In this document: positions 1 through 64,000 of the stretch, piece after piece
Layout of the letters: every line of letters begins with the position of its first letter
How positions within the stretch are numbered: position 1 is the stretch's first letter
Source of the DNA: a virus
IMG/VR virus record: IMGVR_UViG_3300022701_000122
Location: 64,001-128,000 of that record
Strand: one strand, 5' to 3'
Length of the DNA: 64,000 bases
Notes under the pieces: generated by a model
What the model saw: the letters and a program-made list of their open reading frames with translations, nothing else
What the model was told of the DNA's origin: nothing
The model's database searches: none
Program-made: the position numbers and the translations under genes

Positions 1-231
1 GCAAATGAATGTGCACAATATGTCGTCAAACAACCAAAAACATCATCAGTTTCACGCGATGTTTTCACTCGCGCACACGACCATTTCATCTAAATAGATT
101 ATCTACTTTTAATCTAGCCACTAGCGATCATATCTAAATAGAATCACATCAGAATCTTAATCGTCGGGGCTATTCCGCTTAACAGAAGATTCTAATAAGA
201 AAAAATTATGAATATATGGAGAGAGCGGATT

Positions 232-281
232 TGTTTACTAAGTGATCAAGGACGGAACGGACTAAGATCACTTAGTAAACA
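232..281. repeat. Perfect 16-bp inverted repeat, 18-nt spacer
   Basis: TGTTTACTAAGTGATC (232-247) is the exact reverse complement of GATCACTTAGTAAACA (266-281). Confidence 0.95.
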
Positions 282-420
282 CTATATAAAAAGATTCTTG
301 ATTAAGCCGTAGAAGATTCACACGACCGGTACTGATTCCATATGTTAAGTTATTATTTTACATATTAATATACGAAGTATATTCTATATAATTATTATAA
401 CATATAATAGGTCTTGAAGC

Positions 421-458
421 GTTTTAGAAACTGCGGTCTGTTTTGCAGTTTCTAAAAC
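421..458. repeat. Perfect 14-bp inverted repeat, 10-nt spacer
   Basis: GTTTTAGAAACTGC (421-434) / GCAGTTTCTAAAAC (445-458). Confidence 0.95.
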
Positions 459-1211
459 CGTTCGAGGGCCGGTTCTCGACCGATAGGGAGTCATCAATAA
501 TCAAATTGATCTAAGAAGATTATATGTTCTATAAATTGAGCCATGAATGATTAAAACTGGTGATTATTTATTTATGATTATCTAAATTGATACACATTGA
601 TGCAACATTAACTTATTAGATTAATTATTAAAATAAAATCAAGTTGATTCATATTGATAGTGAATTGATACAACATCTACATCCAACTCTTAATTTCTTA
701 ATAACTTTCTATTAAGATCAATTTATCTCTTAAATAAGGTTAAATAACAAATTTTATAGTTCTTTAAGATTCTAATCATTTCTCCCTACCACTTCTCTAT
801 TTATAAAAATCCGAAACACAATGATTCATTATTTCTGTTTTTTGGTAGGTTTTTAACTTTGCAGTTAACCTCTACTTACCCTAATTTGACTAATTTATTT
901 ATCAATTCAAATGTTTAATATATCAAATATATAAATTTAATATATATCTATTGATAAATCATTTATTCAACTTTAAATTTAATTATTCATATTTTATTAA
1001 TCATTTAAATTTCTTTTATTAATAAGATATAAATTAATTAATTTAGATTTCTTTATCTTTATTTATTTTTCATTTATCAATTATTTTTTGGAATTTTGAA
1101 TCATTCATATATAATTCATGAATATATCAATATATGTCCGTTTCATTACGCCTGGGCTTCATGAAACGAGTAATAATATTTGACCTCAAATAGTTTTTCC
1201 ATTTGAATCTT

Positions 1212-1293
1212 AAAAGAATCTAATTAGATAAATATAGATTCTTTTTTCTTAGTATCTAAGAAAGAATTAATATTAGATTTTTAAAATCTAATA
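1212..1293. repeat. Two AGATT/AATCT-based palindromes
   Basis: AAAAGAATCTA (1212-1222)/TAGATTCTTTT (1235-1245); TATTAGATTTT-T-AAAATCTAATA (1271-1293). Confidence 0.85.
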
Positions 1294-1649
1294 TGAAAGA
1301 TTCTAAAATGTTTTAAATTAATCTATATAGATTCATTCTATAATCTAAGTAGATTAATAATGAACTGTATATGTTGTTAACATGGAATTAGTAGATTGTA
1401 CATGTGACATAATCATATTCTAAGAATATGTCCGAGCAATTTTTGGGTCAAGTCGGTACTTTTAAGAAGATATTTTGAAAATTGGAATAGCTGCTGCTAT
1501 GTGGACAAACGGTAGTCATAATGACCTATGTATTGTTTATGGGTTGGAGGAGGACAAAATTTAAACATGTTAACTGGTTTAGAAATAAAATCTAAAAAGT
1601 TTAATAATTTATTAAATTTTTTAAAGTGTGGTACTGAAAAACTTATAGC

Positions 1650-1664
1650 GGACAAATTTATGAT
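1650..1664 (+). promoter_or_regulatory. GGACAAA motif, putative phage promoter (partial match)
   Basis: TAGCGGACAAATTTA ~95 nt upstream of the 1748 ATG; same TAGC prefix as the sites at 5728 and 28608. Confidence 0.45.
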
Positions 1665-1747
1665 TAAAAGATTTCATTCTTTTATTAAATCTTATATGAT
1701 TTTATTTTATTTATTATTACATATTATTAAAAAGGGGATTAATACGT

Positions 1748-3847
1748 ATGAATAGAAATGGAGAAACATATTGGCTAAGTAAACCTTCATACACCTACTT
1801 AGATCCAAATCAATCTATATCATTAAATATAAGTTTTGCTTCATCTCTTAATGTTTCAGAGAAAGATGAGAATCAATATTTTAATTACTCAACAACTAAA
1901 CTAAGATTTACTCTTATTGATAATAGAACTGCTGGCAATCCAAGAATAAATATTGATCTCGAATATAATCATTTAACTTCATTATTATGTGATTTACATG
2001 AATTGAGCAGTAACAATTATAAAAATGCTTTTATGCAATCTTCTCAATTAAACATTTCAAGAGTATATTCTAAGAATAAAAAAGATCTGACATTCAGATT
2101 TATATTAATGGAGAATAAACCAGTTCTTGAATTAATAATTACTGATCCGATAGCAAATATGAATCAATGTAGAATATTGATGAATGGTAAATCTTTTAAA
2201 AATATGGTTAGATTTTTGAAAAATACTCGTGATGATTTTAGTAATATAGATACTAATATATCAAATATATTATTTAATCAATATCATAGTAAATCATTAT
2301 TGGGATCTATAAATGGAAGATTATTTAATATTGAAACATTGTTATCACGATTTTCTTCAGTTATGTCATCTAAAATAGATTCTATAAAGTCACAACCAGT
2401 TACTACTAATATGAAAATGTCTGATGAAAAAACAGATGAAATAATTAAGTCAACTGATGCGAATCATGTGTTTGAAGGTCCATTTAATGATGATGTTGAA
2501 TCAAATGATGATGATTATAATGGTGTAGATTATACACAAAAATTTACAGATATAAGTCAAGCATCTAATATGTTTAATAATGTTAATCTGGATGGAGAAA
2601 ATGAATTAGAAAAAATAGAACGTAAACACAATAATGATATGGAAAATAGAAGTAGCATACCATTTATATATAAAATATTTGATGGTGAATTGATGAATTT
2701 TAATTCATGGGTTATGTCATTTACATCAACTATTGAATCTTCAGACACTATAACATTCTCACCATTAGATGTAATATTCGATATATCAAATAATGCTCAG
2801 ATATTTAAAACATTCGATGATAAAAATTCTTATTATTTTTCTCAATATATAATGACATATCTCATTAAAACAAAAATAAAAGAATTTATAGAGCATAATG
2901 GTCAAATTGATATTCGTATTCCAATAATAAGATTTGATAATATTGTATATTCAAAAGAATCATATCTATACAATTTATGTATAGAGTTAACATCTACATT
3001 TTTGTTATATTCATTATTTATAAGAAGACTTGATGCATTAAATAATGTTCCAAATAAAAATAATTATAAGATAATTAATACTGCTATAAAGATTCTATTT
3101 AGTCCATTTATTTTTTCTCTCGATTATGAAAATGAATCAAAATTAATATTGGAGAATGTATTTGACCAATTTAAGAATTTTAATAAAAATGGGATAGTTA
3201 AATTATTTGAAGATAAGTATTCATCCATGACTGGGGGAAACTTAAATATAACTGAAGATTTATATTATGGTTATTCTAAATCATTTATAACTAACGTGAT
3301 TAATATGATTAAAACTGGTTATTCTATAAATAAAAATGATTTAATAAGATTGGCTTCAGATTATGATATACCATATTCAGATTTTTCAAAAATTAAAGAT
3401 ATTGAAAGTGTAAAGAGCAATATAGTTAATAATCTTATTAATAAGTATGATGAAGTTTCTAATATTGATGAAGATGACGATGTTCCATTTGATGCTCGAA
3501 ATGATTTAAATCAAACAATTAATACTTCAGATAAAGATGATAAATTAACATTATTTTTAGAATGTATTGAAAATATAAATGATGGTGATTTATATAATCA
3601 ATTTAAAACATTTAATACATTTAATGAAGTAGTTAATGATTTTATGAATCATGATATTCCTCCAGAAGTATTTAAGATAAGAAGAGCGATTGAAATGAAT
3701 AATAATTTATCAACCAAACTTGAAGTTTTTAAATTTGCTAAATTAATAAAAGAAGATTCTAACATTACAGAAGTATCTGACGGCAATGATAATTATAATG
3801 ATTTTGATGGTGTAGATCCTACTTCAGTCATAGATAATATAATGTAA
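1748..3847 (+). CDS. Hypothetical protein, 699 aa
   Basis: Long ORF with phage-like codon usage; acidic linkers; no family recognised. Confidence 0.85.
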   Translation: MNRNGETYWLSKPSYTYLDPNQSISLNISFASSLNVSEKDENQYFNYSTTKLRFTLIDNRTAGNPRINIDLEYNHLTSLLCDLHELSSNNYKNAFMQSSQLNISRVYSKNKKDLTFRFILMENKPVLELIITDPIANMNQCRILMNGKSFKNMVRFLKNTRDDFSNIDTNISNILFNQYHSKSLLGSINGRLFNIETLLSRFSSVMSSKIDSIKSQPVTTNMKMSDEKTDEIIKSTDANHVFEGPFNDDVESNDDDYNGVDYTQKFTDISQASNMFNNVNLDGENELEKIERKHNNDMENRSSIPFIYKIFDGELMNFNSWVMSFTSTIESSDTITFSPLDVIFDISNNAQIFKTFDDKNSYYFSQYIMTYLIKTKIKEFIEHNGQIDIRIPIIRFDNIVYSKESYLYNLCIELTSTFLLYSLFIRRLDALNNVPNKNNYKIINTAIKILFSPFIFSLDYENESKLILENVFDQFKNFNKNGIVKLFEDKYSSMTGGNLNITEDLYYGYSKSFITNVINMIKTGYSINKNDLIRLASDYDIPYSDFSKIKDIESVKSNIVNNLINKYDEVSNIDEDDDVPFDARNDLNQTINTSDKDDKLTLFLECIENINDGDLYNQFKTFNTFNEVVNDFMNHDIPPEVFKIRRAIEMNNNLSTKLEVFKFAKLIKEDSNITEVSDGNDNYNDFDGVDPTSVIDNIM

Positions 3848-3861
3848 TGGAGAATAAAATT

Positions 3862-4473
3862 ATGAACAACAATACTAAAATAAGTTTATCTTTTCCAAAG
3901 AAGTTTAATAGATGTAATACATATATGACGTATGTTAGTAATAAAAAAATATTATTTAATATATTATTTAATAATAAAAAAACATCTTTACAATTTAAGA
4001 CGTATAAAGAACCAAATGACATATCGATAACGTTATTTAGAAATTTAGAATTATCTAAATTCTGTAAAATGTTCTTAACATTGAATACAATAAAAGAAGA
4101 AAAAGTGGACTATATTAATAAGTTTTTAGGTATTAATAGATCATATGAACGCAAATTAAATAAGTTTTTAGTTGAAAGAACATATATTGAGAACTGTAAA
4201 ATGAAATCTTCCAATTATTTGCTTGTTATTGGATTTAAACTCATTGGATATGAATGTGATTTTAATTTCTTTTTTGTTCAAAGAAAGTGTTATAATTCTG
4301 TTACAAAAACCAATATTATACGTACTTCAGGTATTCAAATAAGTAATTCTGTTGGTGATAATATATTAGATAAACTTTATAACAATTATACTGAAGAATA
4401 TGAAGAATTATCAAATATAACTTTTTTGAAAAATAATATAATTGCTAAAGTAAAAGAACATGTAGAATTCTAA
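3862..4473 (+). CDS. Hypothetical protein
   Basis: ORF track starts at 3847; GGAGA RBS favours ATG 3862. Confidence 0.7.
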   Translation: MNNNTKISLSFPKKFNRCNTYMTYVSNKKILFNILFNNKKTSLQFKTYKEPNDISITLFRNLELSKFCKMFLTLNTIKEEKVDYINKFLGINRSYERKLNKFLVERTYIENCKMKSSNYLLVIGFKLIGYECDFNFFFVQRKCYNSVTKTNIIRTSGIQISNSVGDNILDKLYNNYTEEYEELSNITFLKNNIIAKVKEHVEF

Positions 4474-4499
4474 TACAATAAATAATAGGAGTTAATGTT

Positions 4500-5705
4500 A
4501 TGAAATCCATGACTGCTTATCATCATCAATATATTAATAATAGCATATCAGCTTTATTACAAGGAATTGGTGATTTTTTTAAAACAGAATTATTTCCAAG
4601 ATCAAGTAAATTAATCATATCTTCTTATGAGAAATCAGTAGAACGATATACTCAGTTATTACAAGATCCAGATGAAAAACATAGAATATCGTATCCATTT
4701 ATTACACTTGAACCTGGATATGATTTCAAACCGGATGATCAAGCTGGAAGATTCTTTTATCAATATCCACAATTTAGACATAAACAAGCATTAAATGAGT
4801 ATAAACCACGAATATATGATGATGGTAATATTATTATAGCACCTGCTTTGAATAGATATGTTGGATCATTATCTATGATTGTTTGGTGTAGCTCTATATA
4901 TGAAATGTTTGATTATAGAATATTGGCATATCAATTCTTTGGTGGTACTGGAAGACCAATTGAGCCAAAAAATATAAATGGTCAATTAATTCTTCCAGAT
5001 AGTTTTGATTATTATACTTATGAAAACCCATATACATCGGAATCATATGATTTAAGCTGGACAGGAACGAATGTTCAGCAAGATTTATTAATAAGAAATA
5101 TAAACAAGAATAAAAATGTTTTTCCATATGTATTGCGACCAAGAATTATACTTGAAGATGTTAATGATGGTAGTGAGCGGTATGAAGGTAGTGATGGGTT
5201 GGCAGAATGGAGATTAAATATAGAAATGACATTTGAATGTAATCTACCAACCCATTTAATTTTTTATTCAGAAGCTTTGCCAGAAATTGATAGAATTGTA
5301 TTTTCAATTGAAGTAGATCAAATATACTTGAGAAGAGATATAGACGAAGTAACAACTGTTCCAAAAAACATTATGGCTACTATTGGGGATAATTTGACAG
5401 AAACAGTTCAGAATGTGGATATGGTTTTAAATAAAACACTTACATATAGTATAACTGCTCAAGATATAACTGATATTCAATCCGATACTCAATTAACTAT
5501 CGACTTGGGCGAAGATCTTGGTGATGATCCAGTATATTTTAAAGTATATGGTAGGCATGGTATTTTAGTAATGGATTATTATTGGACTGTTTCTAAAACG
5601 GGTGCAAATACAGATCTTATTATTCATTCTATAAATATTGGAGATGATGCATTTGTTGAAGGAGATACATTATCAATAGTTCATTATAAAGAAGATGGAA
5701 CTTAA
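4500..5705 (+). CDS. Virion protein, possibly tail terminator/completion (T4 gp15/gp3-like)
   Basis: AGGAG RBS; YPFITLEP segment and beta-rich pattern reminiscent of tail-completion folds; function tentative. Confidence 0.4.
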   Translation: MKSMTAYHHQYINNSISALLQGIGDFFKTELFPRSSKLIISSYEKSVERYTQLLQDPDEKHRISYPFITLEPGYDFKPDDQAGRFFYQYPQFRHKQALNEYKPRIYDDGNIIIAPALNRYVGSLSMIVWCSSIYEMFDYRILAYQFFGGTGRPIEPKNINGQLILPDSFDYYTYENPYTSESYDLSWTGTNVQQDLLIRNINKNKNVFPYVLRPRIILEDVNDGSERYEGSDGLAEWRLNIEMTFECNLPTHLIFYSEALPEIDRIVFSIEVDQIYLRRDIDEVTTVPKNIMATIGDNLTETVQNVDMVLNKTLTYSITAQDITDIQSDTQLTIDLGEDLGDDPVYFKVYGRHGILVMDYYWTVSKTGANTDLIIHSINIGDDAFVEGDTLSIVHYKEDGT

Positions 5706-5727
5706 AAATAAGTCCACATAGTGTAGC

Positions 5728-5742
5728 GGACAAATTCAAAAT
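5728..5742 (+). promoter_or_regulatory. GGACAAA motif, putative phage promoter
   Basis: TAGCGGACAAATTCAAAA in intergenic gap before the clamp loader gene. Confidence 0.6.
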
Positions 5743-5762
5743 TCTATAGGAGAGAAATTATA

Positions 5763-6752
5763 ATGGCGGGAGAATTAGAGCGTACTTATTTATGGGTAGA
5801 GAAATATAGACCAAGAGAAATAGAAGATATGGTATTACCGGATGATTATGTTAAAACTTTTAATAGATATATAGAAGAAGAGCAAATACCACATCTTTTA
5901 TTTTATGGGCCACCAGGATCTGGAAAAACAACACTTGCTCTTATCTTATTATCAAAAGTAATAAAAGATAGAGCAGATGTATTAAAATTAAATGGTAGTT
6001 CGTCAACTGGTGTAGATATCATGAGAACAACTGTTGATGAATTTTTTAGAACTCCTACATTGGGTGGTTCGAAAGTTAAAGTTGTTTTTATAGATGAGGC
6101 AGATTATTTATCATTAAATGCACAGGCGGCATTAAGAGGAATATTTGAAAAATATCAAAGTCATGGGAGATTTTTATTTACTTGTAATTATAAATATAAA
6201 TTAATCGATCCATTACAATCTCGTTTTGGAACATCTTATGTTTTTTCTCGAATGTCGAAAGAATATATATTTGAAAATTGCGTTAATATATTAAAATCTG
6301 AAAATGTTACATATAATGATAATACGATTAAACGAATTATATCAATAAATTATCCAGATATAAGAAAGATAATATACAGCATTCAAAATCTTGTCGATGA
6401 AAATAATGTTTTAAATTCAAATATAAATGCAATAGCATCAAATGAGAAAAAATTTAGATCTTTTATAAGTGAATTATTTACTGGTCTTGAATCTAAGAAT
6501 GGACAAATAATTGGTAATTCTATAACAAAAATGAGAAAATTGGTTAGTGAGCAAGAACTTGATTATAATATGTTGTACGAAGAATTATTTGAAGATGATT
6601 CTGAAAATATACCAGTATGGGCGAAGATAATTATTAATAAATATGCAAATGATCATAATCAAGCTATGATTCCACCTATGCATTTTATGGCTATGGTATA
6701 TGAAATTGTTAAAGTAAAATCTGAATTTGATAAGCTTAATTTTAGAATCTAA
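5763..6752 (+). CDS. Sliding-clamp loader AAA+ subunit (RFC small / T4 gp44-like)
   Basis: LWVEKYRP, Walker A GPPGSGKTT, Walker B IDEAD, AQAALR, LQSRF (SRC-like). Confidence 0.95.
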   Translation: MAGELERTYLWVEKYRPREIEDMVLPDDYVKTFNRYIEEEQIPHLLFYGPPGSGKTTLALILLSKVIKDRADVLKLNGSSSTGVDIMRTTVDEFFRTPTLGGSKVKVVFIDEADYLSLNAQAALRGIFEKYQSHGRFLFTCNYKYKLIDPLQSRFGTSYVFSRMSKEYIFENCVNILKSENVTYNDNTIKRIISINYPDIRKIIYSIQNLVDENNVLNSNINAIASNEKKFRSFISELFTGLESKNGQIIGNSITKMRKLVSEQELDYNMLYEELFEDDSENIPVWAKIIINKYANDHNQAMIPPMHFMAMVYEIVKVKSEFDKLNFRI

Positions 6753-6765
6753 TTGGGAGATTAAA

Positions 6766-6975
6766 ATGTCGATACCCGTTAATCATAAACGAAAGTATAA
6801 AGTTGTAAGAACAGATGATAATTTTGAAAATACTTTATCTATACTTGGGGAAGATGGTTGGAAAGTAGTATGTATGAATAATTTTATATGTGTATTAAGT
6901 AAATTTAGTGAAATGTATCTCGATGATCTTATGGCAGAATCAGAACAGGAAAAACCATTTAAAAAAATTAAATAG
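6766..6975 (+). CDS. Small protein, DUF4177-like
   Basis: GGGAGA RBS before ATG 6766; KYKVV...LGEDGWKVV pattern. Confidence 0.5.
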   Translation: MSIPVNHKRKYKVVRTDDNFENTLSILGEDGWKVVCMNNFICVLSKFSEMYLDDLMAESEQEKPFKKIK

Positions 6976-6986
6976 GATTAATCGTC

Positions 6987-7163
6987 ATGGATATTAAAAT
7001 AGTGACATCTATTTATATAAGAGATGATGAATATGAAAATTTAGATTTGGATAAATATGTACTTATAGAAAAGCATGTAATAAATCAAAATAATTTTTAT
7101 GAAATTATGTTGAAATGTGATTGGGATGAAATGCAAGAAGAACATAATAGGAAAGCGAGTTAA
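6987..7163 (+). CDS. Small acidic hypothetical protein, 58 aa (below ORF-track cutoff)
   Basis: Open frame ATG 6987 to TAA 7163 fills the gap; AGGA upstream. Confidence 0.55.
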   Translation: MDIKIVTSIYIRDDEYENLDLDKYVLIEKHVINQNNFYEIMLKCDWDEMQEEHNRKAS

Positions 7164-7172
7164 TTTATTATT

Positions 7173-8219
7173 ATGATTGATTTTCAAAGATTGGAGAATA
7201 CATTAAAAACAAAAACGGGATTATCTTATTATAACAGTAACAGAACAGAATTAATATGTAGATGTCCTTGGTGCGAACTTCAATCAATTAAAAACCATGG
7301 ACATCTATATATACAAGTTCCAATGAATAAAGATCAATTGCCGATGTTTATATGTTTTAAATGCGGTGATGATTCTCGATATGGTAGGGGTACATTATTG
7401 AAATTATTGAGATTTATTGGTGAAGATGTACGACAATATGTATCTAAAGATATATTAGACAGATTTAAATGCAGATTACTTAGATATGATTATCACACCA
7501 AATCTTTTAAAATACATAATTATAATGTTAAAAAAATAGATAATAGTGATCGATATATTTTAAAGAAAAGTTACTTAAAATATAGATTGGGGTTTGATTA
7601 TATTATAGAAAATATACCTGGTCTTATATTTGATATAAGAGATTTTGTTACAAGTAACAAAATTGATTTAGGAGATAAATATAGATTTCTTGATTGGTTT
7701 GAAGATTCATTTATTGGATTTATATCAACGAGGGGCAGTACATTACTATTAAGAAATATAGATGCTACGTCCAAGTTTAGATATTTTAAATTTGATCTTA
7801 ATCCATCTGATTATTTCAGAGATTTTTATGCTATAAAAACAAATAATCTAAAAAAGAATGTAAATACGATTGTTTTATGTGAAGGAATATTTGATTTATT
7901 GGTATCTATAAAGGATTATGGCATGAAAGAAGTTTTAGATAAATCTTGTATATGGGCATCTATACTTGGTAAACATTTTGAAAGTGTTATTCCATCTATA
8001 CTATCATATACAAAACTTTCGGTTGCTAACTTTATAATATTATCCGATAAAACAAAAACTAATAAAAATTACAAATGGTTTAGAAATAATGTATCAGTTA
8101 ATAGTTTAGAAGTCTATTGGAATAAGAATAGAAAAGATTTTGGTGAAAAACCAATTTTTCCTGTTAAAACTGTTATAGATAATCCATTTAAGAATAATGT
8201 TGCATGGAACAGGAGATAG
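7173..8219 (+). CDS. DNA primase (DnaG/T4 gp61-like; Zn finger + TOPRIM)
   Basis: CPWC...HLYI...CFKC zinc finger; TOPRIM LCEGIFD. Confidence 0.8.
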   Translation: MIDFQRLENTLKTKTGLSYYNSNRTELICRCPWCELQSIKNHGHLYIQVPMNKDQLPMFICFKCGDDSRYGRGTLLKLLRFIGEDVRQYVSKDILDRFKCRLLRYDYHTKSFKIHNYNVKKIDNSDRYILKKSYLKYRLGFDYIIENIPGLIFDIRDFVTSNKIDLGDKYRFLDWFEDSFIGFISTRGSTLLLRNIDATSKFRYFKFDLNPSDYFRDFYAIKTNNLKKNVNTIVLCEGIFDLLVSIKDYGMKEVLDKSCIWASILGKHFESVIPSILSYTKLSVANFIILSDKTKTNKNYKWFRNNVSVNSLEVYWNKNRKDFGEKPIFPVKTVIDNPFKNNVAWNRR

Positions 8220-8221
8220 TT

Positions 8222-8629
8222 ATGAGTGGTGGTATTGGAAATACTAATAAGTTTTTATCTATTTATGCAAGTACGAAACTTAATAAATCTATTTGTGTAG
8301 AAAGACACGATGATGACCCATTAAAAATATTGGCTAAAGCAAAAAGAGAAAATGCGCTAAATAGATTTAATGATGATATATACTATTGTATATATAATAC
8401 AGTTATTGATGGTAAAGATGCAGTTATTATAATTTTTACTCTTATGTTACCTGGACCAGTAACTGGTAGTAGTAAATCATCTGAAATAGTTATGAATATC
8501 GTTAAATTCTTAGAAAGTAAATTTATGACATTAGATCATAATAAATATTTAAGAAATATTGATAATAAAAATAAAGGGTCTGCAATATTGGTTGTTAAAA
8601 AGAAGTTGGATGAAAATGACAAATTATAA
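8222..8629 (+). CDS. Hypothetical protein
   Basis: AGGAG RBS before ATG 8222 (track start 8204). Confidence 0.7.
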   Translation: MSGGIGNTNKFLSIYASTKLNKSICVERHDDDPLKILAKAKRENALNRFNDDIYYCIYNTVIDGKDAVIIIFTLMLPGPVTGSSKSSEIVMNIVKFLESKFMTLDHNKYLRNIDNKNKGSAILVVKKKLDENDKL

Positions 8630-8646
8630 ATTTGAAGGATATTAAA

Positions 8647-8805
8647 ATGGGTAATGAACAATTTGATAGTCATGTTACGTTGCAAAAATTGATAAAAGAT
8701 ATAAGGGAAATACATGAAGAATTGTTAAAAATAAATGATCAAGTTAAAAAATTATATAAAGAAATTGAGATATCAGCCAATAGGAGGACAGTTGATGAAA
8801 TTTAG
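8647..8805 (+). CDS. Small coiled-coil hypothetical protein, 52 aa
   Basis: GAAGGA RBS, ATG 8647 to TAG 8805, overlaps the thyA start. Confidence 0.5.
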   Translation: MGNEQFDSHVTLQKLIKDIREIHEELLKINDQVKKLYKEIEISANRRTVDEI

Positions 8806-11800
8806 ACCAGTTTTTATTAATGCGCGAGATTTGGATGATGCTTGGCATCAATTATTATATCAATTATATAAAGAAGGGAGGAGATATTCAATTACATCTG
8901 GTTCACATGCTGGATCAGAGAGAGTTACTTTTGATTTTGCATCTGGTTTTATTAGGTATCCACAAAGTAGACCATTATCACCAAGAATGCCTGAAGGGGT
9001 ATCTTTACCGCCACCAACTACTGATGATGAAATAGATCAATATTTTGCTAATTATATAATGGATTCTAATCTTGAACCAAATGAAGAATATAGATATGCA
9101 ACATGGATAGTTGGAGATAATACAAATTATATTTATGGGGATGAGAATTTATGCAGCTATAATCAAACTGAATGGGTTATAAATCATTTTAAAACACATG
9201 GTATCGGAAATGAACATTGCTATATTACAATAGGTAATCCTGATTCAAATCGTGCATATGATAGACCATATCTTAAATGTAAAACATGTGGAAAGTTGCA
9301 TACGAAAAAAGCATCCAATAACGTATGTACAAATAATAAATGTAAAGCATATGGTACAGAATCTTTATTCATAAGTGAAGCGGATAGAGGAACTTCTCCA
9401 TGTTTACGTGGATTAGATTTTAGAATTATAGATGGGTATTTGACAACTAATGTAATATATCGATGTTTAGATGGAGATACACCAATAATCATAAAACATA
9501 ATTCAGTTTTAAAAAGAACTATTATAAAAGAAATATATCAATATATAAAATGTGGTGATTCAGTGGAAGTTATATCATTTGATAAAGATTATAATCAGAT
9601 ATGGTCTAATGTTACTGATTCACAAGTTTCATATAGATCAGATATCAGAGAAATTGAGATATATGGTGGTTATAAAATAAATGCATCAGAAAATCACAGA
9701 TTTCCAATATTAAAAAATGATAATATTGAATTAAAATATGTATATGATTTGGTTGATGGTGATGTGTTATTAGAGCCATATAGTATTGATTTTCAGTATA
9801 ATTCAGTAGATGTAATTGATTTATTTGAGATCTTTAAAGATAGTAATAAAGTTAAAGTTTGTAATTTAGAATTATCTGATTTTCATAGATTTAAAGAAGA
9901 TAACATTTCATATACTGATAGTAATAGAGATATAAAAATGATATCTATAAAACAAGCATATAATAGCCATTTATATAATGAATCTAATTTAACTATTCAT
10001 TGTTTTAAAATACAAACAAATAGAATGTTTAAAATTTCAAATGATTTTTCGTATTTTATGGGTTTATGGTGCGCAGATGGCTGGTATGGTAATAATTCAA
10101 GTAGTCTTAGAATAGCTATAAATTCCAAAAAGACTGATACTTTTAATAGGGTAATAAATTTTCTTAAGAATGAATTTGATTATACACCATCTATTGAACA
10201 TCGTGATGGATGTGAAGTTTTAAATATATCAATAGGTTTTCTTGTAAGAATGTATAAAAATTTAGGATTTAAACATGGAGCTAAATCGAAAAAAGTTCCA
10301 AATATTGTATTTTCACTTTCTAATGAACTTATAAATTCTTTTTTAGATGGGTGGATTTCTGGTGATACTTGTTGTTCAGCAAGTAATGATCTTATAATTG
10401 ATATGTCATATTTAAGTAAAATGGTGAATAAAAATGTTTCAATTTATAGAGAACCAGAACGACTTGTATATTTCAGAAAAGATAATAGATACATAAAAAG
10501 TAGTGGGTGTTTTAGTATATATAATATGAGTAAGAATCGTCCAAAATTAAGAAAAGGTGACTATATACTAAGAACTATAAAAAGTGTTAGTAATATACTT
10601 AATTTCGGAAATGTTTATGATATATCTGTTGATTCTGATTCTCATTTATTTTGTTGTGGATATATACCAATTATGACCCATAATTCTTGGGATGTATATT
10701 GTTTGAGTGATGATTCTGAAATATTAACAGATAATGGATGGCGCAATATAGATACTATATCTAAAGATGATAAAGCGGCTACATTAAATATAGATAAATG
10801 GGAAATGGAATTTTGTAATATTGATGAAATAATTAAATCTAATTATAGTGGTGATATGTATGAAATAGAAACTGCAAATATATCTCAATTAATAACTCCA
10901 AACCATAGAATGTTACATAAATATGTTACACATTCTGGAAATAAACGAATTATTAAAGATTATCAATATACTAAGGCAGATGAATTAATACCAAAAGATG
11001 GATCACTTATACCAGTTTCAGCACCATATAAAGAAGGAACATGGGAATTGGGTTATGTAAAGGCATCTCTAATTGGTTGGATTTTAACTGATTCACATTA
11101 TTTAGAAAAATGTGATGGTGTGTATATTTATCAAAGTGCTAAGAAGTACCATGTTGATATAAGAGAATTATTAACTGAATCTGGTATGAACTTTACTGAA
11201 AAATTTGAATCAAAGACAATGTATAAAATTGCAGATAAAGAGTATCCAGATGGTTTACTTGTTGAAATGTATAACTTTTATATTTCTGCTAAATCTACTA
11301 AATGGATAAAAGAAATAATTCCAAATAGAAGACCAACAGAAGAATTATTAAATCTTACTTATGATGATAGAATGTCAATATTTATTGCAATGATAAAAGG
11401 TGATGGTAGTTTTAAACATACAGCATATTGCTTTTATTCACAAGATAAAGAAAAAAGAGATTGGTTTCAACGATTAGCATTATCTTTGGGATTTCAAGCG
11501 AAAATAAATGATGAATCTGGATGTGTTAATGTATCTAATAGGAAAGAAGCATCATTTAATAGAACTTATTTTGTTGATGGTAAATTGCCTATTCGTAAAT
11601 ATGATGGTAGGATATGGTGTATACGAAATAGAAATACAAATTTTTTTATGAGAAGAAATGATAAAATATCTGTTACTGGAAATTCTGGATTTCCATGTAA
11701 CATGGGCGGTTTTACATTGTTGAATGAATATATTGCCGGGGAACTTGATATTAACTCTGGACCACTTTCATTTTCATGTAAATCTCTCCATGCATATTCA

Positions 11801-11839
11801 CATCATGTGGATATAATTGCTCAAAGATTAAATAAGTAA
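8795..11839 (+). CDS. thyA: Thymidylate synthase (ThyA fold, archaeal-like type) with two inteins
   Basis: AGGAGG RBS before ATG 8795; catalytic SPCLR; after intein removal YR-SWDVY-SGFPCN matches RSxD...GxPxN with Asn (dUMP specificity); SLHAY. Confidence 0.88.
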   Translation: MKFRPVFINARDLDDAWHQLLYQLYKEGRRYSITSGSHAGSERVTFDFASGFIRYPQSRPLSPRMPEGVSLPPPTTDDEIDQYFANYIMDSNLEPNEEYRYATWIVGDNTNYIYGDENLCSYNQTEWVINHFKTHGIGNEHCYITIGNPDSNRAYDRPYLKCKTCGKLHTKKASNNVCTNNKCKAYGTESLFISEADRGTSPCLRGLDFRIIDGYLTTNVIYRCLDGDTPIIIKHNSVLKRTIIKEIYQYIKCGDSVEVISFDKDYNQIWSNVTDSQVSYRSDIREIEIYGGYKINASENHRFPILKNDNIELKYVYDLVDGDVLLEPYSIDFQYNSVDVIDLFEIFKDSNKVKVCNLELSDFHRFKEDNISYTDSNRDIKMISIKQAYNSHLYNESNLTIHCFKIQTNRMFKISNDFSYFMGLWCADGWYGNNSSSLRIAINSKKTDTFNRVINFLKNEFDYTPSIEHRDGCEVLNISIGFLVRMYKNLGFKHGAKSKKVPNIVFSLSNELINSFLDGWISGDTCCSASNDLIIDMSYLSKMVNKNVSIYREPERLVYFRKDNRYIKSSGCFSIYNMSKNRPKLRKGDYILRTIKSVSNILNFGNVYDISVDSDSHLFCCGYIPIMTHNSWDVYCLSDDSEILTDNGWRNIDTISKDDKAATLNIDKWEMEFCNIDEIIKSNYSGDMYEIETANISQLITPNHRMLHKYVTHSGNKRIIKDYQYTKADELIPKDGSLIPVSAPYKEGTWELGYVKASLIGWILTDSHYLEKCDGVYIYQSAKKYHVDIRELLTESGMNFTEKFESKTMYKIADKEYPDGLLVEMYNFYISAKSTKWIKEIIPNRRPTEELLNLTYDDRMSIFIAMIKGDGSFKHTAYCFYSQDKEKRDWFQRLALSLGFQAKINDESGCVNVSNRKEASFNRTYFVDGKLPIRKYDGRIWCIRNRNTNFFMRRNDKISVTGNSGFPCNMGGFTLLNEYIAGELDINSGPLSFSCKSLHAYSHHVDIIAQRLNK
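9464..10684 (+). mobile_element. Intein 1 in thyA, LAGLIDADG type, 407 aa
   Basis: Starts CLDGDT, block B SENHRF, FMGLWCADG and FLDGWISGD, ends VYDISV...THN followed by Ser. Confidence 0.92.
10700..11683 (+). mobile_element. Intein 2 in thyA, LAGLIDADG type, 328 aa
   Basis: Starts CLSDDSEIL, block B TPNHRM, LIGWILTDS and FIAMIKGDG, ends IWCI...TGN followed by Ser. Confidence 0.9.
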
Positions 11840-11855
11840 GTTAGTTGAAATTTAA

Positions 11856-11870
11856 GGACAAACTCTAAAC
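11856..11870 (+). promoter_or_regulatory. GGACAAA motif, putative phage promoter
   Basis: GGACAAACTCTAAAC in intergenic gap before the fibre operon. Confidence 0.6.
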
Positions 11871-11896
11871 ATTTTTATTATGAGGGGGGTATTATA

Positions 11897-12250
11897 ATGA
11901 TCGTAGAATTTAATGAACAACAGATTAAACTTCTTCTTGAATTTTTAAGCAGAGTCGATATCAAAGGTTTTGAATCTCAAAATCATGCTATACTTGTTCA
12001 AACAATAAACAGACCAAAACAAAGTCAAGATATGACTAATGTTGATTCTGCTGCAATGTTGACTGAACTCAAGAAACGTAATTTTGATTTTTCTTCTGTC
12101 AATGGTATTCTTGACAGCGTTGGAAATGATAAATTGATTAATGCATTGAGAGATAGAGGAATCAGTGTAAATGATTTTAGTAAATCTGAATTACTTGAAG
12201 CTTTAAAGCGTAAAGATATTAATACAAATGTAATTGATCAATTGCAATAA
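11897..12250 (+). CDS. Small protein preceding the giant fibre gene
   Basis: GAGGGG RBS; 117-aa ORF. Confidence 0.75.
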   Translation: MIVEFNEQQIKLLLEFLSRVDIKGFESQNHAILVQTINRPKQSQDMTNVDSAAMLTELKKRNFDFSSVNGILDSVGNDKLINALRDRGISVNDFSKSELLEALKRKDINTNVIDQLQ

Positions 12251-12281
12251 TATTAAGCTATTATAAAAAAGGGTAGATATA

Positions 12282-15200
12282 ATGCCTGTATTTAGGAAAA
12301 TATATTTAAAAACAAAAGTTTCCGGTGAAGTAGTTGAAACTGATCTTAAAAAACGAGAATCTGCGTTTGATGACGAAACAAAGTCTTGGTATGTAAAAGA
12401 TTATCAAGGCGTCATGCATAAATTTTCCAGTATAGATGATGGTGTTATATCTGCCCATAGAACTTGGTCTTCTGACAAAATATTATCAGAATTAAATGAA
12501 TACAGTCTTCCGAATAGATGGTTGGAAGGAACAACTGTCCCGCCATCTACATTGGGGTCTGAAGGTAATCATTATATAAATACAATAACAAAAGATGTTT
12601 ATAAGAAAAAAACTATTCCAATAGGTGGAGTTGATAGTTTCACCACATTAATGATTCATAGTGATTCGGTTGATGGGAATCAAGAATTTGAAGATTCAAG
12701 TCAAAGTGATCATGATATTACATTTTTTGGAAGTGTTGAACATAGTAATGATCAAAAAGTATTTGGTGATACAAGTATAAAATTTAATGGTGATCAAGCT
12801 ATATCAGGATTAAAAATTGAACATTCTGATGATTTCTCATTTGATGAATATGAGTTCTCAATAGATTTCAGAATAAGATTCGAACAATTAAATAATACTC
12901 AAGTATTATTTTCCAGAAAGAAAGAGAATGTATCTGATTTTTGGAAATTAGAATATGATAATGTAAATCATCATTTAGAATTTACACATGATACAGTTGA
13001 TACTGGAAGTATTGGTATTGTTGGAAGTATAATATTTGAAGTTGATACTTGGTATCATATTGCAATTGTTGGTGAGATTGATGAAATTAGTGGTGATAGA
13101 GTATTTAGATTAATTGTTGATGGTGTTCTTATTTCATCTTCAATATATGACACTTTTGATTATTTTTATGGTCCATTATATATTGGATCTTATGATGAAA
13201 ATACAAGTGATTCATTCGTTGGATGGATGGATGAAATAAGAATATCATCTGGAATTGCAAGAGATTTTATAGATGATGTTCCAACTGAAGTTTATACTGT
13301 ACCAGATGGATCTACTACATTAGATTCATGGTGGTTACTTGGTAATATTAGAGATAATAATCGATTTACGAGTCTTGTCGATTTACCAAATGATTATACC
13401 AATCAATCGGGTAAAATTCTCATAGTAAATGAAACAGAAGATGGATTAAGATTTGAAAGTTTTAACCCGAATGGCGTATACGAATTTGTTGATCTTACGG
13501 ATACTCCTTCCACATACGCTGGTCAAGCAAATAGACTCGTAGCTGTTGCTGGTGATGAATCTGGTCTTGAATTTGTTGATCGATCTTCTTCTGGTATAAA
13601 ATTTATTGAATTATCTGATGTTCCAACCAGTTATGCTCAATCAAGATATAAAGTACCAAGAGTAAACTATAATCAAAATGGTCTTGAATTTGTTGATGAT
13701 ATTCGTAATCTTATAGATTTATCTGATGTTAATGCTTCTAATTATACTGGTGATCGCCATAAAATATTAAGAGTTAATTCAAGTGAGTCTGGTGTTGAAT
13801 TTGCTGAACCTACTGTAATGCAACAGTTGTTAATTATAGACAGCAGGGCAGACCTTCCAGCTACAGCAGATGTTGGTACACTTGTCGTTGCCAGTGGTCC
13901 AACTGGTGATGGTAACATGTATGTATTTATTGGATGGTATACGAGAGATGGTTATCAAACACCAACGTATGAAAATAAATGGTTAGTAAAATCTGGAAAT
14001 AGATATGAAGCAACATCTGTATTTCCAAGTACATCAACATATATTATTCCTATTGGAACAAGATTATTTAGTGAAGACGATGGTACATGGTTTATATATA
14101 CTGGTTCTGAATGGATTGATACGAAAGAAGATTTAGCTCCAGCTACTGCCACAAATCTTGGTGGAATAAAAGTAGGTGATAGATTAACTGTTGAACAAGA
14201 TGGAACATTAAATGCTGATTTACAATCATCATATAATTTTGATTATAATTATAAATATAAATTAGATAATATACAAGCTAATGCAAATAATTATGTTCAT
14301 CCATCTACTCACCCTGCTGTAATCATCGAAGAAGATACAACACATAGATTTGTAACCGATGCTCAAATATTAGCATGGAATGCTGCTTCGGGTGAATTTG
14401 TTCCAGCTACAGAGACAACACTTGGTGTTATTAAAGTAGGAGATCGATTATCAGTTGAAGTTGATGGAACATTAAATGCTGATTTACAATCTGATGAGAA
14501 TTTTACAACTGCTCTGAAAAATAAATTAGAAGGAATGGCTCCTTCTGGTTTATCTCCAGCTACAATTGCTGATCTTGGTGGAATTATTGTTGGTGAAAGA
14601 TTATCAGTTGAAGTTGATGGAACATTAAGTGCAAATGTTCAATCAGATAATAATTTCACAGATGCATTAAAAAATAAATTGGATGGTGTTGATGATAGTG
14701 CCAATTATTATGTACACCCATCAACCCATTCAGCATCCATGATAACAACATCGACATCAAGAAGATTTGTTACAGATGCACAGATAGCGTTATGGACTGC
14801 TGGTGGAAGTGTTGAATGGGATAATATAACGAGTAAACCATCTGTTTTTCCGCCAGATACACATTATCATGATTTTGTTGATTTAACTGATTCTCCAGCA
14901 AATTATACTGGTCAAGCTGGAAAAATATTACAAGTTAATTCTGGAGAAGATGGATTAGAATTTATAGATAATCCAGGTTCAGTTGATGATGGTGATTGGT
15001 CAAGTGCAGATAGTCCTCCCGGTAATTGGTCAGATACACATAATCATGGTGTTACGTTTGATGCAGTTGTATCAACAACTTCTGTGAATTCTACATTTAG
15101 ATATGTAATTCCATCATCTGAGTTATCGACTTCTGGAACATCGATACGACTGAAGTTTCAAAGTATTGAAGGTTATACTTTATATGTATATAAATGCTAT

Positions 15201-18200
15201 GTTGGTCATGCATCTCAAACAGTTGGAGCAGATACATTTGATTTCGATGGAAATCAAGTTCAAATGTCTGTTAATGAAGAGACATCATTTTATATTACAA
15301 ACGGTGAAACTGTAACTACAGATATTGAAACATTTACATTAGATCCAACTCGAAATTTAATAGTTGCAATGTATGTTGCAGATTTTGGGCATTTATCAAA
15401 ATCTTCATTAACTGGAAATTGTTCATATTATTTTAAGAATGGTGATTATTCTTATCAGACAGATGTTGCAAGTGGAGGATGGGTACAATCTTCAAATATA
15501 TATGCATTTATAAGTGAGATAGAAGTTAAAACCAGTGATACTGGATCAGATGGTGATTATTATCTCGATACTGGAACTGGTGATATATATAAAAAAATAA
15601 CTGGTGTTTGGACTAAACAAGGAAATATACGGGGTCCAAGGGGATTAAAGGGAGATGATGGTGATGCTGGTTCGACAACATTTATTGGATTAACTGATGT
15701 TCCAAGTAGTTATTCGACTTATGCGAATAAGCGAGTAACTGTTAATGCAACTGCCGATGGCTTAGTATTTTCAGATAAATATGAACATCCATCAACCCAT
15801 CCAGCTACAATAATCACTCAAGATACAACTCATCGATTTATAACAGATGCAGAAAGAATAGCATGGAATGCTGCGGCATCAGGAAGCATACCACCAGCAA
15901 CAACTTCCACAATTGGAGGTATTATAGTTGGAGATAGATTAACGGTTGCTATAGATGGTACTTTAGATGCAGATGTTCAAACAGATAATAATTTTACAGA
16001 TGCATTAAAATCTAAATTAGATGGTATAGCTTCTGGTGCAAATAATTATACTCACCCTGTCACTCATCCACCATCAATCATTGCAGAAGATTCAAATAAT
16101 AGATTTGTAACGGATGCACAGATTGCACAATGGAATTCTGGATCTGCTACAAATTTTACTGATTTGTCTGATACTCCTGCTAATTATAGTGGTCATAGTC
16201 AAAAATTGGTTAGAGTAAATGCTGGAGAGACAGCATTAGAATTCGTTGATTCTACCGCTGGTGGTGGGAGTGGAGTTGATGAATTTATCGAATTAACCGA
16301 TACGCCTGGATCATTTACAGCAAATAAATATCTTAAAGTTAATGCTGGTGCTACGGCATTAGAGTTTGTAGATGAACCAAGTGGAGTTGATACATTTTTA
16401 GGTCTAACTGATTCTCCGGGTTCATTTTCTGGTCATGGTTTAAAAGTGGTTAGAGTGAATAGTGGTGCAAATGCTTTAGAATTTAATACACCAACATTTC
16501 TTGATTTGAATGATACACCAGGATCATTTATTGCCAACAGATACGTTAAAGTTAATTCTGCTGGTAATGCGTTAGAATTTACAGATTCTACCGCTGGTGG
16601 TTCTGATGTTGATGAGTTTTTAGAACTGATTGATGCACCATCAAGCTATTCTGGTCAATCTTTAAAGTTAATAAGAGTTAATGCTGGAGAAACTGGAGTT
16701 GAATTTACAGATCCATATACTCACCCTGCCACTCATCCACCGTCTATAATTGCTGAAGATACAAATGATAGATTTGTATCAGATTCACAAATATCAACAT
16801 GGGATGGTAAACCAGATAATTTTCTTGAACTTCCTGATACTCCAAGTTCATTTTCTGGTCAATCTGGTAAGAATATACGAGTAAAGTCAACAGAAGATGG
16901 TTTAGAATTCTATGATTCAACTGCTGGTAGTGGATCTGGAGCAGATACATTCATAGAATTAACAGATACACCTGTTTCATTCTCTGGAAATGAAGGATAT
17001 GTTGTTAGGGTGAATGAATCTGGTACAGCATTGGAATTCTTTGATTCAACCACTGATTTTACTGGATATGATGAATTCATAGAATTAGCAGATACACCGA
17101 GTTCTTTTATTGGACAAGGTAGTAAAATATTATATGTTGCTGATAATGAATTATCTGTCGATTTTAAAGATCCAACATTTATTGATTTAACAGATACTCC
17201 TGCTTCTTATCCTGAAGCTGCTGGAACATGGGCGAGAAGAATAGATATTACTATAAATAGTTTACTTGTTGATGAAGATTTAACAGATTTTCCAATCATG
17301 TTGGATCTTACAAATCATACAGAAATATTCAGTATAATATCTGATTCAGATAAATTGAAGATGTCTGCAAGAGTATATGATTCAACTTCTGATTCTGAGA
17401 CAGAATGTTATGTTGAAATTGATCATTATGATAGCACATCTAATACTGGAATATTATGGGTAAAAGTTCCAAATGTATCATCAACAGAAGATACTGTTTT
17501 GAGATTATATTATGATGATACACAATTGGATAATACTACATATGTTGGTGTTACCGAATCAGTTGCTGCTCAAAATGTATGGGATAGTAATTATATAGGT
17601 GTATGGCATTTAAATGCTGAAGATCCATCAGTAACGGATAGTGTTAAAGATTCAACTCAAAATAACAATGATGGCAATACACCAACTTCAAATAAACCAA
17701 CTCTTGTTGATACAGATCGACTTGGAAAAGGTTATGAATTTTATAGTCATTATGGTTCAGATGCACCAAGAATAGCATGTGATTGTGTTGGTATAACTAA
17801 TACAAAGTATACTGTTGAAATAACAGCTAAACCCGTTGTTACTGCTGTGAATGATGGTCTTTGGTGTATAAGTGATGGTAATAGTGAGTCTGCAAGAAAT
17901 GATCTTAGAATTTATGATGGGGATATGGATAATAGGGTAACTACAGTTACAATTATGGGATACCCTATGCCAGATGCTGGTCAATGGCATACATTTGGTA
18001 CAACATGGGATTTTGATGGTAATTCATTTGTATCTTATTTAGATGGCGCTATTGTTGATACATCTTCAAGTACACGATCAGCGGCAGGAGGACTTGATAC
18101 TTTTTCAATTGGTGCATGGAATTATTATGGTTCATGGAACACTGAAGCAACTGTTATTTCAGATGTGAGATTATCAAATGGTGTACGATCATATGCTTGG

Positions 18201-21200
18201 ATGAAAGCATCTGCTTATAATAGTAATGATGGATTAGTATCATTTGCTGAGAATGTTACTCTATTTAATCCTCAAGTTGTTCTTGCAAATAATAGTGGTG
18301 TTACATTTGAAGAAATAGATAATTTCCTAAATTTATATCAACTTATAGATACTCCAAATAGTTATACTGGTCAATCTGGAAAAGTATTATCGGTTAAATC
18401 GACAGAAGATGGAATTGAATTTACAACTCCAACTGTAACTGATGAATTCTTAGATTTGACGGATACACCGAGTACATACAGTGGATCAGAAGGTTATAAT
18501 GTAAGAGTTAATCAATCTGGAACTGCTCTTGAATTTTACGATTCTACGTCCGATGGTGGATCTGGTGTTGATGAATTCATAGAATTGATAGATACTCCGT
18601 CTACATTTTCCGGTCAATCTGGAAAATCAATAAGAGTCAATCAAACTGAAAATGGATTAGAATTCTATGATTCAACAACCGATTTTACTGGATATGATGA
18701 ATTTGTTGAATTAATAGATACTCCATCAAGTTATTCAGGACAAGCTGGTAAGAATATACGTGTTAATCAAACAGAAACTGCTTTAGAGTTTTATGATTCA
18801 ACTGCTGATTTCAGCAGTTATGATGAATTTGTTGAATTAACAGATACGCCATCATCATTTTCTGGTCATGGTTTAAAGGTAGTACGTGTAAATATTGATG
18901 AAGATGCTCTTGAATTTTATGATTCTACAGCAAGTGATGTTGATGAATTCATAGAACTTATTGATACACCATCTTCATATAGTGGTAATGAATTAAAATC
19001 TATAAGAGTTAATCAATTTGGAACAGCATTAGAATTCTACGATTCAACTGCGAGTGGAGGATCTGGTGTTGATGAATTTATTGAATTAATTGATACTCCG
19101 TCAAGTTATTCTGGATATGAACGATATAATGTACGAGTTAATAATGACGGTACTGGATTAGAATTTTATGATTCAACAACAGATTTTACTGGATACGATG
19201 AATTCTTAGAGTTAACAGATACACCAAGTACATATTTTGGTCAGAGTGGTAAATATCTTATTGTTAATCCAGGTGAAACTGCTATTACATTTACAGATTC
19301 TGCTGGTGGTGATGGGGGAGCAAGTGATTTCTTAGATCTAACAGATACTCCTTCTGAATACCCATTATCTGGTAATTGGTCAAATCGTTATACGATGACC
19401 ATTGATTCATCTAATATAGATGCAGATCTTATCGATTTTCCAATTCGTATAGATCTAAGTAATATGACAGATGTTTTTTCTGAATTATCCGATGCAGATA
19501 AATTAAAAATGTCAGTAAGACATTATGATAGTACGAGTAGTGAGACTGAGTGCTATACTGAAATAGAATCTTACAACTCTTCTGCTCAAACTGGCGTATT
19601 ATGGTCAAAGATTCCATCTATATCTTCATCTCAAGATACAACCATATATTTATACTTTGATAAGACACGATCAGACAATAGTACATATATCGGTGTACTT
19701 GGGTCAACACCAGCACAAACAGTATGGTCAAATGATTTCGGTGCAGTTTACCATATGAATCAAGATCCATCACAGGCCGGTGGTGATGAAATAAAAGATT
19801 CTACTGTGAATGCTAATCATGGTTCTTGTATTGGTGGTGATGTTTTGACTTCTGTTTCTACTACATATTGTGATACAGGTGTTCAATTTGTTGGTGGGGG
19901 TAATACTTCATCAATAGGTGCAATCCAGATTTCTAGTCCATTGAATGTTAATAAAAATGTTGGTACTCATCAAGCAACAATGAAGACTGGATCTTCATGG
20001 GATACGATAATTTGTAACTATTATTCATCTACAAGTAGTGAATATGATAGATTTTATCAAGGTGTTAATTCATCTGGTGACCAGTTTTTTGTTACAGATA
20101 GACTTAATAATGTAGATGGTAATTCATTATTAACATCTAACCATTGGTATAATGTAGCTTGTACATTTGATTTTGATAATGATAATTATGAATTTTTTTA
20201 TAGTGGTGTATCTAATGGAGCGTTTACTCCTAATTATAATGCACCATCTACATTATTAGGTTATATGATAGGATCTATGTTGGTTGGTGTTGGTGGTTGG
20301 TTTAGAGTTGGTGATGCTACTTTTGCAGAACTTAAAATCTCTAATGTTGTGAGATCAGATGCATGGATAAAAGCAACTTATTTAAGTGATTATGATCAGT
20401 TAATAACTTATGGTACATCTGAATCAATAAATACAAATATTATAATTGTATCTGGTGATGGTCTTGTATTTGAAACAAAAGATGATTTTATGGATTTTGT
20501 TGATTTACGAGATACTCCAAATGATTATACAGGTCAGGCAGGAAAGAATATACGAGTAAATTCTGGTGAAACTGGATTAGAGTTTTATGATGCTACTTCT
20601 GGTGGTGAAAGTGGAGTTGATGAATTCATAGAGTTGATAGATACTCCGAGTTCATTTATAGGTCAAACAGGAAAACATTTGGTTGTAAATGGATCAGAAA
20701 CTGCTCTTGAATTTGCAACTGTAACAGATACGGGTGTCACTACATTTTTAGAATTAACTGATACTCCCTCTGGATACCCATCATCTGGATATGGTCGGCG
20801 TGTTACTATAACTCTTTCATATACATATATCGATGACGATCTTACCGATTTTCCAGTAATGATCAATTTATCAACTTATACAGATATATTTTCTGAATTA
20901 TCTGACGATGATAAATTAAAAATGTCAGTTTGCCAATATGATTCTACAAATGGAGAAGTTGAATGTTACACAGAAATACAATCTTACAATAGTAGTGCAC
21001 AAACAGGAATATTATGGGTAAAAGTTCCTCACGTTTCATCGACAGAAAATACAATTATTAGAATATATTATGATTCAACAGCCAGTAATAATACATCATA
21101 CGTTGGTACTACAACTTCTTCGGCTGCTCAAAATGTTTGGGATGATGATTATATTATCGTTTATCACTTTGAAGAAAATCCAATATCAGGTAGCGATATT

Positions 21201-24200
21201 ATAAAGGATTCAACTCAATATTTGAATCATGGTAGTCCCAATGTATCTTTAACACATACAGAAATGAGTGGTACGCCTGATCTTGATTATGCTGTTCAAA
21301 ATGCATCATCTGGTGATCGTAAAATTGAAATGGGTACTAGTAATTTTGATAAAGGGTTGTTCACACTTGAGACTATAACAAGAATTGATGATGCTTCTTC
21401 TAAATATCCCGGTTTATTATTGTTACATACAGACGATGATAATAAATTACATTTTTATGAACAAGGCCCAAATAATAAATTAAGATTCACAACTGCTGTT
21501 GGTGGTTCGGGTGAAACTATATTTGAATACGACAGAGTTGATGATGATGCATGGCATTTTTATGGATTAAAGGCGGATTTTGATAATGATGAATATTCTT
21601 TATGGGAAGATAATACTGAGGTAGCAACATCGTCATCAACACATACTGAACTTACGGCTTTAGGTACTCCTTATATTGGTCCATCTTATTTTTCTAGTAA
21701 TTGGTATTCTGGTAATTATATTATTGGTGAATATAGAGTTTCAAAGATTGCAAGAAGTGATGCTTGGATAAAAGCTTCGTATTATAGTACATATGATAGT
21801 TTATTAACATTTGGTGGAGAAGAAATTGTTTCAACAAGTATTGCAACAGTATCTGGTAATTCTATAATATTTACAGATAAAGTTAATTTTATAGATTTTA
21901 TAGAACTTGGAGATACACCATCTGTATATACTGGTCAATCAGGAAAGAATATAAGAGTAAAATCGTCAGAAGATGGATTAGAATTCTATGATTCAACAAC
22001 AGATTTTGCTGGATACGATGAATTTATTGAATTAACAGATACACCATCGAGTTATTCAGGACAAGCTGGTAAAGTAGCAACTGTTAATGAATCAGAAACA
22101 GCATTGGAATTTTTAACATCATCTTCTGGAGGAATTCAATGGTATGATGATGTTGGTGATATTCCTTATGATTTAACATCATATTATTTAAATGAGACAA
22201 CTGGTGATATTACAAAATATGAAAGTACTGCTGGATGGTTGGGTACTTGGGCTAAACGTATCGAAATAACTGTTGATAATACCAATATTGATAGTGATTT
22301 AACACATTTTCCGATACCAATCGTATTGGGATCATCTGTTGGTGGATCTTCTCAAGATATAACAGATATATTCGATGAAGTTGGTTCAAGTTGGCAAAAG
22401 ATTGCGGTAACTAAATCTGATGGAACTACTCAATTATATGTTGAAAAAGAAGTATGGGATTCTGGTACTGAAAATGCATTATTATGGGTATCCAAATCTG
22501 ACTTAACACTTAGTTCATCGACCACGACTACATTATATTTATATTTTGATTCATCACAAGGAAATAATACCACCTATGTTGCTGATCCTGGAAACAGAAC
22601 AGAAGTATGGGATTCAAATTTTGTTGCTCGTTATGGTATGACTGAAGATCCATCAATTGGAAATATTTTAGATTCTACAATTAATAGTTATGATTGTGTC
22701 CCAAATGGTTCTATGACAAGCGGAGATCTTGTAGATGGACCATTAGGTAAATCCATTAATTTTGATGGTTCTAATGATTATGCAAAATCTTCTGCTCAAA
22801 ATTTATCTTCTTTAGAGAGTTCATTTACAGTTGAGGCATATATAAAATGGGTATCTTTAAATGCGGCGTGGGATAGAATATGTCAAATAGGTGGAGATTC
22901 TAATGGTGCTATTTTAATGGCAAGAAGCAATACTACATCATATCTTACTAATAGTGTGTGGGGTGATGATGTAGCTACTACGTTAGGGACTGACGTAGGA
23001 AATTACCATTATGTTTTTCAAACATTTAATGGCACAACAGCATATATGCATAGGGATCTTACCGAAGATCCAGCAACTAATGGTGTTACTGTATCTTCAA
23101 AATCAAGTGCCAGTATAATTATCGCGGGAGGAAATTCTGGAACATATAATGGAAATGTTGAAATAGATGAATTCAGAGTTTCTAACATTGAGAGATCTGA
23201 TGTATGGTTAAAAGCAAATTACTATGCTCTTACTGATGATTTATTATCATATGGTTCAGTTGAAAATAATATAGTATCTGTAGGAACAGTTAAACCATCT
23301 TGGTTGGATTTAATAGATACACCATCTGTATATACAGATCAAGCCGGTAAAAGTGTAAGAGTTAATCAGTCTGAAAATGGTTTAGAATTCTATGATTCTA
23401 CTTCTGGTGGTGAAAGTGGAGTTGATGAATTCATAGAGTTGATAGATACTCCGAGTTCATTTATAGGTCAAGCAGGAAAATACGCTGTAGTTAATCAAGC
23501 AGAGACAGCATTAGAGTTTGTAGATTCAACTGCTGGTGGTGATGGATCTAGTGTTGATGAATTCATTGAATTAATTGATACCCCGAGTTCATTTATAGGT
23601 CAAGGTGAAAAAGTAGTTTCTGTAAATGTTGGTGAAACAGCATTAGAATTTACAACAATTAATTCTGGTGTATCTGCATTTACAGAATTAACCGATACAC
23701 CATCAAGTTTACCAGATTCATTTTCGTGGGCAAAGAGAGTTGAATTAACTATAAGTCCAACTTATATAGATTCTGATTTAACAAATTTTCCAGTTACAAT
23801 TAATTTATCAGATTATACTGATATATTTAGTGAATTAAGTGATACTGATAAATTAAAAATATCTGTAACATATACTGATTCAACATCAAGTGAGACTGAA
23901 TGTTATGTTGAAGTTTCTGAATTTGATGAAACTAATCAGCGAGGTTTCCTATATGTAAAAGTTCCAACCGTATCATCTTCTGAAAATACGACTTTATATT
24001 TATATTATGATTCAAATCAATCAAATAATACTACATATGTTGGTATAACTGGATCTGATGCTGCTAAAAATGTATGGGATGATGATTATGTAATAGTTTA
24101 TCATATGGAGGAGGAACCAAATGCTGGATCAGATATTATAAAAGATTCTACTCAATATTCAAACCACGGTAGTCCTTCTCATAATCAGATACAAGTTGAT

Positions 24201-26309
24201 ACTGCTGATGGTACGCCTGATGTCGGAAATTCTGTTAAAATAGATAGATCTGTTTCAAGTGCAAGTAGAATTACGATGGGTAATTCTAATTTTAATAAAG
24301 ATACATTTACTCTCGAAGCAACATGTAGATTGGATAATTATCCAAGTAGATATCCCAGTCTTTTGACAATGACCAATAATAATAATAATAACAGGATGCA
24401 ACTTGGTCTCAATGATTCTAATCATATTAGACTGAATAATGTATTAAGTGGTTCAAATAATGCTATACTCGATGCTGCAAGAACCGATGATGATACATGG
24501 CATCATTATGCGTATAAAGTAGATTTTAATAATGATGAATACGAATTGTTTGAAGATAGTGTATCTGTTGATAGTAATACTTCATCATATTCACCGCAAT
24601 CATCAGTAACTACTCTTACTATGGGTGCTATTTATTATAGTGGTTATCAAAATGGTCATGCCACAGTTGGTGAATATCGTGTATCAAAAATAGTAAGATC
24701 AGATGCTTGGTTAAAAGCTACTTATCATACAATATACAATAATATAATAACATTTGGATCAGAAGAATTATCAGAAATACAATTGGTTACTGCATCATCA
24801 TCAGGTCTGACATTTACAAGTTCGTCTTCATATATATCATCAGAAAAAATAGTAACAACTCCAGATGATGAATTAACAGACAATGCTGGAAAAATAGCAA
24901 TTGTTAATCCTGGAGAAACAGCATTCAGTCTTACTAATGATTATGTAAAAGCAACAGATTTAGATATGAATGGATTTGAAAACAGAACTGATAGCACGTT
25001 AACATGGACTGATTCAACTCCAGACAGAACTCTTTCAATTCAACCAACTGGAACAAGTTTTAACTATTGGGTTAATGGTGTTAAATATACATCAACTGGT
25101 GATACTAAACAGATAACTAATACAGAAGGAATATGGATATTTTATTATGATTCAAATGGATTACAGGCAATAAATAGCCCAACCTCTGCACAAGTAGATA
25201 CTGCAATTAGAAATTATGCAATTGCATGTGTTGTATATTGGAATGCAACTGATGAAGAAGCGATATTTGTTGGTGAAGAAAGACATGGTATACATATGTC
25301 TCCAGATACTCATGCGTATTTACATTTTACAGAAGGAGCGAGATATTTATATGGATTAGGTCTTGTTGATATAGATGCTGATCAAGATGGTTCTCTTGAT
25401 TCACATGCTCAATTTGGAGTAGATGCTGGTGCTATATCTGATGAAGATATTTATCATAATATAAGTGCTATTGATTCAACTGCCGGTATTCCGATATATT
25501 ACATGCTTGGATCTGAAGCACGATGGGTTAGGTATAATAAGACAGGATTTGCTGTGAGAACATATGATGGTACAAATTCTACAAGATTAGCTTATAATCA
25601 ATATACGGGGGGATCATGGCAATTGACTGAAGTTGGACATACTGATTATGTACTTTATCATATATTTGCAACTACAGGAAAAGATAATCCAATTATATCA
25701 ATAATGGGTCAAAATAATTACAATAATATACATGATGCCCGAGATGGTGCTTTAAGTGAAATTAGAAATATTGAATTGGTTGAATTATTATTTCCAGAAA
25801 TAAAAGTGTTAGCAACAGTTATATTTTATACAGCCGATTCTTTAGGAAATTCTGTAAATGCAGATATAGTAACTAATGAAGATGGTGATGATTATGTGGA
25901 TTGGAGGAATGAAAGGGTAGGTAGGGTTGAAGTAACCACAAGTGATCACGGTTCATTAAGTGGTTTAATAGACGATGATCATACACAATACACATTATTG
26001 GATGGTAGAGATGGTGATATATTAAAAATAGATGAGGTTAGAGCATATGATGGTGCTGGATTAAAATTAAACGATGATTCTGGAACAAGTGGTATATTTA
26101 TAGAAGATGGTGGTGAAGTTGGATTTGGTACAAATTCCCCAACTGCTGCTATTGATGTCGATTCAGATAAGATTAGAGTAAGAACATCTAAAACTCCAGC
26201 AACATCTGGTGCTGCTGGTAATGCTGGTGATATATGTTGGGATACTAATTATGTATATATATGTGTTGCAACAAACACATGGAAACGTGCCGCAATATCT
26301 ACGTGGTAA
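12282..26309 (+). CDS. Giant tail fibre / receptor-binding protein, 4675 aa (LamG, 5x DUF2341+LamG, fibre-shaft repeats)
   Basis: Dozens of F-x-E/D-L-x-DTP-x-x-Y-x-G-Q-x-G...VN...LEF repeats; ATxxxLGGIxVG and YxHPxTHP repeats; short collagen GPRGLKGDDGDAG; typical fibre C-terminus GDICWDTNYVYICVATNTWKR. Confidence 0.85.
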   Translation: MPVFRKIYLKTKVSGEVVETDLKKRESAFDDETKSWYVKDYQGVMHKFSSIDDGVISAHRTWSSDKILSELNEYSLPNRWLEGTTVPPSTLGSEGNHYINTITKDVYKKKTIPIGGVDSFTTLMIHSDSVDGNQEFEDSSQSDHDITFFGSVEHSNDQKVFGDTSIKFNGDQAISGLKIEHSDDFSFDEYEFSIDFRIRFEQLNNTQVLFSRKKENVSDFWKLEYDNVNHHLEFTHDTVDTGSIGIVGSIIFEVDTWYHIAIVGEIDEISGDRVFRLIVDGVLISSSIYDTFDYFYGPLYIGSYDENTSDSFVGWMDEIRISSGIARDFIDDVPTEVYTVPDGSTTLDSWWLLGNIRDNNRFTSLVDLPNDYTNQSGKILIVNETEDGLRFESFNPNGVYEFVDLTDTPSTYAGQANRLVAVAGDESGLEFVDRSSSGIKFIELSDVPTSYAQSRYKVPRVNYNQNGLEFVDDIRNLIDLSDVNASNYTGDRHKILRVNSSESGVEFAEPTVMQQLLIIDSRADLPATADVGTLVVASGPTGDGNMYVFIGWYTRDGYQTPTYENKWLVKSGNRYEATSVFPSTSTYIIPIGTRLFSEDDGTWFIYTGSEWIDTKEDLAPATATNLGGIKVGDRLTVEQDGTLNADLQSSYNFDYNYKYKLDNIQANANNYVHPSTHPAVIIEEDTTHRFVTDAQILAWNAASGEFVPATETTLGVIKVGDRLSVEVDGTLNADLQSDENFTTALKNKLEGMAPSGLSPATIADLGGIIVGERLSVEVDGTLSANVQSDNNFTDALKNKLDGVDDSANYYVHPSTHSASMITTSTSRRFVTDAQIALWTAGGSVEWDNITSKPSVFPPDTHYHDFVDLTDSPANYTGQAGKILQVNSGEDGLEFIDNPGSVDDGDWSSADSPPGNWSDTHNHGVTFDAVVSTTSVNSTFRYVIPSSELSTSGTSIRLKFQSIEGYTLYVYKCYVGHASQTVGADTFDFDGNQVQMSVNEETSFYITNGETVTTDIETFTLDPTRNLIVAMYVADFGHLSKSSLTGNCSYYFKNGDYSYQTDVASGGWVQSSNIYAFISEIEVKTSDTGSDGDYYLDTGTGDIYKKITGVWTKQGNIRGPRGLKGDDGDAGSTTFIGLTDVPSSYSTYANKRVTVNATADGLVFSDKYEHPSTHPATIITQDTTHRFITDAERIAWNAAASGSIPPATTSTIGGIIVGDRLTVAIDGTLDADVQTDNNFTDALKSKLDGIASGANNYTHPVTHPPSIIAEDSNNRFVTDAQIAQWNSGSATNFTDLSDTPANYSGHSQKLVRVNAGETALEFVDSTAGGGSGVDEFIELTDTPGSFTANKYLKVNAGATALEFVDEPSGVDTFLGLTDSPGSFSGHGLKVVRVNSGANALEFNTPTFLDLNDTPGSFIANRYVKVNSAGNALEFTDSTAGGSDVDEFLELIDAPSSYSGQSLKLIRVNAGETGVEFTDPYTHPATHPPSIIAEDTNDRFVSDSQISTWDGKPDNFLELPDTPSSFSGQSGKNIRVKSTEDGLEFYDSTAGSGSGADTFIELTDTPVSFSGNEGYVVRVNESGTALEFFDSTTDFTGYDEFIELADTPSSFIGQGSKILYVADNELSVDFKDPTFIDLTDTPASYPEAAGTWARRIDITINSLLVDEDLTDFPIMLDLTNHTEIFSIISDSDKLKMSARVYDSTSDSETECYVEIDHYDSTSNTGILWVKVPNVSSTEDTVLRLYYDDTQLDNTTYVGVTESVAAQNVWDSNYIGVWHLNAEDPSVTDSVKDSTQNNNDGNTPTSNKPTLVDTDRLGKGYEFYSHYGSDAPRIACDCVGITNTKYTVEITAKPVVTAVNDGLWCISDGNSESARNDLRIYDGDMDNRVTTVTIMGYPMPDAGQWHTFGTTWDFDGNSFVSYLDGAIVDTSSSTRSAAGGLDTFSIGAWNYYGSWNTEATVISDVRLSNGVRSYAWMKASAYNSNDGLVSFAENVTLFNPQVVLANNSGVTFEEIDNFLNLYQLIDTPNSYTGQSGKVLSVKSTEDGIEFTTPTVTDEFLDLTDTPSTYSGSEGYNVRVNQSGTALEFYDSTSDGGSGVDEFIELIDTPSTFSGQSGKSIRVNQTENGLEFYDSTTDFTGYDEFVELIDTPSSYSGQAGKNIRVNQTETALEFYDSTADFSSYDEFVELTDTPSSFSGHGLKVVRVNIDEDALEFYDSTASDVDEFIELIDTPSSYSGNELKSIRVNQFGTALEFYDSTASGGSGVDEFIELIDTPSSYSGYERYNVRVNNDGTGLEFYDSTTDFTGYDEFLELTDTPSTYFGQSGKYLIVNPGETAITFTDSAGGDGGASDFLDLTDTPSEYPLSGNWSNRYTMTIDSSNIDADLIDFPIRIDLSNMTDVFSELSDADKLKMSVRHYDSTSSETECYTEIESYNSSAQTGVLWSKIPSISSSQDTTIYLYFDKTRSDNSTYIGVLGSTPAQTVWSNDFGAVYHMNQDPSQAGGDEIKDSTVNANHGSCIGGDVLTSVSTTYCDTGVQFVGGGNTSSIGAIQISSPLNVNKNVGTHQATMKTGSSWDTIICNYYSSTSSEYDRFYQGVNSSGDQFFVTDRLNNVDGNSLLTSNHWYNVACTFDFDNDNYEFFYSGVSNGAFTPNYNAPSTLLGYMIGSMLVGVGGWFRVGDATFAELKISNVVRSDAWIKATYLSDYDQLITYGTSESINTNIIIVSGDGLVFETKDDFMDFVDLRDTPNDYTGQAGKNIRVNSGETGLEFYDATSGGESGVDEFIELIDTPSSFIGQTGKHLVVNGSETALEFATVTDTGVTTFLELTDTPSGYPSSGYGRRVTITLSYTYIDDDLTDFPVMINLSTYTDIFSELSDDDKLKMSVCQYDSTNGEVECYTEIQSYNSSAQTGILWVKVPHVSSTENTIIRIYYDSTASNNTSYVGTTTSSAAQNVWDDDYIIVYHFEENPISGSDIIKDSTQYLNHGSPNVSLTHTEMSGTPDLDYAVQNASSGDRKIEMGTSNFDKGLFTLETITRIDDASSKYPGLLLLHTDDDNKLHFYEQGPNNKLRFTTAVGGSGETIFEYDRVDDDAWHFYGLKADFDNDEYSLWEDNTEVATSSSTHTELTALGTPYIGPSYFSSNWYSGNYIIGEYRVSKIARSDAWIKASYYSTYDSLLTFGGEEIVSTSIATVSGNSIIFTDKVNFIDFIELGDTPSVYTGQSGKNIRVKSSEDGLEFYDSTTDFAGYDEFIELTDTPSSYSGQAGKVATVNESETALEFLTSSSGGIQWYDDVGDIPYDLTSYYLNETTGDITKYESTAGWLGTWAKRIEITVDNTNIDSDLTHFPIPIVLGSSVGGSSQDITDIFDEVGSSWQKIAVTKSDGTTQLYVEKEVWDSGTENALLWVSKSDLTLSSSTTTTLYLYFDSSQGNNTTYVADPGNRTEVWDSNFVARYGMTEDPSIGNILDSTINSYDCVPNGSMTSGDLVDGPLGKSINFDGSNDYAKSSAQNLSSLESSFTVEAYIKWVSLNAAWDRICQIGGDSNGAILMARSNTTSYLTNSVWGDDVATTLGTDVGNYHYVFQTFNGTTAYMHRDLTEDPATNGVTVSSKSSASIIIAGGNSGTYNGNVEIDEFRVSNIERSDVWLKANYYALTDDLLSYGSVENNIVSVGTVKPSWLDLIDTPSVYTDQAGKSVRVNQSENGLEFYDSTSGGESGVDEFIELIDTPSSFIGQAGKYAVVNQAETALEFVDSTAGGDGSSVDEFIELIDTPSSFIGQGEKVVSVNVGETALEFTTINSGVSAFTELTDTPSSLPDSFSWAKRVELTISPTYIDSDLTNFPVTINLSDYTDIFSELSDTDKLKISVTYTDSTSSETECYVEVSEFDETNQRGFLYVKVPTVSSSENTTLYLYYDSNQSNNTTYVGITGSDAAKNVWDDDYVIVYHMEEEPNAGSDIIKDSTQYSNHGSPSHNQIQVDTADGTPDVGNSVKIDRSVSSASRITMGNSNFNKDTFTLEATCRLDNYPSRYPSLLTMTNNNNNNRMQLGLNDSNHIRLNNVLSGSNNAILDAARTDDDTWHHYAYKVDFNNDEYELFEDSVSVDSNTSSYSPQSSVTTLTMGAIYYSGYQNGHATVGEYRVSKIVRSDAWLKATYHTIYNNIITFGSEELSEIQLVTASSSGLTFTSSSSYISSEKIVTTPDDELTDNAGKIAIVNPGETAFSLTNDYVKATDLDMNGFENRTDSTLTWTDSTPDRTLSIQPTGTSFNYWVNGVKYTSTGDTKQITNTEGIWIFYYDSNGLQAINSPTSAQVDTAIRNYAIACVVYWNATDEEAIFVGEERHGIHMSPDTHAYLHFTEGARYLYGLGLVDIDADQDGSLDSHAQFGVDAGAISDEDIYHNISAIDSTAGIPIYYMLGSEARWVRYNKTGFAVRTYDGTNSTRLAYNQYTGGSWQLTEVGHTDYVLYHIFATTGKDNPIISIMGQNNYNNIHDARDGALSEIRNIELVELLFPEIKVLATVIFYTADSLGNSVNADIVTNEDGDDYVDWRNERVGRVEVTTSDHGSLSGLIDDDHTQYTLLDGRDGDILKIDEVRAYDGAGLKLNDDSGTSGIFIEDGGEVGFGTNSPTAAIDVDSDKIRVRTSKTPATSGAAGNAGDICWDTNYVYICVATNTWKRAAISTW
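20593..23471 (+). repeat. 74-bp perfect direct repeat inside the fibre gene (20593-20666 and 23398-23471)
   Basis: Identical CTACTTCTGGTGGTGAAAGTGGAGTTGATGAATTCATAGAGTTGATAGATACTCCGAGTTCATTTATAGGTCAA at both positions. Confidence 0.9.
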
Positions 26310-26471
26310 AAATAAAAATTAAAGAGGTAAATTATGGCTTATACATTGAAAGCTGGCGTTACAAAAGAAGATGGTTATGGAAATACTTATGATTCTTGTT
26401 ATAAGGAGCTACCAAGAAAACCCCGTATGCTTGCATCGGGGATGAATTGGTAAAATAAATTCAAAAATCAC

Positions 26472-26500
26472 TTGAAATTCTAAATATGATAGTATATTGT
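26472..26500 (+). promoter_or_regulatory. Sigma70-type promoter of the IS operon
   Basis: TTGAAA-17 nt-TATTGT followed by AGGAGA RBS. Confidence 0.65.
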
Positions 26501-26522
26501 ATATGTAGATAGGAGATAAATA

Positions 26523-26684
26523 ATGAACACTCAAATAAACATAGCTTTACCCAAAGAATGGAAAGAAGAGTTAGAGAGGCTTGCCAGAGTATTTTCTGTT
26601 GAAGAAGAGAAAACTCTAACATACCTTGATTTAATTAGACGTGCGATTAAAGAAAAATATGGATTAGAAGAAACAGAAAAATGA
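26523..26684 (+). CDS. Ribbon-helix-helix (CopG/Arc-like) protein, 53 aa, inside the IS
   Basis: MNTQINIALPKEWKEELERLARVFSVEEEKTLTYLDLIRRAIKEKYGLEETEK: alternating beta strand, LP turn, two helices; AGGAGA RBS; stop overlaps tnpA start (ATGA). Confidence 0.8.
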   Translation: MNTQINIALPKEWKEELERLARVFSVEEEKTLTYLDLIRRAIKEKYGLEETEK

Positions 26685-27085
26685 GTGAGTATAAGTCAAC
26701 ATCACATTGCAAATACCTGTGCCAGTATCACATTATTTTCTGTCCAAAATTCCGATACTCTGTTTTAAAGGGAAATATCGAAACCAGTTTGAAAGAAATA
26801 TTGATAGATGTGGCAAATAGGTATGAATACGAAATAATACAGATGGAAGTGATGCCAGACCATATTCACATATTTGTTGGTACTAAACCAACTGTTGCTC
26901 CAATGGACATAGTTAGGATTTTTAAAAGTATCACAGCTATTGAATTGTTTAAGAAATACCCAAAGTTAAAATCTTTTTATGGTAGACGTGGTTCTCTTTG
27001 GTCAGTAGGTAAATTCATATCTACTATTGGCAATGTTTCTGCTGAAACAATTAAGAAATATATTGCAGACCAAAAAGGGAAATAA
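26681..27085 (+). CDS. tnpA: Y1 HUH transposase TnpA (IS200-like)
   Basis: YHIIFCPKFRY, DHIHIF (HUH), LWSVGKF, IKKYIADQ catalytic Tyr. Confidence 0.96.
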   Translation: MSEYKSTSHCKYLCQYHIIFCPKFRYSVLKGNIETSLKEILIDVANRYEYEIIQMEVMPDHIHIFVGTKPTVAPMDIVRIFKSITAIELFKKYPKLKSFYGRRGSLWSVGKFISTIGNVSAETIKKYIADQKGK

Positions 27086-27088
27086 AAT

Positions 27089-28249
27089 ATGTTAATACAC
27101 CGAGGGTACAAGTATAGGATTTTACCAACCAAAGAGCAAGAGAAATCCTTGCTTCAATGTGGTGGCAATTCCAGATTTTTGTGGAATTATGCCCTTAAAA
27201 CAAATCAAGATTATTATAAAGAAACAGGCAAATTTAAATTCTACCATGAATTAGCTGTTTCATTACCAAAACTCAAAGAGGAATATCCCTTTCTTAAAGA
27301 ATCATTTTCACAATCTTTACAAATGGTTTTACGACAATTTGATAGAACGTTGAAAGATTTTTTTAAGAAAGAGAAAGGATTTCCATCTTTCAAAAAGAAA
27401 ATGTTGTTGAACGATAGTTTTACCTGCCCACAAAAATGGAGATTGGGTAAAGGATTTGTTTTTATTCCTAAAATTGGGGAAGTAAAATGGGTGAAGCACA
27501 GATCCATGAAAGGCAAGCCTAAATCAATTACAATTTCACAAGATGGTAATAAATGGTTTTGTTCTGTTTTATGCGAATACACAGTGCCAGATAGAGCAAA
27601 AAAATGTGATAGTGTTGTTGGTTGCGATGTAGGTTTAAAAGAGTTTGCAACATTGTCTGATGGAACTGTCATAAGCAACTCCAAACATACTAAAAAATAT
27701 GAAAATAAGTTGACGAAAGAACAAAGGAAACTAAGCAAAAAACAAAAGGGGAGTAAAAACAGGTTTAAACAAAGACTTAAAGTTAGAAAGATTTACAACA
27801 AAATAAGAGATACACGTAAAGATTTTCTACACAAAACTTCTAATTCGATAGCCAAGAATTACGATGGGATATTCGTAGAAGATTTAAACATTAAAGGGAT
27901 GATGAAAAATCATTGCTTAGCTAAATCAATCGGTGATGTTTCATGGTCGGAGTTCAATAGACAACTTGAATACAAATGTAAATGGAATTTTAAGTATTAT
28001 GTCAAAATTGACCGATTTGCTCCATCGAGCAAAACATGTTCAAACTGTGACTGTATTCAAGAAATGCCTTTGAGCAAGAGAATCTTTAATTGCCCAAATT
28101 GTGGAATTTCTATAGACAGGGATTTAAACGCATCTCTAAATATTAGAAATATAGGACTTAATACGCTGGGGCACAGCGGAATTTACGCTTGTGGAGATAG
28201 TTTGTTAGAACTATCGTTGAAGCAAGAAAAAGAATGCTTAGTGAACTAA
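27089..28249 (+). CDS. tnpB: RNA-guided nuclease TnpB
   Basis: GYKYRILPT HTH; RuvC GCDVG, VEDL, DRDLNA; zinc finger CSNC/CPNC all intact. Confidence 0.95.
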   Translation: MLIHRGYKYRILPTKEQEKSLLQCGGNSRFLWNYALKTNQDYYKETGKFKFYHELAVSLPKLKEEYPFLKESFSQSLQMVLRQFDRTLKDFFKKEKGFPSFKKKMLLNDSFTCPQKWRLGKGFVFIPKIGEVKWVKHRSMKGKPKSITISQDGNKWFCSVLCEYTVPDRAKKCDSVVGCDVGLKEFATLSDGTVISNSKHTKKYENKLTKEQRKLSKKQKGSKNRFKQRLKVRKIYNKIRDTRKDFLHKTSNSIAKNYDGIFVEDLNIKGMMKNHCLAKSIGDVSWSEFNRQLEYKCKWNFKYYVKIDRFAPSSKTCSNCDCIQEMPLSKRIFNCPNCGISIDRDLNASLNIRNIGLNTLGHSGIYACGDSLLELSLKQEKECLVN

Positions 28250-28607
28250 GTAGAAGCCACGGGGCTTGCCCCGTGGAGTGTCACTGTGCAATAGAGAGAA
28301 TTGATATAGATAAACGAAATATAAGACTGAGAATATTTTGTGAAGTTTATAAAGATCAAGCAAGTAAAGCAGCAGGTGCTAATCCAATACCTGGCCTTAG
28401 AATAGTAGTCCCACTTACAAAAGTAGCAGATTATCAGACATATTTTAATCAAGCACAAAATATTTTCACATGTGCTTATAATTATGTAAATCAATATGAG
28501 ATAACTATAGATCCAACTGAACCTGGAGGAGAACCAACAACAGAACTAATTATGAAAGATTGGGATTCAGTATAATTATAGAGTGTGGATTTTTATTTCT
28601 ACATAGC

Positions 28608-28622
28608 GGACAAACAGTAAAT
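28608..28622 (+). promoter_or_regulatory. GGACAAA motif, putative phage promoter
   Basis: TAGCGGACAAACAGTAAAT intergenic. Confidence 0.65.
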
Positions 28623-28646
28623 CATTAATTATCACTTAGGAGTTAT

Positions 28647-29150
28647 ATGTCTGATATATCTAACAATGTTTACATTTATAAAGGAAAAGTTATAGAAGTT
28701 GTAGATGGTGATACTGTTAAAGTTGATATCGATCTTGGATTTAATGCTTCTATTAAAGTAACAAGTCGAGTATTAAATTTAGATACTCCAGAATTTACAA
28801 AATCATCTTGTTTAGAGGAACAATATCGTGGTCGTCTTGCGATAAGTGAAGCTAAAGATATTTTATTGGGTAAACATATTATATTGATATCGAAAAAAAG
28901 AAAATCAACTGATTCTTTTGGAAGATATCTTTTTCAGATATTTTATAAACAAAATGGCATATGGAAAGAATATTCAGTTACTATGATAGAAAATGGTCAT
29001 GAGAAGAGTAAGTTTTATGGTGATATTAAATCGAGATATTTTTCAGAGAAAAGATATTTTAATAATTTACGATATTCATATGAGAAAAGCATTTTGGAAA
29101 ACAAAGCAAAAATTTTTAAAGAATTGTATTCGTATGAATATATTAAATAG
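28647..29150 (+). CDS. Thermonuclease (SNase-like)
   Basis: KVIEVVDGDTV...DLGF...RVLNLDTPE...DSFGRYL. Confidence 0.9.
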   Translation: MSDISNNVYIYKGKVIEVVDGDTVKVDIDLGFNASIKVTSRVLNLDTPEFTKSSCLEEQYRGRLAISEAKDILLGKHIILISKKRKSTDSFGRYLFQIFYKQNGIWKEYSVTMIENGHEKSKFYGDIKSRYFSEKRYFNNLRYSYEKSILENKAKIFKELYSYEYIK

Positions 29151-29179
29151 GTAAATTTATAATTGAAAGGAGTGCTTAT

Positions 29180-30373
29180 ATGCCGAATCCTGTATCTTTG
29201 ATATCTGCATTTCCACCAGATGAATTAAAAGAATTTATACTATCTCAGAATAAATATAATAGATTAAATGTATTTATTGATTTAAAGAACGTATTACAAT
29301 CTTTATATATTCCATCTATAATTGATGAAATAGTCGCAAACAGTCAAACTATGTCGAATATCGATAGTACTATATTTCAATCTATATTGAATATTATTTC
29401 TTATTGGAAGAATTATGGTAGATATAAAGGAATGAGGACATATGTTTACATTACTACTGATATTGGAAGATCTCAATATCATAGAGATATTTATCAAAAA
29501 TATAAGAATAGTAGATATATAACAAATACTAAATATGGTCCAAATAATGTTAAGCTTATTGAAATAAGAGATAACAATTTCAAATTAGCTGAGAAAGTTA
29601 TAAATAAAATACAAAATGCTCACTTCTTTTGTTTAGATTTTTTAGAGAGTGATTTTGTTCCATATTATTTATTATCTCGAAATTTTGTATATCATGATGA
29701 TAGTACTTTGAATATAATATGCAGTAACGATAAAGATTTGTATCAGACAACTGAGATTCCAAATACAATAATTGTTTATAAGAAATTTAAATATAGAGAT
29801 TTATTAACTAAAAATGATGTTTTGAAATTTTATACTGGAATAAATAAAACTAAAACAAAGAGAAAAGAAATTCGAATAAAAATACTTGATTCCTTAGATA
29901 TGAGATACATTACAACAATGATGGCTATTGTTGGTGATGTAGCAGATGATATTCCTGGTGTTAGTGGTATCGGTTTATCTAAAGTTATAGATTTATTTGA
30001 AGATGAGAGTATGGTATCAACAGTTCTTGGCTCAGTTGATGATATAAATGATAGAATATTTAATAATGGAAAATTATTTATAGATGATATGATCGGGATA
30101 TCAAAATTACCAAATTTTGCATGGAAATCTGCAATGATTAATAATGATTTAGTTACAAGATCATATAAACTTATATCATTTGAACAATTGAGTAGATGGT
30201 TAGATAATGAGAATTCTTTATTTAAAACAAATAGTAAGAATTATATGATCAATATAATAGAAAAAAGTAATATACCATTAATAGAAAATATGAGCGATTT
30301 AGTAAGTCAATTATTCAAATTAGAAGATTTTCAACTTGAAGAAAGAGTTATACATAGTTTGGGAGGAGCTTAA
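29180..30373 (+). CDS. 5'-3' exonuclease / RNase H (T4 Rnh, FEN-like)
   Basis: IDLKN, ESDF, SNDKDLYQ, helix-3-turn-helix VGDVADDIPGVSGIG. Confidence 0.85.
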   Translation: MPNPVSLISAFPPDELKEFILSQNKYNRLNVFIDLKNVLQSLYIPSIIDEIVANSQTMSNIDSTIFQSILNIISYWKNYGRYKGMRTYVYITTDIGRSQYHRDIYQKYKNSRYITNTKYGPNNVKLIEIRDNNFKLAEKVINKIQNAHFFCLDFLESDFVPYYLLSRNFVYHDDSTLNIICSNDKDLYQTTEIPNTIIVYKKFKYRDLLTKNDVLKFYTGINKTKTKRKEIRIKILDSLDMRYITTMMAIVGDVADDIPGVSGIGLSKVIDLFEDESMVSTVLGSVDDINDRIFNNGKLFIDDMIGISKLPNFAWKSAMINNDLVTRSYKLISFEQLSRWLDNENSLFKTNSKNYMINIIEKSNIPLIENMSDLVSQLFKLEDFQLEERVIHSLGGA

Positions 30374-30375
30374 TA

Positions 30376-31083
30376 ATGTTAAACTGGAACAATGTGTTAA
30401 AATATATAAAAGGTAGAGTAGCACTACCATCGTCATTTATAGAAAAAAATGATGTTGAAATAAAAGAATGGATAACAATTAAAACTATACCTGAATTCTC
30501 AACATACTTTCCTGATGAAGAATATACATCTGTCTTATACGCTAATTCAAATTATACTGTTCCAGGGAAAACAAATTATTATAGATTTTTTGATGAAGAA
30601 GATTTGGATATAATTGGAATTGTTGAGTGTTTCTTTCCACTTGAAATGGATGATTGGTATCATCCACTTGTAGAACCAATGAACTTCTCAGAAATGAAAT
30701 GGTGGTCATTAGCTGTATTTAAAGCGAAAATGTTTGCAGAAACATCAAGTTTTAATAAGACGTATAAATTTATTGGACCTAATATGGTTCAAATATTACC
30801 AAAAGCAACTTCAAATTTTGTTGTTCAATATGAACGTGAGCAACCACATGATCTTAGAAAAATACCAACTGCTTTAAAAACTATATTCATGGATCTTGCT
30901 TGTTCTGATATTATGATGTGGATTGGAACGATACGTACACAATATCAATCTGTTGAAACGCCATTTGGTCAAATTCCACTTAATGGTGAACAATTAAGAA
31001 GTGATGCTGAACAGTTGAGACAATCAACTATGGATAAAATGGTTGAAAATTCTCTTCCACCTATAACTATAGATATTGGGTAA
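30376..31083 (+). CDS. Neck / head-completion protein (T4 gp13-like)
   Basis: N-terminal YIKGRVALP...E; C-terminal WIG...PFGQIPLNG...PP...IG resembles the gp13 family. Confidence 0.65.
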   Translation: MLNWNNVLKYIKGRVALPSSFIEKNDVEIKEWITIKTIPEFSTYFPDEEYTSVLYANSNYTVPGKTNYYRFFDEEDLDIIGIVECFFPLEMDDWYHPLVEPMNFSEMKWWSLAVFKAKMFAETSSFNKTYKFIGPNMVQILPKATSNFVVQYEREQPHDLRKIPTALKTIFMDLACSDIMMWIGTIRTQYQSVETPFGQIPLNGEQLRSDAEQLRQSTMDKMVENSLPPITIDIG

Positions 31084-31095
31084 TTTCAATAGTTT

Positions 31096-31110
31096 GGACA
31101 AATTATTAGA
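31096..31110 (+). promoter_or_regulatory. GGACAAA motif, putative phage promoter (partial match)
   Basis: GGACAAATTATTAGA intergenic. Confidence 0.5.
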
Positions 31111-31129
31111 TTGAATATGGTGATAACCG

Positions 31130-31744
31130 ATGGTAAAAGGAAAAGAAAAAGGTAATTCATTTGAGAGAGCTATAAGTAAAGAATTATCTCTATTTATTAC
31201 GAATAATGAAAGAGATGATATATTCTATAGATCGCAAAATAGTGGTGGAAGATTTACTATAAGAGATAAGTTAGGCGTATCTACACATAATCAAGATGGT
31301 GATATAACTTCAATGCATCCCGATGGTGATATATTTACTGAAGTTTTTAGTGTAGAATTGAAACACTATAAAAATATAAATATTTGGAGTATTATAACTG
31401 GTGTAAAAAAATCGAAGAGTGTTTTAAATTTTTGGAATCAGACTCAAAATACAGCAGAAAAAGTTAATAAGATACCAATACTTATAGCAAGACAGAACTA
31501 TAAGCCAATATTATTTATTACGAATAATGAATATTTTAAATTAAGTCTTAGTTCTAAATTTGATTTATATCCAATTTTAATATCAAATATATTAACCAAT
31601 GATAATTCTTTATTTATATATTTATATGATTCTATAATTAAATTAAATTCTGATAAATTTAATGAAATGGTTAAACATATTAGAAATGTAAATAGAGAGA
31701 AAAATAAATTGATAACAACTGAATATACTTCAGGTGTGAGGTAA
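31130..31744 (+). CDS. Holliday junction resolvase, PD-(D/E)XK (Hjc-like)
   Basis: KGNSFER, GDI, VELKHY. Confidence 0.8.
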   Translation: MVKGKEKGNSFERAISKELSLFITNNERDDIFYRSQNSGGRFTIRDKLGVSTHNQDGDITSMHPDGDIFTEVFSVELKHYKNINIWSIITGVKKSKSVLNFWNQTQNTAEKVNKIPILIARQNYKPILFITNNEYFKLSLSSKFDLYPILISNILTNDNSLFIYLYDSIIKLNSDKFNEMVKHIRNVNREKNKLITTEYTSGVR

Positions 31745-31750
31745 TATAAT

Positions 31751-32179
31751 ATGGCATCACGATATACACAATATGTTCTACAAAGACATGAAGCTGTAAA
31801 AGCAAAAACTCATTATGATTTTAGAATGAAATATTTACATAAATCAAAATTGGCATCTTGGGCTATACCAAAAGCGAAGATTCCAAAAAATCCAGGTGAA
31901 AAAGTACTTGCTATCCAAACTGAAGATCATCCAATGTCTTGGTATAATTTTCGGGGAGATATACCGCAGGGGAGTTATGGGTATGGTAAAGTAAGTATTG
32001 AACAGAGAGGATCGCTTGAAGTGATAGGTTGGGGTTCTGATGTTATATCATTTAGAATTCAAAATGGCAAATATATGAATGGTAAATATGCTCTTGTTAA
32101 AACAAAAACTACATATGGGACAGATAAGAAACAGCAAAGTTGGTTATTAGTTAAATCAAAAGATGATCAAGAAGATTAA
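31751..32179 (+). CDS. Stand-alone LigD 3'-phosphoesterase (DNA end-healing)
   Basis: VLQRH...HYDFR, SWAIPK, AIQTEDHP, GxYGxG. Confidence 0.9.
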   Translation: MASRYTQYVLQRHEAVKAKTHYDFRMKYLHKSKLASWAIPKAKIPKNPGEKVLAIQTEDHPMSWYNFRGDIPQGSYGYGKVSIEQRGSLEVIGWGSDVISFRIQNGKYMNGKYALVKTKTTYGTDKKQQSWLLVKSKDDQED

Positions 32180-32190
32180 TAATTTTACAT

Positions 32191-35100
32191 ATGAAAGGGG
32201 CAAATACTATGATGGATAGTTTGCGTGTCGAAAATAGTGATAGTACTAAGATTGAAGAAGATGTTAAGTTTGAAGAAAAAGATCCCTACGAGGGGATAAC
32301 TTTTAAAAAAGTACAATCAACCATAAAAAATAAAAACGGAAAAGTTATATTTAATGAAGAAGTTGAATTTCCAGATTATTTTGATGAAAATGATATAAAT
32401 ATTGTTGCGAGTAAATATCTTTGTAATTCAGCAAAAGCAAAAGAGACTTCTCTTAAACAAATGGTTGAACGAATTGGCGATACTATAACAGAAATGGGAG
32501 ATAAACAGGGATATTTTGATGTTGGTTTAATTGATAAAGAAGAATTTAGATACTGGCTAAAATATTATCAAATTAGACAGTATTGTGCATTTAATAGTCC
32601 AGTATATTTTAATGTTGGACTTGAAGATCCGGCTCAGGTATCTGCGTGTTTTATATTAGACATTCAAGACGATATGGATTCTATTTCTGGAATAACCCAA
32701 TTAGAAAGTAGAATTTTTAAATGGGGAAGTGGTTCTGGAATTAATATGAGTAATCTAAGATCACGAAAAGAAAAAGTTCGTGGTGGTGGACATGCATGTT
32801 TAACTGATGATACAGTTGTATATATAAATGAAGAAAAACGCACAACTATAAAGAATTTATGGAAAATGAAAGTTGATAATATTGATTTTCCAGATATTTT
32901 ATCTGCTAAAGATGCAAAACGAATTATTCCGAATAGAATAATTGATATTGTTTATAATGGTCATCAAGTGGTTTATAAAATGGATACATCACTTGGATAC
33001 ACAATAAAAGCAACTATGAATCATAGATTCTTGTCTAAACAAGATGGATGGCAACCATTGGAATACTTTAATGAAGGAGATTGTATAGCAGTATCTGATG
33101 GCGACAAATTAAATTATGATACTATTATAGATATAAATAAATTTGGAAAAGAACACGTATATGATCTTCAAATGGAATCTCCTTTTCATAATTTTATAGC
33201 AAATGGTTTATTATCACATAATAGTGGTCCAACTTCATTTATGAAAACTCATGATACAAATGCTGGTGTAATAAGAAGTGGTGGAACATTACGGAGATCA
33301 GCAAAATTAGTGTGTCTTGATGATTGGCATCCAGATATTCTTCATTTTATAAATTGTAAGAAAAGAGAAGAAGAAAAATTAAGAATATTAATGAATTCTG
33401 GATTTGAACCAGAAGAAGGTTATGATCCATCAGACGATGCTTATTATCAAAATACAAATATATCTGTTCGATTATCTGATGAATTTATGGAGGCAGTGGA
33501 AAATGATGATAAATGGAGTACTAAATATGTATTAACAGGTGAAACTTGTGATACTTATAATGCAAAAGACATTCTAAAAGAAATATCAGAAACTGCATGG
33601 GAGACGGCTGATCCTGGAATTCTATTTTCTGGAGCAATGAATAAATGGAATACTACCAAGAAAGTTGGTGAAATAACAACCTCTAACCCGTGTAATCCTG
33701 ATTGGATTCCAGTTTTAACACCAAATGGTTATAAGAAATTTAGAGATATTAACAATAAAGTATTTGTTGGTGGGAAAGAAAATGAATGTTCAGATCTTAT
33801 TTTTACTGGTACTAAAAAAGTATATGAGATTGTTCTTAAAAGTGGATTAAGATTATACGCTACAGATAATCATAAAATAAATACTGAATATGGAGATGTA
33901 GAAGTTAAAGATCTTACTGTTAATAGTAAAGTAAGAGTTGATTATACAAAAATTCCATATGAATTTGATAAAGAAGAGTTTGAAAAAGGTTTATTGTGTG
34001 GGTTTTTATTTGCAGATGGGACTATAGATAAACATTGTAAATATTTTTGTTTTTCATTGGGAATAGAAGAATTTGATTTTGAACATGTATTTCTAGAACT
34101 TATACATAAATATACTGATAGTGATAAAACATTTAAACCACATGGACAAAAACCAGATACATGTAGATTATTAGGAGTTAATAAAAAGAAAATAGTTGAA
34201 AATTTTTTTAATAATATATTTAAAGCTAAAAATAAGAATGAATTTGATCTTTTTGATCATTCTATTTCTTTTCAAAAAGGTTTTATTCAATCAATGATAT
34301 CGTGTGATGGTCACGTTGTTAATAGTGGATATACTAAACATGTTGGCATTACGCAATCTGGTAAAAAAGGATATAATATATTAAGTCAGATTCAGTTATC
34401 TCTTGCATCTATGGGCATTTATTGTTATTTCGGAATACATAATCATGAAATGTCTGGAATACGTGATGGGAAAGAATTTCATTATAAAACTGTATATAAA
34501 CTTGAAATAAATGATGTTTGGGAATTTGATAAAGAATTTGAATTATATAGTACAAATAAACAAAAAAGAGTTAAAGAGATAGTTTCTATACCAAAATCTC
34601 ACCCAACAAGAATAACTAATCTGAAAACTTTTCAACATATAAAAGAAATAAATGACTATTCTGAGGAAGAAGTTTATGATATTCAAGTTCCAGATATTCA
34701 TTATTTTGTAGCCAGTGGTGTTGTCGTTCATAATTGCGGTGAGTATTTATCTCCTATAATAGAAGAAAATGGTGGTGCTGCTTGTAATCTTGCGTCTTGT
34801 AATTTCTTGAAATTTTTTAAATTTAAACAAGTTGGAGAATCATTTGAAGTTAATTTTGATTTTGAAAATTTTGAGAGATTAATAAAAATAATGATAATTG
34901 CTCAAGATATAATAATTAATGCTGGTAGTTATCCAAATAATAAGATTAGGAATAATGCTGTTAAACTTAGACCACTTGGGTTTGGATTTTCTAATCTTGG
35001 TTCCACTTTGATGAATATGTGTTTACCATATGATAGTGATGAGGGAAGATTATTAGCAAGTTTATTAACATCCTTACTGACATCAACTGCATTTTGTATA

Positions 35101-36438
35101 AGTAAAGATATGGGTCAGAAACTTGGATCATTTGAATTATTTAAAGAAAATGAAGAATCTTTTCGTGATGTGATGGAAATACATAGTGATAAAAATGATA
35201 AATTATATATAGATAATGGTTTTGATAATGATAATAATTTTAGACACAATGAATTATATAATAAAATGTTTACTAAGTGTAGTTCTAATTGGGATAAAGT
35301 TTGTGGTATTAATGATTTTAAAGATGAACCATATGAATTTAGAAATTCACAAGTATCGCTGGCTATGCCCACAGGCACGGTATCATTTTTAATGGGATGT
35401 ACTACAACTGGAATAGAGCCAGAATTTTCACATGTTAAATATAAAACATTAAGTGGAAATGAAGGTGCTATGATGACGATAGTAAATAAAGATGTTTCCA
35501 ATGTATTATTCAGACTTGGTTATACAGCAGAAGAAGTCATGAATATTGAACTTGATTTAAAGCATGATGGTTGTTTGGATAATTGTAATAAAATAAAAGA
35601 AGAACATCTTCCAATATTCGACACATCTACATCAAAAAATACAAATGGTAGAAGTATTCATTATATGGGTCATTTAAAAATGCTTGGTGCTGTACAACCA
35701 TTTTTGTCGGGAGCAATTTCAAAAACCGTTTCGTGTCCAAATAATATAACTCCAGAAGAAATTGGGGATATATATGTTGATGCTTGGAAAAGAGGGTTGA
35801 AAGGATTAACTATTTATAGGGATGGTTCAAAAACATATCAACCATTAAAAACATCAGATGAATGTAAATCAATTGATGTTAAATTAGAAAGAAAAAAGTT
35901 ATTAGATGATAGAGAATCATTAACTCATAAATTCTCATTTGGTGGAATAAAAGGTTATATTACATCTGGTAAATATGAAGATGGAAAATTAGGTGAAGTA
36001 TTTATTACATGTAATAAAATGGGAAGTACTATAAATGGATTACTCGATTCAATTGGTATATTGATGAGTATAAGTCTTCAATATGGTGTTCCACTTGAAG
36101 ATTATGTTCGTAAATTTATGAATACACGTTTTGAACCTGCTGGATTCACTCGTAATCCAGATATTAGATCAACTACAAGTATTGTTGATTATATGGTAAG
36201 ACATCTTGGTAATAGATATCTTACTGAAGATCAAAAAGAAGAACTTGGTCTTAATATTAATAGCCCATGTATTGATAATGGTATTAATCCAGTTATGCAA
36301 TCACAAACGATCCTCACCAATTCAGATATTTCACAAAGTGCGACATTTTGTTCTGAATGTGGTAATATAATGAAACGAATTGGATCAACTTGTTATCAAT
36401 GTGGTCATTGTGGGCATAATACTGGCGTATGTGGATAA
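32191..36438 (+). CDS. nrdJ: Class II (B12-dependent) ribonucleotide reductase with two inteins, C-terminal TSCPD domain and Zn ribbon
   Basis: FNSPV, QVSACFI, spliced GGHA-SGPTSF and SNP-CGE, ACNLAS, RPLGFG, MPTGTVS, ISKTVS, TIYRDGSK; start may be 32209 (AAGGGG RBS). Confidence 0.95.
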   Translation: MKGANTMMDSLRVENSDSTKIEEDVKFEEKDPYEGITFKKVQSTIKNKNGKVIFNEEVEFPDYFDENDINIVASKYLCNSAKAKETSLKQMVERIGDTITEMGDKQGYFDVGLIDKEEFRYWLKYYQIRQYCAFNSPVYFNVGLEDPAQVSACFILDIQDDMDSISGITQLESRIFKWGSGSGINMSNLRSRKEKVRGGGHACLTDDTVVYINEEKRTTIKNLWKMKVDNIDFPDILSAKDAKRIIPNRIIDIVYNGHQVVYKMDTSLGYTIKATMNHRFLSKQDGWQPLEYFNEGDCIAVSDGDKLNYDTIIDINKFGKEHVYDLQMESPFHNFIANGLLSHNSGPTSFMKTHDTNAGVIRSGGTLRRSAKLVCLDDWHPDILHFINCKKREEEKLRILMNSGFEPEEGYDPSDDAYYQNTNISVRLSDEFMEAVENDDKWSTKYVLTGETCDTYNAKDILKEISETAWETADPGILFSGAMNKWNTTKKVGEITTSNPCNPDWIPVLTPNGYKKFRDINNKVFVGGKENECSDLIFTGTKKVYEIVLKSGLRLYATDNHKINTEYGDVEVKDLTVNSKVRVDYTKIPYEFDKEEFEKGLLCGFLFADGTIDKHCKYFCFSLGIEEFDFEHVFLELIHKYTDSDKTFKPHGQKPDTCRLLGVNKKKIVENFFNNIFKAKNKNEFDLFDHSISFQKGFIQSMISCDGHVVNSGYTKHVGITQSGKKGYNILSQIQLSLASMGIYCYFGIHNHEMSGIRDGKEFHYKTVYKLEINDVWEFDKEFELYSTNKQKRVKEIVSIPKSHPTRITNLKTFQHIKEINDYSEEEVYDIQVPDIHYFVASGVVVHNCGEYLSPIIEENGGAACNLASCNFLKFFKFKQVGESFEVNFDFENFERLIKIMIIAQDIIINAGSYPNNKIRNNAVKLRPLGFGFSNLGSTLMNMCLPYDSDEGRLLASLLTSLLTSTAFCISKDMGQKLGSFELFKENEESFRDVMEIHSDKNDKLYIDNGFDNDNNFRHNELYNKMFTKCSSNWDKVCGINDFKDEPYEFRNSQVSLAMPTGTVSFLMGCTTTGIEPEFSHVKYKTLSGNEGAMMTIVNKDVSNVLFRLGYTAEEVMNIELDLKHDGCLDNCNKIKEEHLPIFDTSTSKNTNGRSIHYMGHLKMLGAVQPFLSGAISKTVSCPNNITPEEIGDIYVDAWKRGLKGLTIYRDGSKTYQPLKTSDECKSIDVKLERKKLLDDRESLTHKFSFGGIKGYITSGKYEDGKLGEVFITCNKMGSTINGLLDSIGILMSISLQYGVPLEDYVRKFMNTRFEPAGFTRNPDIRSTTSIVDYMVRHLGNRYLTEDQKEELGLNINSPCIDNGINPVMQSQTILTNSDISQSATFCSECGNIMKRIGSTCYQCGHCGHNTGVCG
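32797..33222 (+). mobile_element. Mini-intein in nrdJ, 142 aa, no endonuclease
   Basis: CLTDDT...TMNHRF...VYDLQM...HN followed by Ser. Confidence 0.92.
33691..34734 (+). mobile_element. LAGLIDADG intein at the NPCGE catalytic motif of nrdJ, 348 aa
   Basis: NP|CNPDW...TDNHKI...GFLFADG...SMISCDG...VYDIQV...VHN|CGE. Confidence 0.93.
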
Positions 36439-36441
36439 GTT

Positions 36442-36882
36442 ATGTTGACGATTTTTAATTTTCCAAGAAGAAGCGGTAAAACAAGATTATGTAAGCGACT
36501 ACTCTTAAATAATAAAAAATCAATAGCTGTATTTGTTGAAAATGAAATTGCGAAGAGAAATTATATAAAATTTGTAAATGATAATTATAGAGTATTCGCT
36601 TTACATAATATTTATGATGCGAGAATACAATTAAGCGGTTTGAATATAGATACTTTAATTTTTGATGATTCTTTAAATATAATATATAAATATGAATTAT
36701 TAGCTATTAATGAGTTATCAAACATGTATAATATTATTATAATAGGTACAAATATTTATAGAAAAAGTAAATTCCCATTAAGTATGATCTCTTCTACCAG
36801 TGATAGAATTTTCCATAGTGATTTTTTATGTAAAATAATTAAAATTATTTTTGATATTTCAAACTGTGGTATTGTTATTTAA
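36442..36882 (+). CDS. Small P-loop NTPase-like protein
   Basis: FPRRSGKT Walker A-like, LIFDD Walker B-like; 146 aa. Confidence 0.55.
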   Translation: MLTIFNFPRRSGKTRLCKRLLLNNKKSIAVFVENEIAKRNYIKFVNDNYRVFALHNIYDARIQLSGLNIDTLIFDDSLNIIYKYELLAINELSNMYNIIIIGTNIYRKSKFPLSMISSTSDRIFHSDFLCKIIKIIFDISNCGIVI

Positions 36883-36888
36883 TATAAC

Positions 36889-36903
36889 GGACAAATGGTA
36901 AAT
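36889..36903 (+). promoter_or_regulatory. GGACAAA motif, putative phage promoter
   Basis: GGACAAATGGTAAAT intergenic. Confidence 0.65.
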
Positions 36904-36922
36904 GTTCGAAAGGGGTAATAAA

Positions 36923-37093
36923 ATGACAGATAAAAAGAAAATAACGGTAGAAGATGAAATTATAATAAAAGATAGTTTTAATATAAAATCAAAAACACTT
37001 ATCGATGAATATAATATCGAAGAAAATAATCCAATCGGAAATGAAGATAAAGTAAAAAAAGGTAAAGTCAAAAAGACTATTATATTGGAGTAA
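36923..37093 (+). CDS. Small hypothetical protein
   Basis: AGGGG RBS before ATG 36923 (track start 36902). Confidence 0.6.
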   Translation: MTDKKKITVEDEIIIKDSFNIKSKTLIDEYNIEENNPIGNEDKVKKGKVKKTIILE

Positions 37094-37099
37094 TATAAT

Positions 37100-37510
37100 A
37101 TGATACAAACTAAATCAAAAAGAATTGAATCTCTTATATCTGAATTTAGCAAAAATAGATCTGAATTAGATGATATGCTGAAGGATGTCAAAGAATCACG
37201 ATCTGCTATAGACCAACTTTTGCCGAAAAAAGTTGATTATAAATCTAAATGGGTTATCCAAGAGAGAGTTAAAGCTATAACGGAAATATTGAAAGCTGAA
37301 TTATCAATTCGTAAACATAAAGATGATTCTCTTAGAGTTGAAATTGAATTATTGCGTAAAGTTAGCGATGAAGAACAACAAGAGATTGATTCTAATATGA
37401 TAAGAAAGATTGTTGAAGTTGTTGAAAAGAATGAGTTACTTAAGAAAAAAACAAATAAAGTAACAGATATTAAATATAAAAAGAAAACTGGTGGAGGAAT
37501 TTCAGCATAA
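37100..37510 (+). CDS. Hypothetical coiled-coil protein
   Basis: GGAG RBS; 136 aa helical. Confidence 0.75.
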   Translation: MIQTKSKRIESLISEFSKNRSELDDMLKDVKESRSAIDQLLPKKVDYKSKWVIQERVKAITEILKAELSIRKHKDDSLRVEIELLRKVSDEEQQEIDSNMIRKIVEVVEKNELLKKKTNKVTDIKYKKKTGGGISA

Positions 37511-37701
37511 TGAAAGAAAATACGTCAACTAAATTAAATATATTATGGGATAATATTGTATCTATATTTATAGCTGTTAAAAATATAAAACATTATTGTG
37601 GTTTTCATAATGATAAGTGTAAAGTAAGAATTGATGAGCAAGAGGGGATGAGTCAAACGATTTGTAAAATCACAAAAAAAGAAATAAAAGAAAAGAAGTA
37701 A
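37510..37701 (+). CDS. Small hypothetical protein
   Basis: GGAGGA RBS; overlaps the previous stop. Confidence 0.55.
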   Translation: MKENTSTKLNILWDNIVSIFIAVKNIKHYCGFHNDKCKVRIDEQEGMSQTICKITKKEIKEKK

Positions 37702-37719
37702 CTTATTAGGAGAATTATT

Positions 37720-39069
37720 ATGATGACAGTTCAAGATAGTTCAACTGGTGTTACTACAAAAGTTGAAAATAGCTCGAATAATGATGATAAAACAGAGTCT
37801 AAAGTAGAAGATGATTTTGAAATATTATCTAATAAAAGTAATGAAGATGTTAAAAAAGAGCAACCAAAAAAAGAACCAGAACCAAAAGAAGAATCAGTCG
37901 ATGCACCAATTGCTGAAAAAGATGAAGATGAAAAATTTGAATTAGCTGATAGTTTCGATGCATTTTTGTCTAAAGATATGAAAGTTGAAAGAAGAATGTC
38001 ATCGATTAAATACATTCCAACTGGAATTGATGTTCTTGATAAAGTAATGGGTGGTGGTGCATCTGTTGGAGTTGTTCAATTTGTTGGTACTCCTGGATCT
38101 GGTAAAAGCCCAATATTAGCTAAAATTATTTCAAATGGTCAACGTTTATATGGAAAGAAATTCAATTCTGTTTTTATAGATAGTGAAGAAACAATGACAA
38201 AAGAAAGATTGTCTCAACTTGGAGTTAATTATCCACCACTTGAACCATATCAAGATATGACAGTTGAAAAAGTTTTTCAAGTTGTTGAAGGAATGTCATT
38301 GTTTAAACAGAAATATCCAGAACTTATTGATATTCCTTGGGTAATTGGTTGGGATAGTATTGCTAATACATTATCTGAAGTTGCAATGGCTACGAATGAT
38401 GTTAATTCTGTTATTGGTCAAAAGGCAAGAGCATTAGCTCATTTTTTACCCAAATATGTTCCAGTAATGAATAAATATTCTATATGTCTTGTATGTGTAA
38501 ATCAATTACGAGACAAAATTGATATGGGTGTATTTAAACAAAAATCAGATCTTAAATTTTTAAGTAATAAAAAATTACCAGGAGGACAATCCTTATTATT
38601 TAACTCTATACAAATAATGAATCTTTCTCCAGTTGGAAAAACCGTAGATGGAGAATATGGATTCAGTGGTCAACGAGTTGAATTCAGAGCTATAAAGAAT
38701 AAGTTATATGCTCCAAATATACCAATTAAAGTGGTATTTAGTTTTGAAAATGGATATTCTAATTTCTATACAAATTTTGAATTATTGAAATCTGCAAAGC
38801 GTATAAAATCTGGTGCGTGGTGTTCTCTTACATCTTGTCCAGAAGTTGGTAACTTTCGTCAGAAACAAGCATTAGAATTTTATAAAACTAAACCAGATTT
38901 TAGAAAAGCATTTGACGCAGATGTAAAAGATGTGTTACAAACTGAATTCGATGATATTTATAAATCTACAAATGAAGAAGATAGCGATTATATTGATGAT
39001 AGTGCAAATATTCCAACTTATAATTATCCAGATGATAATGATTCTACTCAAGAATTATCAAATTGGTAA
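37720..39069 (+). CDS. uvsX: RecA/UvsX-family recombinase
   Basis: IPTGIDVLDKVMGGG, GTPGSGKS, IDSEE, WDSIA, KARAL, NQLRDKI, PGG, KNKL. Confidence 0.92.
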   Translation: MMTVQDSSTGVTTKVENSSNNDDKTESKVEDDFEILSNKSNEDVKKEQPKKEPEPKEESVDAPIAEKDEDEKFELADSFDAFLSKDMKVERRMSSIKYIPTGIDVLDKVMGGGASVGVVQFVGTPGSGKSPILAKIISNGQRLYGKKFNSVFIDSEETMTKERLSQLGVNYPPLEPYQDMTVEKVFQVVEGMSLFKQKYPELIDIPWVIGWDSIANTLSEVAMATNDVNSVIGQKARALAHFLPKYVPVMNKYSICLVCVNQLRDKIDMGVFKQKSDLKFLSNKKLPGGQSLLFNSIQIMNLSPVGKTVDGEYGFSGQRVEFRAIKNKLYAPNIPIKVVFSFENGYSNFYTNFELLKSAKRIKSGAWCSLTSCPEVGNFRQKQALEFYKTKPDFRKAFDADVKDVLQTEFDDIYKSTNEEDSDYIDDSANIPTYNYPDDNDSTQELSNW

Positions 39070-39362
39070 AATGGGAGATTATTATTATGAGCGATGAACG
39101 GGTTGCTACTTTAAGAGTTTTATCGAATAAAAGAAGATCTGATGGTAGTTATGATATAAAATATGAATGCTCAATATGTATGCATAAGTTAAACTTGAAA
39201 CTTGTAAGTATAAATACTTTATCAAGTGATATTATTTTATGTAAATCATGTTTAACTGACTGCATTGGTTTAATAGATAAAAGCTATAATATTGATTCAA
39301 GAGTAATAGCTAAAAAAACAGATAAAATAGATAAATATCTGGTCGAAGAAAAGAGTTGTTGA
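39063..39362 (+). CDS. Small zinc-finger protein
   Basis: CSIC and CKSC pairs; start may be 39088. Confidence 0.55.
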   Translation: MVKWEIIIMSDERVATLRVLSNKRRSDGSYDIKYECSICMHKLNLKLVSINTLSSDIILCKSCLTDCIGLIDKSYNIDSRVIAKKTDKIDKYLVEEKSC

Positions 39363-39398
39363 GGGGCAATTATTAAAATATATTCGATCAGAATTTAT

Positions 39399-39440
39399 AA
39401 ATAGCCATGACATCTTTATTGGTGTTATGGCTATTTTTTT
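39399..39440 (+). terminator. Rho-independent terminator
   Basis: ATAGCCATGACATC/GGTGTTATGGCTAT stem (two G-U pairs) followed by T-run. Confidence 0.85.
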
Positions 39441-39463
39441 ATGTAAAAGGAATTAATAGTTTA

Positions 39464-39478
39464 GGACAAATTATAAAT
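39464..39478 (+). promoter_or_regulatory. GGACAAA motif, putative phage promoter
   Basis: GGACAAATTATAAAT immediately after a terminator. Confidence 0.7.
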
Positions 39479-39539
39479 ATATTATTTATAGTTAGTCTTA
39501 TATCAATTCAAAATAGATAGCTTAAATGGGAGTTTTAAA

Positions 39540-40058
39540 ATGAATGAATCTTTGAAAAGAGAAGTTGTTAAAAAATGGTTTGGTATTGATCGAGTTTTAT
39601 TTGGAGATAAAGATCCAAAAGATGTTTTATCTGCTGAAGATCGTTCTAAATACTTGACCACAAAAGGTAGTCTTCTCGCTAATCTGGCAGAAATGTATCA
39701 TATTATGGATTTTCAAACAGAATCGGTTAATTATAAATCTGAAAGAGAATTTTTTGATGCATGTGTAACTGAAGCAGATGAAGCCATTAAACGTTCTAAA
39801 ACTCTTCTTACGAATGAATCAGTTTTAAAAATGGTTAGAGAAGAAGTTAAAGAAGTTGGTGAATTAGAGCAATTGACTGAAGAGCAAGTTGCAAGATACG
39901 TTGTATTAAAGAGAAAACATGCAACAGCAATTGATTCAATGCTTCATGAAAAATTCATAACTAAAGAAAATCGTAAAAAACTTAGTGATTGGAAGGGTAA
40001 AGTTATTGTAGAAGCATATAAACATTTAAGAAATGCCCTTATAGATTTATCTATGTAA
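39540..40058 (+). CDS. Hypothetical protein, possible head/core component
   Basis: GGGAG RBS; helical; L/I-x-E motifs. Confidence 0.6.
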   Translation: MNESLKREVVKKWFGIDRVLFGDKDPKDVLSAEDRSKYLTTKGSLLANLAEMYHIMDFQTESVNYKSEREFFDACVTEADEAIKRSKTLLTNESVLKMVREEVKEVGELEQLTEEQVARYVVLKRKHATAIDSMLHEKFITKENRKKLSDWKGKVIVEAYKHLRNALIDLSM

Positions 40059-40089
40059 ATAGTTGAGTTATATAAAGAGGAATTAAAAT

Positions 40090-41289
40090 ATGGATGCATT
40101 ATTTATTGTACCCGCATTAGTAAGTCCAAATGTAGATTCCAGGCTTGTACCCGCTATTTCTAAGTTAATCGAACGAAATATTCTTTTAACTAATTCTGCA
40201 ATATTTAGATCTGCTGTATTGAAGAAATATAGTGGGATGTTTAAGTCAGTTAGAAGTGAAAATGTTGACTTATTAGAGGGGGGTCCAAAAGGATCGACTC
40301 CTGGTAATAAACAAACAGGTGGATCTGATTCATCGTCTTCAAGTTCATCATCTTCAAGTTCATCATCTGGAAGCAAATTTAATCCAAAAGTAGGAAAAGA
40401 ATTATTTAAAATTGATGCATCTTCTGCTACTCCTAATGAAAAAAAACCTGATAAAAAAACTGTAACCGATGTTGATAAAATAGAATTGCCAGCTGATATA
40501 GTATTTTTTAGTAATATAAGTTTAGAACCAACATTTTTACAAATACCAATATCTGTTAGAAAATCAAGGCTTGGTCAAGTTGGTGGTGCTCTTGCTAATA
40601 TTGCTTCAGGAGGAATGGTTGGAGGTACTAAAGGCGATGCTGGTCGTGTTGCGATTGTTGGTATGAAAGTTGTACCATATGTTGCTAAAGATGTTGATAA
40701 TATTCTTAACATGATGGAACATTTTAAAAGTATGAATTTGATTGAGAAATATTGGTATCGTGGTTGGAATTCAATTAAGAATAGAATACCATTGACAAGC
40801 AGATATTTTAACTATAAAGGTGAAAAAACTGGTAAAGCAACAGATATAATTATGTCACCAAATTCACATGATATAACGAGTTCTAATATACTTAGATTGA
40901 TGATGAGTGCAAGGCAAAAACATTCTTGGACAACATTAGTTATTCTAAGTACACTTGATTTTGGTGATAGTGATATGCGTAAATCGTTATTGCAATATAG
41001 AAATTTGGTACGTGCTGGTTGGGGAGATATGGTTATAGTTAATCCTCATAAAGAAAGTATTAATTTTTGTACTGTCAAAATGGGTGCTTGTTATGAAATT
41101 CAAATGGGATATTTAAGACAAATTCTTAATATATCAAATGTAATTGATTATTCAGAAGTATCCAGATTCACAAAACCATTTAGACTTGGTTCAGTTGGTA
41201 GAGCATTGAAAGAAGATGCTAATGATGATGAATCAGCATCTACAAAAATATCTCAACTAATTGATCAATGTAATTTAATCGGGGTATAA
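40090..41289 (+). CDS. Hypothetical virion protein with Ser/Gly-rich linker
   Basis: GAGGA RBS; poly-Ser tract 40325-40370; DLLE and ALKE motifs. Confidence 0.6.
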   Translation: MDALFIVPALVSPNVDSRLVPAISKLIERNILLTNSAIFRSAVLKKYSGMFKSVRSENVDLLEGGPKGSTPGNKQTGGSDSSSSSSSSSSSSSGSKFNPKVGKELFKIDASSATPNEKKPDKKTVTDVDKIELPADIVFFSNISLEPTFLQIPISVRKSRLGQVGGALANIASGGMVGGTKGDAGRVAIVGMKVVPYVAKDVDNILNMMEHFKSMNLIEKYWYRGWNSIKNRIPLTSRYFNYKGEKTGKATDIIMSPNSHDITSSNILRLMMSARQKHSWTTLVILSTLDFGDSDMRKSLLQYRNLVRAGWGDMVIVNPHKESINFCTVKMGACYEIQMGYLRQILNISNVIDYSEVSRFTKPFRLGSVGRALKEDANDDESASTKISQLIDQCNLIGV

Positions 41290-41290
41290 A

Positions 41291-41947
41291 ATGAGTGGTG
41301 ATAATGAAAATTTAAATGAATTAATGATTCCAGATAATGTTAGACAATTACGTGCAAATATCGAAAATCATGAATTATCTTCTGAAGATTCTCCTTTTAC
41401 GTTATCGTTAAGACGTGAAGAATTCGAAGAAGAAAAAGAAATGAAGCGATTTATTAAAACATGTGAATCAATAATTCGTAAATCACCAGAATATAAAATT
41501 TGGACTAATTATATTAGAGATTCTATAGGAATTGTTAAATGTGCACTAACTAATGAACGTCATGGGCATGTTACATGCGATATCCATCATCACCCTGTAT
41601 CATTATACACTATAGTGAGAGGAATAATAATTGATTATTTAATAAAGGGTGATGATTTTTGTTGTCTTGATGTAGCTATAAAAATACTTGAATTGCATTA
41701 TGAGAATCGAGTTGGTTATATTTCTATCATAAGATCTCTCCATGAAAAATTTCATAATGGTTTTTTAAATTTACCTATGGAATTAGTAATGGGAGATTAT
41801 AAACATTTTATGGATAATTATTATGTTAATTTATCTGATGAAGAAAAAGATATAATTGATTCTCGATTAGCAATAAATCTTGGTAATTGTGGATATGGTA
41901 ATAGTTATAATTGGGGAAACAACAATTATATTGCTGTGAATCAATAG
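41291..41947 (+). CDS. HNH-like protein
   Basis: CALT...DIHHHP...LHEKFH. Confidence 0.5.
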   Translation: MSGDNENLNELMIPDNVRQLRANIENHELSSEDSPFTLSLRREEFEEEKEMKRFIKTCESIIRKSPEYKIWTNYIRDSIGIVKCALTNERHGHVTCDIHHHPVSLYTIVRGIIIDYLIKGDDFCCLDVAIKILELHYENRVGYISIIRSLHEKFHNGFLNLPMELVMGDYKHFMDNYYVNLSDEEKDIIDSRLAINLGNCGYGNSYNWGNNNYIAVNQ

Positions 41948-41970
41948 AATAAATAATCGAATTCAAGATT

Positions 41971-42008
41971 TTAAGATTGCTGGATTATTATTCAGCAATC
42001 TTAATTTC
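41971..42008 (+). terminator. Terminator-like hairpin
   Basis: TTAAGATTGCTG/CAGCAATCTTAA 12-bp stem, short T-run. Confidence 0.6.
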
Positions 42009-42031
42009 GTATAAAATAGGAAATTGATTAA

Positions 42032-42622
42032 ATGGAAGATATTTTAAGTGAATCTAAACAAAATATGGAACTACCTACTGATATAGATAACTATAGAGGT
42101 AGTTATATTGATTCAGAATATAATGTATATGGAAATAAATCAAGACAAGTTACTTTTCCAGCAGGTGAAGTTTATGTGTATGAAAAGAATTTTTTTATAT
42201 TATTAGCGAATGCTTCAAAAGTAGATTTTAAAGATAAATGGAATTATAGACCAGATTATGTTAGTTTTGAATTTTATAACACTGAGACATTATGGCCTTT
42301 AATACTTTTTGTGAATGGTATAAACTCTATAGAAGATTTTTCTGGATTGATTTATATATTTATACCAAATATGTCATCATTATATAATATAGTTAGAGAT
42401 AAAAAATATATAGAAAGCAAAATTATAGAAGATGAATCTGATCTTATAGAAAGTAAAACGGAAAAATATAAAATTTATCCACTTGATTCTAAAGAATTAG
42501 ATAGAATCAAAGCTGCTGAAATATTAACTGAAGAAACAACAACCGAGTTAACTGTTGAAGATGATTCATTCTTAGTCGATTTATCTGATATTGATTGGAT
42601 TGTCGATGGTGGAGTATTTTAA
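42032..42622 (+). CDS. Baseplate wedge protein with LysM-like motif (T4 gp53-like)
   Basis: RPDYVSFEFYNTETLWPLILFVNGI...IFIP. Confidence 0.7.
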   Translation: MEDILSESKQNMELPTDIDNYRGSYIDSEYNVYGNKSRQVTFPAGEVYVYEKNFFILLANASKVDFKDKWNYRPDYVSFEFYNTETLWPLILFVNGINSIEDFSGLIYIFIPNMSSLYNIVRDKKYIESKIIEDESDLIESKTEKYKIYPLDSKELDRIKAAEILTEETTTELTVEDDSFLVDLSDIDWIVDGGVF

Positions 42623-42624
42623 AT

Positions 42625-43509
42625 ATGAAAATCAAAAAAGAATTTGAATTGATATATCATAAGGGAACAGATAGAGTATATAATATAGTTCCTTTATCAA
42701 AAAATACATTAAAAGCATATACTATTGATAAAATAGATGAGAATTATTTAATAGGTTTAATAAATACATATATACGAATGAAACCAAATAAAATGGGTGA
42801 AATTGTAAGAGATAATGCTAAAAAATGTATAGTTGTTAATATGCCTGAATATCCACTGCCTGGATTTTTAACAAAAAATAATTTACCAGTTATAAATCTT
42901 CATACTTTACCAGTTACAGTTATATCTGATTATTCTCCAGTTGATATATTTTCGTTATATCTTTATTCCCTATCGCTGATGATTTTTGTTAAGAATAAAT
43001 CATTTAAAGATGGCTCAGAAATAAATGTTGGAAATATGCTATTTTCAATTTTTATGAAAATGTTTGGTAAAAAGAGTGGTTTAATAGGTGCATTTAGAGA
43101 TTTAATTCCAACATTACAATTTTTAATAATGTTATATGTAACTATATCTATGATGGGTAAACCCCAAAATAAAAATTTAATTGATAAAATTGCTTCCAAA
43201 TATTATAGATCGACTGATAATATAAAACTTGATTATGATTTTTCATCTATTATAGATTTATTGAAATCTATAAATGAAAATAAGATAATAGCAATAAGTG
43301 AATATAAGTTTTCATCTACAGTCATATCTATGGGTAAGATGCAAATGTTACCTATATTTGAAGATATTTCAAGATTTTATGCGACAGTTCTTGCATCTAA
43401 TATTACCGGAAATACACAGTTTAATTATTTTATAGCTAAAACTCATGCACCGTTATTCAAGAAACTCACTGATTATGCAATATCTGAATTAAAAAGGTAT
43501 AATAAATAG
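42625..43509 (+). CDS. Hypothetical protein
   Basis: GGAG upstream of ATG 42625 (track start 42595). Confidence 0.7.
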   Translation: MKIKKEFELIYHKGTDRVYNIVPLSKNTLKAYTIDKIDENYLIGLINTYIRMKPNKMGEIVRDNAKKCIVVNMPEYPLPGFLTKNNLPVINLHTLPVTVISDYSPVDIFSLYLYSLSLMIFVKNKSFKDGSEINVGNMLFSIFMKMFGKKSGLIGAFRDLIPTLQFLIMLYVTISMMGKPQNKNLIDKIASKYYRSTDNIKLDYDFSSIIDLLKSINENKIIAISEYKFSSTVISMGKMQMLPIFEDISRFYATVLASNITGNTQFNYFIAKTHAPLFKKLTDYAISELKRYNK

Positions 43510-43516
43510 GATTAAT

Positions 43517-44560
43517 ATGGCAAAAAATTTATTTGGATTTATGAGGGGTAGAGTTCAGGAAGTAGATATTCCTGAATTTAAAGAATATGGTGCTGTTAGA
43601 ATTTGGTTTCCAGATTTACATACTGATTTAGATCCAGATTTTAATCCAGATTCTTCTGGTCTTATAACATATCCAGCAAATAATCCAATTGGAGGCAGAA
43701 ACGATACTAAAGATACTTCGTATGGTGGTGGTGTCGTCTATGTTCCACGGGTTGGAGAATGGATGTTATGCTTTTTCGAACAAGGTGATTTAAAAAAACC
43801 ATTTTATTTATGCGCTTTAAATATATTTAATACTAAATTGCCTCCAGAACAAAGAGTTGATTTTAATGGAGGTTCAATCGATGAACCTCATAGTGTATAC
43901 ACTATAATACGATCACATAACGGTAGATCAATTGTTGTTGCCGATTCTGATGATGTTCAGCGTATTGAAATAACTGGTAAAAAACGAACTGGTTCCCCTG
44001 CAACAGAGCCAGCAGCAGAAAATCAAGATTCTAATTATCATATTATAGATGGAAATCAAACTACTATATTATTTGATGAACGAACAGGAAAAGAAAAAGT
44101 ATTAATAAGAACAAGACTTGGTGATTTTCTTCATATAGATGTCGATGAGAGAAGAATGCAAGCGTTTTTTAAAGAAGATATAAGAATTCAAACAGATCAC
44201 GATTTACATTTAAAAGTTAAAAATGATGTACATATGGAAGTTGGTAATGATTTATTTATTAAAGTTAAAAATGATAAACATTTAAATGTAAATAATGATA
44301 TAAAAGATACAGCTTTAAACAATATGCACATTAAAGCTAATTCATCTTTATATGAAGAAGCTGGTTCAGAAATAAATCAGAAAAGTGGTGGTGGATTTAA
44401 CATGCAAGCTGGTGGGACCATGAATGAAAAAGCAGGGGGAAATGTAAATATTGATGGTTCTATGACGAATGAGCAAACTGGTGCTGCCTCTGGTGCTTCT
44501 GGTGCTACACAATCGAAAATAGCCAAACCAATAGAACCAGTTGGTAAGAGGGAAACATAA
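43517..44560 (+). CDS. Baseplate hub/central spike (T4 gp5/VgrG-like)
   Basis: OB fold RGRV...GAVRIWFP...VPRVGEWMLCFFEQGDLKKPFY; 8-residue beta-helix repeats (HLKVKNDV/HMEVGNDL/FIKVKNDK). Confidence 0.88.
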   Translation: MAKNLFGFMRGRVQEVDIPEFKEYGAVRIWFPDLHTDLDPDFNPDSSGLITYPANNPIGGRNDTKDTSYGGGVVYVPRVGEWMLCFFEQGDLKKPFYLCALNIFNTKLPPEQRVDFNGGSIDEPHSVYTIIRSHNGRSIVVADSDDVQRIEITGKKRTGSPATEPAAENQDSNYHIIDGNQTTILFDERTGKEKVLIRTRLGDFLHIDVDERRMQAFFKEDIRIQTDHDLHLKVKNDVHMEVGNDLFIKVKNDKHLNVNNDIKDTALNNMHIKANSSLYEEAGSEINQKSGGGFNMQAGGTMNEKAGGNVNIDGSMTNEQTGAASGASGATQSKIAKPIEPVGKRET

Positions 44561-44562
44561 TA

Positions 44563-45783
44563 ATGAGTGATGATACGAAAGAACTTGTAAGATCTAAATT
44601 ACTTGATGTTTTTGATAAAGAATTAGAAGTTTTTATAAATACATTTACTACAAGTGTTTTAACAAATGTTGCTATAGTAGAATCTACATTAAGACGACAT
44701 ACATTTAACCCTGTATCTTTTGTAGATTTCTATAAAGGTCAATTATTAAATGGTGTTGGTGATGCAGTTCCAGATATAGATATAACTACAATTAATGAAT
44801 TAATAAATACGTGTGAATACTTAAGTGATACTTATGGTACGAATACAAGTTTGATAAGATCATTTGCATCTAATGTTGGAGATTTAGCAAAAGAATATGT
44901 TGAATCTTTTGATAATATGCCTGATGAATTTAATATAGCTATGGATATGGTTGATATGGTTGATGCTTATTCTGAATATACTGTATATGAAGATTTTGCA
45001 AGATTAGATAGTATGTTAACATGTATGTCTACTGATGAGTTAACTAAAGATGAAGATGGAGATATATTAACTACATTTGTTTCTCAAGTTGATAGCAGAA
45101 TATCTACTTTGGAGACGGTTATTGAAACTATGAGAATTGGCGATGATAATGAATTAGATATATCTATGGTTTATGATAATGCTTCAGTTTCAACAAATGA
45201 TCAAGAAATAATGGATAGTGCATATAATGCTGTTGGTATTGTTTTTGGTAAATTTAAATCCATTCATGAAAATGCATTAAATAAATCATTAGATAATGAT
45301 ACATCTATAACTTATATTTATTCTCATTTTAATGAATCTTCTGTTACATCATCTTCTGATCACTATGATTCTATAGATTCAACTTTTGAAAATTCTACCA
45401 CAATAACAGAGTTTTTTGATGCATTAGAACTTCCAGTTGATATAACTAATAAAGTTGGTATGTTAGATGTTGCAATAGAAATAACTGATACAGCAATATA
45501 TGAAGAAGAAGTTCCAACTGATAGATTACCATGTTTTTCAAGATATACTGCAACAGTCAATTTAACAATTGGTAATACAACAAAAAGTGGAACAGGAGAA
45601 TATGTTTATGGTATACCTGTTAGATTATTGGGATGTGGTGTATATGGTGTAACTCAACTCACATCACCAACAAGTGAAGAACTTATAATATATAAAAGTA
45701 GTTTACTTATTGCTATAAAGAATGCAATACGCAATGCTATAGATAATTTCGAATTAAATGAAATAGATATTCAGTTGTACTAA
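44563..45783 (+). CDS. Acidic hypothetical virion protein
   Basis: 406-aa ORF in the spike operon. Confidence 0.7.
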   Translation: MSDDTKELVRSKLLDVFDKELEVFINTFTTSVLTNVAIVESTLRRHTFNPVSFVDFYKGQLLNGVGDAVPDIDITTINELINTCEYLSDTYGTNTSLIRSFASNVGDLAKEYVESFDNMPDEFNIAMDMVDMVDAYSEYTVYEDFARLDSMLTCMSTDELTKDEDGDILTTFVSQVDSRISTLETVIETMRIGDDNELDISMVYDNASVSTNDQEIMDSAYNAVGIVFGKFKSIHENALNKSLDNDTSITYIYSHFNESSVTSSSDHYDSIDSTFENSTTITEFFDALELPVDITNKVGMLDVAIEITDTAIYEEEVPTDRLPCFSRYTATVNLTIGNTTKSGTGEYVYGIPVRLLGCGVYGVTQLTSPTSEELIIYKSSLLIAIKNAIRNAIDNFELNEIDIQLY

Positions 45784-45797
45784 AAGGACTAAAAAAT

Positions 45798-46193
45798 ATG
45801 AAAATGGATGCAGATCTTTATAAAAATAAAGATATAAGATTGGGATATAATAATAGTGGTTATATTCTTGAATGTGATAGAGGATTAGAGTTAAAAATAA
45901 AGGGTGATTTAACATTAACTGTTGATGGTGAACTTAATTTAATAACAGTTAATGAAAATATAAATGTTGATTCAGTTGGTGGTAAAATACAACTGAATAG
46001 TAGAGAATCAAAACAAATTAAAAATACAAAAGAAGCAGAACAATATAAAAAAGAAAACCATACTGAGAAATTGAGTTATGCTGGTTTGGCACAGAGTGGT
46101 ATTGCTTTATTAATTTCTGGTAAACTTGGGAAATATAAAGCAATTGTTAATGTATTATTGAAAATATATAGATGGGTGAAAAAATATGCCTAA
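45798..46193 (+). CDS. Hypothetical protein with spike-like beta repeats
   Basis: LTLTVDGELNL...GGKIQLNS resembles spike C-termini. Confidence 0.5.
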   Translation: MKMDADLYKNKDIRLGYNNSGYILECDRGLELKIKGDLTLTVDGELNLITVNENINVDSVGGKIQLNSRESKQIKNTKEAEQYKKENHTEKLSYAGLAQSGIALLISGKLGKYKAIVNVLLKIYRWVKKYA

Positions 46194-49100
46194 GACAATA
46201 AGAAATCAAGATAATTTTATTAATGCTTATACATATATAACTGAACAATTAGATATATATGATTATAAGTTAGAAACTGATATAGATATTCTCGAAATGA
46301 AGTTGAGAGCTTTAGATGGTCCAGTAAATGCTGAAGAATCTGGCGGTATGAAATTCGAATCAAATAAACTATATTTTCCAGATTCAAAAGTTATCATTAC
46401 AACTGATAATGGTCCAAAGATATATAAGTGCAATACTCTTCATGTATCAGGAATAAGAGAATTTAAGAGATTAAGTAAAATACAAAAATGGTCGCCAAAT
46501 ATAACATATAAAGCAGCAAATAGTAAAACTCATACAACTTATAATGGTGGAGCAGATCCCTGGGGAACATACTCTGAATCGTATTATGGTGATGTTGTAA
46601 GTTATCAAGATAAATTATATTTAGTTGTATCAGATTTTACAAGCTGTTATGAATTTGATAATGGATCATTAGATGAAATTGAATCATGGTCATATTGGTC
46701 TAAGTTGACAGATTATGATAATGGAGCATTAGTTGTTTCCAATGGTTATTTATGGGAATGTACTACACCACATGTAAGTGGTGATCTATTTGAAACAAAG
46801 CCATCTTTCTTTAGTAAATATTGGACTGAAGAAGGAGATGCTTTAGTTTGGGAATCTGATTCAAATGTGCCAATTGATCATTTTTCTTCTCTAAAAAATG
46901 AGTTACAATTATTGGATTTATATGTGAGAACAGAAGAAGACAAATTAATTGGAAATGAAATGTCATATAGTGAAGAAATTAATAAACGAGTAGTTCAAAT
47001 GGTTAATTTTTCAATGATGATAAATCTTGATACTGGATATCAAAATCAAGATTTCGATTTTCCAATTATACTTAGACCACCTTTATTAACAACTGATCAA
47101 ACAGAAGAAATATATCAATTATATCTTACTAAAAAAGCAAATAATGAATTAGATGTTCCATCTGATTATTTATTCAAAGTTGCTTCAAATTGTGTAGATG
47201 AGGAAGTCGTAAGTGCTGAGAACTCATTAAGTGGATTTATTTCACCACTTATTCAACTTGATGGAATTAGAGATGCGTCTCAAAAAATGAGAAGTGAACT
47301 TGATTCAAAAATAGCATATAGAGAAAAATTATATGATGAATTACATGATTTAGTATATAGTGTATTAACAACCGATCCAAATGTTACTACAAGAGATCAA
47401 TTATCATTAGCTAAAACATGGCGTCCAAATACAAGATATGAAAAATGGGATATGATAACTTCTGTTAAACCTGGAACCGTTGTTGCTGGATTATATGACA
47501 CATCTACTTTCAGTTTTACTTCAGCTATGGATCATTATGATACGTATGGTTCTCCTGGTCATATATGGATATGTAAATACGCACATACGAGTGGAACCAT
47601 ACATCCGACTATGGATAATACAGATGATCCTCCTCCAGGTCTTGGAAAAAGATCTGTAATGTACAAAGATCCAAATACTGATGAACCAATATGGCCTTTT
47701 CCATATTGGTGTGATGATTGTGAGACAAATTCTGATACTGCTACATGTAGTGAATGTAGCGGATCAAATGTATCTATACTAAATGAGGAAACTATATGGG
47801 TAAGACCATTGTGTACAGATTCTACAGCATTTATAGATTCAAATCTTACATTTAGTCCTAATCAAGATGATCCTCATGATTGGGAATCTGGTTTTATTCC
47901 AATGGTTTATTATCATCATAATTCTTCGAATGAAAGTGTTCTTCCAGATACAACGTTGCAAGATGAAGAGAGTAAATTTGGAGTAGCACAAACACAAGTA
48001 GATTATTCGACATTTGGAATAGTTGATGTAGAAGGTGATACTATACCATTTTTATTACTCAGATATTACAGTATGATATTTAAAATGGATAGATCTGGTT
48101 ATTCTACATCATTAGCAACACCTGTATCCCAAGGTAATCCTTTATATTGGCTTAATGATGCTCTTGATAATTTATCTTTGTCATTCGTTGGAATTGAACC
48201 AAAATTAAATGGTACTTTAGCAGATGAAGTAAAATTATTATCAATAGCATTTATGCCACAACGAAATCATGTTCCACCACAGAATGAGTGTTGCAAAGGT
48301 GGAAGTGGTGAAGGTACAACGATTCCAGAACCATCTGATATTCCAGGAGAACCACTTGAAGACGATACGCAAAGTGTAAAAAGAAGATCACATGATATTA
48401 GTAAATGTAATACATGTGAATTCGAATATGATAGTTGGGTTGATGCATATATATCTGGTTGTCCAAGATGTGGTTCTAATACAGAGCAATCAAGAACTGA
48501 ACTTGGTAGAGCATTAAAACCGATGAATTGTGGTAAAGTTAAACCTTGGTGTACTGGTATGAAAATACATCCATCGTTTGGTCCAAATGGAACGCTATCT
48601 CCAACAAATGCGAAATTTGCGTCACCAGGATCTTCTGATGATCCATATTGTTATGGTGCTGGAGATTCTCCACCAGTTGTATCTGATTGTACACCATGTT
48701 ATGGTTGTAGTATAGCTATACCAGAACCACTTGTTATTCCAACAAATTCAGATACAGTGTTTTCTTATAAAAAAAGAATATGGAAACATTGGGCACAAAT
48801 AGCGACTGGTTGGATTTGTACATATCTAACTGATCCAACAGTAATATGGCCTGGAGATCATCGTGCAGGAGAAAGTGATGATGAATATCAAGATCCAGAT
48901 CCATCTAATCCGGGGTGTGGAGATCCTTCTAATTTTTGGCCATATAATTGGGCAGATGCTCCAGATGCAGTATCTGGTGGATGGAATGATTTTTATGCTG
49001 AACCTGTTAGTAATGCGCCAGGAGATGGATATATATCAAAATATACTGCTATAGATGGTCATGATATAAACACGTATGGTGATTATTATGGTACACCCGA

Positions 49101-49464
49101 AGAATGTTTTAAACCATTTGCATTTTGTAGATTTACCGATTCTGGAGAATGTGGTGAAACTTCTGGTATTAGTACAGTAAGAGATAGAAATAATTTAATA
49201 TCAAGAGGACCAGGACCAGGACCAGGAGTATTATCTGTTGAAAGATTTGCTATATTAAATATAAGATTTAGAACTATAAATAATGAATTGAATAATAAAA
49301 CTCTTGCTATTGGTAATGAACAGATAGTAGAAATATTAGATAATGTTGGTATGCCAAATTTCAAAAATGATTACATCGAAGCATTTCAGAATTTAAAAAG
49401 ACAGAAAATAAATAATATATATACACTTACAGAATATTGCAACGAATGGGTTGTAACACTGTAA
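46186..49464 (+). CDS. Large Cys-rich virion protein with chitin-binding-like (CBM5/12) repeats
   Basis: WSPNITY...GDVVSYQDKLY, WSKLTDY..GALVVSNGYLWEC, WRPNTRY...HIWICK; multiple CxxC pairs. Confidence 0.6.
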   Translation: MPKTIRNQDNFINAYTYITEQLDIYDYKLETDIDILEMKLRALDGPVNAEESGGMKFESNKLYFPDSKVIITTDNGPKIYKCNTLHVSGIREFKRLSKIQKWSPNITYKAANSKTHTTYNGGADPWGTYSESYYGDVVSYQDKLYLVVSDFTSCYEFDNGSLDEIESWSYWSKLTDYDNGALVVSNGYLWECTTPHVSGDLFETKPSFFSKYWTEEGDALVWESDSNVPIDHFSSLKNELQLLDLYVRTEEDKLIGNEMSYSEEINKRVVQMVNFSMMINLDTGYQNQDFDFPIILRPPLLTTDQTEEIYQLYLTKKANNELDVPSDYLFKVASNCVDEEVVSAENSLSGFISPLIQLDGIRDASQKMRSELDSKIAYREKLYDELHDLVYSVLTTDPNVTTRDQLSLAKTWRPNTRYEKWDMITSVKPGTVVAGLYDTSTFSFTSAMDHYDTYGSPGHIWICKYAHTSGTIHPTMDNTDDPPPGLGKRSVMYKDPNTDEPIWPFPYWCDDCETNSDTATCSECSGSNVSILNEETIWVRPLCTDSTAFIDSNLTFSPNQDDPHDWESGFIPMVYYHHNSSNESVLPDTTLQDEESKFGVAQTQVDYSTFGIVDVEGDTIPFLLLRYYSMIFKMDRSGYSTSLATPVSQGNPLYWLNDALDNLSLSFVGIEPKLNGTLADEVKLLSIAFMPQRNHVPPQNECCKGGSGEGTTIPEPSDIPGEPLEDDTQSVKRRSHDISKCNTCEFEYDSWVDAYISGCPRCGSNTEQSRTELGRALKPMNCGKVKPWCTGMKIHPSFGPNGTLSPTNAKFASPGSSDDPYCYGAGDSPPVVSDCTPCYGCSIAIPEPLVIPTNSDTVFSYKKRIWKHWAQIATGWICTYLTDPTVIWPGDHRAGESDDEYQDPDPSNPGCGDPSNFWPYNWADAPDAVSGGWNDFYAEPVSNAPGDGYISKYTAIDGHDINTYGDYYGTPEECFKPFAFCRFTDSGECGETSGISTVRDRNNLISRGPGPGPGVLSVERFAILNIRFRTINNELNNKTLAIGNEQIVEILDNVGMPNFKNDYIEAFQNLKRQKINNIYTLTEYCNEWVVTL

Positions 49465-49491
49465 TGTTAAATATGAGAGGACAAAAAATAA

Positions 49492-49737
49492 ATGCCAGGA
49501 GCCTGTAGAATTGGAGATCTTCATGTCCCACCATTAATTGATATTGGTGGATCAAGTGATGTAATTATAAATAGTCGTGGTGCACATAGAATTGGAGATG
49601 TTCATATCCCTATGGCTATTCAGATAACTGGTTCACCAGATGTTATTGCAAATGGTAAAGGTATAGCAAGAATAGGTGATATATCTTCACCAATTGCAAT
49701 TGAAGTAGTTGGATCAAGTGATACTATACTTGACTGA
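49492..49737 (+). CDS. PAAR spike-tip protein (T4 gp5.4-like)
   Basis: Three RIGD...GS.DV repeats. Confidence 0.9.
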   Translation: MPGACRIGDLHVPPLIDIGGSSDVIINSRGAHRIGDVHIPMAIQITGSPDVIANGKGIARIGDISSPIAIEVVGSSDTILD

Positions 49738-49751
49738 GAAAGGTGATTTAA

Positions 49752-50294
49752 ATGGCAATACCATTAATACTAAATAATTACAAATTAGCAAATAAACTAC
49801 CACAAAATATAATATTGCACCATGTTGCCTGTAAAGAAATAAGTGATGAGTATGATTTTGATAATTCTCGTTTACAATCACCAAAATATTCACTTGATAG
49901 TTATAGACAAAGTAAAAGAGAAACTGGATTTAATTTTATAATAGATAGATTTAAAAATGATTTTCAAGTTATCGTAAGTCAGCCTCTTGGAACGTTATGT
50001 GTTTATGATGATATAGATGAAAGTTTTCATAAAGATATTCATATTGGTTTTATGGGAAATTATAATGAAGATATGCCAATGAATAGATTTTATAGAGTTT
50101 TAACTTATAGATTATTATCCCCATTATTACGATCTTTTAGATTACAAGAATTTAATATTTTATTCCATTCTACATTATCAGATGACGACTCTTGTAGTTG
50201 TCCTGGTCAATTCATTGATATGGGTAAAATACTTAATAATCTAAGATCTGTACATAAACGCATACCATTAAATAGATCAAAAACAAGAGGTTAA
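49752..50294 (+). CDS. N-acetylmuramoyl-L-alanine amidase fold (Amidase_2/T7 lysozyme-like)
   Basis: IILHH, GFNFII, HIGFMGNY, ILFH, SCPG. Confidence 0.75.
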   Translation: MAIPLILNNYKLANKLPQNIILHHVACKEISDEYDFDNSRLQSPKYSLDSYRQSKRETGFNFIIDRFKNDFQVIVSQPLGTLCVYDDIDESFHKDIHIGFMGNYNEDMPMNRFYRVLTYRLLSPLLRSFRLQEFNILFHSTLSDDDSCSCPGQFIDMGKILNNLRSVHKRIPLNRSKTRG

Positions 50295-50298
50295 TAAA

Positions 50299-50595
50299 AT
50301 GGATAAAGATAAATTAGAAGAATTGTATAAAGATAACATTCAAACAAATGAATTAATGGAAGATGATGATGAGAAGTTATTTCTGTCTGAATTAACTGCA
50401 AGTACAACAAAAGTAACTAAAAGAACTAAACTAAAGCAACAAGCTGGCGTTCAAGCGTTAAGAATAGCCAAAGAGAAAAATGATCCATTATACAAAAAAT
50501 ATAAAAGATACAATACAATGAGACTTGAAATTAAAAAGAAACTAATGGACAAGTACTCAAGAAAGGGTATGCAATACGTAAGGAAAAATCTTTAA
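50299..50595 (+). CDS. Small protein with acidic N-terminus and basic C-terminus (possible head internal protein)
   Basis: GAGGT RBS; ELME and FLSE motifs precede the basic region. Confidence 0.6.
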   Translation: MDKDKLEELYKDNIQTNELMEDDDEKLFLSELTASTTKVTKRTKLKQQAGVQALRIAKEKNDPLYKKYKRYNTMRLEIKKKLMDKYSRKGMQYVRKNL

Positions 50596-50645
50596 TTAAC
50601 TATATATATTAAATAATAACATTGTTGGATTTATATGATAATGTT

Positions 50646-50783
50646 TGGTTAAGAGTGTGGAGAACCTTGGTCAGCCCGTGGTGGTCACGGGTGGGTTAAT
50701 TTCAGTTTTCTGGGTCTATTCTCTGGTGGTGGGGAATGGGTCCTTCTCCGACTGAATATCTTCATGCTCTTAACCATTTTTTT
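50646..50783 (+). ncRNA. Putative structured non-coding RNA (three-way junction, two GGUGGU-capped arms)
   Basis: 17-bp closing helix 50646-62/50760-76 with G-U pairs; hairpins 50674-92 and 50712-43; GC-rich island in AT-rich DNA; U-tract follows. Confidence 0.7.
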
Positions 50784-50825
50784 AACTAATTGTTTCTTTT
50801 TATATAAAGGATCTTTTTTATTTTT

Positions 50826-51092
50826 ATGAATTTTGAAGATATAAAATTAACATTAGAATTGATAAATGTTGTTATTGATGAATCTTGTTGCGAAGAAGTT
50901 AAAAGAGAATCAATAATATTATTATTAACTGATATATATGAATTTATGAAGATCGTTGTAGATAATGATCATCTTGAAGAATCACCAAATGATTATTATA
51001 ATCATTTGCGTTTATTGATTTTATTCAATAAAACATTAGAATCTGAAGAGAAATTAAAGTTATTAACTTTATTTAGAACTATTTCTATATGA
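50826..51092 (+). CDS. Small hypothetical protein
   Basis: AAGGA upstream; 88 aa. Confidence 0.65.
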   Translation: MNFEDIKLTLELINVVIDESCCEEVKRESIILLLTDIYEFMKIVVDNDHLEESPNDYYNHLRLLILFNKTLESEEKLKLLTLFRTISI

Positions 51093-52540
51093 AAAGGAGA
51101 TTTATGTTAAGATTTGTAAAAAAGAAAAAAGAAAAAAGAAAATGGAAAGTTTTTTTGGGAAATGAACAATTAGTAGAATTATCATTTAAACCAAATACAA
51201 TAACCAATAAATTCAAAGTTGTTGTTGAAACTATAGAAGATATGAGTAATGACATCGATGAATTTGGAGATTGGTATTCTGAATTATTGTCTAAATATAT
51301 TGAAGATGGATATAATGCAGAGATAATACTTGATAATACAATAAAATTGCTACAATATTCAATAGAATATGTAGATGGTAAAAAAGTTGATTTTAGTGAG
51401 TTTGTAAATATATCTAAATCAAATAAGACATCAATTATGTTCTATGAAAATGATTTAAGAGCAATAAGTATTGTATCTACATGTCTGAAATTATTATCTA
51501 TGTATGCATATGATGAACAAATACGAATAAACGAAAATGTTTATAAATCTATATATGAAAAATTAATAACTCCATGTGTGCAATTAGATACAACAACAAA
51601 AATATTTCAATTAGTAAGATCAAGAATTTATAGATCTGCAATAACTGACAGATACATGTGGGAATGGGTGAAAAATGCAATATTTGAAACACCAGAATCA
51701 TTTGTTATGACAATATTTAATTATGTTATGACAAATATATTATCTATTATAACAATTGGTAGAAATCCAATTCCCTACATTGTATCAATTATAGATGATA
51801 GTATTAAATGGTTAATGAAATCTCAGTATAAAGATAAGTTCTTATATGGAGAATCATATGGTGACTCTAATGATCTTTATGGATCATCTTTATCTAAAGA
51901 TGCGTTTTATATTTATTGTTGTAATGATACAATAATAAAGGGTGCAAAAATAGGTATGGATCTATTAGAACATGAGTACAATGTTACACATGATCAATTT
52001 GATGAAATAAGAGATAGACTTGATCAAATAAATGTTTTAACTCCAAATATCAAATTACTTATAATGCCCATTATATCAAAGATATTAGATATACCTTATA
52101 AATATCTTTTAACATGTCCACCAAAACATGCTTTATTATTGGGAGTCTTTATACATTATATATCAAAAGATCAATTTAAAAATAGATTTCCTATAATACT
52201 AAAGTATATGATATCTTGTCCAAATAGAACAGAACAAGCATTCATGTCCACAAGAAGTAGCTATAAAATAAGAAATCTTGAATTTATAATAAACGATGAA
52301 AATAGTAATATATTTGGATTTAAATCAGCAGTTGTTAAATTTGATATAATGAGTAGTATATGTGGAGTTTTGTCAGCTTCTAAAAAGAACTTGATAAATT
52401 TAATAACTGGAAAAAGATTAACTAAAATTACTTATCTTGATTTGGAACATGATATAACTAATTTTTTCACAGGATTATATTCTGGTTCTTTAAATCCATT
52501 ATTTGAAAAATTAAAAGACAAAGCAGATTTGTATTATTAA
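51089..52540 (+). CDS. Helical hypothetical protein, candidate promoter-specificity subunit of the phage RNAP
   Basis: ORF solid (likely start 51104, AAGGAG RBS); function only inferred from size, helicity and proximity to beta' genes. Confidence 0.35.
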   Translation: MKRRFMLRFVKKKKEKRKWKVFLGNEQLVELSFKPNTITNKFKVVVETIEDMSNDIDEFGDWYSELLSKYIEDGYNAEIILDNTIKLLQYSIEYVDGKKVDFSEFVNISKSNKTSIMFYENDLRAISIVSTCLKLLSMYAYDEQIRINENVYKSIYEKLITPCVQLDTTTKIFQLVRSRIYRSAITDRYMWEWVKNAIFETPESFVMTIFNYVMTNILSIITIGRNPIPYIVSIIDDSIKWLMKSQYKDKFLYGESYGDSNDLYGSSLSKDAFYIYCCNDTIIKGAKIGMDLLEHEYNVTHDQFDEIRDRLDQINVLTPNIKLLIMPIISKILDIPYKYLLTCPPKHALLLGVFIHYISKDQFKNRFPIILKYMISCPNRTEQAFMSTRSSYKIRNLEFIINDENSNIFGFKSAVVKFDIMSSICGVLSASKKNLINLITGKRLTKITYLDLEHDITNFFTGLYSGSLNPLFEKLKDKADLYY

Positions 52541-52606
52541 GTTTCTACTGTTTTTCAAACAGATTCATTAATTTTATATATATGGTAAAAATAAGGGATT
52601 TGAAAA

Positions 52607-53617
52607 ATGTCAATTATAAAAGACAATGATATTAAAATAGTTAATTTGATACTAACAAGAAAATGTAATCTGAGTTGTAACTATTGTAGATTATCTGGAA
52701 ATTTAAGTTATGAGAATTCACCATATCCAGATAAAGAATATTTTTATGAAAATGAATTAGATTATAATGAATGGAAAGATATTATAAGATATTTTAATAC
52801 CAGAAATGAAAATACATTTTTCATATTAGTTGGCGGTGAACCTTTATTCTATAAAAATTTATATAAAATAGTTAATTATCTTAATTATATCAATGCACCA
52901 TATACAATAATATCAAATTGTTCAGAACAAGTTATCCCATTAATAGATGATTTACTTAATAAATGTGGAAAGTTGAAAGGGTTCACTGCAAGTGTAGATC
53001 CCATAATAGATAGTTCAGATAAAAGTATTATACATAAAACAAACAATGGGTTTAAAGTATTAAAATGGTTGAAAGATAAAGATTTAGTTGATGATATTGT
53101 TGCCGAAGTTACAGTAGATAATGATAATATTAAATATCTGATAGAAACTGTTAAGATATTAGATAATAATGGTATAACTACAGATATAACAACATTAGAT
53201 ATATGCAAATCTAAAAATTATGATTTTTCAAATATACGTGATTATTCTAGAGCAGTTCAAAAATCACCAGAAACATTTGAAATATTTAAAAGTTTGATAA
53301 ATTCTAATTTTAAAATACATATGAAAGATCAATTATTGCCAGTTATATATTCCAAGTTACCATGTACCATGAGATGTAATATTAAAATAGGTAATATAAA
53401 CAATATAACAATTGATTCAGATGGTGCTGTTAGATTGTGTTATCGGATAAGGGGCGTTGATTCTGTTAAAAATAGTTATAAAGATATAATTAGAGTTAAT
53501 CTTAATGGTAGTGTTGAAGCTGGATTAATTTCTGATTATAAGAAGTTATGTAGAGGGTGTATTTGGACATGTATGATGATGTCTAATTTACCAAGTGAAA
53601 ATATAATTAATCATTAA
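52607..53617 (+). CDS. Radical SAM protein with C-terminal Cys cluster (SPASM/twitch-like)
   Basis: CNLSCNYC, VGGEPL, ISN, C-terminal C..CY...CRGCIWTC. Confidence 0.9.
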   Translation: MSIIKDNDIKIVNLILTRKCNLSCNYCRLSGNLSYENSPYPDKEYFYENELDYNEWKDIIRYFNTRNENTFFILVGGEPLFYKNLYKIVNYLNYINAPYTIISNCSEQVIPLIDDLLNKCGKLKGFTASVDPIIDSSDKSIIHKTNNGFKVLKWLKDKDLVDDIVAEVTVDNDNIKYLIETVKILDNNGITTDITTLDICKSKNYDFSNIRDYSRAVQKSPETFEIFKSLINSNFKIHMKDQLLPVIYSKLPCTMRCNIKIGNINNITIDSDGAVRLCYRIRGVDSVKNSYKDIIRVNLNGSVEAGLISDYKKLCRGCIWTCMMMSNLPSENIINH

Positions 53618-53628
53618 AGGAATTTATT

Positions 53629-54813
53629 ATGACTCGTAAACCAAACTTATTTATATCGAAAAGAAATTATGATGATATTCCAAAATTGGCAAGTAAAACT
53701 CAATGGTTAGATAAAGGAGCAACCATAAAGTGTTCTAAAAAGTATCAGGGAGATATGATTAACTTTTTAGCTGGTTTTGGATTGGAAGTTAAAAGATATG
53801 ATAACGAAACCAATATTTTCGAAGTTTTAAAGAAGAATAGTGAACAACCAAGATATAAACAATATCTTAAAGATAAAAAGCAAAAAGAGCTTGATATCCA
53901 ATTTGAAAAACTTAAAAAATTTAATGTCGCAACACCAACCAGAAAATTAATTATTGGAAGAAAGTATAAATCATTATTAACCCCAAGTTTAATATATGAA
54001 GTTATTGGAGTTTCCGACGATTTTAAATTTTATCATTGTAAACTCAAAAAATCATATGGGTATCATTACTATAATAATCAAAATTATGAGAAATGGGTAA
54101 TATGGTCGTATATAAACCCAATACCTCTTGATTCAGATAATGTTTCGGAAGAAGATTCATGTAAAGTAATAACTTCTAGTTTATTTAACATGTATTCTTT
54201 TTCAAATCGATCAATTAGTGAGTTGTATAAAAGATGTATAGAACACAATATCGATTTTTCTAATGTTAATACTGATGGATTAGATAATGAATATAAATTA
54301 AATGTTATAAGATCTCTTGTATATGGATTTTCTATAGGAAGTATGGTTTTCATTAAAGAAAGATCTGGTGGTGGTGAAGTTAAAAAATATATTTGTATAT
54401 ATGGTGGAGAGAGATTGAAAACTATATTTGATTTTATAGAAGGAAGATTCAAATTATATTTTACAGGCCAACTTCCAGAAGAAGGGAAGTACATACATCA
54501 ATTAAATGATGATTTTAGAAAAAGATTCTTTGATTCAGCTTATATAAATATATGTACTATAGCATTAAACGAATATGATGGTGAACTGGAAAAACTTTTA
54601 AAGATAGTTAAGTCAGTTATCACATTCAATTATGGATTACTTGGATCGTCCAATCAAAATATTCAAAATCTGCGAACGTTTGAACTAAAATTACATGATG
54701 TTGTTAATCATGTAAGAGGAAGGTTTGATGATGTAAGAAGTCCTCTAATTAGAGAATTGGTCAGACACAGATCTTCATTTTATATAAACCAAGATGAAGA
54801 AGAAACTGCGTAA
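53629..54813 (+). CDS. DUF262 (ParB/Srx-like) domain protein, degenerate motif
   Basis: SLVYGFSIGSMVF...IYGGERLKTIFDFIEG aligns with the DUF262 IDGQQRLTTI..F motif. Confidence 0.6.
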   Translation: MTRKPNLFISKRNYDDIPKLASKTQWLDKGATIKCSKKYQGDMINFLAGFGLEVKRYDNETNIFEVLKKNSEQPRYKQYLKDKKQKELDIQFEKLKKFNVATPTRKLIIGRKYKSLLTPSLIYEVIGVSDDFKFYHCKLKKSYGYHYYNNQNYEKWVIWSYINPIPLDSDNVSEEDSCKVITSSLFNMYSFSNRSISELYKRCIEHNIDFSNVNTDGLDNEYKLNVIRSLVYGFSIGSMVFIKERSGGGEVKKYICIYGGERLKTIFDFIEGRFKLYFTGQLPEEGKYIHQLNDDFRKRFFDSAYINICTIALNEYDGELEKLLKIVKSVITFNYGLLGSSNQNIQNLRTFELKLHDVVNHVRGRFDDVRSPLIRELVRHRSSFYINQDEEETA

Positions 54814-54816
54814 ATG

Positions 54817-54863
54817 AATGGGCATGAATTCTTAAGTTAATTCATGCCCATTTATTTTTTTTT
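54817..54863 (+). terminator. Rho-independent terminator
   Basis: AATGGGCATGAATT/AATTCATGCCCATT 14-bp stem + T-run. Confidence 0.9.
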
Positions 54864-54883
54864 GAAAAATGTGTAAAAATGAA

Positions 54884-54898
54884 GGACAAACTGTAAAT
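54884..54898 (+). promoter_or_regulatory. GGACAAA motif, putative phage promoter
   Basis: GAAGGACAAACTGTAAAT right after a terminator. Confidence 0.7.
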
Positions 54899-54918
54899 TT
54901 GTATATAAAGGAGAATAT

Positions 54919-55320
54919 ATGAAAGAAATAGATATATTAAAAGATATTGTGCGTAGTAAAGGAATTATTACAGAACAAGAATTTATGAGTAAGAAATCGA
55001 ATAGAGTAAGATTACATTCAACCAATCCAAAATCATTTTTAGCTGTTGGTAAAAATGGAACACCAAGATTTCCAATAGTTAATCAATATAACGCTGTATC
55101 TATGTCTACATTAAAAAGAAGTTTAGCAGCAGCAAGAAGACAGAGATCAATAGCTCAAAATAAAAGTAAGTATCAAAAAATAATTGATAAATTAAAAGTT
55201 TATATAAATAGAATTGAAAAAAGAACGAATACTTATCCAGTATCTTATAAGATAGATAATGCATTAAAAAATATATTGAATAAAGGTATGAAAAAAACAC
55301 TCATAAAAATAGGCGAATAG
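54919..55320 (+). CDS. Basic hypothetical protein
   Basis: AAGGAG RBS; K/R-rich. Confidence 0.7.
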   Translation: MKEIDILKDIVRSKGIITEQEFMSKKSNRVRLHSTNPKSFLAVGKNGTPRFPIVNQYNAVSMSTLKRSLAAARRQRSIAQNKSKYQKIIDKLKVYINRIEKRTNTYPVSYKIDNALKNILNKGMKKTLIKIGE

Positions 55321-55330
55321 GTTAATTGAT

Positions 55331-56257
55331 ATGATAAATGTAATAAATGTAAATAAGTTTATTCGTGAAGGAAAATTGAAGGGTCCGATAACGAGTCCTC
55401 AAATATTCATGGGTAAATCTTATACACCACATCCAGAAGGGTTACATAGCGAAGAAATATTTGGATTAGACGGTTCACCGGAAAGAAGAAATTCGATGTC
55501 GTGGATTGATTTGAACTGTAATGTAATACATCCAGTATTTTATGATATTGTATCTAAACAAATAGAGAAAAAAATTGTTAAACTAATATCTAATGAAGAA
55601 ATGTTTACTATAAATGAAGAGACAGGTGAACTTGTTCAAGACGAAGAAGGGGAATTAACTGGATTTTCAAGTTTTGTTAAAAATATAGATAAAATAAAAT
55701 TTAGAAGAGCAGAAGAAGGATCAAAAGGTAATAGAAATAAGGTAGTTAGTGTTTTAGAAAAAAATATTAAGAATAATACATTTTTTATAAATAAATTGAT
55801 AGTTATTGCACCAGACTATAGACCAATATTTTATTCAGAATCGGATGATCGACCAACAATCGATGAGTTAAATGATATATATAAAAGTATTATAATATTA
55901 TCTAATCAATTAAAAAGTGTATCTGGACCATTATTTGACATACTTAGCTATAAAATGCAGATGTATATGAAAGAATTGTTTGAATGGGTTAAATCGAAAG
56001 TGAGTAAAAAACACGGTATAATAAGAAGAATGATGCTTGGTAAACGAGTAGATTTTTCTGCTCGATCTGTTATATCACCAAATCCAAATCTTAAACTTGG
56101 TGAAGTTGGAATACCACTTAATACGGCGTGTGGTTTATTTGAACCAAATTTGATATATGGTATAGTAAATTCTCCGTATTCCAAAGATATACCAGATGAA
56201 TTTCATGAAGAAGTTAAATCATTTTTGGGTAAAGAATTACTTCCTGATTTAACGTAA
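55331..56257 (+). CDS. rpoC: RNA polymerase beta' subunit, N-terminal part
   Basis: GLHSEEIFG, MSWIDL, APDYRP, LNDIY, GIIRRMMLGKRVDFSARSVI, VGIP, LFEP; clamp Zn finger absent. Confidence 0.93.
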   Translation: MINVINVNKFIREGKLKGPITSPQIFMGKSYTPHPEGLHSEEIFGLDGSPERRNSMSWIDLNCNVIHPVFYDIVSKQIEKKIVKLISNEEMFTINEETGELVQDEEGELTGFSSFVKNIDKIKFRRAEEGSKGNRNKVVSVLEKNIKNNTFFINKLIVIAPDYRPIFYSESDDRPTIDELNDIYKSIIILSNQLKSVSGPLFDILSYKMQMYMKELFEWVKSKVSKKHGIIRRMMLGKRVDFSARSVISPNPNLKLGEVGIPLNTACGLFEPNLIYGIVNSPYSKDIPDEFHEEVKSFLGKELLPDLT

Positions 56258-56276
56258 TAATAAAGGCGATTAAAAA

Positions 56277-56957
56277 ATGTATATATCAGAACAGTATTTA
56301 AATGAATTATCTTATTTCGTAACGCCATACGTTAAAAAATTAATAAATAATATCCCAACTGTTACTAAAAAAGATTTCATTGGCAATGTTGAGCCAGGAG
56401 ATATTGTTCTTGGATTTTCGCCAAGAGAACTGAAAACGGTAAGAACATCTAAGATAATTGCATCTGTTCAACGATCACCATATACTACTTCAAAAATTGT
56501 TGCTGATAATAAGACTATTATTGGATATGGAGTTAAGGCAGTCAATACAGTTGATGAAAATTTTCTTAGAACATATCAATTAAGAAATTTATTAATTGAA
56601 CGACATGAATTATGTTTAATTAGAATAAATGATGCTACACTTACACAAAAAAGAAAAGCTATAGATTTTTGTTTAAATAGACTTGGACTTGAATATAATT
56701 CTTCTGATTTATTGAAAACTATATGGAATGTTTTTACACGAAAGAAACTATTTCCATTTTTTAGAAATGAACCATTGGAGAAAAAAGAAGTAGATAATTT
56801 ACAAAGACCACTTTTTTGTTCTTCTATTATTGCATTGGGTTATTGGTATGCCGGATATAAACATAAATTTAATGGTAAGAGTCCATACGAACTTTGGCCT
56901 ATTGATTTTTTAATTGATGATAATACAACTGGTGTTTGTAGAGTGGAGCAATTATAA
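56277..56957 (+). CDS. Permuted papain-like (YiiX/YebB, NlpC/P60 superfamily) protein with N-terminal leader; catalytic His missing
   Basis: PGDIVL, SPYTTSKI (normally SxYSHVGI), LGLEY, LFCSSII, WPIDF; leader MYISEQYLNE. Confidence 0.75.
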   Translation: MYISEQYLNELSYFVTPYVKKLINNIPTVTKKDFIGNVEPGDIVLGFSPRELKTVRTSKIIASVQRSPYTTSKIVADNKTIIGYGVKAVNTVDENFLRTYQLRNLLIERHELCLIRINDATLTQKRKAIDFCLNRLGLEYNSSDLLKTIWNVFTRKKLFPFFRNEPLEKKEVDNLQRPLFCSSIIALGYWYAGYKHKFNGKSPYELWPIDFLIDDNTTGVCRVEQL

Positions 56958-56976
56958 AAAATAAAGGATAATCGTA

Positions 56977-57264
56977 ATGATGGATTTTTTTAAAGAACGT
57001 CACATTTATGATAAGTTAGTAGATGATAACGTATTAGTATGGGAAAGTCATGAAGATGATGTAGATTATTTTGTAAAATGGACGAGAGTAAGTGATAATG
57101 AACACAGAATAAGAGAACATGTGCCAGTTAATAGATGTAATACATTTGGTCAATCAAGATTAAGTTTAAATTTTTTAAAAAAAGGAAAATATCAAATAGA
57201 TATAACTGCATATAGTGAAAAAGGTCTTCAGAGTGATAAGTCATCTATTTTATTGTCAATATAA
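56977..57264 (+). CDS. Small FN3/Ig-like protein
   Basis: LVW...Y...GKYQIDITAY...S. Confidence 0.5.
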   Translation: MMDFFKERHIYDKLVDDNVLVWESHEDDVDYFVKWTRVSDNEHRIREHVPVNRCNTFGQSRLSLNFLKKGKYQIDITAYSEKGLQSDKSSILLSI

Positions 57265-57323
57265 CAAACATTTTTATTAGTTAATGTCAATAGTATAAAC
57301 ACTGGTAAGAAAGGATTAAAGAA

Positions 57324-57728
57324 ATGAAGAAATTAAATTTTACATTAATTTTATTGCCGATTATTGTTGTTTGTTTTATGGTTTCCCCATTATTTGCTGC
57401 AACTGTAACATTAACATGGAATCAACCAAATGAATCGGAAGAAAATATTACGGAATGGGAAGTGTTTTGGGGATACGAGGGTAGAGGTGGAAACGGTGAA
57501 GAGTTTGTATACCAATTTAATCCAACCACAAATTCAGAATTACTTGTGACTGAGAAAACATGCGTTATAGAAAATGTAGATAATGGAAAACAGACATTTT
57601 ATGCAGTTAGAGCCAAATCTGGAGAAGTAAGAAGTTTTTATTCAGAAGAAGTATCAACTACTATTCCATTATCAAGTCCATCTGGAATTCAGATTAATAT
57701 ATCGATAACGATTACAACAAATCCATAA
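57324..57728 (+). CDS. Secreted fibronectin type III protein with signal peptide
   Basis: MKK + hydrophobic core + LFA cleavage; ATVTLTWN...TFYAVRA...SFYSEEV. Confidence 0.8.
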   Translation: MKKLNFTLILLPIIVVCFMVSPLFAATVTLTWNQPNESEENITEWEVFWGYEGRGGNGEEFVYQFNPTTNSELLVTEKTCVIENVDNGKQTFYAVRAKSGEVRSFYSEEVSTTIPLSSPSGIQINISITITTNP

Positions 57729-57769
57729 ATAATTAATAGTAATTATATAATAAATAAAATGGGTGATTT

Positions 57770-58273
57770 ATGTTTTTATCAGAAGAATGCATCAATGAAA
57801 AAATAAATTTAAGTGAAGGAAAATTTTGGGAATGGTTAAAGAAAGTATTCTATGATCATAATCCAAGACATCCACGAATGGTAGAATTAAATCAAGATTA
57901 TTATGAATATATTTGGCATTGTAAAAGAGATCATCGAGATACAACGATGAAAGCAAATATTCCAATTGGTAATGATACTGAAATAAAAATGGATTACGAT
58001 GAAGAAAATATTCAAAAGACTGCATGTGTTCTTGAAGCACGTATTGAATATTTAGAAGGAATAATAGCTGTTATAGAGGAGGAAGGTATAGAGGAAGTTT
58101 GTCAATATAATAAATATAAATCGGAATGTCACAATGTATCACGTAATCTTCTTAGAGCATCAAAAATACGATTAAAACATGATAAAAAATATCTGCAAGG
58201 AATAAAATCTGGAAGGGTAAAACCAAGACGAGATTTTAAAGCAGAATTAGATAATGCCAAATATATAATTTAA
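57770..58273 (+). CDS. Hypothetical protein with N-terminal leader
   Basis: Leader MFLSEECINE related to 56277 and 58291. Confidence 0.75.
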   Translation: MFLSEECINEKINLSEGKFWEWLKKVFYDHNPRHPRMVELNQDYYEYIWHCKRDHRDTTMKANIPIGNDTEIKMDYDEENIQKTACVLEARIEYLEGIIAVIEEEGIEEVCQYNKYKSECHNVSRNLLRASKIRLKHDKKYLQGIKSGRVKPRRDFKAELDNAKYII

Positions 58274-58290
58274 AATGAGAATAATAAAAA

Positions 58291-58656
58291 ATGTTTATAT
58301 CAGAACAATACTTAACTGAAATGTCTGTTACTGTAAAATATAAACGAAAATTATTTGATGCTATTGTTTGCCCAAATAGTGGCTTATATTTTTTAGCTGA
58401 TTTTAATGATTGGTCTATAGAATGGGCTGAATATGTTGCTCTTGAAGAAGATATAGATAAAATAACTGAAGATCATTGGAAAGTAATTCATTTTATTCGA
58501 AGTTATTACTCTAAATATAATAGACCACCACGTTTAAGAACAATATTTCGTAAAACTGGATTTAAGTTAATGCATATTTATGAACTATTCCCAAATGGTC
58601 CTGGTCGTGGTGCTGGACGAATGGCTGGACTCCCATATAAACAACTTCCGATATAA
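58291..58656 (+). CDS. dsrC: DsrC/TusE-family protein lacking both conserved C-terminal cysteines, with N-terminal leader
   Basis: FLADFNDWSIEWAEYV, EDHWKVIHFIRSYY, KTGFKL..IYELFP.GPGRGAGRMAGLP; GAC to GAG and terminal GCV to LPI. Confidence 0.92.
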   Translation: MFISEQYLTEMSVTVKYKRKLFDAIVCPNSGLYFLADFNDWSIEWAEYVALEEDIDKITEDHWKVIHFIRSYYSKYNRPPRLRTIFRKTGFKLMHIYELFPNGPGRGAGRMAGLPYKQLPI

Positions 58657-58682
58657 TACATAAATAAAAGTTCAGATAATTT

Positions 58683-58725
58683 AATAAAGCGTATCTATTT
58701 TATAATAGATACGCTTTATTTTTTT
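58683..58725 (+). terminator. Rho-independent terminator
   Basis: AATAAAGCGTATCTATT/AATAGATACGCTTTATT 17-bp stem + T-run. Confidence 0.9.
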
Positions 58726-58747
58726 AATAAAATTAAGGAAATATGAA

Positions 58748-58762
58748 GGACAAACTACAAAT
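58748..58762 (+). promoter_or_regulatory. GGACAAA motif, putative phage promoter
   Basis: GAAGGACAAACTACAAAT after a terminator, before the beta' C-half. Confidence 0.7.
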
Positions 58763-58831
58763 GAATATATTAATATAATCTAAATAAAATAAGATAATAA
58801 TATATATAGTTACAACAACGCTATTTAAACA

Positions 58832-61615
58832 ATGAGAGGTCTAAATATGGCGGTTGAGAAAATAACAACGGAAGAAGCAAGAAACATATTGTTAATGATG
58901 AGTCAAGGGTATAAAGTTCCAAAAATTGTAAAAGATGTAATATTTAAAGTTGCTAAGACGGAGATAGAAGATAAAGGGAGAGTCGTAATTATAAAACGCG
59001 ACCCAAATGTGGGATCACGTCGTATGCAGGGTATGTATGCTAAAATAGTTGATGGTAGTACTATGGAAATACATCCTGCTATCGTCGGTGGGTTTGGCGC
59101 AGATTTTGATGGTGACACCGTTAGGTGCAGACTTCGATGCACTTGTAAATTTGAGAAAAACGAAACAGGACATACTGTGAATCACGAATGTCATATAGGA
59201 GAAATTTTATCTGTTACTAATGCATTTGAGTTTTACAGTAAAGAAGAAAAAAGAAATGGTATATTGGTATCGAAATATAAGCCTAAAAAAGGTTATACTG
59301 TAAAAATAAAAGCCATTGATATTGAAACTGGCAATGTTGAGATGAAAAATGTTTCTGAATATTCTATCCACGAATTTATAAAATTATACAAGATAGAAGA
59401 TACAAAAGATAGATTTGAAACGATTCATGCTTCTTCAGATCATTCATTAATCGTTTATGACGATAATGATAAACAGATTAAGAAAATTTCTCCTATAGAC
59501 TTGTTGGAAAATCTTAATAATAGATATTTAATCAAAGAAAATAATAATACTAAATCAAATCATTTAAATGATATATCTATACAAAAACTGCAAGAAATGG
59601 GATTAGAATTAATACCAGTTTCAGAAGTTAATATAGAGTATGATCCAGATGAAACAACTGGATATGATTTAACAGTAGATGATTTCTATACATTTGCAAC
59701 TCATGATGGTTTATTTATTCAAGATACAATGGCTGTTTATCATCCAATTTCAAATGAAGCCCAAAAAGAAGTCAAAGATAAAATGATTTCTACATATGGT
59801 ATAGAAGGATTAAATAAACCAAATTTTGAGTTATCAAAAGAAATGTTGACTGGTATTTTCACTCTTACATATGATGAGAATAAAAAATCTCAAATCAAAA
59901 CTATAAAAAAAGCAGATGAAGCGAATACGTTACCCATTGATCAACGTGTTAAATTCAATGATATAGAAACAACTGCTGGTAGAGTTGTATTTAATAGTAA
60001 TTTACCAAAATATATTCCATTTGTTAATGAACCAATTGATAAAAAGAAATTAAATGGAATACTTGCAGGTATATTAGAAAAAAGTATTCAAGACAATGCC
60101 ACTACAATTGATAAATTAATGAGAATTGGATTTTTTTATGCTACTGTATACCCAAAAACTATGTCTATCGATATGATGAAATTAAATCCAAAACTTATTA
60201 AACTTAAACAAAAATTAGCCAATGAAGAAGATATTGCCAGACAAATGGATATTCAGAATGAAATGGAATCTGAAATGTTGAAATATCTTGAAAAAAATCA
60301 TAGCGATATTTTTTATATGGTTAAAAGTGGTGGAGCTAAAGGGAGTAATCAGATACGTCAATTAATGGTTGCGAAGGGATTAACATCAGACCCAATGGGA
60401 AATGTTATACCAGCAATTTCTACCAGTATTTCTGATGGTTATTCTCCAGAAGAATATTTTAAAGTGTCTGCTGCTGGAAGGAAGGGTATAATTGATAGAG
60501 CATTAAACACCGCTAACGGTGGATATGCTTATAGAAAATTTATCTTCTTAATGGCGAATGTTGAAGCAGATATAAATATTGGTGATTGTGATACTCCAAG
60601 AACATTAGATATCAAACTAACTAATGAATTGATGAAAAGAATGCCTGGAAGATATGTATATAATAATAGTAATAAGATAATTCCCATTAATGAAAAAATG
60701 ATTGGAAATGTTATAAAATTAAGATCTCCAATATTCTGTAGATCACAAAAGATTTGTAGAATTTGTTATGGTGATTTATTGAAACAATTGAAGAGTAAAA
60801 ATGTAGGTATTCTGGCTAGTATGACCTGCACCAGCCTTTCAGAGCGCATAATGAAAGCATTTCATCTTGGTGGTGCTGTTATATTAAATAGAGTTGATAT
60901 TATAAATGAAATTATGGATAATTTAAATGATGATATGTTGCAAAAAGTTAAATCATTAGTTCATCAGAAGGAAGATGACTTATTCAATGATTCTGAATTT
61001 GCAACTATAAGAATAGATAAAAATATATATAATTCAACTATACCATCAAATAGAATAGTCGAAGAACATGGTTTTATAAAATTAGTAGTTGGTCATTTTA
61101 CATTATCTTTAGATGGGTTTGAAATAAATGTTGAAATAGAACAACCAGTTAAAATATATATTCCAGAAGAACGAGAAGATAATGATAATATAATATCTTG
61201 TATGTACGCAAAAGGAGATAAATTATTTAGAATTGAATCAATAAGAGAAGATTTTTCAAAATTGGCTCAGAATCTTGATGGGTTGGTTGCTGGAAAGTCT
61301 CCGTGGTCAAGTATTCCCGGTATATATAAGAAATTTTATAAACAGTTAAGTGTTGTTGGATCATGGGATTCAGTTCATTTAGAAACTATTATTTCAAATG
61401 TATTGAGAGCAAAGCGTAATCCACAAAAACCAGCAAGATTGGTTGAACCATTTGATCCAGATTTTTATTCAATTAAGAGATTGCCAGGAATGATGTCATG
61501 GCCCCTTGGCGTAGCCCTCGAAAATTTTTCTGTGGGGTTGCAAAGTGGGCTATGTGAGGATCGTGCTCCATCATCTCAAATTGAAAAAGTATTATTTGGA
61601 GAACCATTGTATTAA
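58832..61615 (+). CDS. rpoC: RNA polymerase beta' subunit, catalytic C-terminal part, with intein
   Basis: KRDP, GADFDGD|TMAVYHP after splicing, SGGAKG, bridge helix RKGIIDRALNTANGGYAYRK, Zn site RSPIFC..ICRICYG, trigger loop KAFHLGG, VHLETII; start probably 58847. Confidence 0.95.
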   Translation: MRGLNMAVEKITTEEARNILLMMSQGYKVPKIVKDVIFKVAKTEIEDKGRVVIIKRDPNVGSRRMQGMYAKIVDGSTMEIHPAIVGGFGADFDGDTVRCRLRCTCKFEKNETGHTVNHECHIGEILSVTNAFEFYSKEEKRNGILVSKYKPKKGYTVKIKAIDIETGNVEMKNVSEYSIHEFIKLYKIEDTKDRFETIHASSDHSLIVYDDNDKQIKKISPIDLLENLNNRYLIKENNNTKSNHLNDISIQKLQEMGLELIPVSEVNIEYDPDETTGYDLTVDDFYTFATHDGLFIQDTMAVYHPISNEAQKEVKDKMISTYGIEGLNKPNFELSKEMLTGIFTLTYDENKKSQIKTIKKADEANTLPIDQRVKFNDIETTAGRVVFNSNLPKYIPFVNEPIDKKKLNGILAGILEKSIQDNATTIDKLMRIGFFYATVYPKTMSIDMMKLNPKLIKLKQKLANEEDIARQMDIQNEMESEMLKYLEKNHSDIFYMVKSGGAKGSNQIRQLMVAKGLTSDPMGNVIPAISTSISDGYSPEEYFKVSAAGRKGIIDRALNTANGGYAYRKFIFLMANVEADINIGDCDTPRTLDIKLTNELMKRMPGRYVYNNSNKIIPINEKMIGNVIKLRSPIFCRSQKICRICYGDLLKQLKSKNVGILASMTCTSLSERIMKAFHLGGAVILNRVDIINEIMDNLNDDMLQKVKSLVHQKEDDLFNDSEFATIRIDKNIYNSTIPSNRIVEEHGFIKLVVGHFTLSLDGFEINVEIEQPVKIYIPEEREDNDNIISCMYAKGDKLFRIESIREDFSKLAQNLDGLVAGKSPWSSIPGIYKKFYKQLSVVGSWDSVHLETIISNVLRAKRNPQKPARLVEPFDPDFYSIKRLPGMMSWPLGVALENFSVGLQSGLCEDRAPSSQIEKVLFGEPLY
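59117..59725 (+). mobile_element. Atypical mini-intein (~203 aa) directly after the DFDGD motif
   Basis: Block B ASSDHSL, block F GYDLTV..YTF...G, ends QD followed by Thr; begins TVRC rather than Cys/Ser. Confidence 0.82.
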
Positions 61616-61696
61616 AAATTACCATATATATTAAATAATAAAGAGATGTTCTCATCATTATTTTTTCATTGTTTAATATATAAGGAGAGTTATATT

Positions 61697-63988
61697 ATGA
61701 CTGTAAAATGTGAAATTTGTGGAAGAGAATTTGAAAAAGTATTGGGTTTATCGAGACATATTGCTCATGCTATTAAAAATGATAATGTACGACATAATGG
61801 GATAACTGTAAGAGAATATTATGATAAATATATAAAAATTGATGAGAATGAAGGGATATGTCCAACTTGTGGATCAGAAACAGATTTTAAATCTATGGGG
61901 CGAGGTTATTCTAAATATTGTCCAAATAGAAAATGTTTAAGAATGAGTAAAGAAACTATAAATAAAAGAAAACAAACTAATTTAGAAAAATATGGTGTTG
62001 AAAACCCATTATCAAATAAAGAAGTTCAAGAAAAACGAAAACAAACATTTATTAAAAATTATGGAGTAGATAACCCATTAAAAAATAAAGATATTCAAAA
62101 AAAAGTAAAAAGGACTTGTTTAGAAAAATATGGTGTTGAAAACCCATTATCAAATAAAGAAGTTCAAGAAAAACGAAAACAAACAATGGTTAGACGATAT
62201 GGTGTTGAAATATCGATTCAAAATAAAGAAATAAAAGATAAAATAAAGAAAACTAATATAGAGCGATATGGTGTAGATAATCCTGGAAAGTCTAAACAAG
62301 TTCAAGAAAAAATGAAGAAGACTAATATAGAACGACATGGTGTAGAAAATGTGTTTATGATAGATTCTTTTCAAGAAAAAAGAAAGAAATCAATGATTAA
62401 AAAATATGGTGCAGAATATCCAATTCAAAATAAAGAAATAAAAAATAAAATAAAGAAAACTAATATAGATCGATATGGTGTAGAAAACCCATTACAAAAT
62501 AAAGAAATAAAAGATAAAATAAAGAAAACTAATTTAGAACGGTATGGTACTGAATTTGGTCTTTCTTCAGAAGAAGTAAGAAAAAAAATTGAACAAACAA
62601 ATACGGATAGATATGGTGTTAAGTCAACTCTTTCAGTTCCAGAAGTTCAAGAAAAAATAAGACAGACTAATATTAAAAGATATGGTGTAGAATATCCGAT
62701 TCAGAATAAAGAAATAAAAGATAAAATAAAGAAAACTAATTTAGAGCGATATGGTGTAGATAATGTGTTTATGTCTGACAAAATAAAGAAGCGAATTAAA
62801 GAAATTAATTTAGAACGATATGGTATAGAATATCCAGCTAAAAACAAAGAAATTTATGATAAAGTTAGAAAAACAAATATGAAGAGATATGGAGTAAGAA
62901 ACTATTCACAATCAAACGAATATAAAGAAAAAATTCAAAAATATTGGTTTAACAGATTAATGAGTAATAAAACTATATTATCCAAAGTTGAACCATTATT
63001 TACTATAGATGATTTTGATGGTTTTTCAGATGGTCAAGAGTACACATTTAAATGTAAAAAATGTGATTCTATTTTTAATGGTAGAATAACAAATGGGTTA
63101 ATTCCAAGATGTTATACATGTTATCCGTCTCATGGTACATCAATAGGTGAAAGAGAAATATCTGAATTTTGTGAACAATATACAGAAGTTATAAATAATA
63201 GTAGATCTATATTAGAAGATGGAAAAGAAATAGATATATTTTTACCAGAATTTAATATTGGTATAGAATTTGATGGGTTATACTGGCATAGTGAATATAT
63301 TATAAATAAAGATTATCATCTTAATAAAACACTAAATGCTTTAGCTGTTGGGATTAATCTTATTCATATTTTTGAAGATGAGTGGTATTCCAAATCAGAA
63401 ATAATAAAGTCTATGTTGCTTTATAGAATGGGTAAAATAGAAAATAGAATATATGGAAGAAAATGTGAAATAAGAGAAGTATCTAAAAAAGATGAAATAA
63501 CATTTTTAGATAATAATCATATAAGCGGATACGTTGGATCAAAAATAGCTATTGGATTATATTATGAAGATGAACTTATATCAATAATGACATTTGGTAA
63601 ATCAAGATTTAATAAGAAATATAATTATGAACTAATACGATTTTGCAATAAATTATTTACTACTGTTATTGGTGGAGCATCAAAATTATTCAAATATTTT
63701 ATTTCAAATTATTCTATTTATTCTATTATTTCATATTGTAATATGAGATTTTCTACAGATGGCTTTTATTCAAAAATTGGGTTTGATTTAATTGATATTA
63801 GTAGACCAAATTATTTTTACGTTAATAGTAGTAATATACGTGAATCGAGAATTAAATATCAAAAACACAAATTAAAAGATAAATTAGAGACTTTTGATAA
63901 TAAATTAACAGAGTATGAGAATATGCAATTAAATGGATATTATAGAATTTATGATTGTGGAAATTTAGTTTATACATGGGAGAAGTGA
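61697..63988 (+). CDS. Zn-finger + 23-aa repeat + PD-(D/E)XK nuclease (homing-endonuclease-like)
   Basis: AAGGAG RBS before ATG 61697 (track start 61646); CEICG..H..H, CPTC; EIDIF...IEFDGLYWH; IHIFEDEW. Confidence 0.75.
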   Translation: MTVKCEICGREFEKVLGLSRHIAHAIKNDNVRHNGITVREYYDKYIKIDENEGICPTCGSETDFKSMGRGYSKYCPNRKCLRMSKETINKRKQTNLEKYGVENPLSNKEVQEKRKQTFIKNYGVDNPLKNKDIQKKVKRTCLEKYGVENPLSNKEVQEKRKQTMVRRYGVEISIQNKEIKDKIKKTNIERYGVDNPGKSKQVQEKMKKTNIERHGVENVFMIDSFQEKRKKSMIKKYGAEYPIQNKEIKNKIKKTNIDRYGVENPLQNKEIKDKIKKTNLERYGTEFGLSSEEVRKKIEQTNTDRYGVKSTLSVPEVQEKIRQTNIKRYGVEYPIQNKEIKDKIKKTNLERYGVDNVFMSDKIKKRIKEINLERYGIEYPAKNKEIYDKVRKTNMKRYGVRNYSQSNEYKEKIQKYWFNRLMSNKTILSKVEPLFTIDDFDGFSDGQEYTFKCKKCDSIFNGRITNGLIPRCYTCYPSHGTSIGEREISEFCEQYTEVINNSRSILEDGKEIDIFLPEFNIGIEFDGLYWHSEYIINKDYHLNKTLNALAVGINLIHIFEDEWYSKSEIIKSMLLYRMGKIENRIYGRKCEIREVSKKDEITFLDNNHISGYVGSKIAIGLYYEDELISIMTFGKSRFNKKYNYELIRFCNKLFTTVIGGASKLFKYFISNYSIYSIISYCNMRFSTDGFYSKIGFDLIDISRPNYFYVNSSNIRESRIKYQKHKLKDKLETFDNKLTEYENMQLNGYYRIYDCGNLVYTWEK
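61970..62935 (+). repeat. 14 tandem 69-bp (23-aa) coding repeats KxTNLERYGVENP
   Basis: 14 YG[VATI]/HGV units counted; 61981-62047 is identical to 62119-62185. Confidence 0.92.
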
Positions 63989-64000
63989 TTTAAATGGAAA

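Follow-up and report, generated by a model that had tools for sequence, protein, structure and literature searches.

Two inteins interrupt a thymidylate synthase-like (ThyA-like) gene in the window, by which we mean the whole 64,000-nucleotide stretch of viral DNA that was analysed, and only five codons separate them. Such an arrangement raises the question of how two mobile elements, each with its own endonuclease domain, came to lie side by side in one gene, and whether both would still splice there. We consider it likely that two unrelated, complete homing inteins invaded the dUMP-binding loop of this enzyme (YR, SWD(L/V)Y and (S)G(F)PxN, with one intein at each of the two boundaries), 15 bp apart, in separate homing events. 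The open reading frame (8735..11839, plus strand) runs for 1034 codons without a stop, and its parts are as follows.

8782..8787, plus strand: Shine-Dalgarno sequence AGGAGG, 7 nt ahead of the likely start ATG at 8795
8795..11839, plus strand: ThyA-like precursor gene, 1014 codons plus stop; the identical protein (P0121) is on two JGI contigs
8795..9463, plus strand: N-extein, 223 aa, ending ...TNVIYR (translation, homologue alignment)
9278-9343, plus strand: CxxC...CxxC zinc-ribbon insert within the N-extein (translation, homologues)
9392-9412, plus strand: catalytic-Cys motif TSPCLRG within the N-extein, which is intein site c, empty in the window allele
9464..10684, plus strand: intein 1, site a, 407 aa, CLDGDTP...IPIMTHN, +1 Ser (translation, Pfam/NCBIfam, alignment)
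9683-9706, plus strand: intein 1 block B, SENH
10055-10087, plus strand: intein 1 LAGLIDADG motif, GLWCADGW
10340-10372, plus strand: intein 1 LAGLIDADG motif, LDGWISGD
10613-10660, plus strand: intein 1 block F, VYDISVDSDSH
10685..10699, plus strand: middle extein SWDVY, five codons (TCTTGGGATGTATAT), between intein 1 and intein 2
10700..11683, plus strand: intein 2, site b, 328 aa, CLSDDSE...ISVTGN, +1 Ser (translation, Pfam/NCBIfam, alignment)
10892-10918, plus strand: intein 2 block B, TPNH-R-M
11069-11101, plus strand: intein 2 LAGLIDADG motif, LIGWILTDS
11381-11413, plus strand: intein 2 LAGLIDADG motif, IKGDGS
11606-11659, plus strand: intein 2 block F, IWC, with Cys at F:4
11684..11836, plus strand: C-extein, 51 aa, beginning SGFPCN, its Asn equivalent to ThyA N177

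The gene most likely starts at the ATG at 8795, to judge from the AGGAGG at 8782-8787 and from homologues that begin MKF.PVF at the equivalent Met. From this start the precursor is 117.6 kDa, and the predicted spliced product is 279 aa and 31.9 kDa. The original prediction had placed two full LAGLIDADG inteins five residues apart, and translation matches its coordinates and lengths exactly (intein 1 at 9464-10684, spacer at 10685-10699, intein 2 at 10700-11683, then SGFPCN); LAGLIDADG motifs are found in both, and the second does end in Gly-Asn (ISVTGN).

The host had also been assigned to the ThyA superfamily, and this is supported. A Pfam and NCBIfam scan matched thymidylate synthase weakly in the flanks of the inserts: the C-extein scores 19.8 bits against a thymidylate synthase cut-off of 24.3 (PF00303), and TIGR03283 is the only match, a weak one, in the N-extein. 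Most empty homologues carry a precomputed PF00303 match. A profile of the family finds the S. aureus and E. coli ThyA proteins at E 1.7e-11, aligning tsPC...yRSwD..G.p.N...lHaY, and the marks of the superfamily are present, namely the Cys in a PC motif, Arg-Ser-x-Asp, the Asn177 equivalent and His/Tyr near the C-terminus (SLHAYSHH within the C-extein, the H207/Y209 region of ThyA). The thymidylate synthase assignment is thus based on conserved catalytic residues and on a profile match that covers the C-terminal 80 residues, the window's own pieces falling below the Pfam cut-off. By these marks the host is a divergent ThyA-superfamily enzyme, predicted to act as a thymidylate synthase or else as a dUMP-modifying relative; the residue at the 177 position, Asn and not Asp, suggests that the substrate is a uracil. 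What is interrupted had been described as the ThyA active-site motif. It is the dUMP-binding RS.D...N loop, with insertion points equivalent to those between R166 and S167 and between F171 and L172 of E. coli ThyA; the motif with the catalytic Cys is a different one, 21 residues upstream of the interrupted loop.

Intein-free homologues of 240-330 aa read uninterrupted through ...YRSWDL(Y/W/F)(S/A/G)G(F/W)PxN..., and some 180 empty homologues read YRSWDL.xG.PxN; since these read straight through, both inserts are precise in-frame insertions. The region that holds them matched Intein_splicing, intein_Nterm and LAGLIDADG_3 in the Pfam and NCBIfam scan. Chance is excluded, given that 735 intein codons free of stops have P ~2e-31 at this base composition, and that the DNA pattern of the junction, present once in the window, is absent from 100 shuffles. 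GC3 of both inteins matches that of the extein, and composition is uniform across the junctions. In both inteins blocks A, B, F and G are intact, and the acidic residues of both LAGLIDADG motifs are kept.

A survey of related thyA alleles, proposed with the original prediction, returned singly occupied alleles for both sites. An alignment-based scan of IMG/VR gave 77 loci; a single-protein pattern scan of IMG/VR gave no match, nor did blastn and tblastn searches of the INPHARED phages with the gene and the N-extein. The phage itself is large and AT-rich, and its record is ~58% complete. Site a alone is occupied in P0123-P0125, P0128-P0130, P0134, P0139, P0142 and P0152, and site b alone in P0122, P0127, P0132, P0133, P0135, L024 and L041; the window allele holds two inteins in one frame, at sites each occupied alone elsewhere. 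A third site, c, lies at the catalytic Cys, 21 residues upstream of site a, and P0131 and P0148 are doubly occupied at c and a (21-residue spacer); multiple occupancy recurs in the same family. Three intein sites within 27 residues of a ThyA-fold enzyme make this a hot spot. A candidate intron at site c in locus L066 was rejected, there being a frameshift or overlap at TSP and no insertion.

A second a+b allele was not found among 1.84 billion protein representatives, IMG/VR and JGI metagenome contigs. A degenerate a+b junction DNA pattern (HN-SWDxx-C..E.L) matched once in the window and not in IMG/VR or the JGI metagenome contigs, where the window's own record is possibly masked. Nor was an a-only or b-only allele of the phage's own lineage found, the nearest extein being 60-66% identical. 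Intein and extein relatedness disagree: the a-inteins nearest to intein 1 are 42-43% identical to it, yet their exteins reach no more than 32-34%; among exteins with an a-intein the nearest are 58-62% identical, but the a-inteins in them only 25-34%; and the b-intein of P0132 is 48% identical in an extein of 34%.

Intein 1 has C1, SENH, VYDISVDSDSH (Asp at F:4, and His) and THN followed by Ser, and it aligns with 11 site-a relatives; these residues mark it as a canonical LAGLIDADG intein of class 1, and its lineage appears specific to site a of the ThyA-like family. Its LAGLIDADG domain lies between the HINT halves, and its AF2 model (pLDDT 92.2) matches over both domains the best Foldseek hits, the TliVMA intein (7qsu) and PI-TkoII (2cw7). 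For intein 2 (pLDDT 96.8) the best matches are the TliVMA/PhoVMA inteins, PI-SceI and PI-PfuI. Both are confidently predicted to fold as intein plus endonuclease.

Intein 2 has the class 1 core residues (C1, TPNH, N328 and +1 Ser) and, like the whole of its clade, does without the common but non-obligatory assisting residues, having Gly at G:6, Cys at F:4 and no F:13 His. The Gly-Asn end had been read as a departure from His-Asn. As a defect this does not stand, because the ..GN end is found in 7/7 b-site inteins and ~100 relatives, nearly all of them TGN, and splicing without a penultimate His is documented (PMC4031507, PMC7891396); decay was rejected, the end being conserved clade-wide. Two marks of class 3 are present, Cys at F:4 (IWC) and Thr at G:5 (T-G-N), in the numbering of PMC2807308. 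Class 3 inteins are defined by the lack of a Cys/Ser nucleophile at position 1 (PMC7891396, PMC7664689), and membership of this class (WCT type) was rejected, given that Cys1 is present (conserved in >90% of 111 clade members) and that B:12 is not Trp but Met (Val/Met/Ile across the clade). The clade appears to have a co-adapted non-canonical active site, made up of Arg B:11, Met/Val B:12, Cys F:4, no F:13 His and the Thr-Gly-Asn end, so that Gly-Asn would be its working state.

The best sequence relative of intein 2 with a solved structure is the AceL NrdHF class 3 split intein (6zgq; Hoffmann et al. 2020, PMC7891396), found at E 0.0019 with intein 2 alone and at E 2.8e-9 with the clade profile. 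The two have in common the PNHRM block B (Arg B:11, Met B:12), Cys F:4, the absence of the F:13 His, a Thr-Gly-Asn C-terminus and a phage-like metagenomic origin. In AceL NrdHF, which has an MCT triplet and a penultimate Gly, G145H abolishes splicing and Arg69 compensates (PMC7891396). It differs from intein 2 in having Ala1, being naturally split and lacking an endonuclease domain, whereas intein 2 has Cys1, is contiguous and carries a LAGLIDADG domain.

Intein 2 belongs to a large clade carried mainly by phage N6/N4 DNA methylases (PF01555 in 9/10 proteins scanned). Of the seven ThyA-b inteins, six group together (SH-aLRT 99) inside the methylase inteins; the methylase-to-ThyA direction rests on this nested position in a quick tree rooted at its midpoint, where the relevant nodes have support of 84-90. 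The methylase site reads ATGTGGnTnTAYGGn before the insertion point and TCn/AGY GGnTTYCCnAAR after it, against TGGGATnTnTAT and TCTGGATTTCCA at the ThyA b site, and the bases common to the two targets span -12 to +12. Intein 2 probably jumped into the ThyA-like gene via this look-alike target (TGG at -12, TCN GGN TTY CCN downstream). The b-site inteins are ~50% identical to one another in amino acids, a divergence at which synonymous sites are saturated, and the 182-kb record holds neither a PF01555 methylase nor a second copy of intein 2 that might be the donor. Through intein 2 the window allele also brings to light this large clade, mostly methylase-borne, which combines Cys1 with a class-3-like Cys F:4 and Thr-Gly-Asn and may have switched host gene in this way.

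How a second intein could enter an allele that already held a first depends on the spacer. Each intein had been predicted to disrupt the other's homing site, but this need not be so: LAGLIDADG targets are ~20 bp or more and are cut centrally to leave 4-base overhangs, so that an inner half-site of ~10-11 bp fits within the 15-bp spacer (PMC3943268). The dUMP-binding loop is the most conserved DNA of the gene, and the TGGGAT core of the spacer is retained in at least 80% of empty alleles. Some intein endonucleases, PI-SceI among them, require ~31 bp. A footprint of that size would be broken by the neighbouring intein, which counts against sequential homing. We nevertheless favour separate homing, in which the second intein would have entered an allele already holding the first, a step made possible by the fit of each nuclease's inner half-site to the spacer. 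[quoted passage not shown]

A bolder reading, which we regard as rather unlikely, is that the clade of intein 2 links the splicing mechanisms of class 1 and class 3 and can employ the nucleophile of either, and that the pair acts as a composite homing element with two nucleases, the targets of which overlap in the TGGGAT spacer. Were the composite reading true, an allele that had drifted beyond one nuclease would still be cut by the other, and any cut would copy both inteins.

The spacer also lends itself to the view that both inteins arose and behave as one 2.2-kb mobile unit, perhaps with one working nuclease, that enters empty alleles by a single gene conversion, given that 15 bp is too short to anchor double-strand-break repair between the inserts. 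Introns with inactive endonucleases are known to be mobilised by neighbours (cited in PMC10643990), and in the tight pairs of P0265 and P0227, described below, one partner's endonuclease domain is reduced or absent, as hitch-hiking would predict. We judge this unlikely. The lack of a second a+b allele in the databases searched gives no sign of spread as a unit, the catalytic motifs are kept in both endonuclease domains, the nearest relatives of each intein stand alone in different extein lineages, and when neighbouring MCM inteins were tested in vivo, they entered empty alleles together with very low efficiency (PMC10643990).

Under our preferred reading of separate homing, each intein would excise itself after translation, intein 1 probably first because it is completed first on the ribosome, to give the 279-aa enzyme with ...IYR-SWDVY-SGFPCN.... 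Each insertion had been thought to deprive the other of its native extein context, and this claim fails: SWDVY is native for both junctions, serving intein 1 (-1 Arg) as +1..+5 and intein 2 (+1 Ser) as -5..-1, so that either splicing order goes via a precursor resembling natural single-intein alleles. That the tandem is instead a frozen accident, in which one or both inteins fail to splice and no active enzyme is made, is very unlikely, because the splice-site nucleophiles and assisting residues are all present, the five flanking residues suit both junctions, the 735 codons have stayed open (P ~2e-31), and Gly-Asn is conserved throughout a clade of which one member has been shown by experiment to splice fast (PMC7891396). 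This dead end would fit the uniqueness of the arrangement in the databases searched, the very short tether and the non-canonical C-terminus, and a record ~58% complete leaves room for a second dTMP route. Joining of a-only and b-only strains through their common spacer, conceivable in a metagenome assembly, is barely credible when assembly words are usually longer than the 15 shared bases, two contigs (182,757 and 201,166 bp) encode the identical 1014-aa protein and composition is uniform across the junctions.

Tight intein pairs do exist elsewhere. The spacing had been called unusual, which is borne out to the extent that no other a+b allele was found, and that our literature search, outside which many subscription papers lie, returned no paper on co-occupied intein sites this close or on inteins in a ThyA-fold (PF00303) gene. 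Against this, two undescribed metagenomic proteins contain pairs with spacers of 6 residues (P0227, a glycosyltransferase) and of 4 and 7 residues (P0265), and spacing this tight is rare, not unique. Each of these other pairs of up to seven residues includes a mini-intein or an intein with half an endonuclease domain, and is made up wholly of ..GN-clade members; the window pair differs in consisting of two full-length inteins of different lineages.

Across the HINT domain and the LAGLIDADG domain alike, the folds predicted for both inteins match those of TliVMA/PhoVMA (7qsu, 7qst; PMC8966425), PI-TkoII (2cw7), PI-PfuI (1dq3) and PI-SceI (1vde, 1lws) at Foldseek E 1e-12 to 2.5e-20, but identity is 10-17% and hosts and insertion sites are other; the solved endonuclease inteins have a penultimate His and a block F Asp, both of which intein 2 lacks. 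Homing endonucleases are known to target thymidylate synthase genes in phages and bacteria, as shown by the mobile group I introns of I-TevI (T4 td) and I-BmoI (Bacillus thyA) (PMC5009752) and by inteins in ThyX-type synthases (COG1351/IPR003669; PMC4760082, bioRxiv 10.1101/2025.01.02.630785). In the former case classical ThyA is interrupted by introns whose enzymes are of the GIY-YIG type, and ThyX is an unrelated flavin-dependent enzyme. DnaB intein sites a and c, with two residues between them (Novikova et al. 2016, PMC4760082), likewise show distinct sites clustering within a few codons of a conserved motif, but simultaneous occupancy was reported for the far-apart b and a, not for a and c, whereas in the window both close sites are filled.

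Multi-intein genes are already known, and the interaction of close neighbours has been tested once, in haloarchaeal MCM, where the inteins hindered each other on empty alleles (2023, PMC10643990). That system resembles ours in having two full LAGLIDADG inteins in one conserved catalytic region, common singly occupied alleles, intein trees that conflict with extein trees, and the same question of independent homing versus co-homing. It differs in its archaeal helicase host and in sites much further apart in sequence; with a spacer of 15 bp the two targets in the window must overlap or abut, unlike those of MCM. For the MCM pair, in vivo work established both homing and the activity of the nucleases; the window pair is known from sequence and predicted fold. 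Natural empty, a-only, b-only and c+a alleles can serve as controls, making testable the nuclease footprints, sequential homing versus co-homing, the order of splicing and the behaviour of two HINT domains on a five-residue tether; short-spacer tandem inteins may also interest protein engineers doing multi-fragment ligation. Set beside MCM, the window allele is a limiting case, with two full endonuclease-bearing inteins of different lineages 15 bp apart, and would be a rare natural instance of neighbouring selfish elements invading and splicing side by side.

The two inteins of the ThyA-like gene lie in a virus record of 182,757 bp (IMG/VR; estimated 58% complete, with the window as its bases 64001-128000). 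The window is AT-rich (G+C about 27%), has every gene on one strand, and includes genes for a class II ribonucleotide reductase, a clamp loader and an RNA polymerase beta'-like protein, which therefore indicate a large phage. The features of the gene are:

8735-11839, plus strand: ThyA-like ORF, open for 1034 codons
8782-8787, plus strand: AGGAGG upstream of the gene's ATG, from the sequence
plus strand: N-extein, ending ...TNVIYR, then intein 1, from translation
9464-10684, plus strand: intein 1, 407 aa, CLDGDTP...IPIMTHN
10685-10699, plus strand: spacer SWDVY, from translation
10700-11683, plus strand: intein 2, 328 aa, CLSDDSE...ISVTGN
plus strand: C-extein, starting SGFPCN... after intein 2, from translation

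Given the AGGAGG and the N-termini of all homologues, we place the real start at ATG 8795 (1014 codons); the ORF call from 8735 includes 20 extra, non-conserved codons. A small coiled-coil-like ORF of 52 codons (8647-8805, plus strand) overlaps this ATG.

About 180 intein-free proteins of 240-330 aa are related to the N-extein (best identity 60-66%); most have a precomputed PF00303 (thymidylate synthase) hit and many lie on phage-sized contigs. A profile built from 29 of these relatives hits solved thymidylate synthases across the C-terminal 80 residues (E about 1e-11), and the family pattern tsPC...yRSwD..G.p.N...lHaY aligns with ThyA catalytic Cys146, Arg166, Ser167, Asp169, Asn177 and His207/Tyr209. 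Since the window's own extein fragments score below the Pfam cut-off, we file the gene as a putative ThyA-superfamily member, at superfamily level only. Its substrate is probably dUMP, because the equivalent of position 177 is Asn. In E. coli ThyA numbering, with a caret marking insertion, intein 1 occupies site a (R166^S167) and intein 2 site b (F171^L172). The N-extein also holds a CxxC...CxxC zinc-ribbon insert (9278-9343, plus strand) that a single sub-branch of the family has (P0001, P0002, P0005 and others) and the rest lack; other branches have different Cys-rich inserts at other loops. In one homologous locus, L080, an in-frame TAA stands two codons upstream of site a (KLHFMP-stop-FRSWDL, about 5440-5470); the locus may be a pseudogene, contain a sequencing error or use a recoded stop.

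The coordinates, lengths and Gly-Asn end given in the original prediction proved exact on translation. Pfam and NCBIfam matches in the inserts are to intein splicing regions and the LAGLIDADG domain, and 735 stop-free codons would arise by chance at the window's composition with P about 2e-31. Intein 1 has Cys1, block B SENH (Thr in relatives), block F VYD...SH and the end THN^S. Its LAGLIDADG motifs, GLWCADGW and LDGWISGD, both keep the Asp, while those of the site-a relatives P0123 and P0124 are visibly degenerate; the window's copy is thus one of the intact group. Intein 2 has Cys1, TPNH, LAGLIDADG motifs LIGWILTDS and IKGDGS, block F ..IWC.. and the end TGN^S. AF2 models of intein 1 (mean pLDDT 92.2, pTM 0.90; best Foldseek matches TliVMA intein and PI-TkoII) and intein 2 (mean pLDDT 96.8, pTM 0.92; TliVMA/PhoVMA inteins, PI-SceI and PI-PfuI) match endonuclease-bearing inteins across both domains, and free LAGLIDADG enzymes as well. 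Both inteins are predicted to have nuclease and splicing activity.

For both junctions, the five spacer residues are the natural flanking sequence. Removal of intein 1 first would leave an intermediate built like P0122-type alleles, and removal of intein 2 first one built like P0128-type alleles. Neither order is obligatory, and intein 1 is the likelier to excise first because the ribosome finishes it about 330 codons sooner. Predicted masses are 117.6 kDa for the precursor, 47.3 and 38.4 kDa for the inteins and 31.9 kDa for the product.

The Gly-Asn end is a property of intein 2's clade. The best 150 representatives include more than 100 relatives (25-53% identity); almost without exception these terminate in ..TGN, with Ser, Thr or Cys as the next residue, and Cys1, DQL.TPNHR, VWC (block F), RRNG and TGN are conserved; in Perler's numbering (PMC2807308) these include Arg B:11, Met/Val B:12, Cys F:4, Thr G:5, Gly G:6 and Asn G:7. 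The best relative of solved structure is the AceL NrdHF intein 6zgq (E 0.0019 alone, 2.8e-9 with the clade profile), a proven splicing intein that shares PNHRM with intein 2, has an MCT triplet, lacks both C-terminal histidines, is completely inactivated by changing Gly145 to His, and uses Arg69 (B:11) at the C-terminal scissile bond while splicing within minutes (Hoffmann et al., PMC7891396). Because Gly-Asn is conserved clade-wide and workable in AceL NrdHF (PMC7891396), it is, by analogy, probably part of a co-adapted, working active site. Cys1 sets intein 2 apart from the AceL NrdHF intein. Class 3 was rejected for intein 2, since Cys1 is present and the published definition excludes it (PMC7891396, PMC7664689).

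The survey of thyA-like alleles that had been proposed was run, using longer homologues, phmmer of the whole precursor against 1.84 billion representatives, and IMG/VR loci. It found single occupancy at both sites, together with a further site, c, that is empty in the window:

site a only: P0123, P0124, P0128, P0129, P0130, P0134, P0139, P0142, P0152 and mini-intein P0125
site b only: P0122, P0127, P0132, P0133, P0135 and IMG/VR loci L024, L041/L042
site c, directly before the catalytic Cys (..SP^CLRG): P0126, L073
sites c and a jointly, 21 residues apart: P0131, P0148

P0130 is nearly identical to P0131 without the c intein, implying recent gain or loss. No second protein with a and b was found by phmmer among the 1.84 billion representatives, and a degenerate DNA pattern for the a+b junction had a single match in the window and none in IMG/VR or JGI metagenome contigs. 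The identical double-intein protein on two JGI contigs (the longer 201,166 bp) argues against an assembly chimera.

Intein and extein relatedness are discordant at both sites: the nearest a-inteins (42-43% identity) sit in exteins just 32-34% identical, while the nearest exteins holding an a-intein (58-62%) carry a-inteins merely 25-34% identical. Such discordance is the signature of horizontal homing. GC3 is 0.11, 0.11 and 0.13 for the inteins and host gene, the same extreme AT bias. The simplest account of the double allele is two separate invasions. For this, one or both nucleases would have to tolerate the other intein at a distance of 15 bp from the target. LAGLIDADG targets span about 20 bp or more, with cleavage close to the middle leaving a 4-base overhang (PMC3943268), and the inner half-sites (about 10-11 bp) would fall entirely inside the spacer. 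Of the empty alleles, at least 80% retain the spacer's TGGGAT core. Such a stepwise origin fits Haloferax MCM, in which invasion by doubly occupied alleles was efficient into singly occupied alleles but poor into empty ones (PMC10643990). The pair might conceivably behave as a composite unit instead, given that on an empty allele a cut at either site with resection beyond 15 bp should copy both inteins; however, there is no sign of spread in that mode. Two invasions remain our preferred reading.

Intein 2 may have come from a different host gene. Nine of ten scanned host proteins of its clade are N6/N4 DNA methylases (PF01555). Their dominant site, [IL]xW[LVI]YG^SGFPKS, shares with ThyA-like site b, RSWD[LVM][YWF]^[SC]G[FYW]PxN, the Trp at -4 and S/C-G-F-P at +1 to +4. 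Methylase DNA sites (66 empty, 4 occupied) read ATGTGGnTnTAYGGn^TCn/AGY GGnTTYCCnAAR, and the window's restored site b reads TCTTGGGATGTATAT^TCTGGATTTCCA. Both have TGG (-12 to -10) and T at -1, and downstream they match at 11 of 12 bases, differing only at a wobble position; all the common bases lie between -12 and +12. In an IQ-TREE analysis of 111 inteins, six of seven ThyA-b inteins form one clade (SH-aLRT 99) nested among methylase inteins, with a sister group including P0137 and P0151 (relevant nodes 84-90). We infer that the lineage switched from methylase to ThyA-like host through target resemblance, the direction being moderately supported. At site b +1, 57 distinct empty alleles have Gly (27), Ala (19), Ser (8), Thr (2) or Asn (1). 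As all seven occupied alleles have Ser or Cys against mostly Gly or Ala in the empties, the intein evidently either supplies its own nucleophile codon or needs it to be present. The clade's hybrid active site and proposed host switch are a secondary lead.

The phage record holds at least seven inteins in 182 kb. Other features noted in it are:

32191-36438, plus strand: class II (B12-type) ribonucleotide reductase, 1415 aa, intein-splicing matches at about 32827-33222 and 33787-34734
58832-61615, plus strand: RNA polymerase beta'-like ORF, 927 aa, weak Intein_splicing match at aa 158-292
outside the window, G000:C1 about 34,840-37,794, minus strand (loci L003-L005, L009): 1581-aa frame, two further intein-splicing regions
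12282-26309, plus strand: giant ORF, 4675 aa, directly downstream of the ThyA-like gene

The giant ORF has many repeats (..L(T/I)DTPSS(Y/F)xGQxGKxxxVNxxExxLEF..) and LamG-like blocks, and is presumably a fibre or adhesin.

The observation behind the original prediction is confirmed and its interpretation partly right. The tight spacing is rare, but pairs of tighter or similar spacing occur among the other proteins analysed. P0265 (2602 aa) consists almost entirely of inteins, six or more of them, spaced at 4 and 7 residues, and ends in a DUF559/Vsr-like nuclease domain; in P0227 (1310 aa), a group 1 glycosyltransferase, two of the three inteins are 6 residues apart. Judging by these pairs, tight tandem inteins are rare but recurrent. 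The inteins of the P0265 and P0227 pairs are all of the ..GN clade, and in each pair at least one member is a mini-intein or keeps half of its endonuclease domain. The window's pair stands out for its two full-length inteins of different lineages, its host family and its natural control alleles; it offers a ready-made experimental system. The thymidylate-synthase inteins in the literature we found are all of ThyX type (PMC4760082; bioRxiv 10.1101/2025.01.02.630785), and classical td/thyA genes are known to carry introns with I-TevI and I-BmoI (PMC5009752). The pair is a new form of a known type, neighbouring inteins. Clustered sites have been published, DnaB sites a and c being two residues apart, with co-occupancy reported for distant sites (PMC4760082).

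Follow-up and report, generated by a model that had tools for sequence, protein, structure and literature searches.

The phage record IMGVR_UViG_3300022701_000122 is a 182.7-kb IMG/VR contig of 28% GC, with an estimated completeness of 58%. The window analysed here, a stretch of 64,000 nt, comprises bases 64001-128000 of this record; positions without a prefix refer to the window, and those prefixed G000 to the phage genome. The phage is jumbo and myovirus-like, with a PAAR spike, and all large genes within the window are oriented on the + strand. The locus of interest is a 230-nt intergenic gap extending from 50595 to 50826. It is preceded by genes encoding a 1092-aa hub-like protein, the PAAR spike protein, and a 98-aa virion protein, and is followed by an 88-aa ORF and genes encoding a 483-aa protein, a radical-SAM protein (336 aa), and a 394-aa protein. 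Features of the gap and its surroundings, together with two further structured RNAs of the window, are collected in Table 1.

Only distant relatives of the 98-aa virion protein were found, with at most 51% identity among protein representatives and at most 48% among IMG/VR loci. The 483-aa protein (51089-52540), although conserved in the clade, has no match in Pfam or PHROG, and its 69 homologues, of 31-54% identity, are encoded in huge-phage contigs of 200-335 kb. Seventeen columns are invariant in an alignment of 34 of these 69 homologues. In the four contigs that were fetched, the gene is located just downstream of baseplate, spike, or lysis genes and upstream of a radical-SAM gene.

Table 1. 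Coordinates (window numbering) of features at the RNA-1 locus and of two other structured RNAs
Feature	Position	Strand	Basis
Phage motif B (CTATATATATTAAATAATAAC), putative promoter, directly 3' of the stop codon of the 98-aa virion gene	50600..50620	+	recurrence, position
5' leader hairpin, 10 bp (3 G-U), beginning inside the 3' end of motif B	50618..50645	+	fold of 50615-50790
Clamp, 5' strand of the 17-bp closing helix; starts with UGGU	50646..50662	+	fold
Left arm: 5-bp helix, 6-nt UGGUCA bulge (50668-73), 7-bp helix, GUGGU pentaloop (50681-85)	50663..50697	+	fold
Right arm: 7-bp helix, pyrimidine-rich internal loop (UUCU/UCUCC), 14-bp G-U-rich stem capped by UGGUGGUG	50701..50756	+	fold
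Clamp, 3' strand; ends with ACCA (50773-76)	50760..50776	+	sequence, fold
U7 tract	50777..50783	+	with the clamp, intrinsic terminator form in the phage's usual style
Downstream operon (88 aa, 483 aa, radical-SAM 336 aa, 394 aa)	50826..54813	+	ORFs, domains, motif map
Stem-clamped RNA, 136 nt	211-346		z -5.9
Stem-clamped RNA, 130 nt	399-528		z -5.7

Folding of the + strand with RNAfold yielded, from position 50646 onward, a 132-nt three-way junction, hereafter RNA-1. Its minimum free energy (MFE) of -59.9 kcal/mol, i.e., -0.45 kcal/mol per nt, compares with -38.0 +/- 3.6 kcal/mol for 200 dinucleotide shuffles, none of which was as good (0/200; z -6.0), and with the 5' leader included the fold reaches -66 kcal/mol (z -6.3). 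The closing helix, or clamp, joins 50646-50662 with 50760-50776 in 17 bp, three of them G-U, and encloses about 97-98 nt folded as two arms; the junction strands comprise 0, 3, and 3 nt. The MFE, centroid, and ensemble predictions give a single dominant fold with no competing helix. About a dozen G-U pairs of this fold become A-C mismatches on the opposite strand, and because such pairs are so many, the minus strand is far less stable (MFE of just -35.6 kcal/mol). The strand asymmetry and the G-U pairs exclude a DNA-level cruciform as well as an RNA encoded by the minus strand. The GC content of the 132 nt is 0.49 vs. 0.28 in the genome, which makes RNA-1 one of about 38 local GC peaks among those listed for this genome. 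In AT-rich genomes, GC islands of this kind mark structured-RNA genes.

An earlier note, made from the sequence alone, had described a structured, GC-rich island on the + strand, and the energies given above bear this out. The 17-bp closing helix and both arms were reproduced by RNAfold at the positions given in the note, the UGGUCA bulge and the GUGGU loop of the left arm are both unpaired in the MFE structure, and the 3' strand ends with ...UUAACCA (ACCA at 50773-76) immediately before the U7 tract. A UGGU-type word is exposed at the apex of the right arm as well, the sequence of which is UGGUGGUGGGG; the MFE structure draws there a GUGG tetraloop (50726-29), on a stem in which about half of the pairs are G-U. 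All structural statements of the note were thus reproduced.

The locus could also be read as a gene of a 36-aa hydrophobic protein, similar to type I toxins and carried by a structured mRNA, as the only open frame of RNA-1 (TTG at 50645, stop at 50755) covers the greater part of the RNA, and 20 consecutive residues of its product would be hydrophobic. However, the GC3 of this frame is 0.67, compared to 0.16 +/- 0.06 (maximum 0.49) for genes of this phage, and on these grounds coding was rejected. The frame has neither an ATG nor a Shine-Dalgarno sequence, its start codon is buried in the clamp, and a G+U-rich sequence gives Val, Gly, Phe, and Trp codons in whatever frame it is read. We regard a toxin-like gene at this site as hardly credible.

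The motif B upstream of RNA-1 has the form TATATATATTAAAT-A-N-TAAC and is located 43 nt upstream of the RNA. The genome contains its 12-mer core 15 times without mismatch, with 11 occurrences on the + strand. Where the core lies between genes, 16-163 nt separate it from the downstream feature, which may be a gene, tRNA-Leu, or a second structured RNA described below (RNA-2). The distance from the motif to the first structured nucleotide is 41 nt in the case of tRNA-Leu and 43 nt in the case of RNA-1. Copies of the motif, including that of RNA-2, are typically followed by a small 5' hairpin, which at RNA-1 is the one at 50618-45. The motif is also present after the homologous upstream gene in the related loci L009-L012, and in many of the 36 related loci examined it lies 5' of the gene of the 483-aa homologue. 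Its recurrence and position suggest that motif B is a promoter.

In the clade form TATATATATTAAAT-(A/T)-N-TAA(C/T), motif B appears to represent a second promoter class besides GGACAAA. Its sites are at 50603 and 61625 in the window, at 10046, 16589, 125625, 140469, 149585, 150257, 152485, 161201, 176357, and 182667 in G000, and near 3610-3890 in L009-L012. They precede tRNAs, ncRNAs, and non-structural genes, often just 20-160 nt from the ATG, and conservation of the motif extends to relatives (L009-L016) with 43-54% identity in the 483-aa protein.

Plain terminators of the phage, at 39402, 54812, and 58683, consist of 14-19-bp stems followed by T7-8, and each of them is followed in turn by GGACAAA, the other recurrent promoter motif. 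The clamp of RNA-1 and its U7 tract have the same dimensions. No other terminator was found in the stretch that extends from the GGACAAA at 39464 to the plain terminator at 54812; RNA-1 is thus the sole terminator-like feature of this region and therefore should also end the late tail/baseplate operon. With regard to form, a stem directly followed by a U-run is located at the end of an operon, as in intrinsic terminators, but the usual loop of 3-8 nt is missing. The U7 tract ends 42 nt before the first gene of the downstream operon (ATG at 50826). As no promoter motif of that operon's own was found on the motif map between U7 and this ATG, transcription would have to reach it through the terminator of RNA-1. 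Judged from sequence, RNA-1 is a candidate stand-alone small-RNA gene, with a promoter motif and a terminator form on either side of a non-coding frame. The earlier note had recognised the structured RNA at this locus, which stands, but had overlooked the putative promoter, the predicted terminator role of the clamp, and the wider set of similar RNAs in this genome.

The explanation that we prefer, while rating it about equally likely to be right or wrong, is that RNA-1 is a small-RNA gene, with a clamp that serves in addition as operon terminator and gate. According to this proposal, motif B (50600-20) would start a transcript of ~165 nt, composed of the 5' hairpin and the 132-nt three-way junction, with the 17-bp closing helix and U7 presumably acting as its intrinsic terminator. 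The same helix and U-run would end the late tail/baseplate operon arriving from upstream and, lying between motif B and the next operon, could serve as a terminator and a gate in one. RNA-1 released in this way would have both ends locked in a long duplex, and may be a stable RNA that acts in trans, contacting its partner via the exposed G/U-rich bulge and loops.

The stability of the fold with and without the leader, its difference between strands, the GC island, and the non-coding character of the only frame all argue for such a gene. So do the recurrence of motif B with matching spacing, its retention at the syntenic site of relatives, the size of the clamp and U7, which is that of plain phage terminators, and the occurrence in this genome of a sister RNA of the same layout that stands alone (RNA-2) and of further stem-clamped RNAs (window 211-346 and 399-528, and an island at G000 161.3-163.7 kb). 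Against it, no homologue was found in any collection searched, the closest relatives have no RNA-1 at the syntenic site, and a terminator with a 'loop' of about 98 nt is atypical. The promoterless downstream operon, moreover, fits a cis-regulatory leader at least equally well.

Such a leader or attenuator of the 50826-54813 operon, in which closure of the clamp, set by folding of the arms or by binders, would control read-through to the 88-aa, 483-aa, and radical-SAM genes, deserves consideration, although we regard it as unlikely. In relatives, motif B directly precedes the homologues of this operon, and in the phage studied here the terminator, 42 nt before the first gene, is separated from it by no other promoter motif. 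However, an antiterminator pairing is seen neither in the MFE nor in the centroid or ensemble predictions, a 17-bp clamp is too stable for switching by a small ligand, and no riboswitch or T-box model matches the RNA. RNA-2, alike in layout, is followed by a promoter of its own and hence is not a leader.

Another explanation is that RNA-1 acts only as a terminator or insulator, i.e., as a hairpin in the style of this phage with a partnerless GC-rich insert in its loop, which ends the late operon and shields mRNA 3' ends. In its favor, the stem of the clamp is as long as in plain terminators and the U-tail is the same, relatives have no more than a small hairpin at this site, and RNA-1 is an orphan. 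Yet a neutral insert of 98 nt would be unlikely to fold so well or to have nearly twice the GC content of the genome. Two further features speak for a designed RNA product, namely the putative promoter just 5' of RNA-1 and the presence in the genome of another unit with the same UGGU...ACCA ends. We consider a function in termination and nothing else rather doubtful.

Searches of known families returned no identity for RNA-1. None of the 4227 models of Rfam 15, which include those of tRNA, tmRNA, 6S, SRP, Y RNA/YrlA, T-box, C4, riboswitches, and small ribozymes, matched the window at the gathering score. At E<=10, the region 50500-50900 gave only three chance-level matches of at most 13.9 bits, none of which covers the fold. 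ARAGORN found no tRNA or tmRNA in the window. RNA-1 differs from a tRNA in its three-way junction and in having no T-loop (UUCRANY), and its 3' ACCA is present but paired; it differs from a T-box in its single dominant fold and in the lack of a match to RF00230 at E<=10. Thus, the statement of the earlier note that no signature of tRNA, SRP, 6S, or a riboswitch is recognisable was confirmed by the Infernal/Rfam scan that it had proposed and by ARAGORN. Several other identities were excluded: a hammerhead or another small ribozyme by the junction strands of 0, 3, and 3 nt and the absence of a match in Rfam, a MITE by the single copy of RNA-1, and a pRNA of the phi29 type by the nature of the phage (jumbo, myovirus-like, with a PAAR spike), by loops that are not mutually complementary, and likewise by the absence of a match in Rfam.

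A search for homologues, also proposed in the earlier note, was carried out as well, and RNA-1 is absent from all relatives and collections covered by it. The relatives numbered 45, compared either at the syntenic site or over their whole genomes. Neither RNA-1 nor RNA-2 had a blastn match among 50,697 GenBank phages. For RNA-1, scanning IMG/VR for exact words gave two chance matches, to a hairpin only, and two pattern scans of a metagenome collection were empty. The covariance model of RNA-1 (R1) detected no second copy of it in its own genome and had no match at 40 syntenic loci of the 483-aa gene (four fetched contigs and 36 IMG/VR loci). Neither R1 nor the model R2 matched any of nine related phage records searched whole. 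At the syntenic site, relatives have a gap of 80-130 nt after motif B, with a short hairpin or nothing in it, and this is also the case in the closest of them (53-54% identity in the 483-aa protein). Scans for a clamp with a U-run and folding downstream of promoters in the two nearest relatives revealed nothing comparable to RNA-1. In IMG/VR, a scan for the architecture of the unit (motif B, gap, UGGU, gap, ACCAUU) gave 41 candidates, the clamps of which have at most 6 bp and the best of which reaches -0.28 kcal/mol per nt vs. -0.45 for RNA-1; none of them is an analogue.

The absence of RNA-1 from the closest relatives indicates that it is dispensable for the clade, and it is a recent or fast-evolving acquisition of its lineage. 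Homologues with compensatory changes, which would define a conserved family, were not found in the collections searched, and because no homologue is at hand, the support for selection on RNA-1 is confined to its composition and stability. RNA-1 is an unannotated, strand-specific orphan structured RNA of no catalogued family.

Folding of the 190 nt downstream of every motif-B copy led to the identification of RNA-2, a 109-nt RNA at G000 10097-10205, outside the window (unit L050:10042-10216), with an MFE of -50.7 kcal/mol and a z of -7.9. The order of its elements is a motif-B promoter, a 5' hairpin, an 18-bp clamp (GUGGUGCG.../...CGCACCAU), and a U-run (UAAUUUUUU), and the interior of the clamp is a cloverleaf-like four-way junction. 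As for RNA-1, no Rfam family was found for it, and no homologue among GenBank phages (blastn) or in related records. RNA-2 is followed by a GGACAAA motif and then by the first tRNA cluster (tRNA-Lys/Phe); because of this separate promoter motif behind it, RNA-2 is a stand-alone gene and not a leader. Both RNAs start with (G)UGGU and end with ACCAU, and in a genome-wide scan for ACCA with a T-run closing a long-range helix they were the only two found. The loops of RNA-2 contain no UGGU.

Further RNAs of a similar build occur elsewhere in the genome. The 1.4-kb ORF-free stretch at window 94-1527 contains at least two more stem-clamped RNAs (Table 1), with no Rfam match at the gathering score. 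An ncRNA island at G000:C1:161340-163670 (L049:15340-17670), ORF-free over ~2.5 kb after tRNA-Leu, consists of back-to-back RNAs with terminal stems of 13-28 bp (e.g., 161422-511, 161513-611, 162191-253, and 162259-401); the GUGGUGGUC word of the RNA-1 left arm also caps a hairpin of this island, at G000 161808-161830. As members of an informal stem-clamped class we count RNAs that lie on the transcribed strand of ORF-free DNA and in which 13 bp or more of terminal duplex surround 60-150 nt of GC-richer sequence folded into several hairpins. With its 17-bp clamp (13-28 bp in the others), RNA-1 falls within this class, and it appears to be a stand-alone unit among the stem-clamped RNAs peculiar to this phage. 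The units of the island, which is the phage's own array in the tRNA operon, resemble RNA-1 in their terminal duplex of 13-28 bp, GC-richer multi-hairpin interior, and size. In contrast to RNA-1, they are packed back to back, have no promoter or U-run per unit, and lack the UGGU...ACCA ends, and they share with it no similarity of sequence or model.

The earlier note had drawn attention to UGGU motifs displayed by RNA-1 and complementary to tRNA 3' ends. The display itself is supported, with UGGU and UGGUGG 3- to 10-fold above the dinucleotide-shuffle expectation: UGGU occurs six times vs. 2.2 in shuffles (P 0.011; post hoc), three copies are mostly unpaired vs. 0.47 expected (P 0.009; post hoc), UGGUGG occurs three times vs. 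0.28 expected (P 0.003; post hoc), and the words are exposed in the bulge and both loops above the shuffle expectation (P ~0.01). UGGUGG is complementary to the common CCACCA-3' end of tRNAs. The tRNAs of the phage have an encoded CCA, with Pro, Tyr, and Met ending in ACCA and Met in CCACCA. When the right-arm apex was paired with 191 upstream windows, its strongest duplex was that with the 3' end of a tRNA-like piece (G000 12210-33; -28.9 kcal/mol, z ~-4).

One might therefore think of a sponge or shield of tRNA ends, in which the exposed UGGU and UGGUGG words pair multivalently with ACCA or CCACCA. The enrichment and exposure of the motif, the encoded CCA ends, the top duplex partner, and the UGGU...ACCA termini common to RNA-1 and RNA-2 would be in line with it. 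Nothing that we computed, however, supports an action on tRNA 3' ends: nested cofolding of RNA-1 with the 3' ends of phage tRNAs, with whole tRNAs, or with the free 3' half is no better than separate folding (zero net gain; kissing contacts lie outside this model). The loops, of just 4-6 nt, physically permit contacts of only 4-5 nt, RNA-2 has no UGGU in its loops, and similarity to a T-box or RNase P is lacking in Rfam at E<=10. We consider the tRNA-sponge idea improbable.

The same termini may suggest a mimic of the tRNA acceptor: after trimming of the U-tail and an RNase P-like cut of the 4-5-nt UGGU leader, a helix with a free 3'-ACCA would remain. RNA-1 and RNA-2 alone combine a long-range clamp of high stability with UGGU...ACCA and a U-run, and the phage tRNA-Tyr likewise ends with an encoded ACCA followed by a T-run. 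RNA-2 cut in this manner would begin with G-C, C-G, G-C, like an acceptor stem, and its four-way interior is cloverleaf-like. On the other hand, ACCA is fully base-paired in the predicted fold, no T-loop, D-loop, tRNA, or tmRNA was called, RNA-1 is a three-way junction and not a cloverleaf, the processing is wholly hypothetical, and the architecture scan of IMG/VR revealed no analogue. We judge this maturation very improbable, and equally so its corollary that the two RNAs would be decoys or substrates for enzymes reading tRNA 3' ends. Quite unlikely too is the broader proposition that RNA-1 and RNA-2 represent a new kind of phage RNA with its own promoters, matured to free 3'-ACCA helices and acting at tRNA 3' ends, either by sponging or shielding them or by serving as decoys for CCA-recognising or CCA-modifying host enzymes and defence toxins.

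The first tRNA region (L050:10280-10950; G000:C1:12150-12233) has peculiarities of its own. A repeated spacer, AAAATCATTACAG, is present before each tRNA or tRNA-like piece, and for several of these pieces ARAGORN makes no call. The piece at 10680-10760 consists of a T-arm and 3' acceptor with CCA, directly followed by an apparent 5' half, and that at 12170-12233 is a lone 3' half ending with CCCCUGCCACCA. These odd pieces may be split or permuted tRNA genes. In the related locus L012, an RtcB RNA ligase is encoded a few genes downstream of the syntenic site (L012:7608-8729), and it may be of relevance to the odd tRNA pieces of the phage studied here.

A messenger RNA can also be proposed as a partner of the loops. 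In non-coding DNA of the genome, the UGGUGGU 7-mer or its complement is restricted to RNA-1 (twice), one island hairpin, and the 5' UTR of the gene at G000 16664-17719 (twice), which encodes a 351-aa coiled-coil protein. This UTR (G000:C1:16601-16663, in L050), driven by motif B, contains two ACACCACCA repeats just 5' of AAGGAG; its ACCACCA copies, 21 and 33 nt before the ATG, are the sole non-coding sense copies in the genome. RNA-1 could thus be a base-pairing sRNA whose two UGGUGGU apices pair with the two repeats upstream of the Shine-Dalgarno sequence, the restricted distribution of the 7-mer and its complement and the motif B shared by both transcription units being in its favor. However, the duplex scores are only ~2-2.6 sd better than average and cofolding with the ACCACCA leader brings no net gain. 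Being simple repeats, (ACC)n and (UGG)n originate readily, and a CA-rich leader may be no more than an unstructured enhancer of translation. For the gene at G000 16664, no homologue is present in relatives. The chance that RNA-1 has this target seems slim to us. In P1 and P7, c4 RNA (RF01695) is cut by RNase P from its precursor via a CCA-bearing acceptor-like stem, and it acts via two loops, each on a complementary site close to a ribosome-binding site. Features of RNA-1 that recall this are its two like loops, its 3' ACCA, and the occurrence in the phage of one leader in which a complementary repeat is present twice. In size and junction RNA-1 differs from c4 RNA, and it does not match the RF01695 model even at E<=10.

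Two further systems resemble RNA-1 in part. With T-boxes, in which a UGGN bulge pairs with the NCCA of tRNA, it shares an unpaired UGGU bulge close to a terminator and the position of a leader. However, Stem I, the specifier, the T-box sequence, and an antiterminator fold are all lacking, as is a match in Rfam, and the genes downstream of RNA-1 are not aminoacyl-tRNA or amino-acid genes. With intrinsic terminators it shares a stable stem directly followed by U7, the stem being as long as those at 39402, 54812, and 58683; it differs from them in a two-arm 'loop' of 98 nt instead of 4-8 nt and in the promoter motif directly upstream, owing to which the hairpin would also form the body of a short transcript.

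Phage T4 encodes the discrete RNAs RNAC and RNAD, which come from its tRNA operon and are of still-unknown role (PMC3014915; PMC9697503). These RNAs (species 1 and 2 stable RNAs) are similar to RNA-1 in being phage-encoded, ~120-140 nt in length, and set in a T4-like or large phage. When folded here from AF158101, rnaC (z -4.6) had a T-arm of the tRNA type and lacked a long clamp, and rnaD (z -0.8) had hardly any structure and likewise no clamp; in these respects both are unlike RNA-1. The best matches of R1 over the T4 tRNA region, with filters off, were of at most 14 bits and outside rnaC and rnaD. RNA-1 further differs from the T4 RNAs in having its own promoter motif and terminator form and in its location inside a block of structural genes.

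Small stable RNAs of large phages, such as RNAC and RNAD of T4, have been known for fifty years. The phage studied here carries well over a dozen stem-clamped RNAs, and RNA-1 is the cleanest of the set: it is single-copy, is located between two operons with a predicted promoter and terminator of its own, and has just two arms. It is thus a tractable entry point to the role of such phage RNAs. If RNA-1 were merely an elaborate terminator, it would show a terminator hairpin growing into an RNA gene. If, on the other hand, the UGGU...ACCA termini were to reflect mimicry or binding of tRNA ends, they would represent a new route by which a phage acts on translation or on tRNA-directed defence.

Follow-up and report, generated by a model that had tools for sequence, protein, structure and literature searches.

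Three genes lying between the two separately encoded parts of an RNA polymerase beta' subunit begin with nearly the same ten residues, and the question raised by this locus is what a leader common to otherwise dissimilar proteins might do. The window, the whole 64-kb stretch of DNA that was analyzed, is part of a 182,757-bp virus record (G000); coordinates are those of the window unless called genome coordinates, which refer to the whole record. The record represents a jumbo-type virus of 28% GC whose multisubunit RNA polymerase genes are split. The features of the cassette locus are as follows:

54812..54857, + strand: intrinsic-terminator-like hairpin (19-pair stem, then a T run) that ends the upstream unit
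54884..54898, + strand: promoter-like motif GGACAAACTGTAAAT, one of the 17 genomic copies of GGACAAAYTNYAAAT, opening the unit with beta'N and the cassette
54919..55320, + strand: 133-aa ORF, the first gene of the unit, kept ahead of beta'N in relatives
55331..56257, + strand: RNA polymerase beta' N-terminal half (beta'N), a separate gene (Pfam RNA_pol_Rpb1_2, 7e-10)
56277..56306, + strand: tag 1, MYISEQYLNE (ORF start, DNA pattern, core motif and PSSM)
56277..56957, + strand: tagged gene 1, 226 aa, pI 9.4, YiiX/Peptidase_C92 (NlpC/P60-type) cysteine-hydrolase-like body (PF05708 and Atlas structure)
56977..57264, + strand: untagged cassette gene, 95 aa, with a weak Ig-like match
57324..57728, + strand: untagged cassette gene, 134 aa, with a hydrophobic, signal-peptide-like N-terminus
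57770..57799, + strand: tag 2, MFLSEECINE (ORF start, DNA pattern and PSSM)
57770..58273, + strand: tagged gene 2, 167 aa, no family or fold match
58291..58320, + strand: tag 3, MFISEQYLTE (ORF start, DNA pattern and PSSM)
58291..58656, + strand: tagged gene 3, 121 aa, DsrC/TusE homologue from Met11 with both conserved Cys replaced (Pfam DsrC, 7e-24)
58683..58720, + strand: intrinsic-terminator-like hairpin (17-pair stem, then a T run) that ends the cassette unit
58748..58762, + strand: promoter-like motif copy GGACAAACTACAAAT, the second copy of the motif, ahead of beta'C
58832..61615, + strand: RNA polymerase beta' C-terminal part (beta'C) with an intein-like insert (Pfam Rpb1 domains 2-5, Intein_splicing; orthologues in relatives)

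All three ORFs begin with the ten-residue leader that an earlier note on this DNA had described, and BLASTP of the three bodies detects no mutual similarity, in agreement with its view that the leader precedes unrelated domains. The likeness that it had seen at the DNA level is equally apparent: the pattern ATGTWTWTATCAGAA occurs three times in the window, exclusively at these gene starts, with a mean of 0.32 occurrences in shuffled versions of the window and none of 100 shuffles reaching three. The genome-wide motif search that it had proposed finds 11 tagged genes, together with one leader stub, in the record. The core motif [FYW][ILVMT][ST][EQKD][EQKDH][YFCW][ILVM] has 15 six-frame matches in the whole record, 13 of which sit 0-2 residues from a start Met, and a PSSM score of at least 12 bits is attained by 11 gene N-termini versus 2 of 51,931 internal positions.

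Two relatives picked up through their capsid protein, G002 and G003, carry about nine and about ten tagged genes, respectively, so that the note's further proposal, to look for the tag on other cargo in relatives, was likewise borne out. In all three genomes, no other N-terminal cluster is as large as the tag. By capsid protein, the nearest relative is G001 (71% identity), whose contig is about 71% complete and shows only weak tag-like N-termini. Variants of the tag include, beside the G000 type, a G005 type of the form xx[DN][DEN]YLNxLxE. Orthologues of beta'N in G001, G002 and G003 are 55-59% identical, and beta'C marks the far edge of a hypervariable locus between the beta' genes. An IMG/VR-wide tag scan returned seven stretches, of which five lie within two contigs found independently via the capsid protein and the remaining two are non-genic, in favor of a clade-specific tag. 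With [QE] demanded at position 6, Y at position 7 and E at position 10, a DNA pattern matched nothing in IMG/VR, a result of its strictness, since looser patterns recovered the relatives. When 24 kb of the window were compared by megablast with 50,697 phage records, no match emerged, and protein-level matches for beta' and the capsid protein reach just 21-29% identity; therefore, no annotated close relative could be used.

The bodies behind the tag are highly diverse. The 56277 protein matches Pfam PF05708 with E=0.001, which is below the cut-off, and its Atlas structural match to Peptidase_C92/YiiX (TM 0.71) covers residues 18-226, beginning past the tag; two metagenomic homologues (41-53% identity) keep leader residues S4, N9 and E10 at the junction. 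The 57770 protein has no usable match in Atlas, Pfam or PHROGs, and its 25%-identical orthologue in G003 (39122-39592) is likewise tagged (MYISEEYV). Other cargo in the record comprises an SNF2 helicase, a weak GNAT match and orphans. The 11 bodies of this genome are mutually unrelated by BLASTP, which upholds the earlier claim of a portable tag on unrelated cargo, and among 32 tagged bodies from the three genomes BLASTP detects only two homologous pairs between genomes, with only two cargo families in common. Several tagged genes stand in tandem (genome 133842-136328), as paralogue arrays do, and the tagged genes might on that account be far-diverged descendants of one ancestor, the N-terminus being the last conserved remnant. 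Such a descent is scarcely credible for DsrC and SNF2-helicase bodies, which belong to distinct, well-defined families with untagged homologues, for a YiiX/C92 fold that represents a third family, and for a set without mutual similarity.

The coding of the tag indicates at which level it is maintained. Across 27 tags, the serine is written as TCA, TCT, TCC or AGT, and the use of both TCN and AGT codons argues for selection on the peptide. Synonymous codons are also in use at the Glu, Tyr, Phe and Ile positions, up to one or two extra codons stand between the ATG and the motif, the DNA upstream of tagged genes is unconserved, and the tag is maintained in genomes spanning 27 to 35% GC. These observations weigh against conservation of the 30 nucleotides themselves, as a translation-initiation enhancer or as a recombination or homing site of a mobile cassette to which the peptide would be incidental. 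This explanation, which has in its favor the likeness visible in DNA and a duplicated leader block, is very unlikely. One copy of the duplicated 45-nt block (leader plus five codons, 44/45 identity) is an orphan stub of 23 codons and one is joined to the front of a second leader, from which it follows that recombination does take place at the leader. In G000 the SNF2 helicase carries the tag, whereas its 54%-identical orthologue in G003 is untagged and adjoins a different tagged gene; together with the DsrC homologue, which has gained a tag, it is a natural case of tag addition, which indicates portability as distinct from packaging. The leader is a portable, strictly N-terminal tag under peptide-level selection.

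The earlier note had placed the start of a complete DsrC domain at Met11, and seven cellular homologues (43-48% identical across the alignment) all begin at that column, which makes the ten leader residues an add-on to DsrC. In an AlphaFold2 model of the protein, residues 1-7 have a pLDDT below 50, while the DsrC fold starts at residue 11 with values of about 90. Best local alignments with cellular DsrC are 40-55% identical, and the closest cellular relatives are DsrC proteins of Desulfobacterales. Both conserved Cys are gone (GACKMAG to GAGRMAG and PTGCV to QLPI), and the protein is probably not a working sulfur carrier. Its body has a pI of 9.38, above those of all 62 cellular homologues (median 5.66, maximum 9.15). 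The suggestion that the cargo consists of host-derived decoys is compatible with this protein alone, given its nearness to Desulfobacterales and its lost Cys; the other cargo belongs to different families or is orphan. A complex prediction for the tagged DsrC and an acidic core-like protein (genome 33894-34340) gave a score of 0.00, a 'no answer' outcome that is neutral on binding.

A basic charge extends to the tagged set as a whole, since 26 of 30 tagged bodies have a pI above 9 versus a background of about 37% (p=3e-8). In G002, a single promoter motif heads the core/protease operon, in which the genes of two tagged proteins with pI 11-12 separate the gene of an acidic core-like protein from that of the protease, a place corresponding to that of T4 gp67/68. 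The promoter-like motif GGACAAAYTNYAAAT, with 17 copies in the record and none of the reversed control, is conserved in relatives and also precedes the capsid-protein operon, the core/protease operon and units with tagged genes. Head genes and tagged genes have this motif in common; however, it is also found ahead of non-structural genes, such as an RFC-like gene, and the shared regulation is therefore not head-specific. For the same reason, the idea that the RNA polymerase of the window is the virion-packaged set, given its promoter motif in common with head genes, is kept as speculation.

By homology, the phage encodes a T4-type head machinery. Its prohead protease belongs to the gp21 family (Peptidase_S77 PF03420, 39.2 bits with a cut-off of 27; phrog_207 head maturation protease, 7e-30) and has His, Ser and Asp motifs that align with T4-like gp21; phmmer of the protease against PDB sequences gave no match at E up to 1. 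The capsid protein is of the gp23 family (PF07068, 106.9 bits) and is about 21-24% identical to those of cultured phages, and the T4 portal has a marginal match in the genome. The sites L5xE7 and L67xE69 occur in the capsid protein of all 11 relatives compared and L43xE45 in almost all, with x varying freely, in a region that aligns with the T4 gp23 propeptide (LTE65); the phage's own capsid protein retains the three sites. In the record, 9 of 11 tags end in [LI]xE, including LNE, INE and LTE of the window, and two lack the terminal E (IKN and VTI); the proportion is about half in G003 and only one of nine in G002. Cleavage right after the tag consequently cannot be general, and L/I-x-E is a low-information motif. 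No [LI]xE was found in the scaffold candidates of 138 and 148 aa, which leaves a T4 gp22-like, multiply cleaved scaffold without an identified counterpart, and a PHROGs scan of seven further head-module ORFs revealed nothing that would identify the scaffold protein.

The genomic neighborhood of the tagged genes could be taken to indicate another destination. A tagged gene directly adjoins beta'N in G000, G003 and G002, with a degenerate one in G001, and the three tagged genes of the window are predicted to be co-transcribed with beta'N between two terminators. The tag may accordingly direct or dock proteins somewhere other than the head, with the phage multisubunit RNA polymerase, a chaperone and a phage-made compartment or membrane site as candidates, or may mark them for activation or degradation by timed proteolysis, and the many G002 tags without terminal Glu would be in keeping with this. 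Nevertheless, nothing about the tag is hydrophobic or secretion-like, and tagged genes are also encountered at a distance from those of the polymerase, as well as within the G002 head operon. The shift to basic cargo, with DsrC above all its homologues, suits a DNA-filled head better than a polymerase or membrane partner, and the [LI]xE end of the tag matches the conserved LxE of the capsid protein N-terminal region. A non-head address is thus unlikely.

The leader, M-[YF]-[ILV]-S-E-x-[YF]-[ILV]-x-E, probably represents a T4-type capsid-targeting propeptide that loads its cargo into the head for injection. From the points above, we infer physical packaging, cleavage at residue 10 and injection. 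In the proposed mechanism, the tag would dock the protein onto the prohead core via aromatic/aliphatic pairs at positions 2-3 and 7-8, and the capsid shell would then close round the core. Where the site exists, the gp21-family serine protease would cut after the Glu of the terminal [LI]-x-E, and the mostly basic cargo would remain with the DNA and be ejected into the next host cell. Because the address would be a 30-nt module at the 5' end of the gene, recombination there could shift it onto new genes, so that G000 would have come to encode a hypervariable complement of 11 or more head-loaded proteins, three of them in the cassette between the beta' halves.

Beyond a small number of model phages, the proteins that phages inject are largely unknown, and they cannot be recognized from sequence. 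Should the tag act in the manner of the T4 capsid-targeting sequence (CTS), those injected by an uncultured jumbo-phage clade could be listed from sequence only: about ten proteins per genome, almost all differing between relatives, with the SNF2 helicase, the cell-wall-type hydrolase, the GNAT-like protein and the Cys-less DsrC as candidates for anti-defense or host-takeover functions. A short T4-style address would then be present in phages whose RNA polymerases are split in the phiKZ/AR9 manner and for which long propeptides are otherwise the known type. The DsrC cargo suggests a sulfate reducer as the host, with the phage interfering in dissimilatory sulfur metabolism upon entry. A bolder and rather doubtful extension is a clade-wide evolvable address code, in which genes recombined behind the 30-nt leader become injected effectors, including a Cys-less, charge-inverted DsrC from a sulfate-reducing host that would jam DsrAB/DsrK sulfite reduction in the first seconds of infection. 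DsrC would in that event act as a metabolic decoy delivered by injection, and phage effectors of this class have so far not been described.

Among known systems, the internal proteins of T-even phages are the closest counterpart. These diverse proteins have only a conserved CTS in common (PMC3012670; PMC9026906), and the claim in the earlier note of a new effector-delivery system does not hold in view of this precedent; its account of the T4 CTS as MKTYQEFIAE, with a single cleavage next to the tag of about ten residues, is correct. Targeting and processing are separable in T4, with residues 4 and 7 mattering in the former and residues 8 and 10 in the latter (PMC9026906), and T4 gp21 cleaves after L/I-x-E. 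Versions of the CTS are also seen in a Tequatrovirus record, as MKTYQEFITE adjoining the lysozyme gene and as MKTYKEFIKE elsewhere. The present tag resembles it in the aromatic residue at position 7, I/L/V at 8 and E at 10, the MTYISQEYIAE variant being closest, and differs in its first half (M[YF][ILV]SE here versus MKTYQE in T4); this likeness is confined to three or four positions and could be convergent or fortuitous, ten residues being too short a stretch for a test of homology. At the level of the system, both phages have a gp21-family protease, a gp23-family capsid protein and an N-terminal tag of about ten residues on otherwise unrelated, mostly basic, dispensable-looking proteins, and in both the cargo varies between related phages while the tag is retained. 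Unlike T4, which has 3-4 such genes, the present genome has at least 11, and among their products are an SNF2 helicase, an NlpC/P60-like hydrolase and a Cys-less DsrC from sulfate reducers, in an uncultured jumbo-type virus of 28% GC. The best reading is that of a jumbo-phage clade with an internal-protein system of the T4 type, in which the clade and the cargo are new and the kind is known.

T4 Alt is a head-packaged, injected ADP-ribosyltransferase that acts on the host after its N-terminal propeptide has been cut by gp21 (PMC9026906). It is a precedent for loading an enzyme, rather than a DNA-binding filler, through an N-terminal propeptide. However, Alt is a single conserved enzyme, whereas several different enzyme-like bodies are tagged here, and Pfam finds no ADP-ribosyltransferase among them. 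In phages phiKZ, 201phi2-1 and SPN3US, many proteins inside the head undergo processing after Glu and are ejected (PMC5694885, PMC9026906), and the propeptides of phiKZ-like phages mostly exceed 100 residues and have the cleavage motif S/A/G-x-E (PMC5694885, PMC9026906). These are likewise jumbo phages with phage-encoded multisubunit RNA polymerases and a gp21-related prohead protease. The present tags differ from such long propeptides in having about 10 aa, a T4-like length, and in ending in L/I/V-x-E, and no short tag common to unrelated cargo has been described in phiKZ-like phages, save for one SPN3US paralogue pair.

Encapsulin cargo-loading peptides are also short and portable and direct unrelated cargo into an HK97-fold shell, much as is proposed for the phage tag. 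They are usually C-terminal and are not removed by a protease, and their shells lack both DNA and a portal and transfer nothing into other cells. The Dar antirestriction system of phage P1 packages the DarB helicase/methyltransferase in the head and injects it, thereby protecting the incoming DNA. Entry into the head is governed by a hierarchy among the Dar proteins, not by a single common short tag, and although Dar proteins have no sequence relation to the tagged ones, DarB offers a plausible analogy for the tagged SNF2 helicase.

The window covers positions 64,001-128,000 of G000, an IMG/VR virus record that spans 182,757 bp at 28.4% GC and is approximately 58% complete (CheckV). In the window, separately encoded RNA polymerase beta' parts flank a five-gene cassette, three members of which (56277, 57770 and 58291, named by their window start positions) begin with a common tag of about ten residues, M-[YF]-[ILV]-S-E-x-[YF]-[ILV]-x-E; the other two (56977 and 57324), located in between, are untagged. 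The start sites and leader residues assigned to the three in an earlier note proved exact in an ORF check, and the likeness claimed there at the DNA level also holds: the window has three copies of the common DNA word, all of them at these start codons, compared with a mean of 0.32 in shuffles, none of 100 of which reached three. Judged from its sequence features, the transcription unit of the cassette looks well defined:

54812-54857: terminator-like hairpin, closing the upstream unit
54884-54898: promoter-like motif copy downstream of the first hairpin, followed by a 133-aa ORF, beta'N and the cassette
55331-56257: N-terminal part of beta' (beta'N)
start at 56277: tagged gene, leader MYISEQYLNE
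start at 57770: tagged gene, leader MFLSEECINE
58291-58656: tagged gene, leader MFISEQYLTE
58683-58720: second terminator-like hairpin, after the cassette
58748-58762: second copy of the promoter-like motif, in front of beta'C
58832-61615: C-terminal part of beta' (beta'C)

The untagged gene 57324-57728 has a hydrophobic, signal-peptide-like N-terminus, and its start resembles that of an ORF (genome 22337-22795) close to the gene for the capsid protein.

The promoter-like motif GGACAAAYTNYAAAT (15 nt) is present in 17 copies in G000, compared with none for the reversed control, and is conserved in three IMG/VR relatives (G001-G003, 12-25 copies each). Its copies in the window lie at 5728-5742, 8617-8631, 11856-11870, 28608-28622, 36889-36903, 39464-39478, 54884-54898 and 58748-58762, with nine more outside. 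Sixteen of the 17 abut a same-strand gene start or lie about 100 nt or less upstream of one; for the remaining copy, the next gene is 1,469 nt away. Copies stand ahead of both head operons (capsid protein and core/protease), of units with tagged genes and of non-structural genes, and the RNA polymerase encoded by the phage itself probably recognizes them.

Tagged genes are spread over the whole genome, and the tag is strictly N-terminal. The leader search suggested earlier as a check returned 11 intact tagged genes in G000, eight of them outside the window (genome 7435, 9338, 48254, 130646, 133842, 134372, 135076 and 135606). The core motif of the tag occurs 15 times in the six-frame translation of the whole record, in 13 cases within 0-2 residues of the start Met, and when all gene N-termini are clustered without bias, the tag forms the largest cluster; at a threshold of at least 12 bits, a tag PSSM matched 11 gene N-termini versus 2 of 51,931 internal positions. 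No conservation was seen in the DNA upstream of tagged genes. Codon choice indicates that the peptide is the target of selection: in 27 tags taken from three genomes, TCA, TCT, TCC and AGT all serve as codons for the invariant Ser, synonymous codons are also used at other positions, and one to two additional residues are allowed between Met and motif.

The tag is also portable. A 654-aa SNF2 helicase (Pfam 2e-16; phrog_62 5e-96) is tagged in G000, while its G003 orthologue (54% identical) is untagged and lies directly downstream of a different, tagged gene. Moreover, L066, a further stretch of G000, holds two copies of a 45-nt block (the leader and five codons) that agree at 44/45 positions, a footprint of recombination at the leader:

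L066:6947-7018 (genome 134947): orphan leader stub of 23 codons, starting MYISEQFINEKCSST..., holding one copy of the block
L066:7606-7683 (genome 135606): gene with two tandem leaders, the other copy being fused ahead of the second

The cargo is diverse, and BLASTP found no pair of similar bodies among the tagged genes of G000. The 56277 body matches YiiX/Peptidase_C92 (NlpC/P60-type) below the Pfam cut-off (E=0.001) and has an Atlas structural match (TM 0.71) beginning past the tag, while Pfam/PHROGs and Atlas searches found no match for the 57770 protein. Further cargo comprises a weak GNAT match, one family with a hydrophobic segment and several orphans. Tagged bodies have a pI above 9 in 26 of 30 cases, compared with about 37% of all genes (p=3e-8).

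The 58291 protein is a DsrC/TusE homologue (Pfam 7e-24) whose complete domain begins at Met11, as previously noted; since all seven aligned cellular relatives start in the Met11 column, its first ten residues are an add-on. The AlphaFold2 model agrees with this, with pLDDT below 50 for residues 1-7 and about 90 for the fold from residue 11. Both conserved DsrC cysteines are replaced in the alignment, and the pI of 9.38 exceeds that of all 62 cellular homologues (median 5.66). Because its closest relatives are 105-aa DsrC proteins of Desulfobacterales and other Deltaproteobacteria (40-55% identity, local alignment), the sequence suggests a sulfate-reducing host; a GC content of 28% is very low for such hosts.

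Eleven IMG/VR loci were found with the capsid protein as query (49-71% identity), and four whole records were retrieved:

G003: capsid protein 69% identical; about 10 tagged genes, M-Y-[IV]-S-E-x-[YF]-[ILV]; beta'N-beta'C gap 186681-187001, one gene
G002: 64% identical; about 9 tagged genes, same motif; gap 117146-119479, three genes
G001: 71% identical; no clear tags in the N-terminal/PSSM search, weak versions only (e.g., MHLSEEYY on the 48254-family orthologue); gap 36461-37045, one gene
G005 (IMGVR_UViG_3300021511_000003): 50% identical; no G000-type tag among gene N-termini; instead, six genes (86019, 102517, 102864 and 192566 among them) form an N-terminal cluster of their own, xx[DN][DEN]YLNxLxE

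As anticipated, the same tag occurs on other cargo: the tagged proteins of G003 and G002 are nearly all unlike those of G000, and only two of their body families also occur in G000 (25% and 32% identity), both keeping the tag. An IMG/VR-wide scan returned seven stretches, five in G002 and G003 and two non-genic, so the tag is specific to this clade. The G005 cluster, which includes an 80-aa protein of pI 11, may be a diverged form of the address; both motif types stand in tandem in P0066, which is homologous to the 56277 protein. In G000 and G001-G003 alike, the region separating beta'N from beta'C (window 56258-58831 in G000, five genes) is a hypervariable hot spot in which every genome has a tagged or tag-like gene. 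With beta'N so constantly nearby, the tag could, less probably, serve a function related to the polymerase instead of capsid targeting. A second beta' gene set (26-29% identical, tblastn) is found in G003 (144595-146871) and G002 (165015-167366); phiKZ/AR9-type phages likewise have two polymerase sets, virion and non-virion.

Capsid targeting itself would draw on T4 head machinery, which the phage has, as judged by homology: a Peptidase_S77 (gp21) prohead protease exceeding the Pfam cut-off (phrog_207 7e-30), whose His, Ser and Asp motifs align with those of a T4-like gp21, a gp23-family capsid protein (107 bits) and a marginal T4-type portal match. The portal-like ORF (genome 34462-39207; L067:12462-17207 in another stretch of G000, minus strand) has 1581 aa versus 657 in G001 and 1096 in G002, its extra length including intein-like sequence (...VHNSN junction). 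The prohead protease N-termini, MYLFVEG (genome 33178-33891), MYIISEA (G001 125907) and MFIIAES (G002 266637), resemble M[YF][IL]SE, with which the tag begins, and the protease itself might be targeted by that determinant, as has been suggested for the N-terminus of T4 gp21.

T4 gp21 cleaves after L/I-x-E, a low-information motif that ends 9 of the 11 G000 tags. Within the first 70 residues of the capsid proteins of 11 relatives, L5xE7 and L67xE69 are invariant and L43xE45 nearly so, with a free middle residue; in alignment, these residues correspond to the propeptide of T4 gp23 (cut at LTE65). Residues S4, N9 and E10 at the junction are also kept by two homologues of the 56277 protein from metagenomes, which share 41-53% identity with it. 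A terminal Glu is present on just one of the nine G002 tags, which would leave many tagged proteins of that genome uncleaved or cut elsewhere; uncleaved tags are tolerable in T4, where a D10 substitution abolishes processing and leaves targeting intact (PMC9026906).

The best explanation, and a likely one, is that the tag is a T4-type capsid-targeting propeptide whose bearers would be packaged, cleaved and injected. In the T4 capsid-targeting sequence (CTS) MKTYQEFIAE, residues 4 and 7 are required for targeting and 8 and 10 for processing (PMC9026906); the new tag has an aromatic residue at position 7, I/L/V at 8 and Glu at 10, and its variant MTYISQEYIAE is the nearest. The internal proteins of T4 are "highly basic", and most tagged bodies are basic too. 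The core/protease operon of G002 encodes two tagged proteins (75 and 82 aa, pI 11-12) between the protease and a conserved core-like acidic protein, all under one promoter motif, which is where T4 has gp67/gp68. By contrast, phiKZ-like giant phages use long propeptides with S/A/G-x-E sites (PMC5694885; PMC9026906). The earlier interpretation is thus supported in part: a capsid-targeting tag is the likely reading, but this is not a new delivery system, because T-even phages are already established to have diverse internal proteins with nothing but the conserved CTS in common (PMC3012670; PMC9026906), and T4 Alt is a packaged enzyme (PMC9026906). New elements are the clade (uncultured, of jumbo type, its RNA polymerase genes split and its capsid protein sharing just 21-24% identity with those of cultured phages), the consensus of the tag, the number of cargo proteins and the nature of the cargo, most notably a DsrC that was acquired from sulfate reducers, lacks the cysteines and has shifted in charge.
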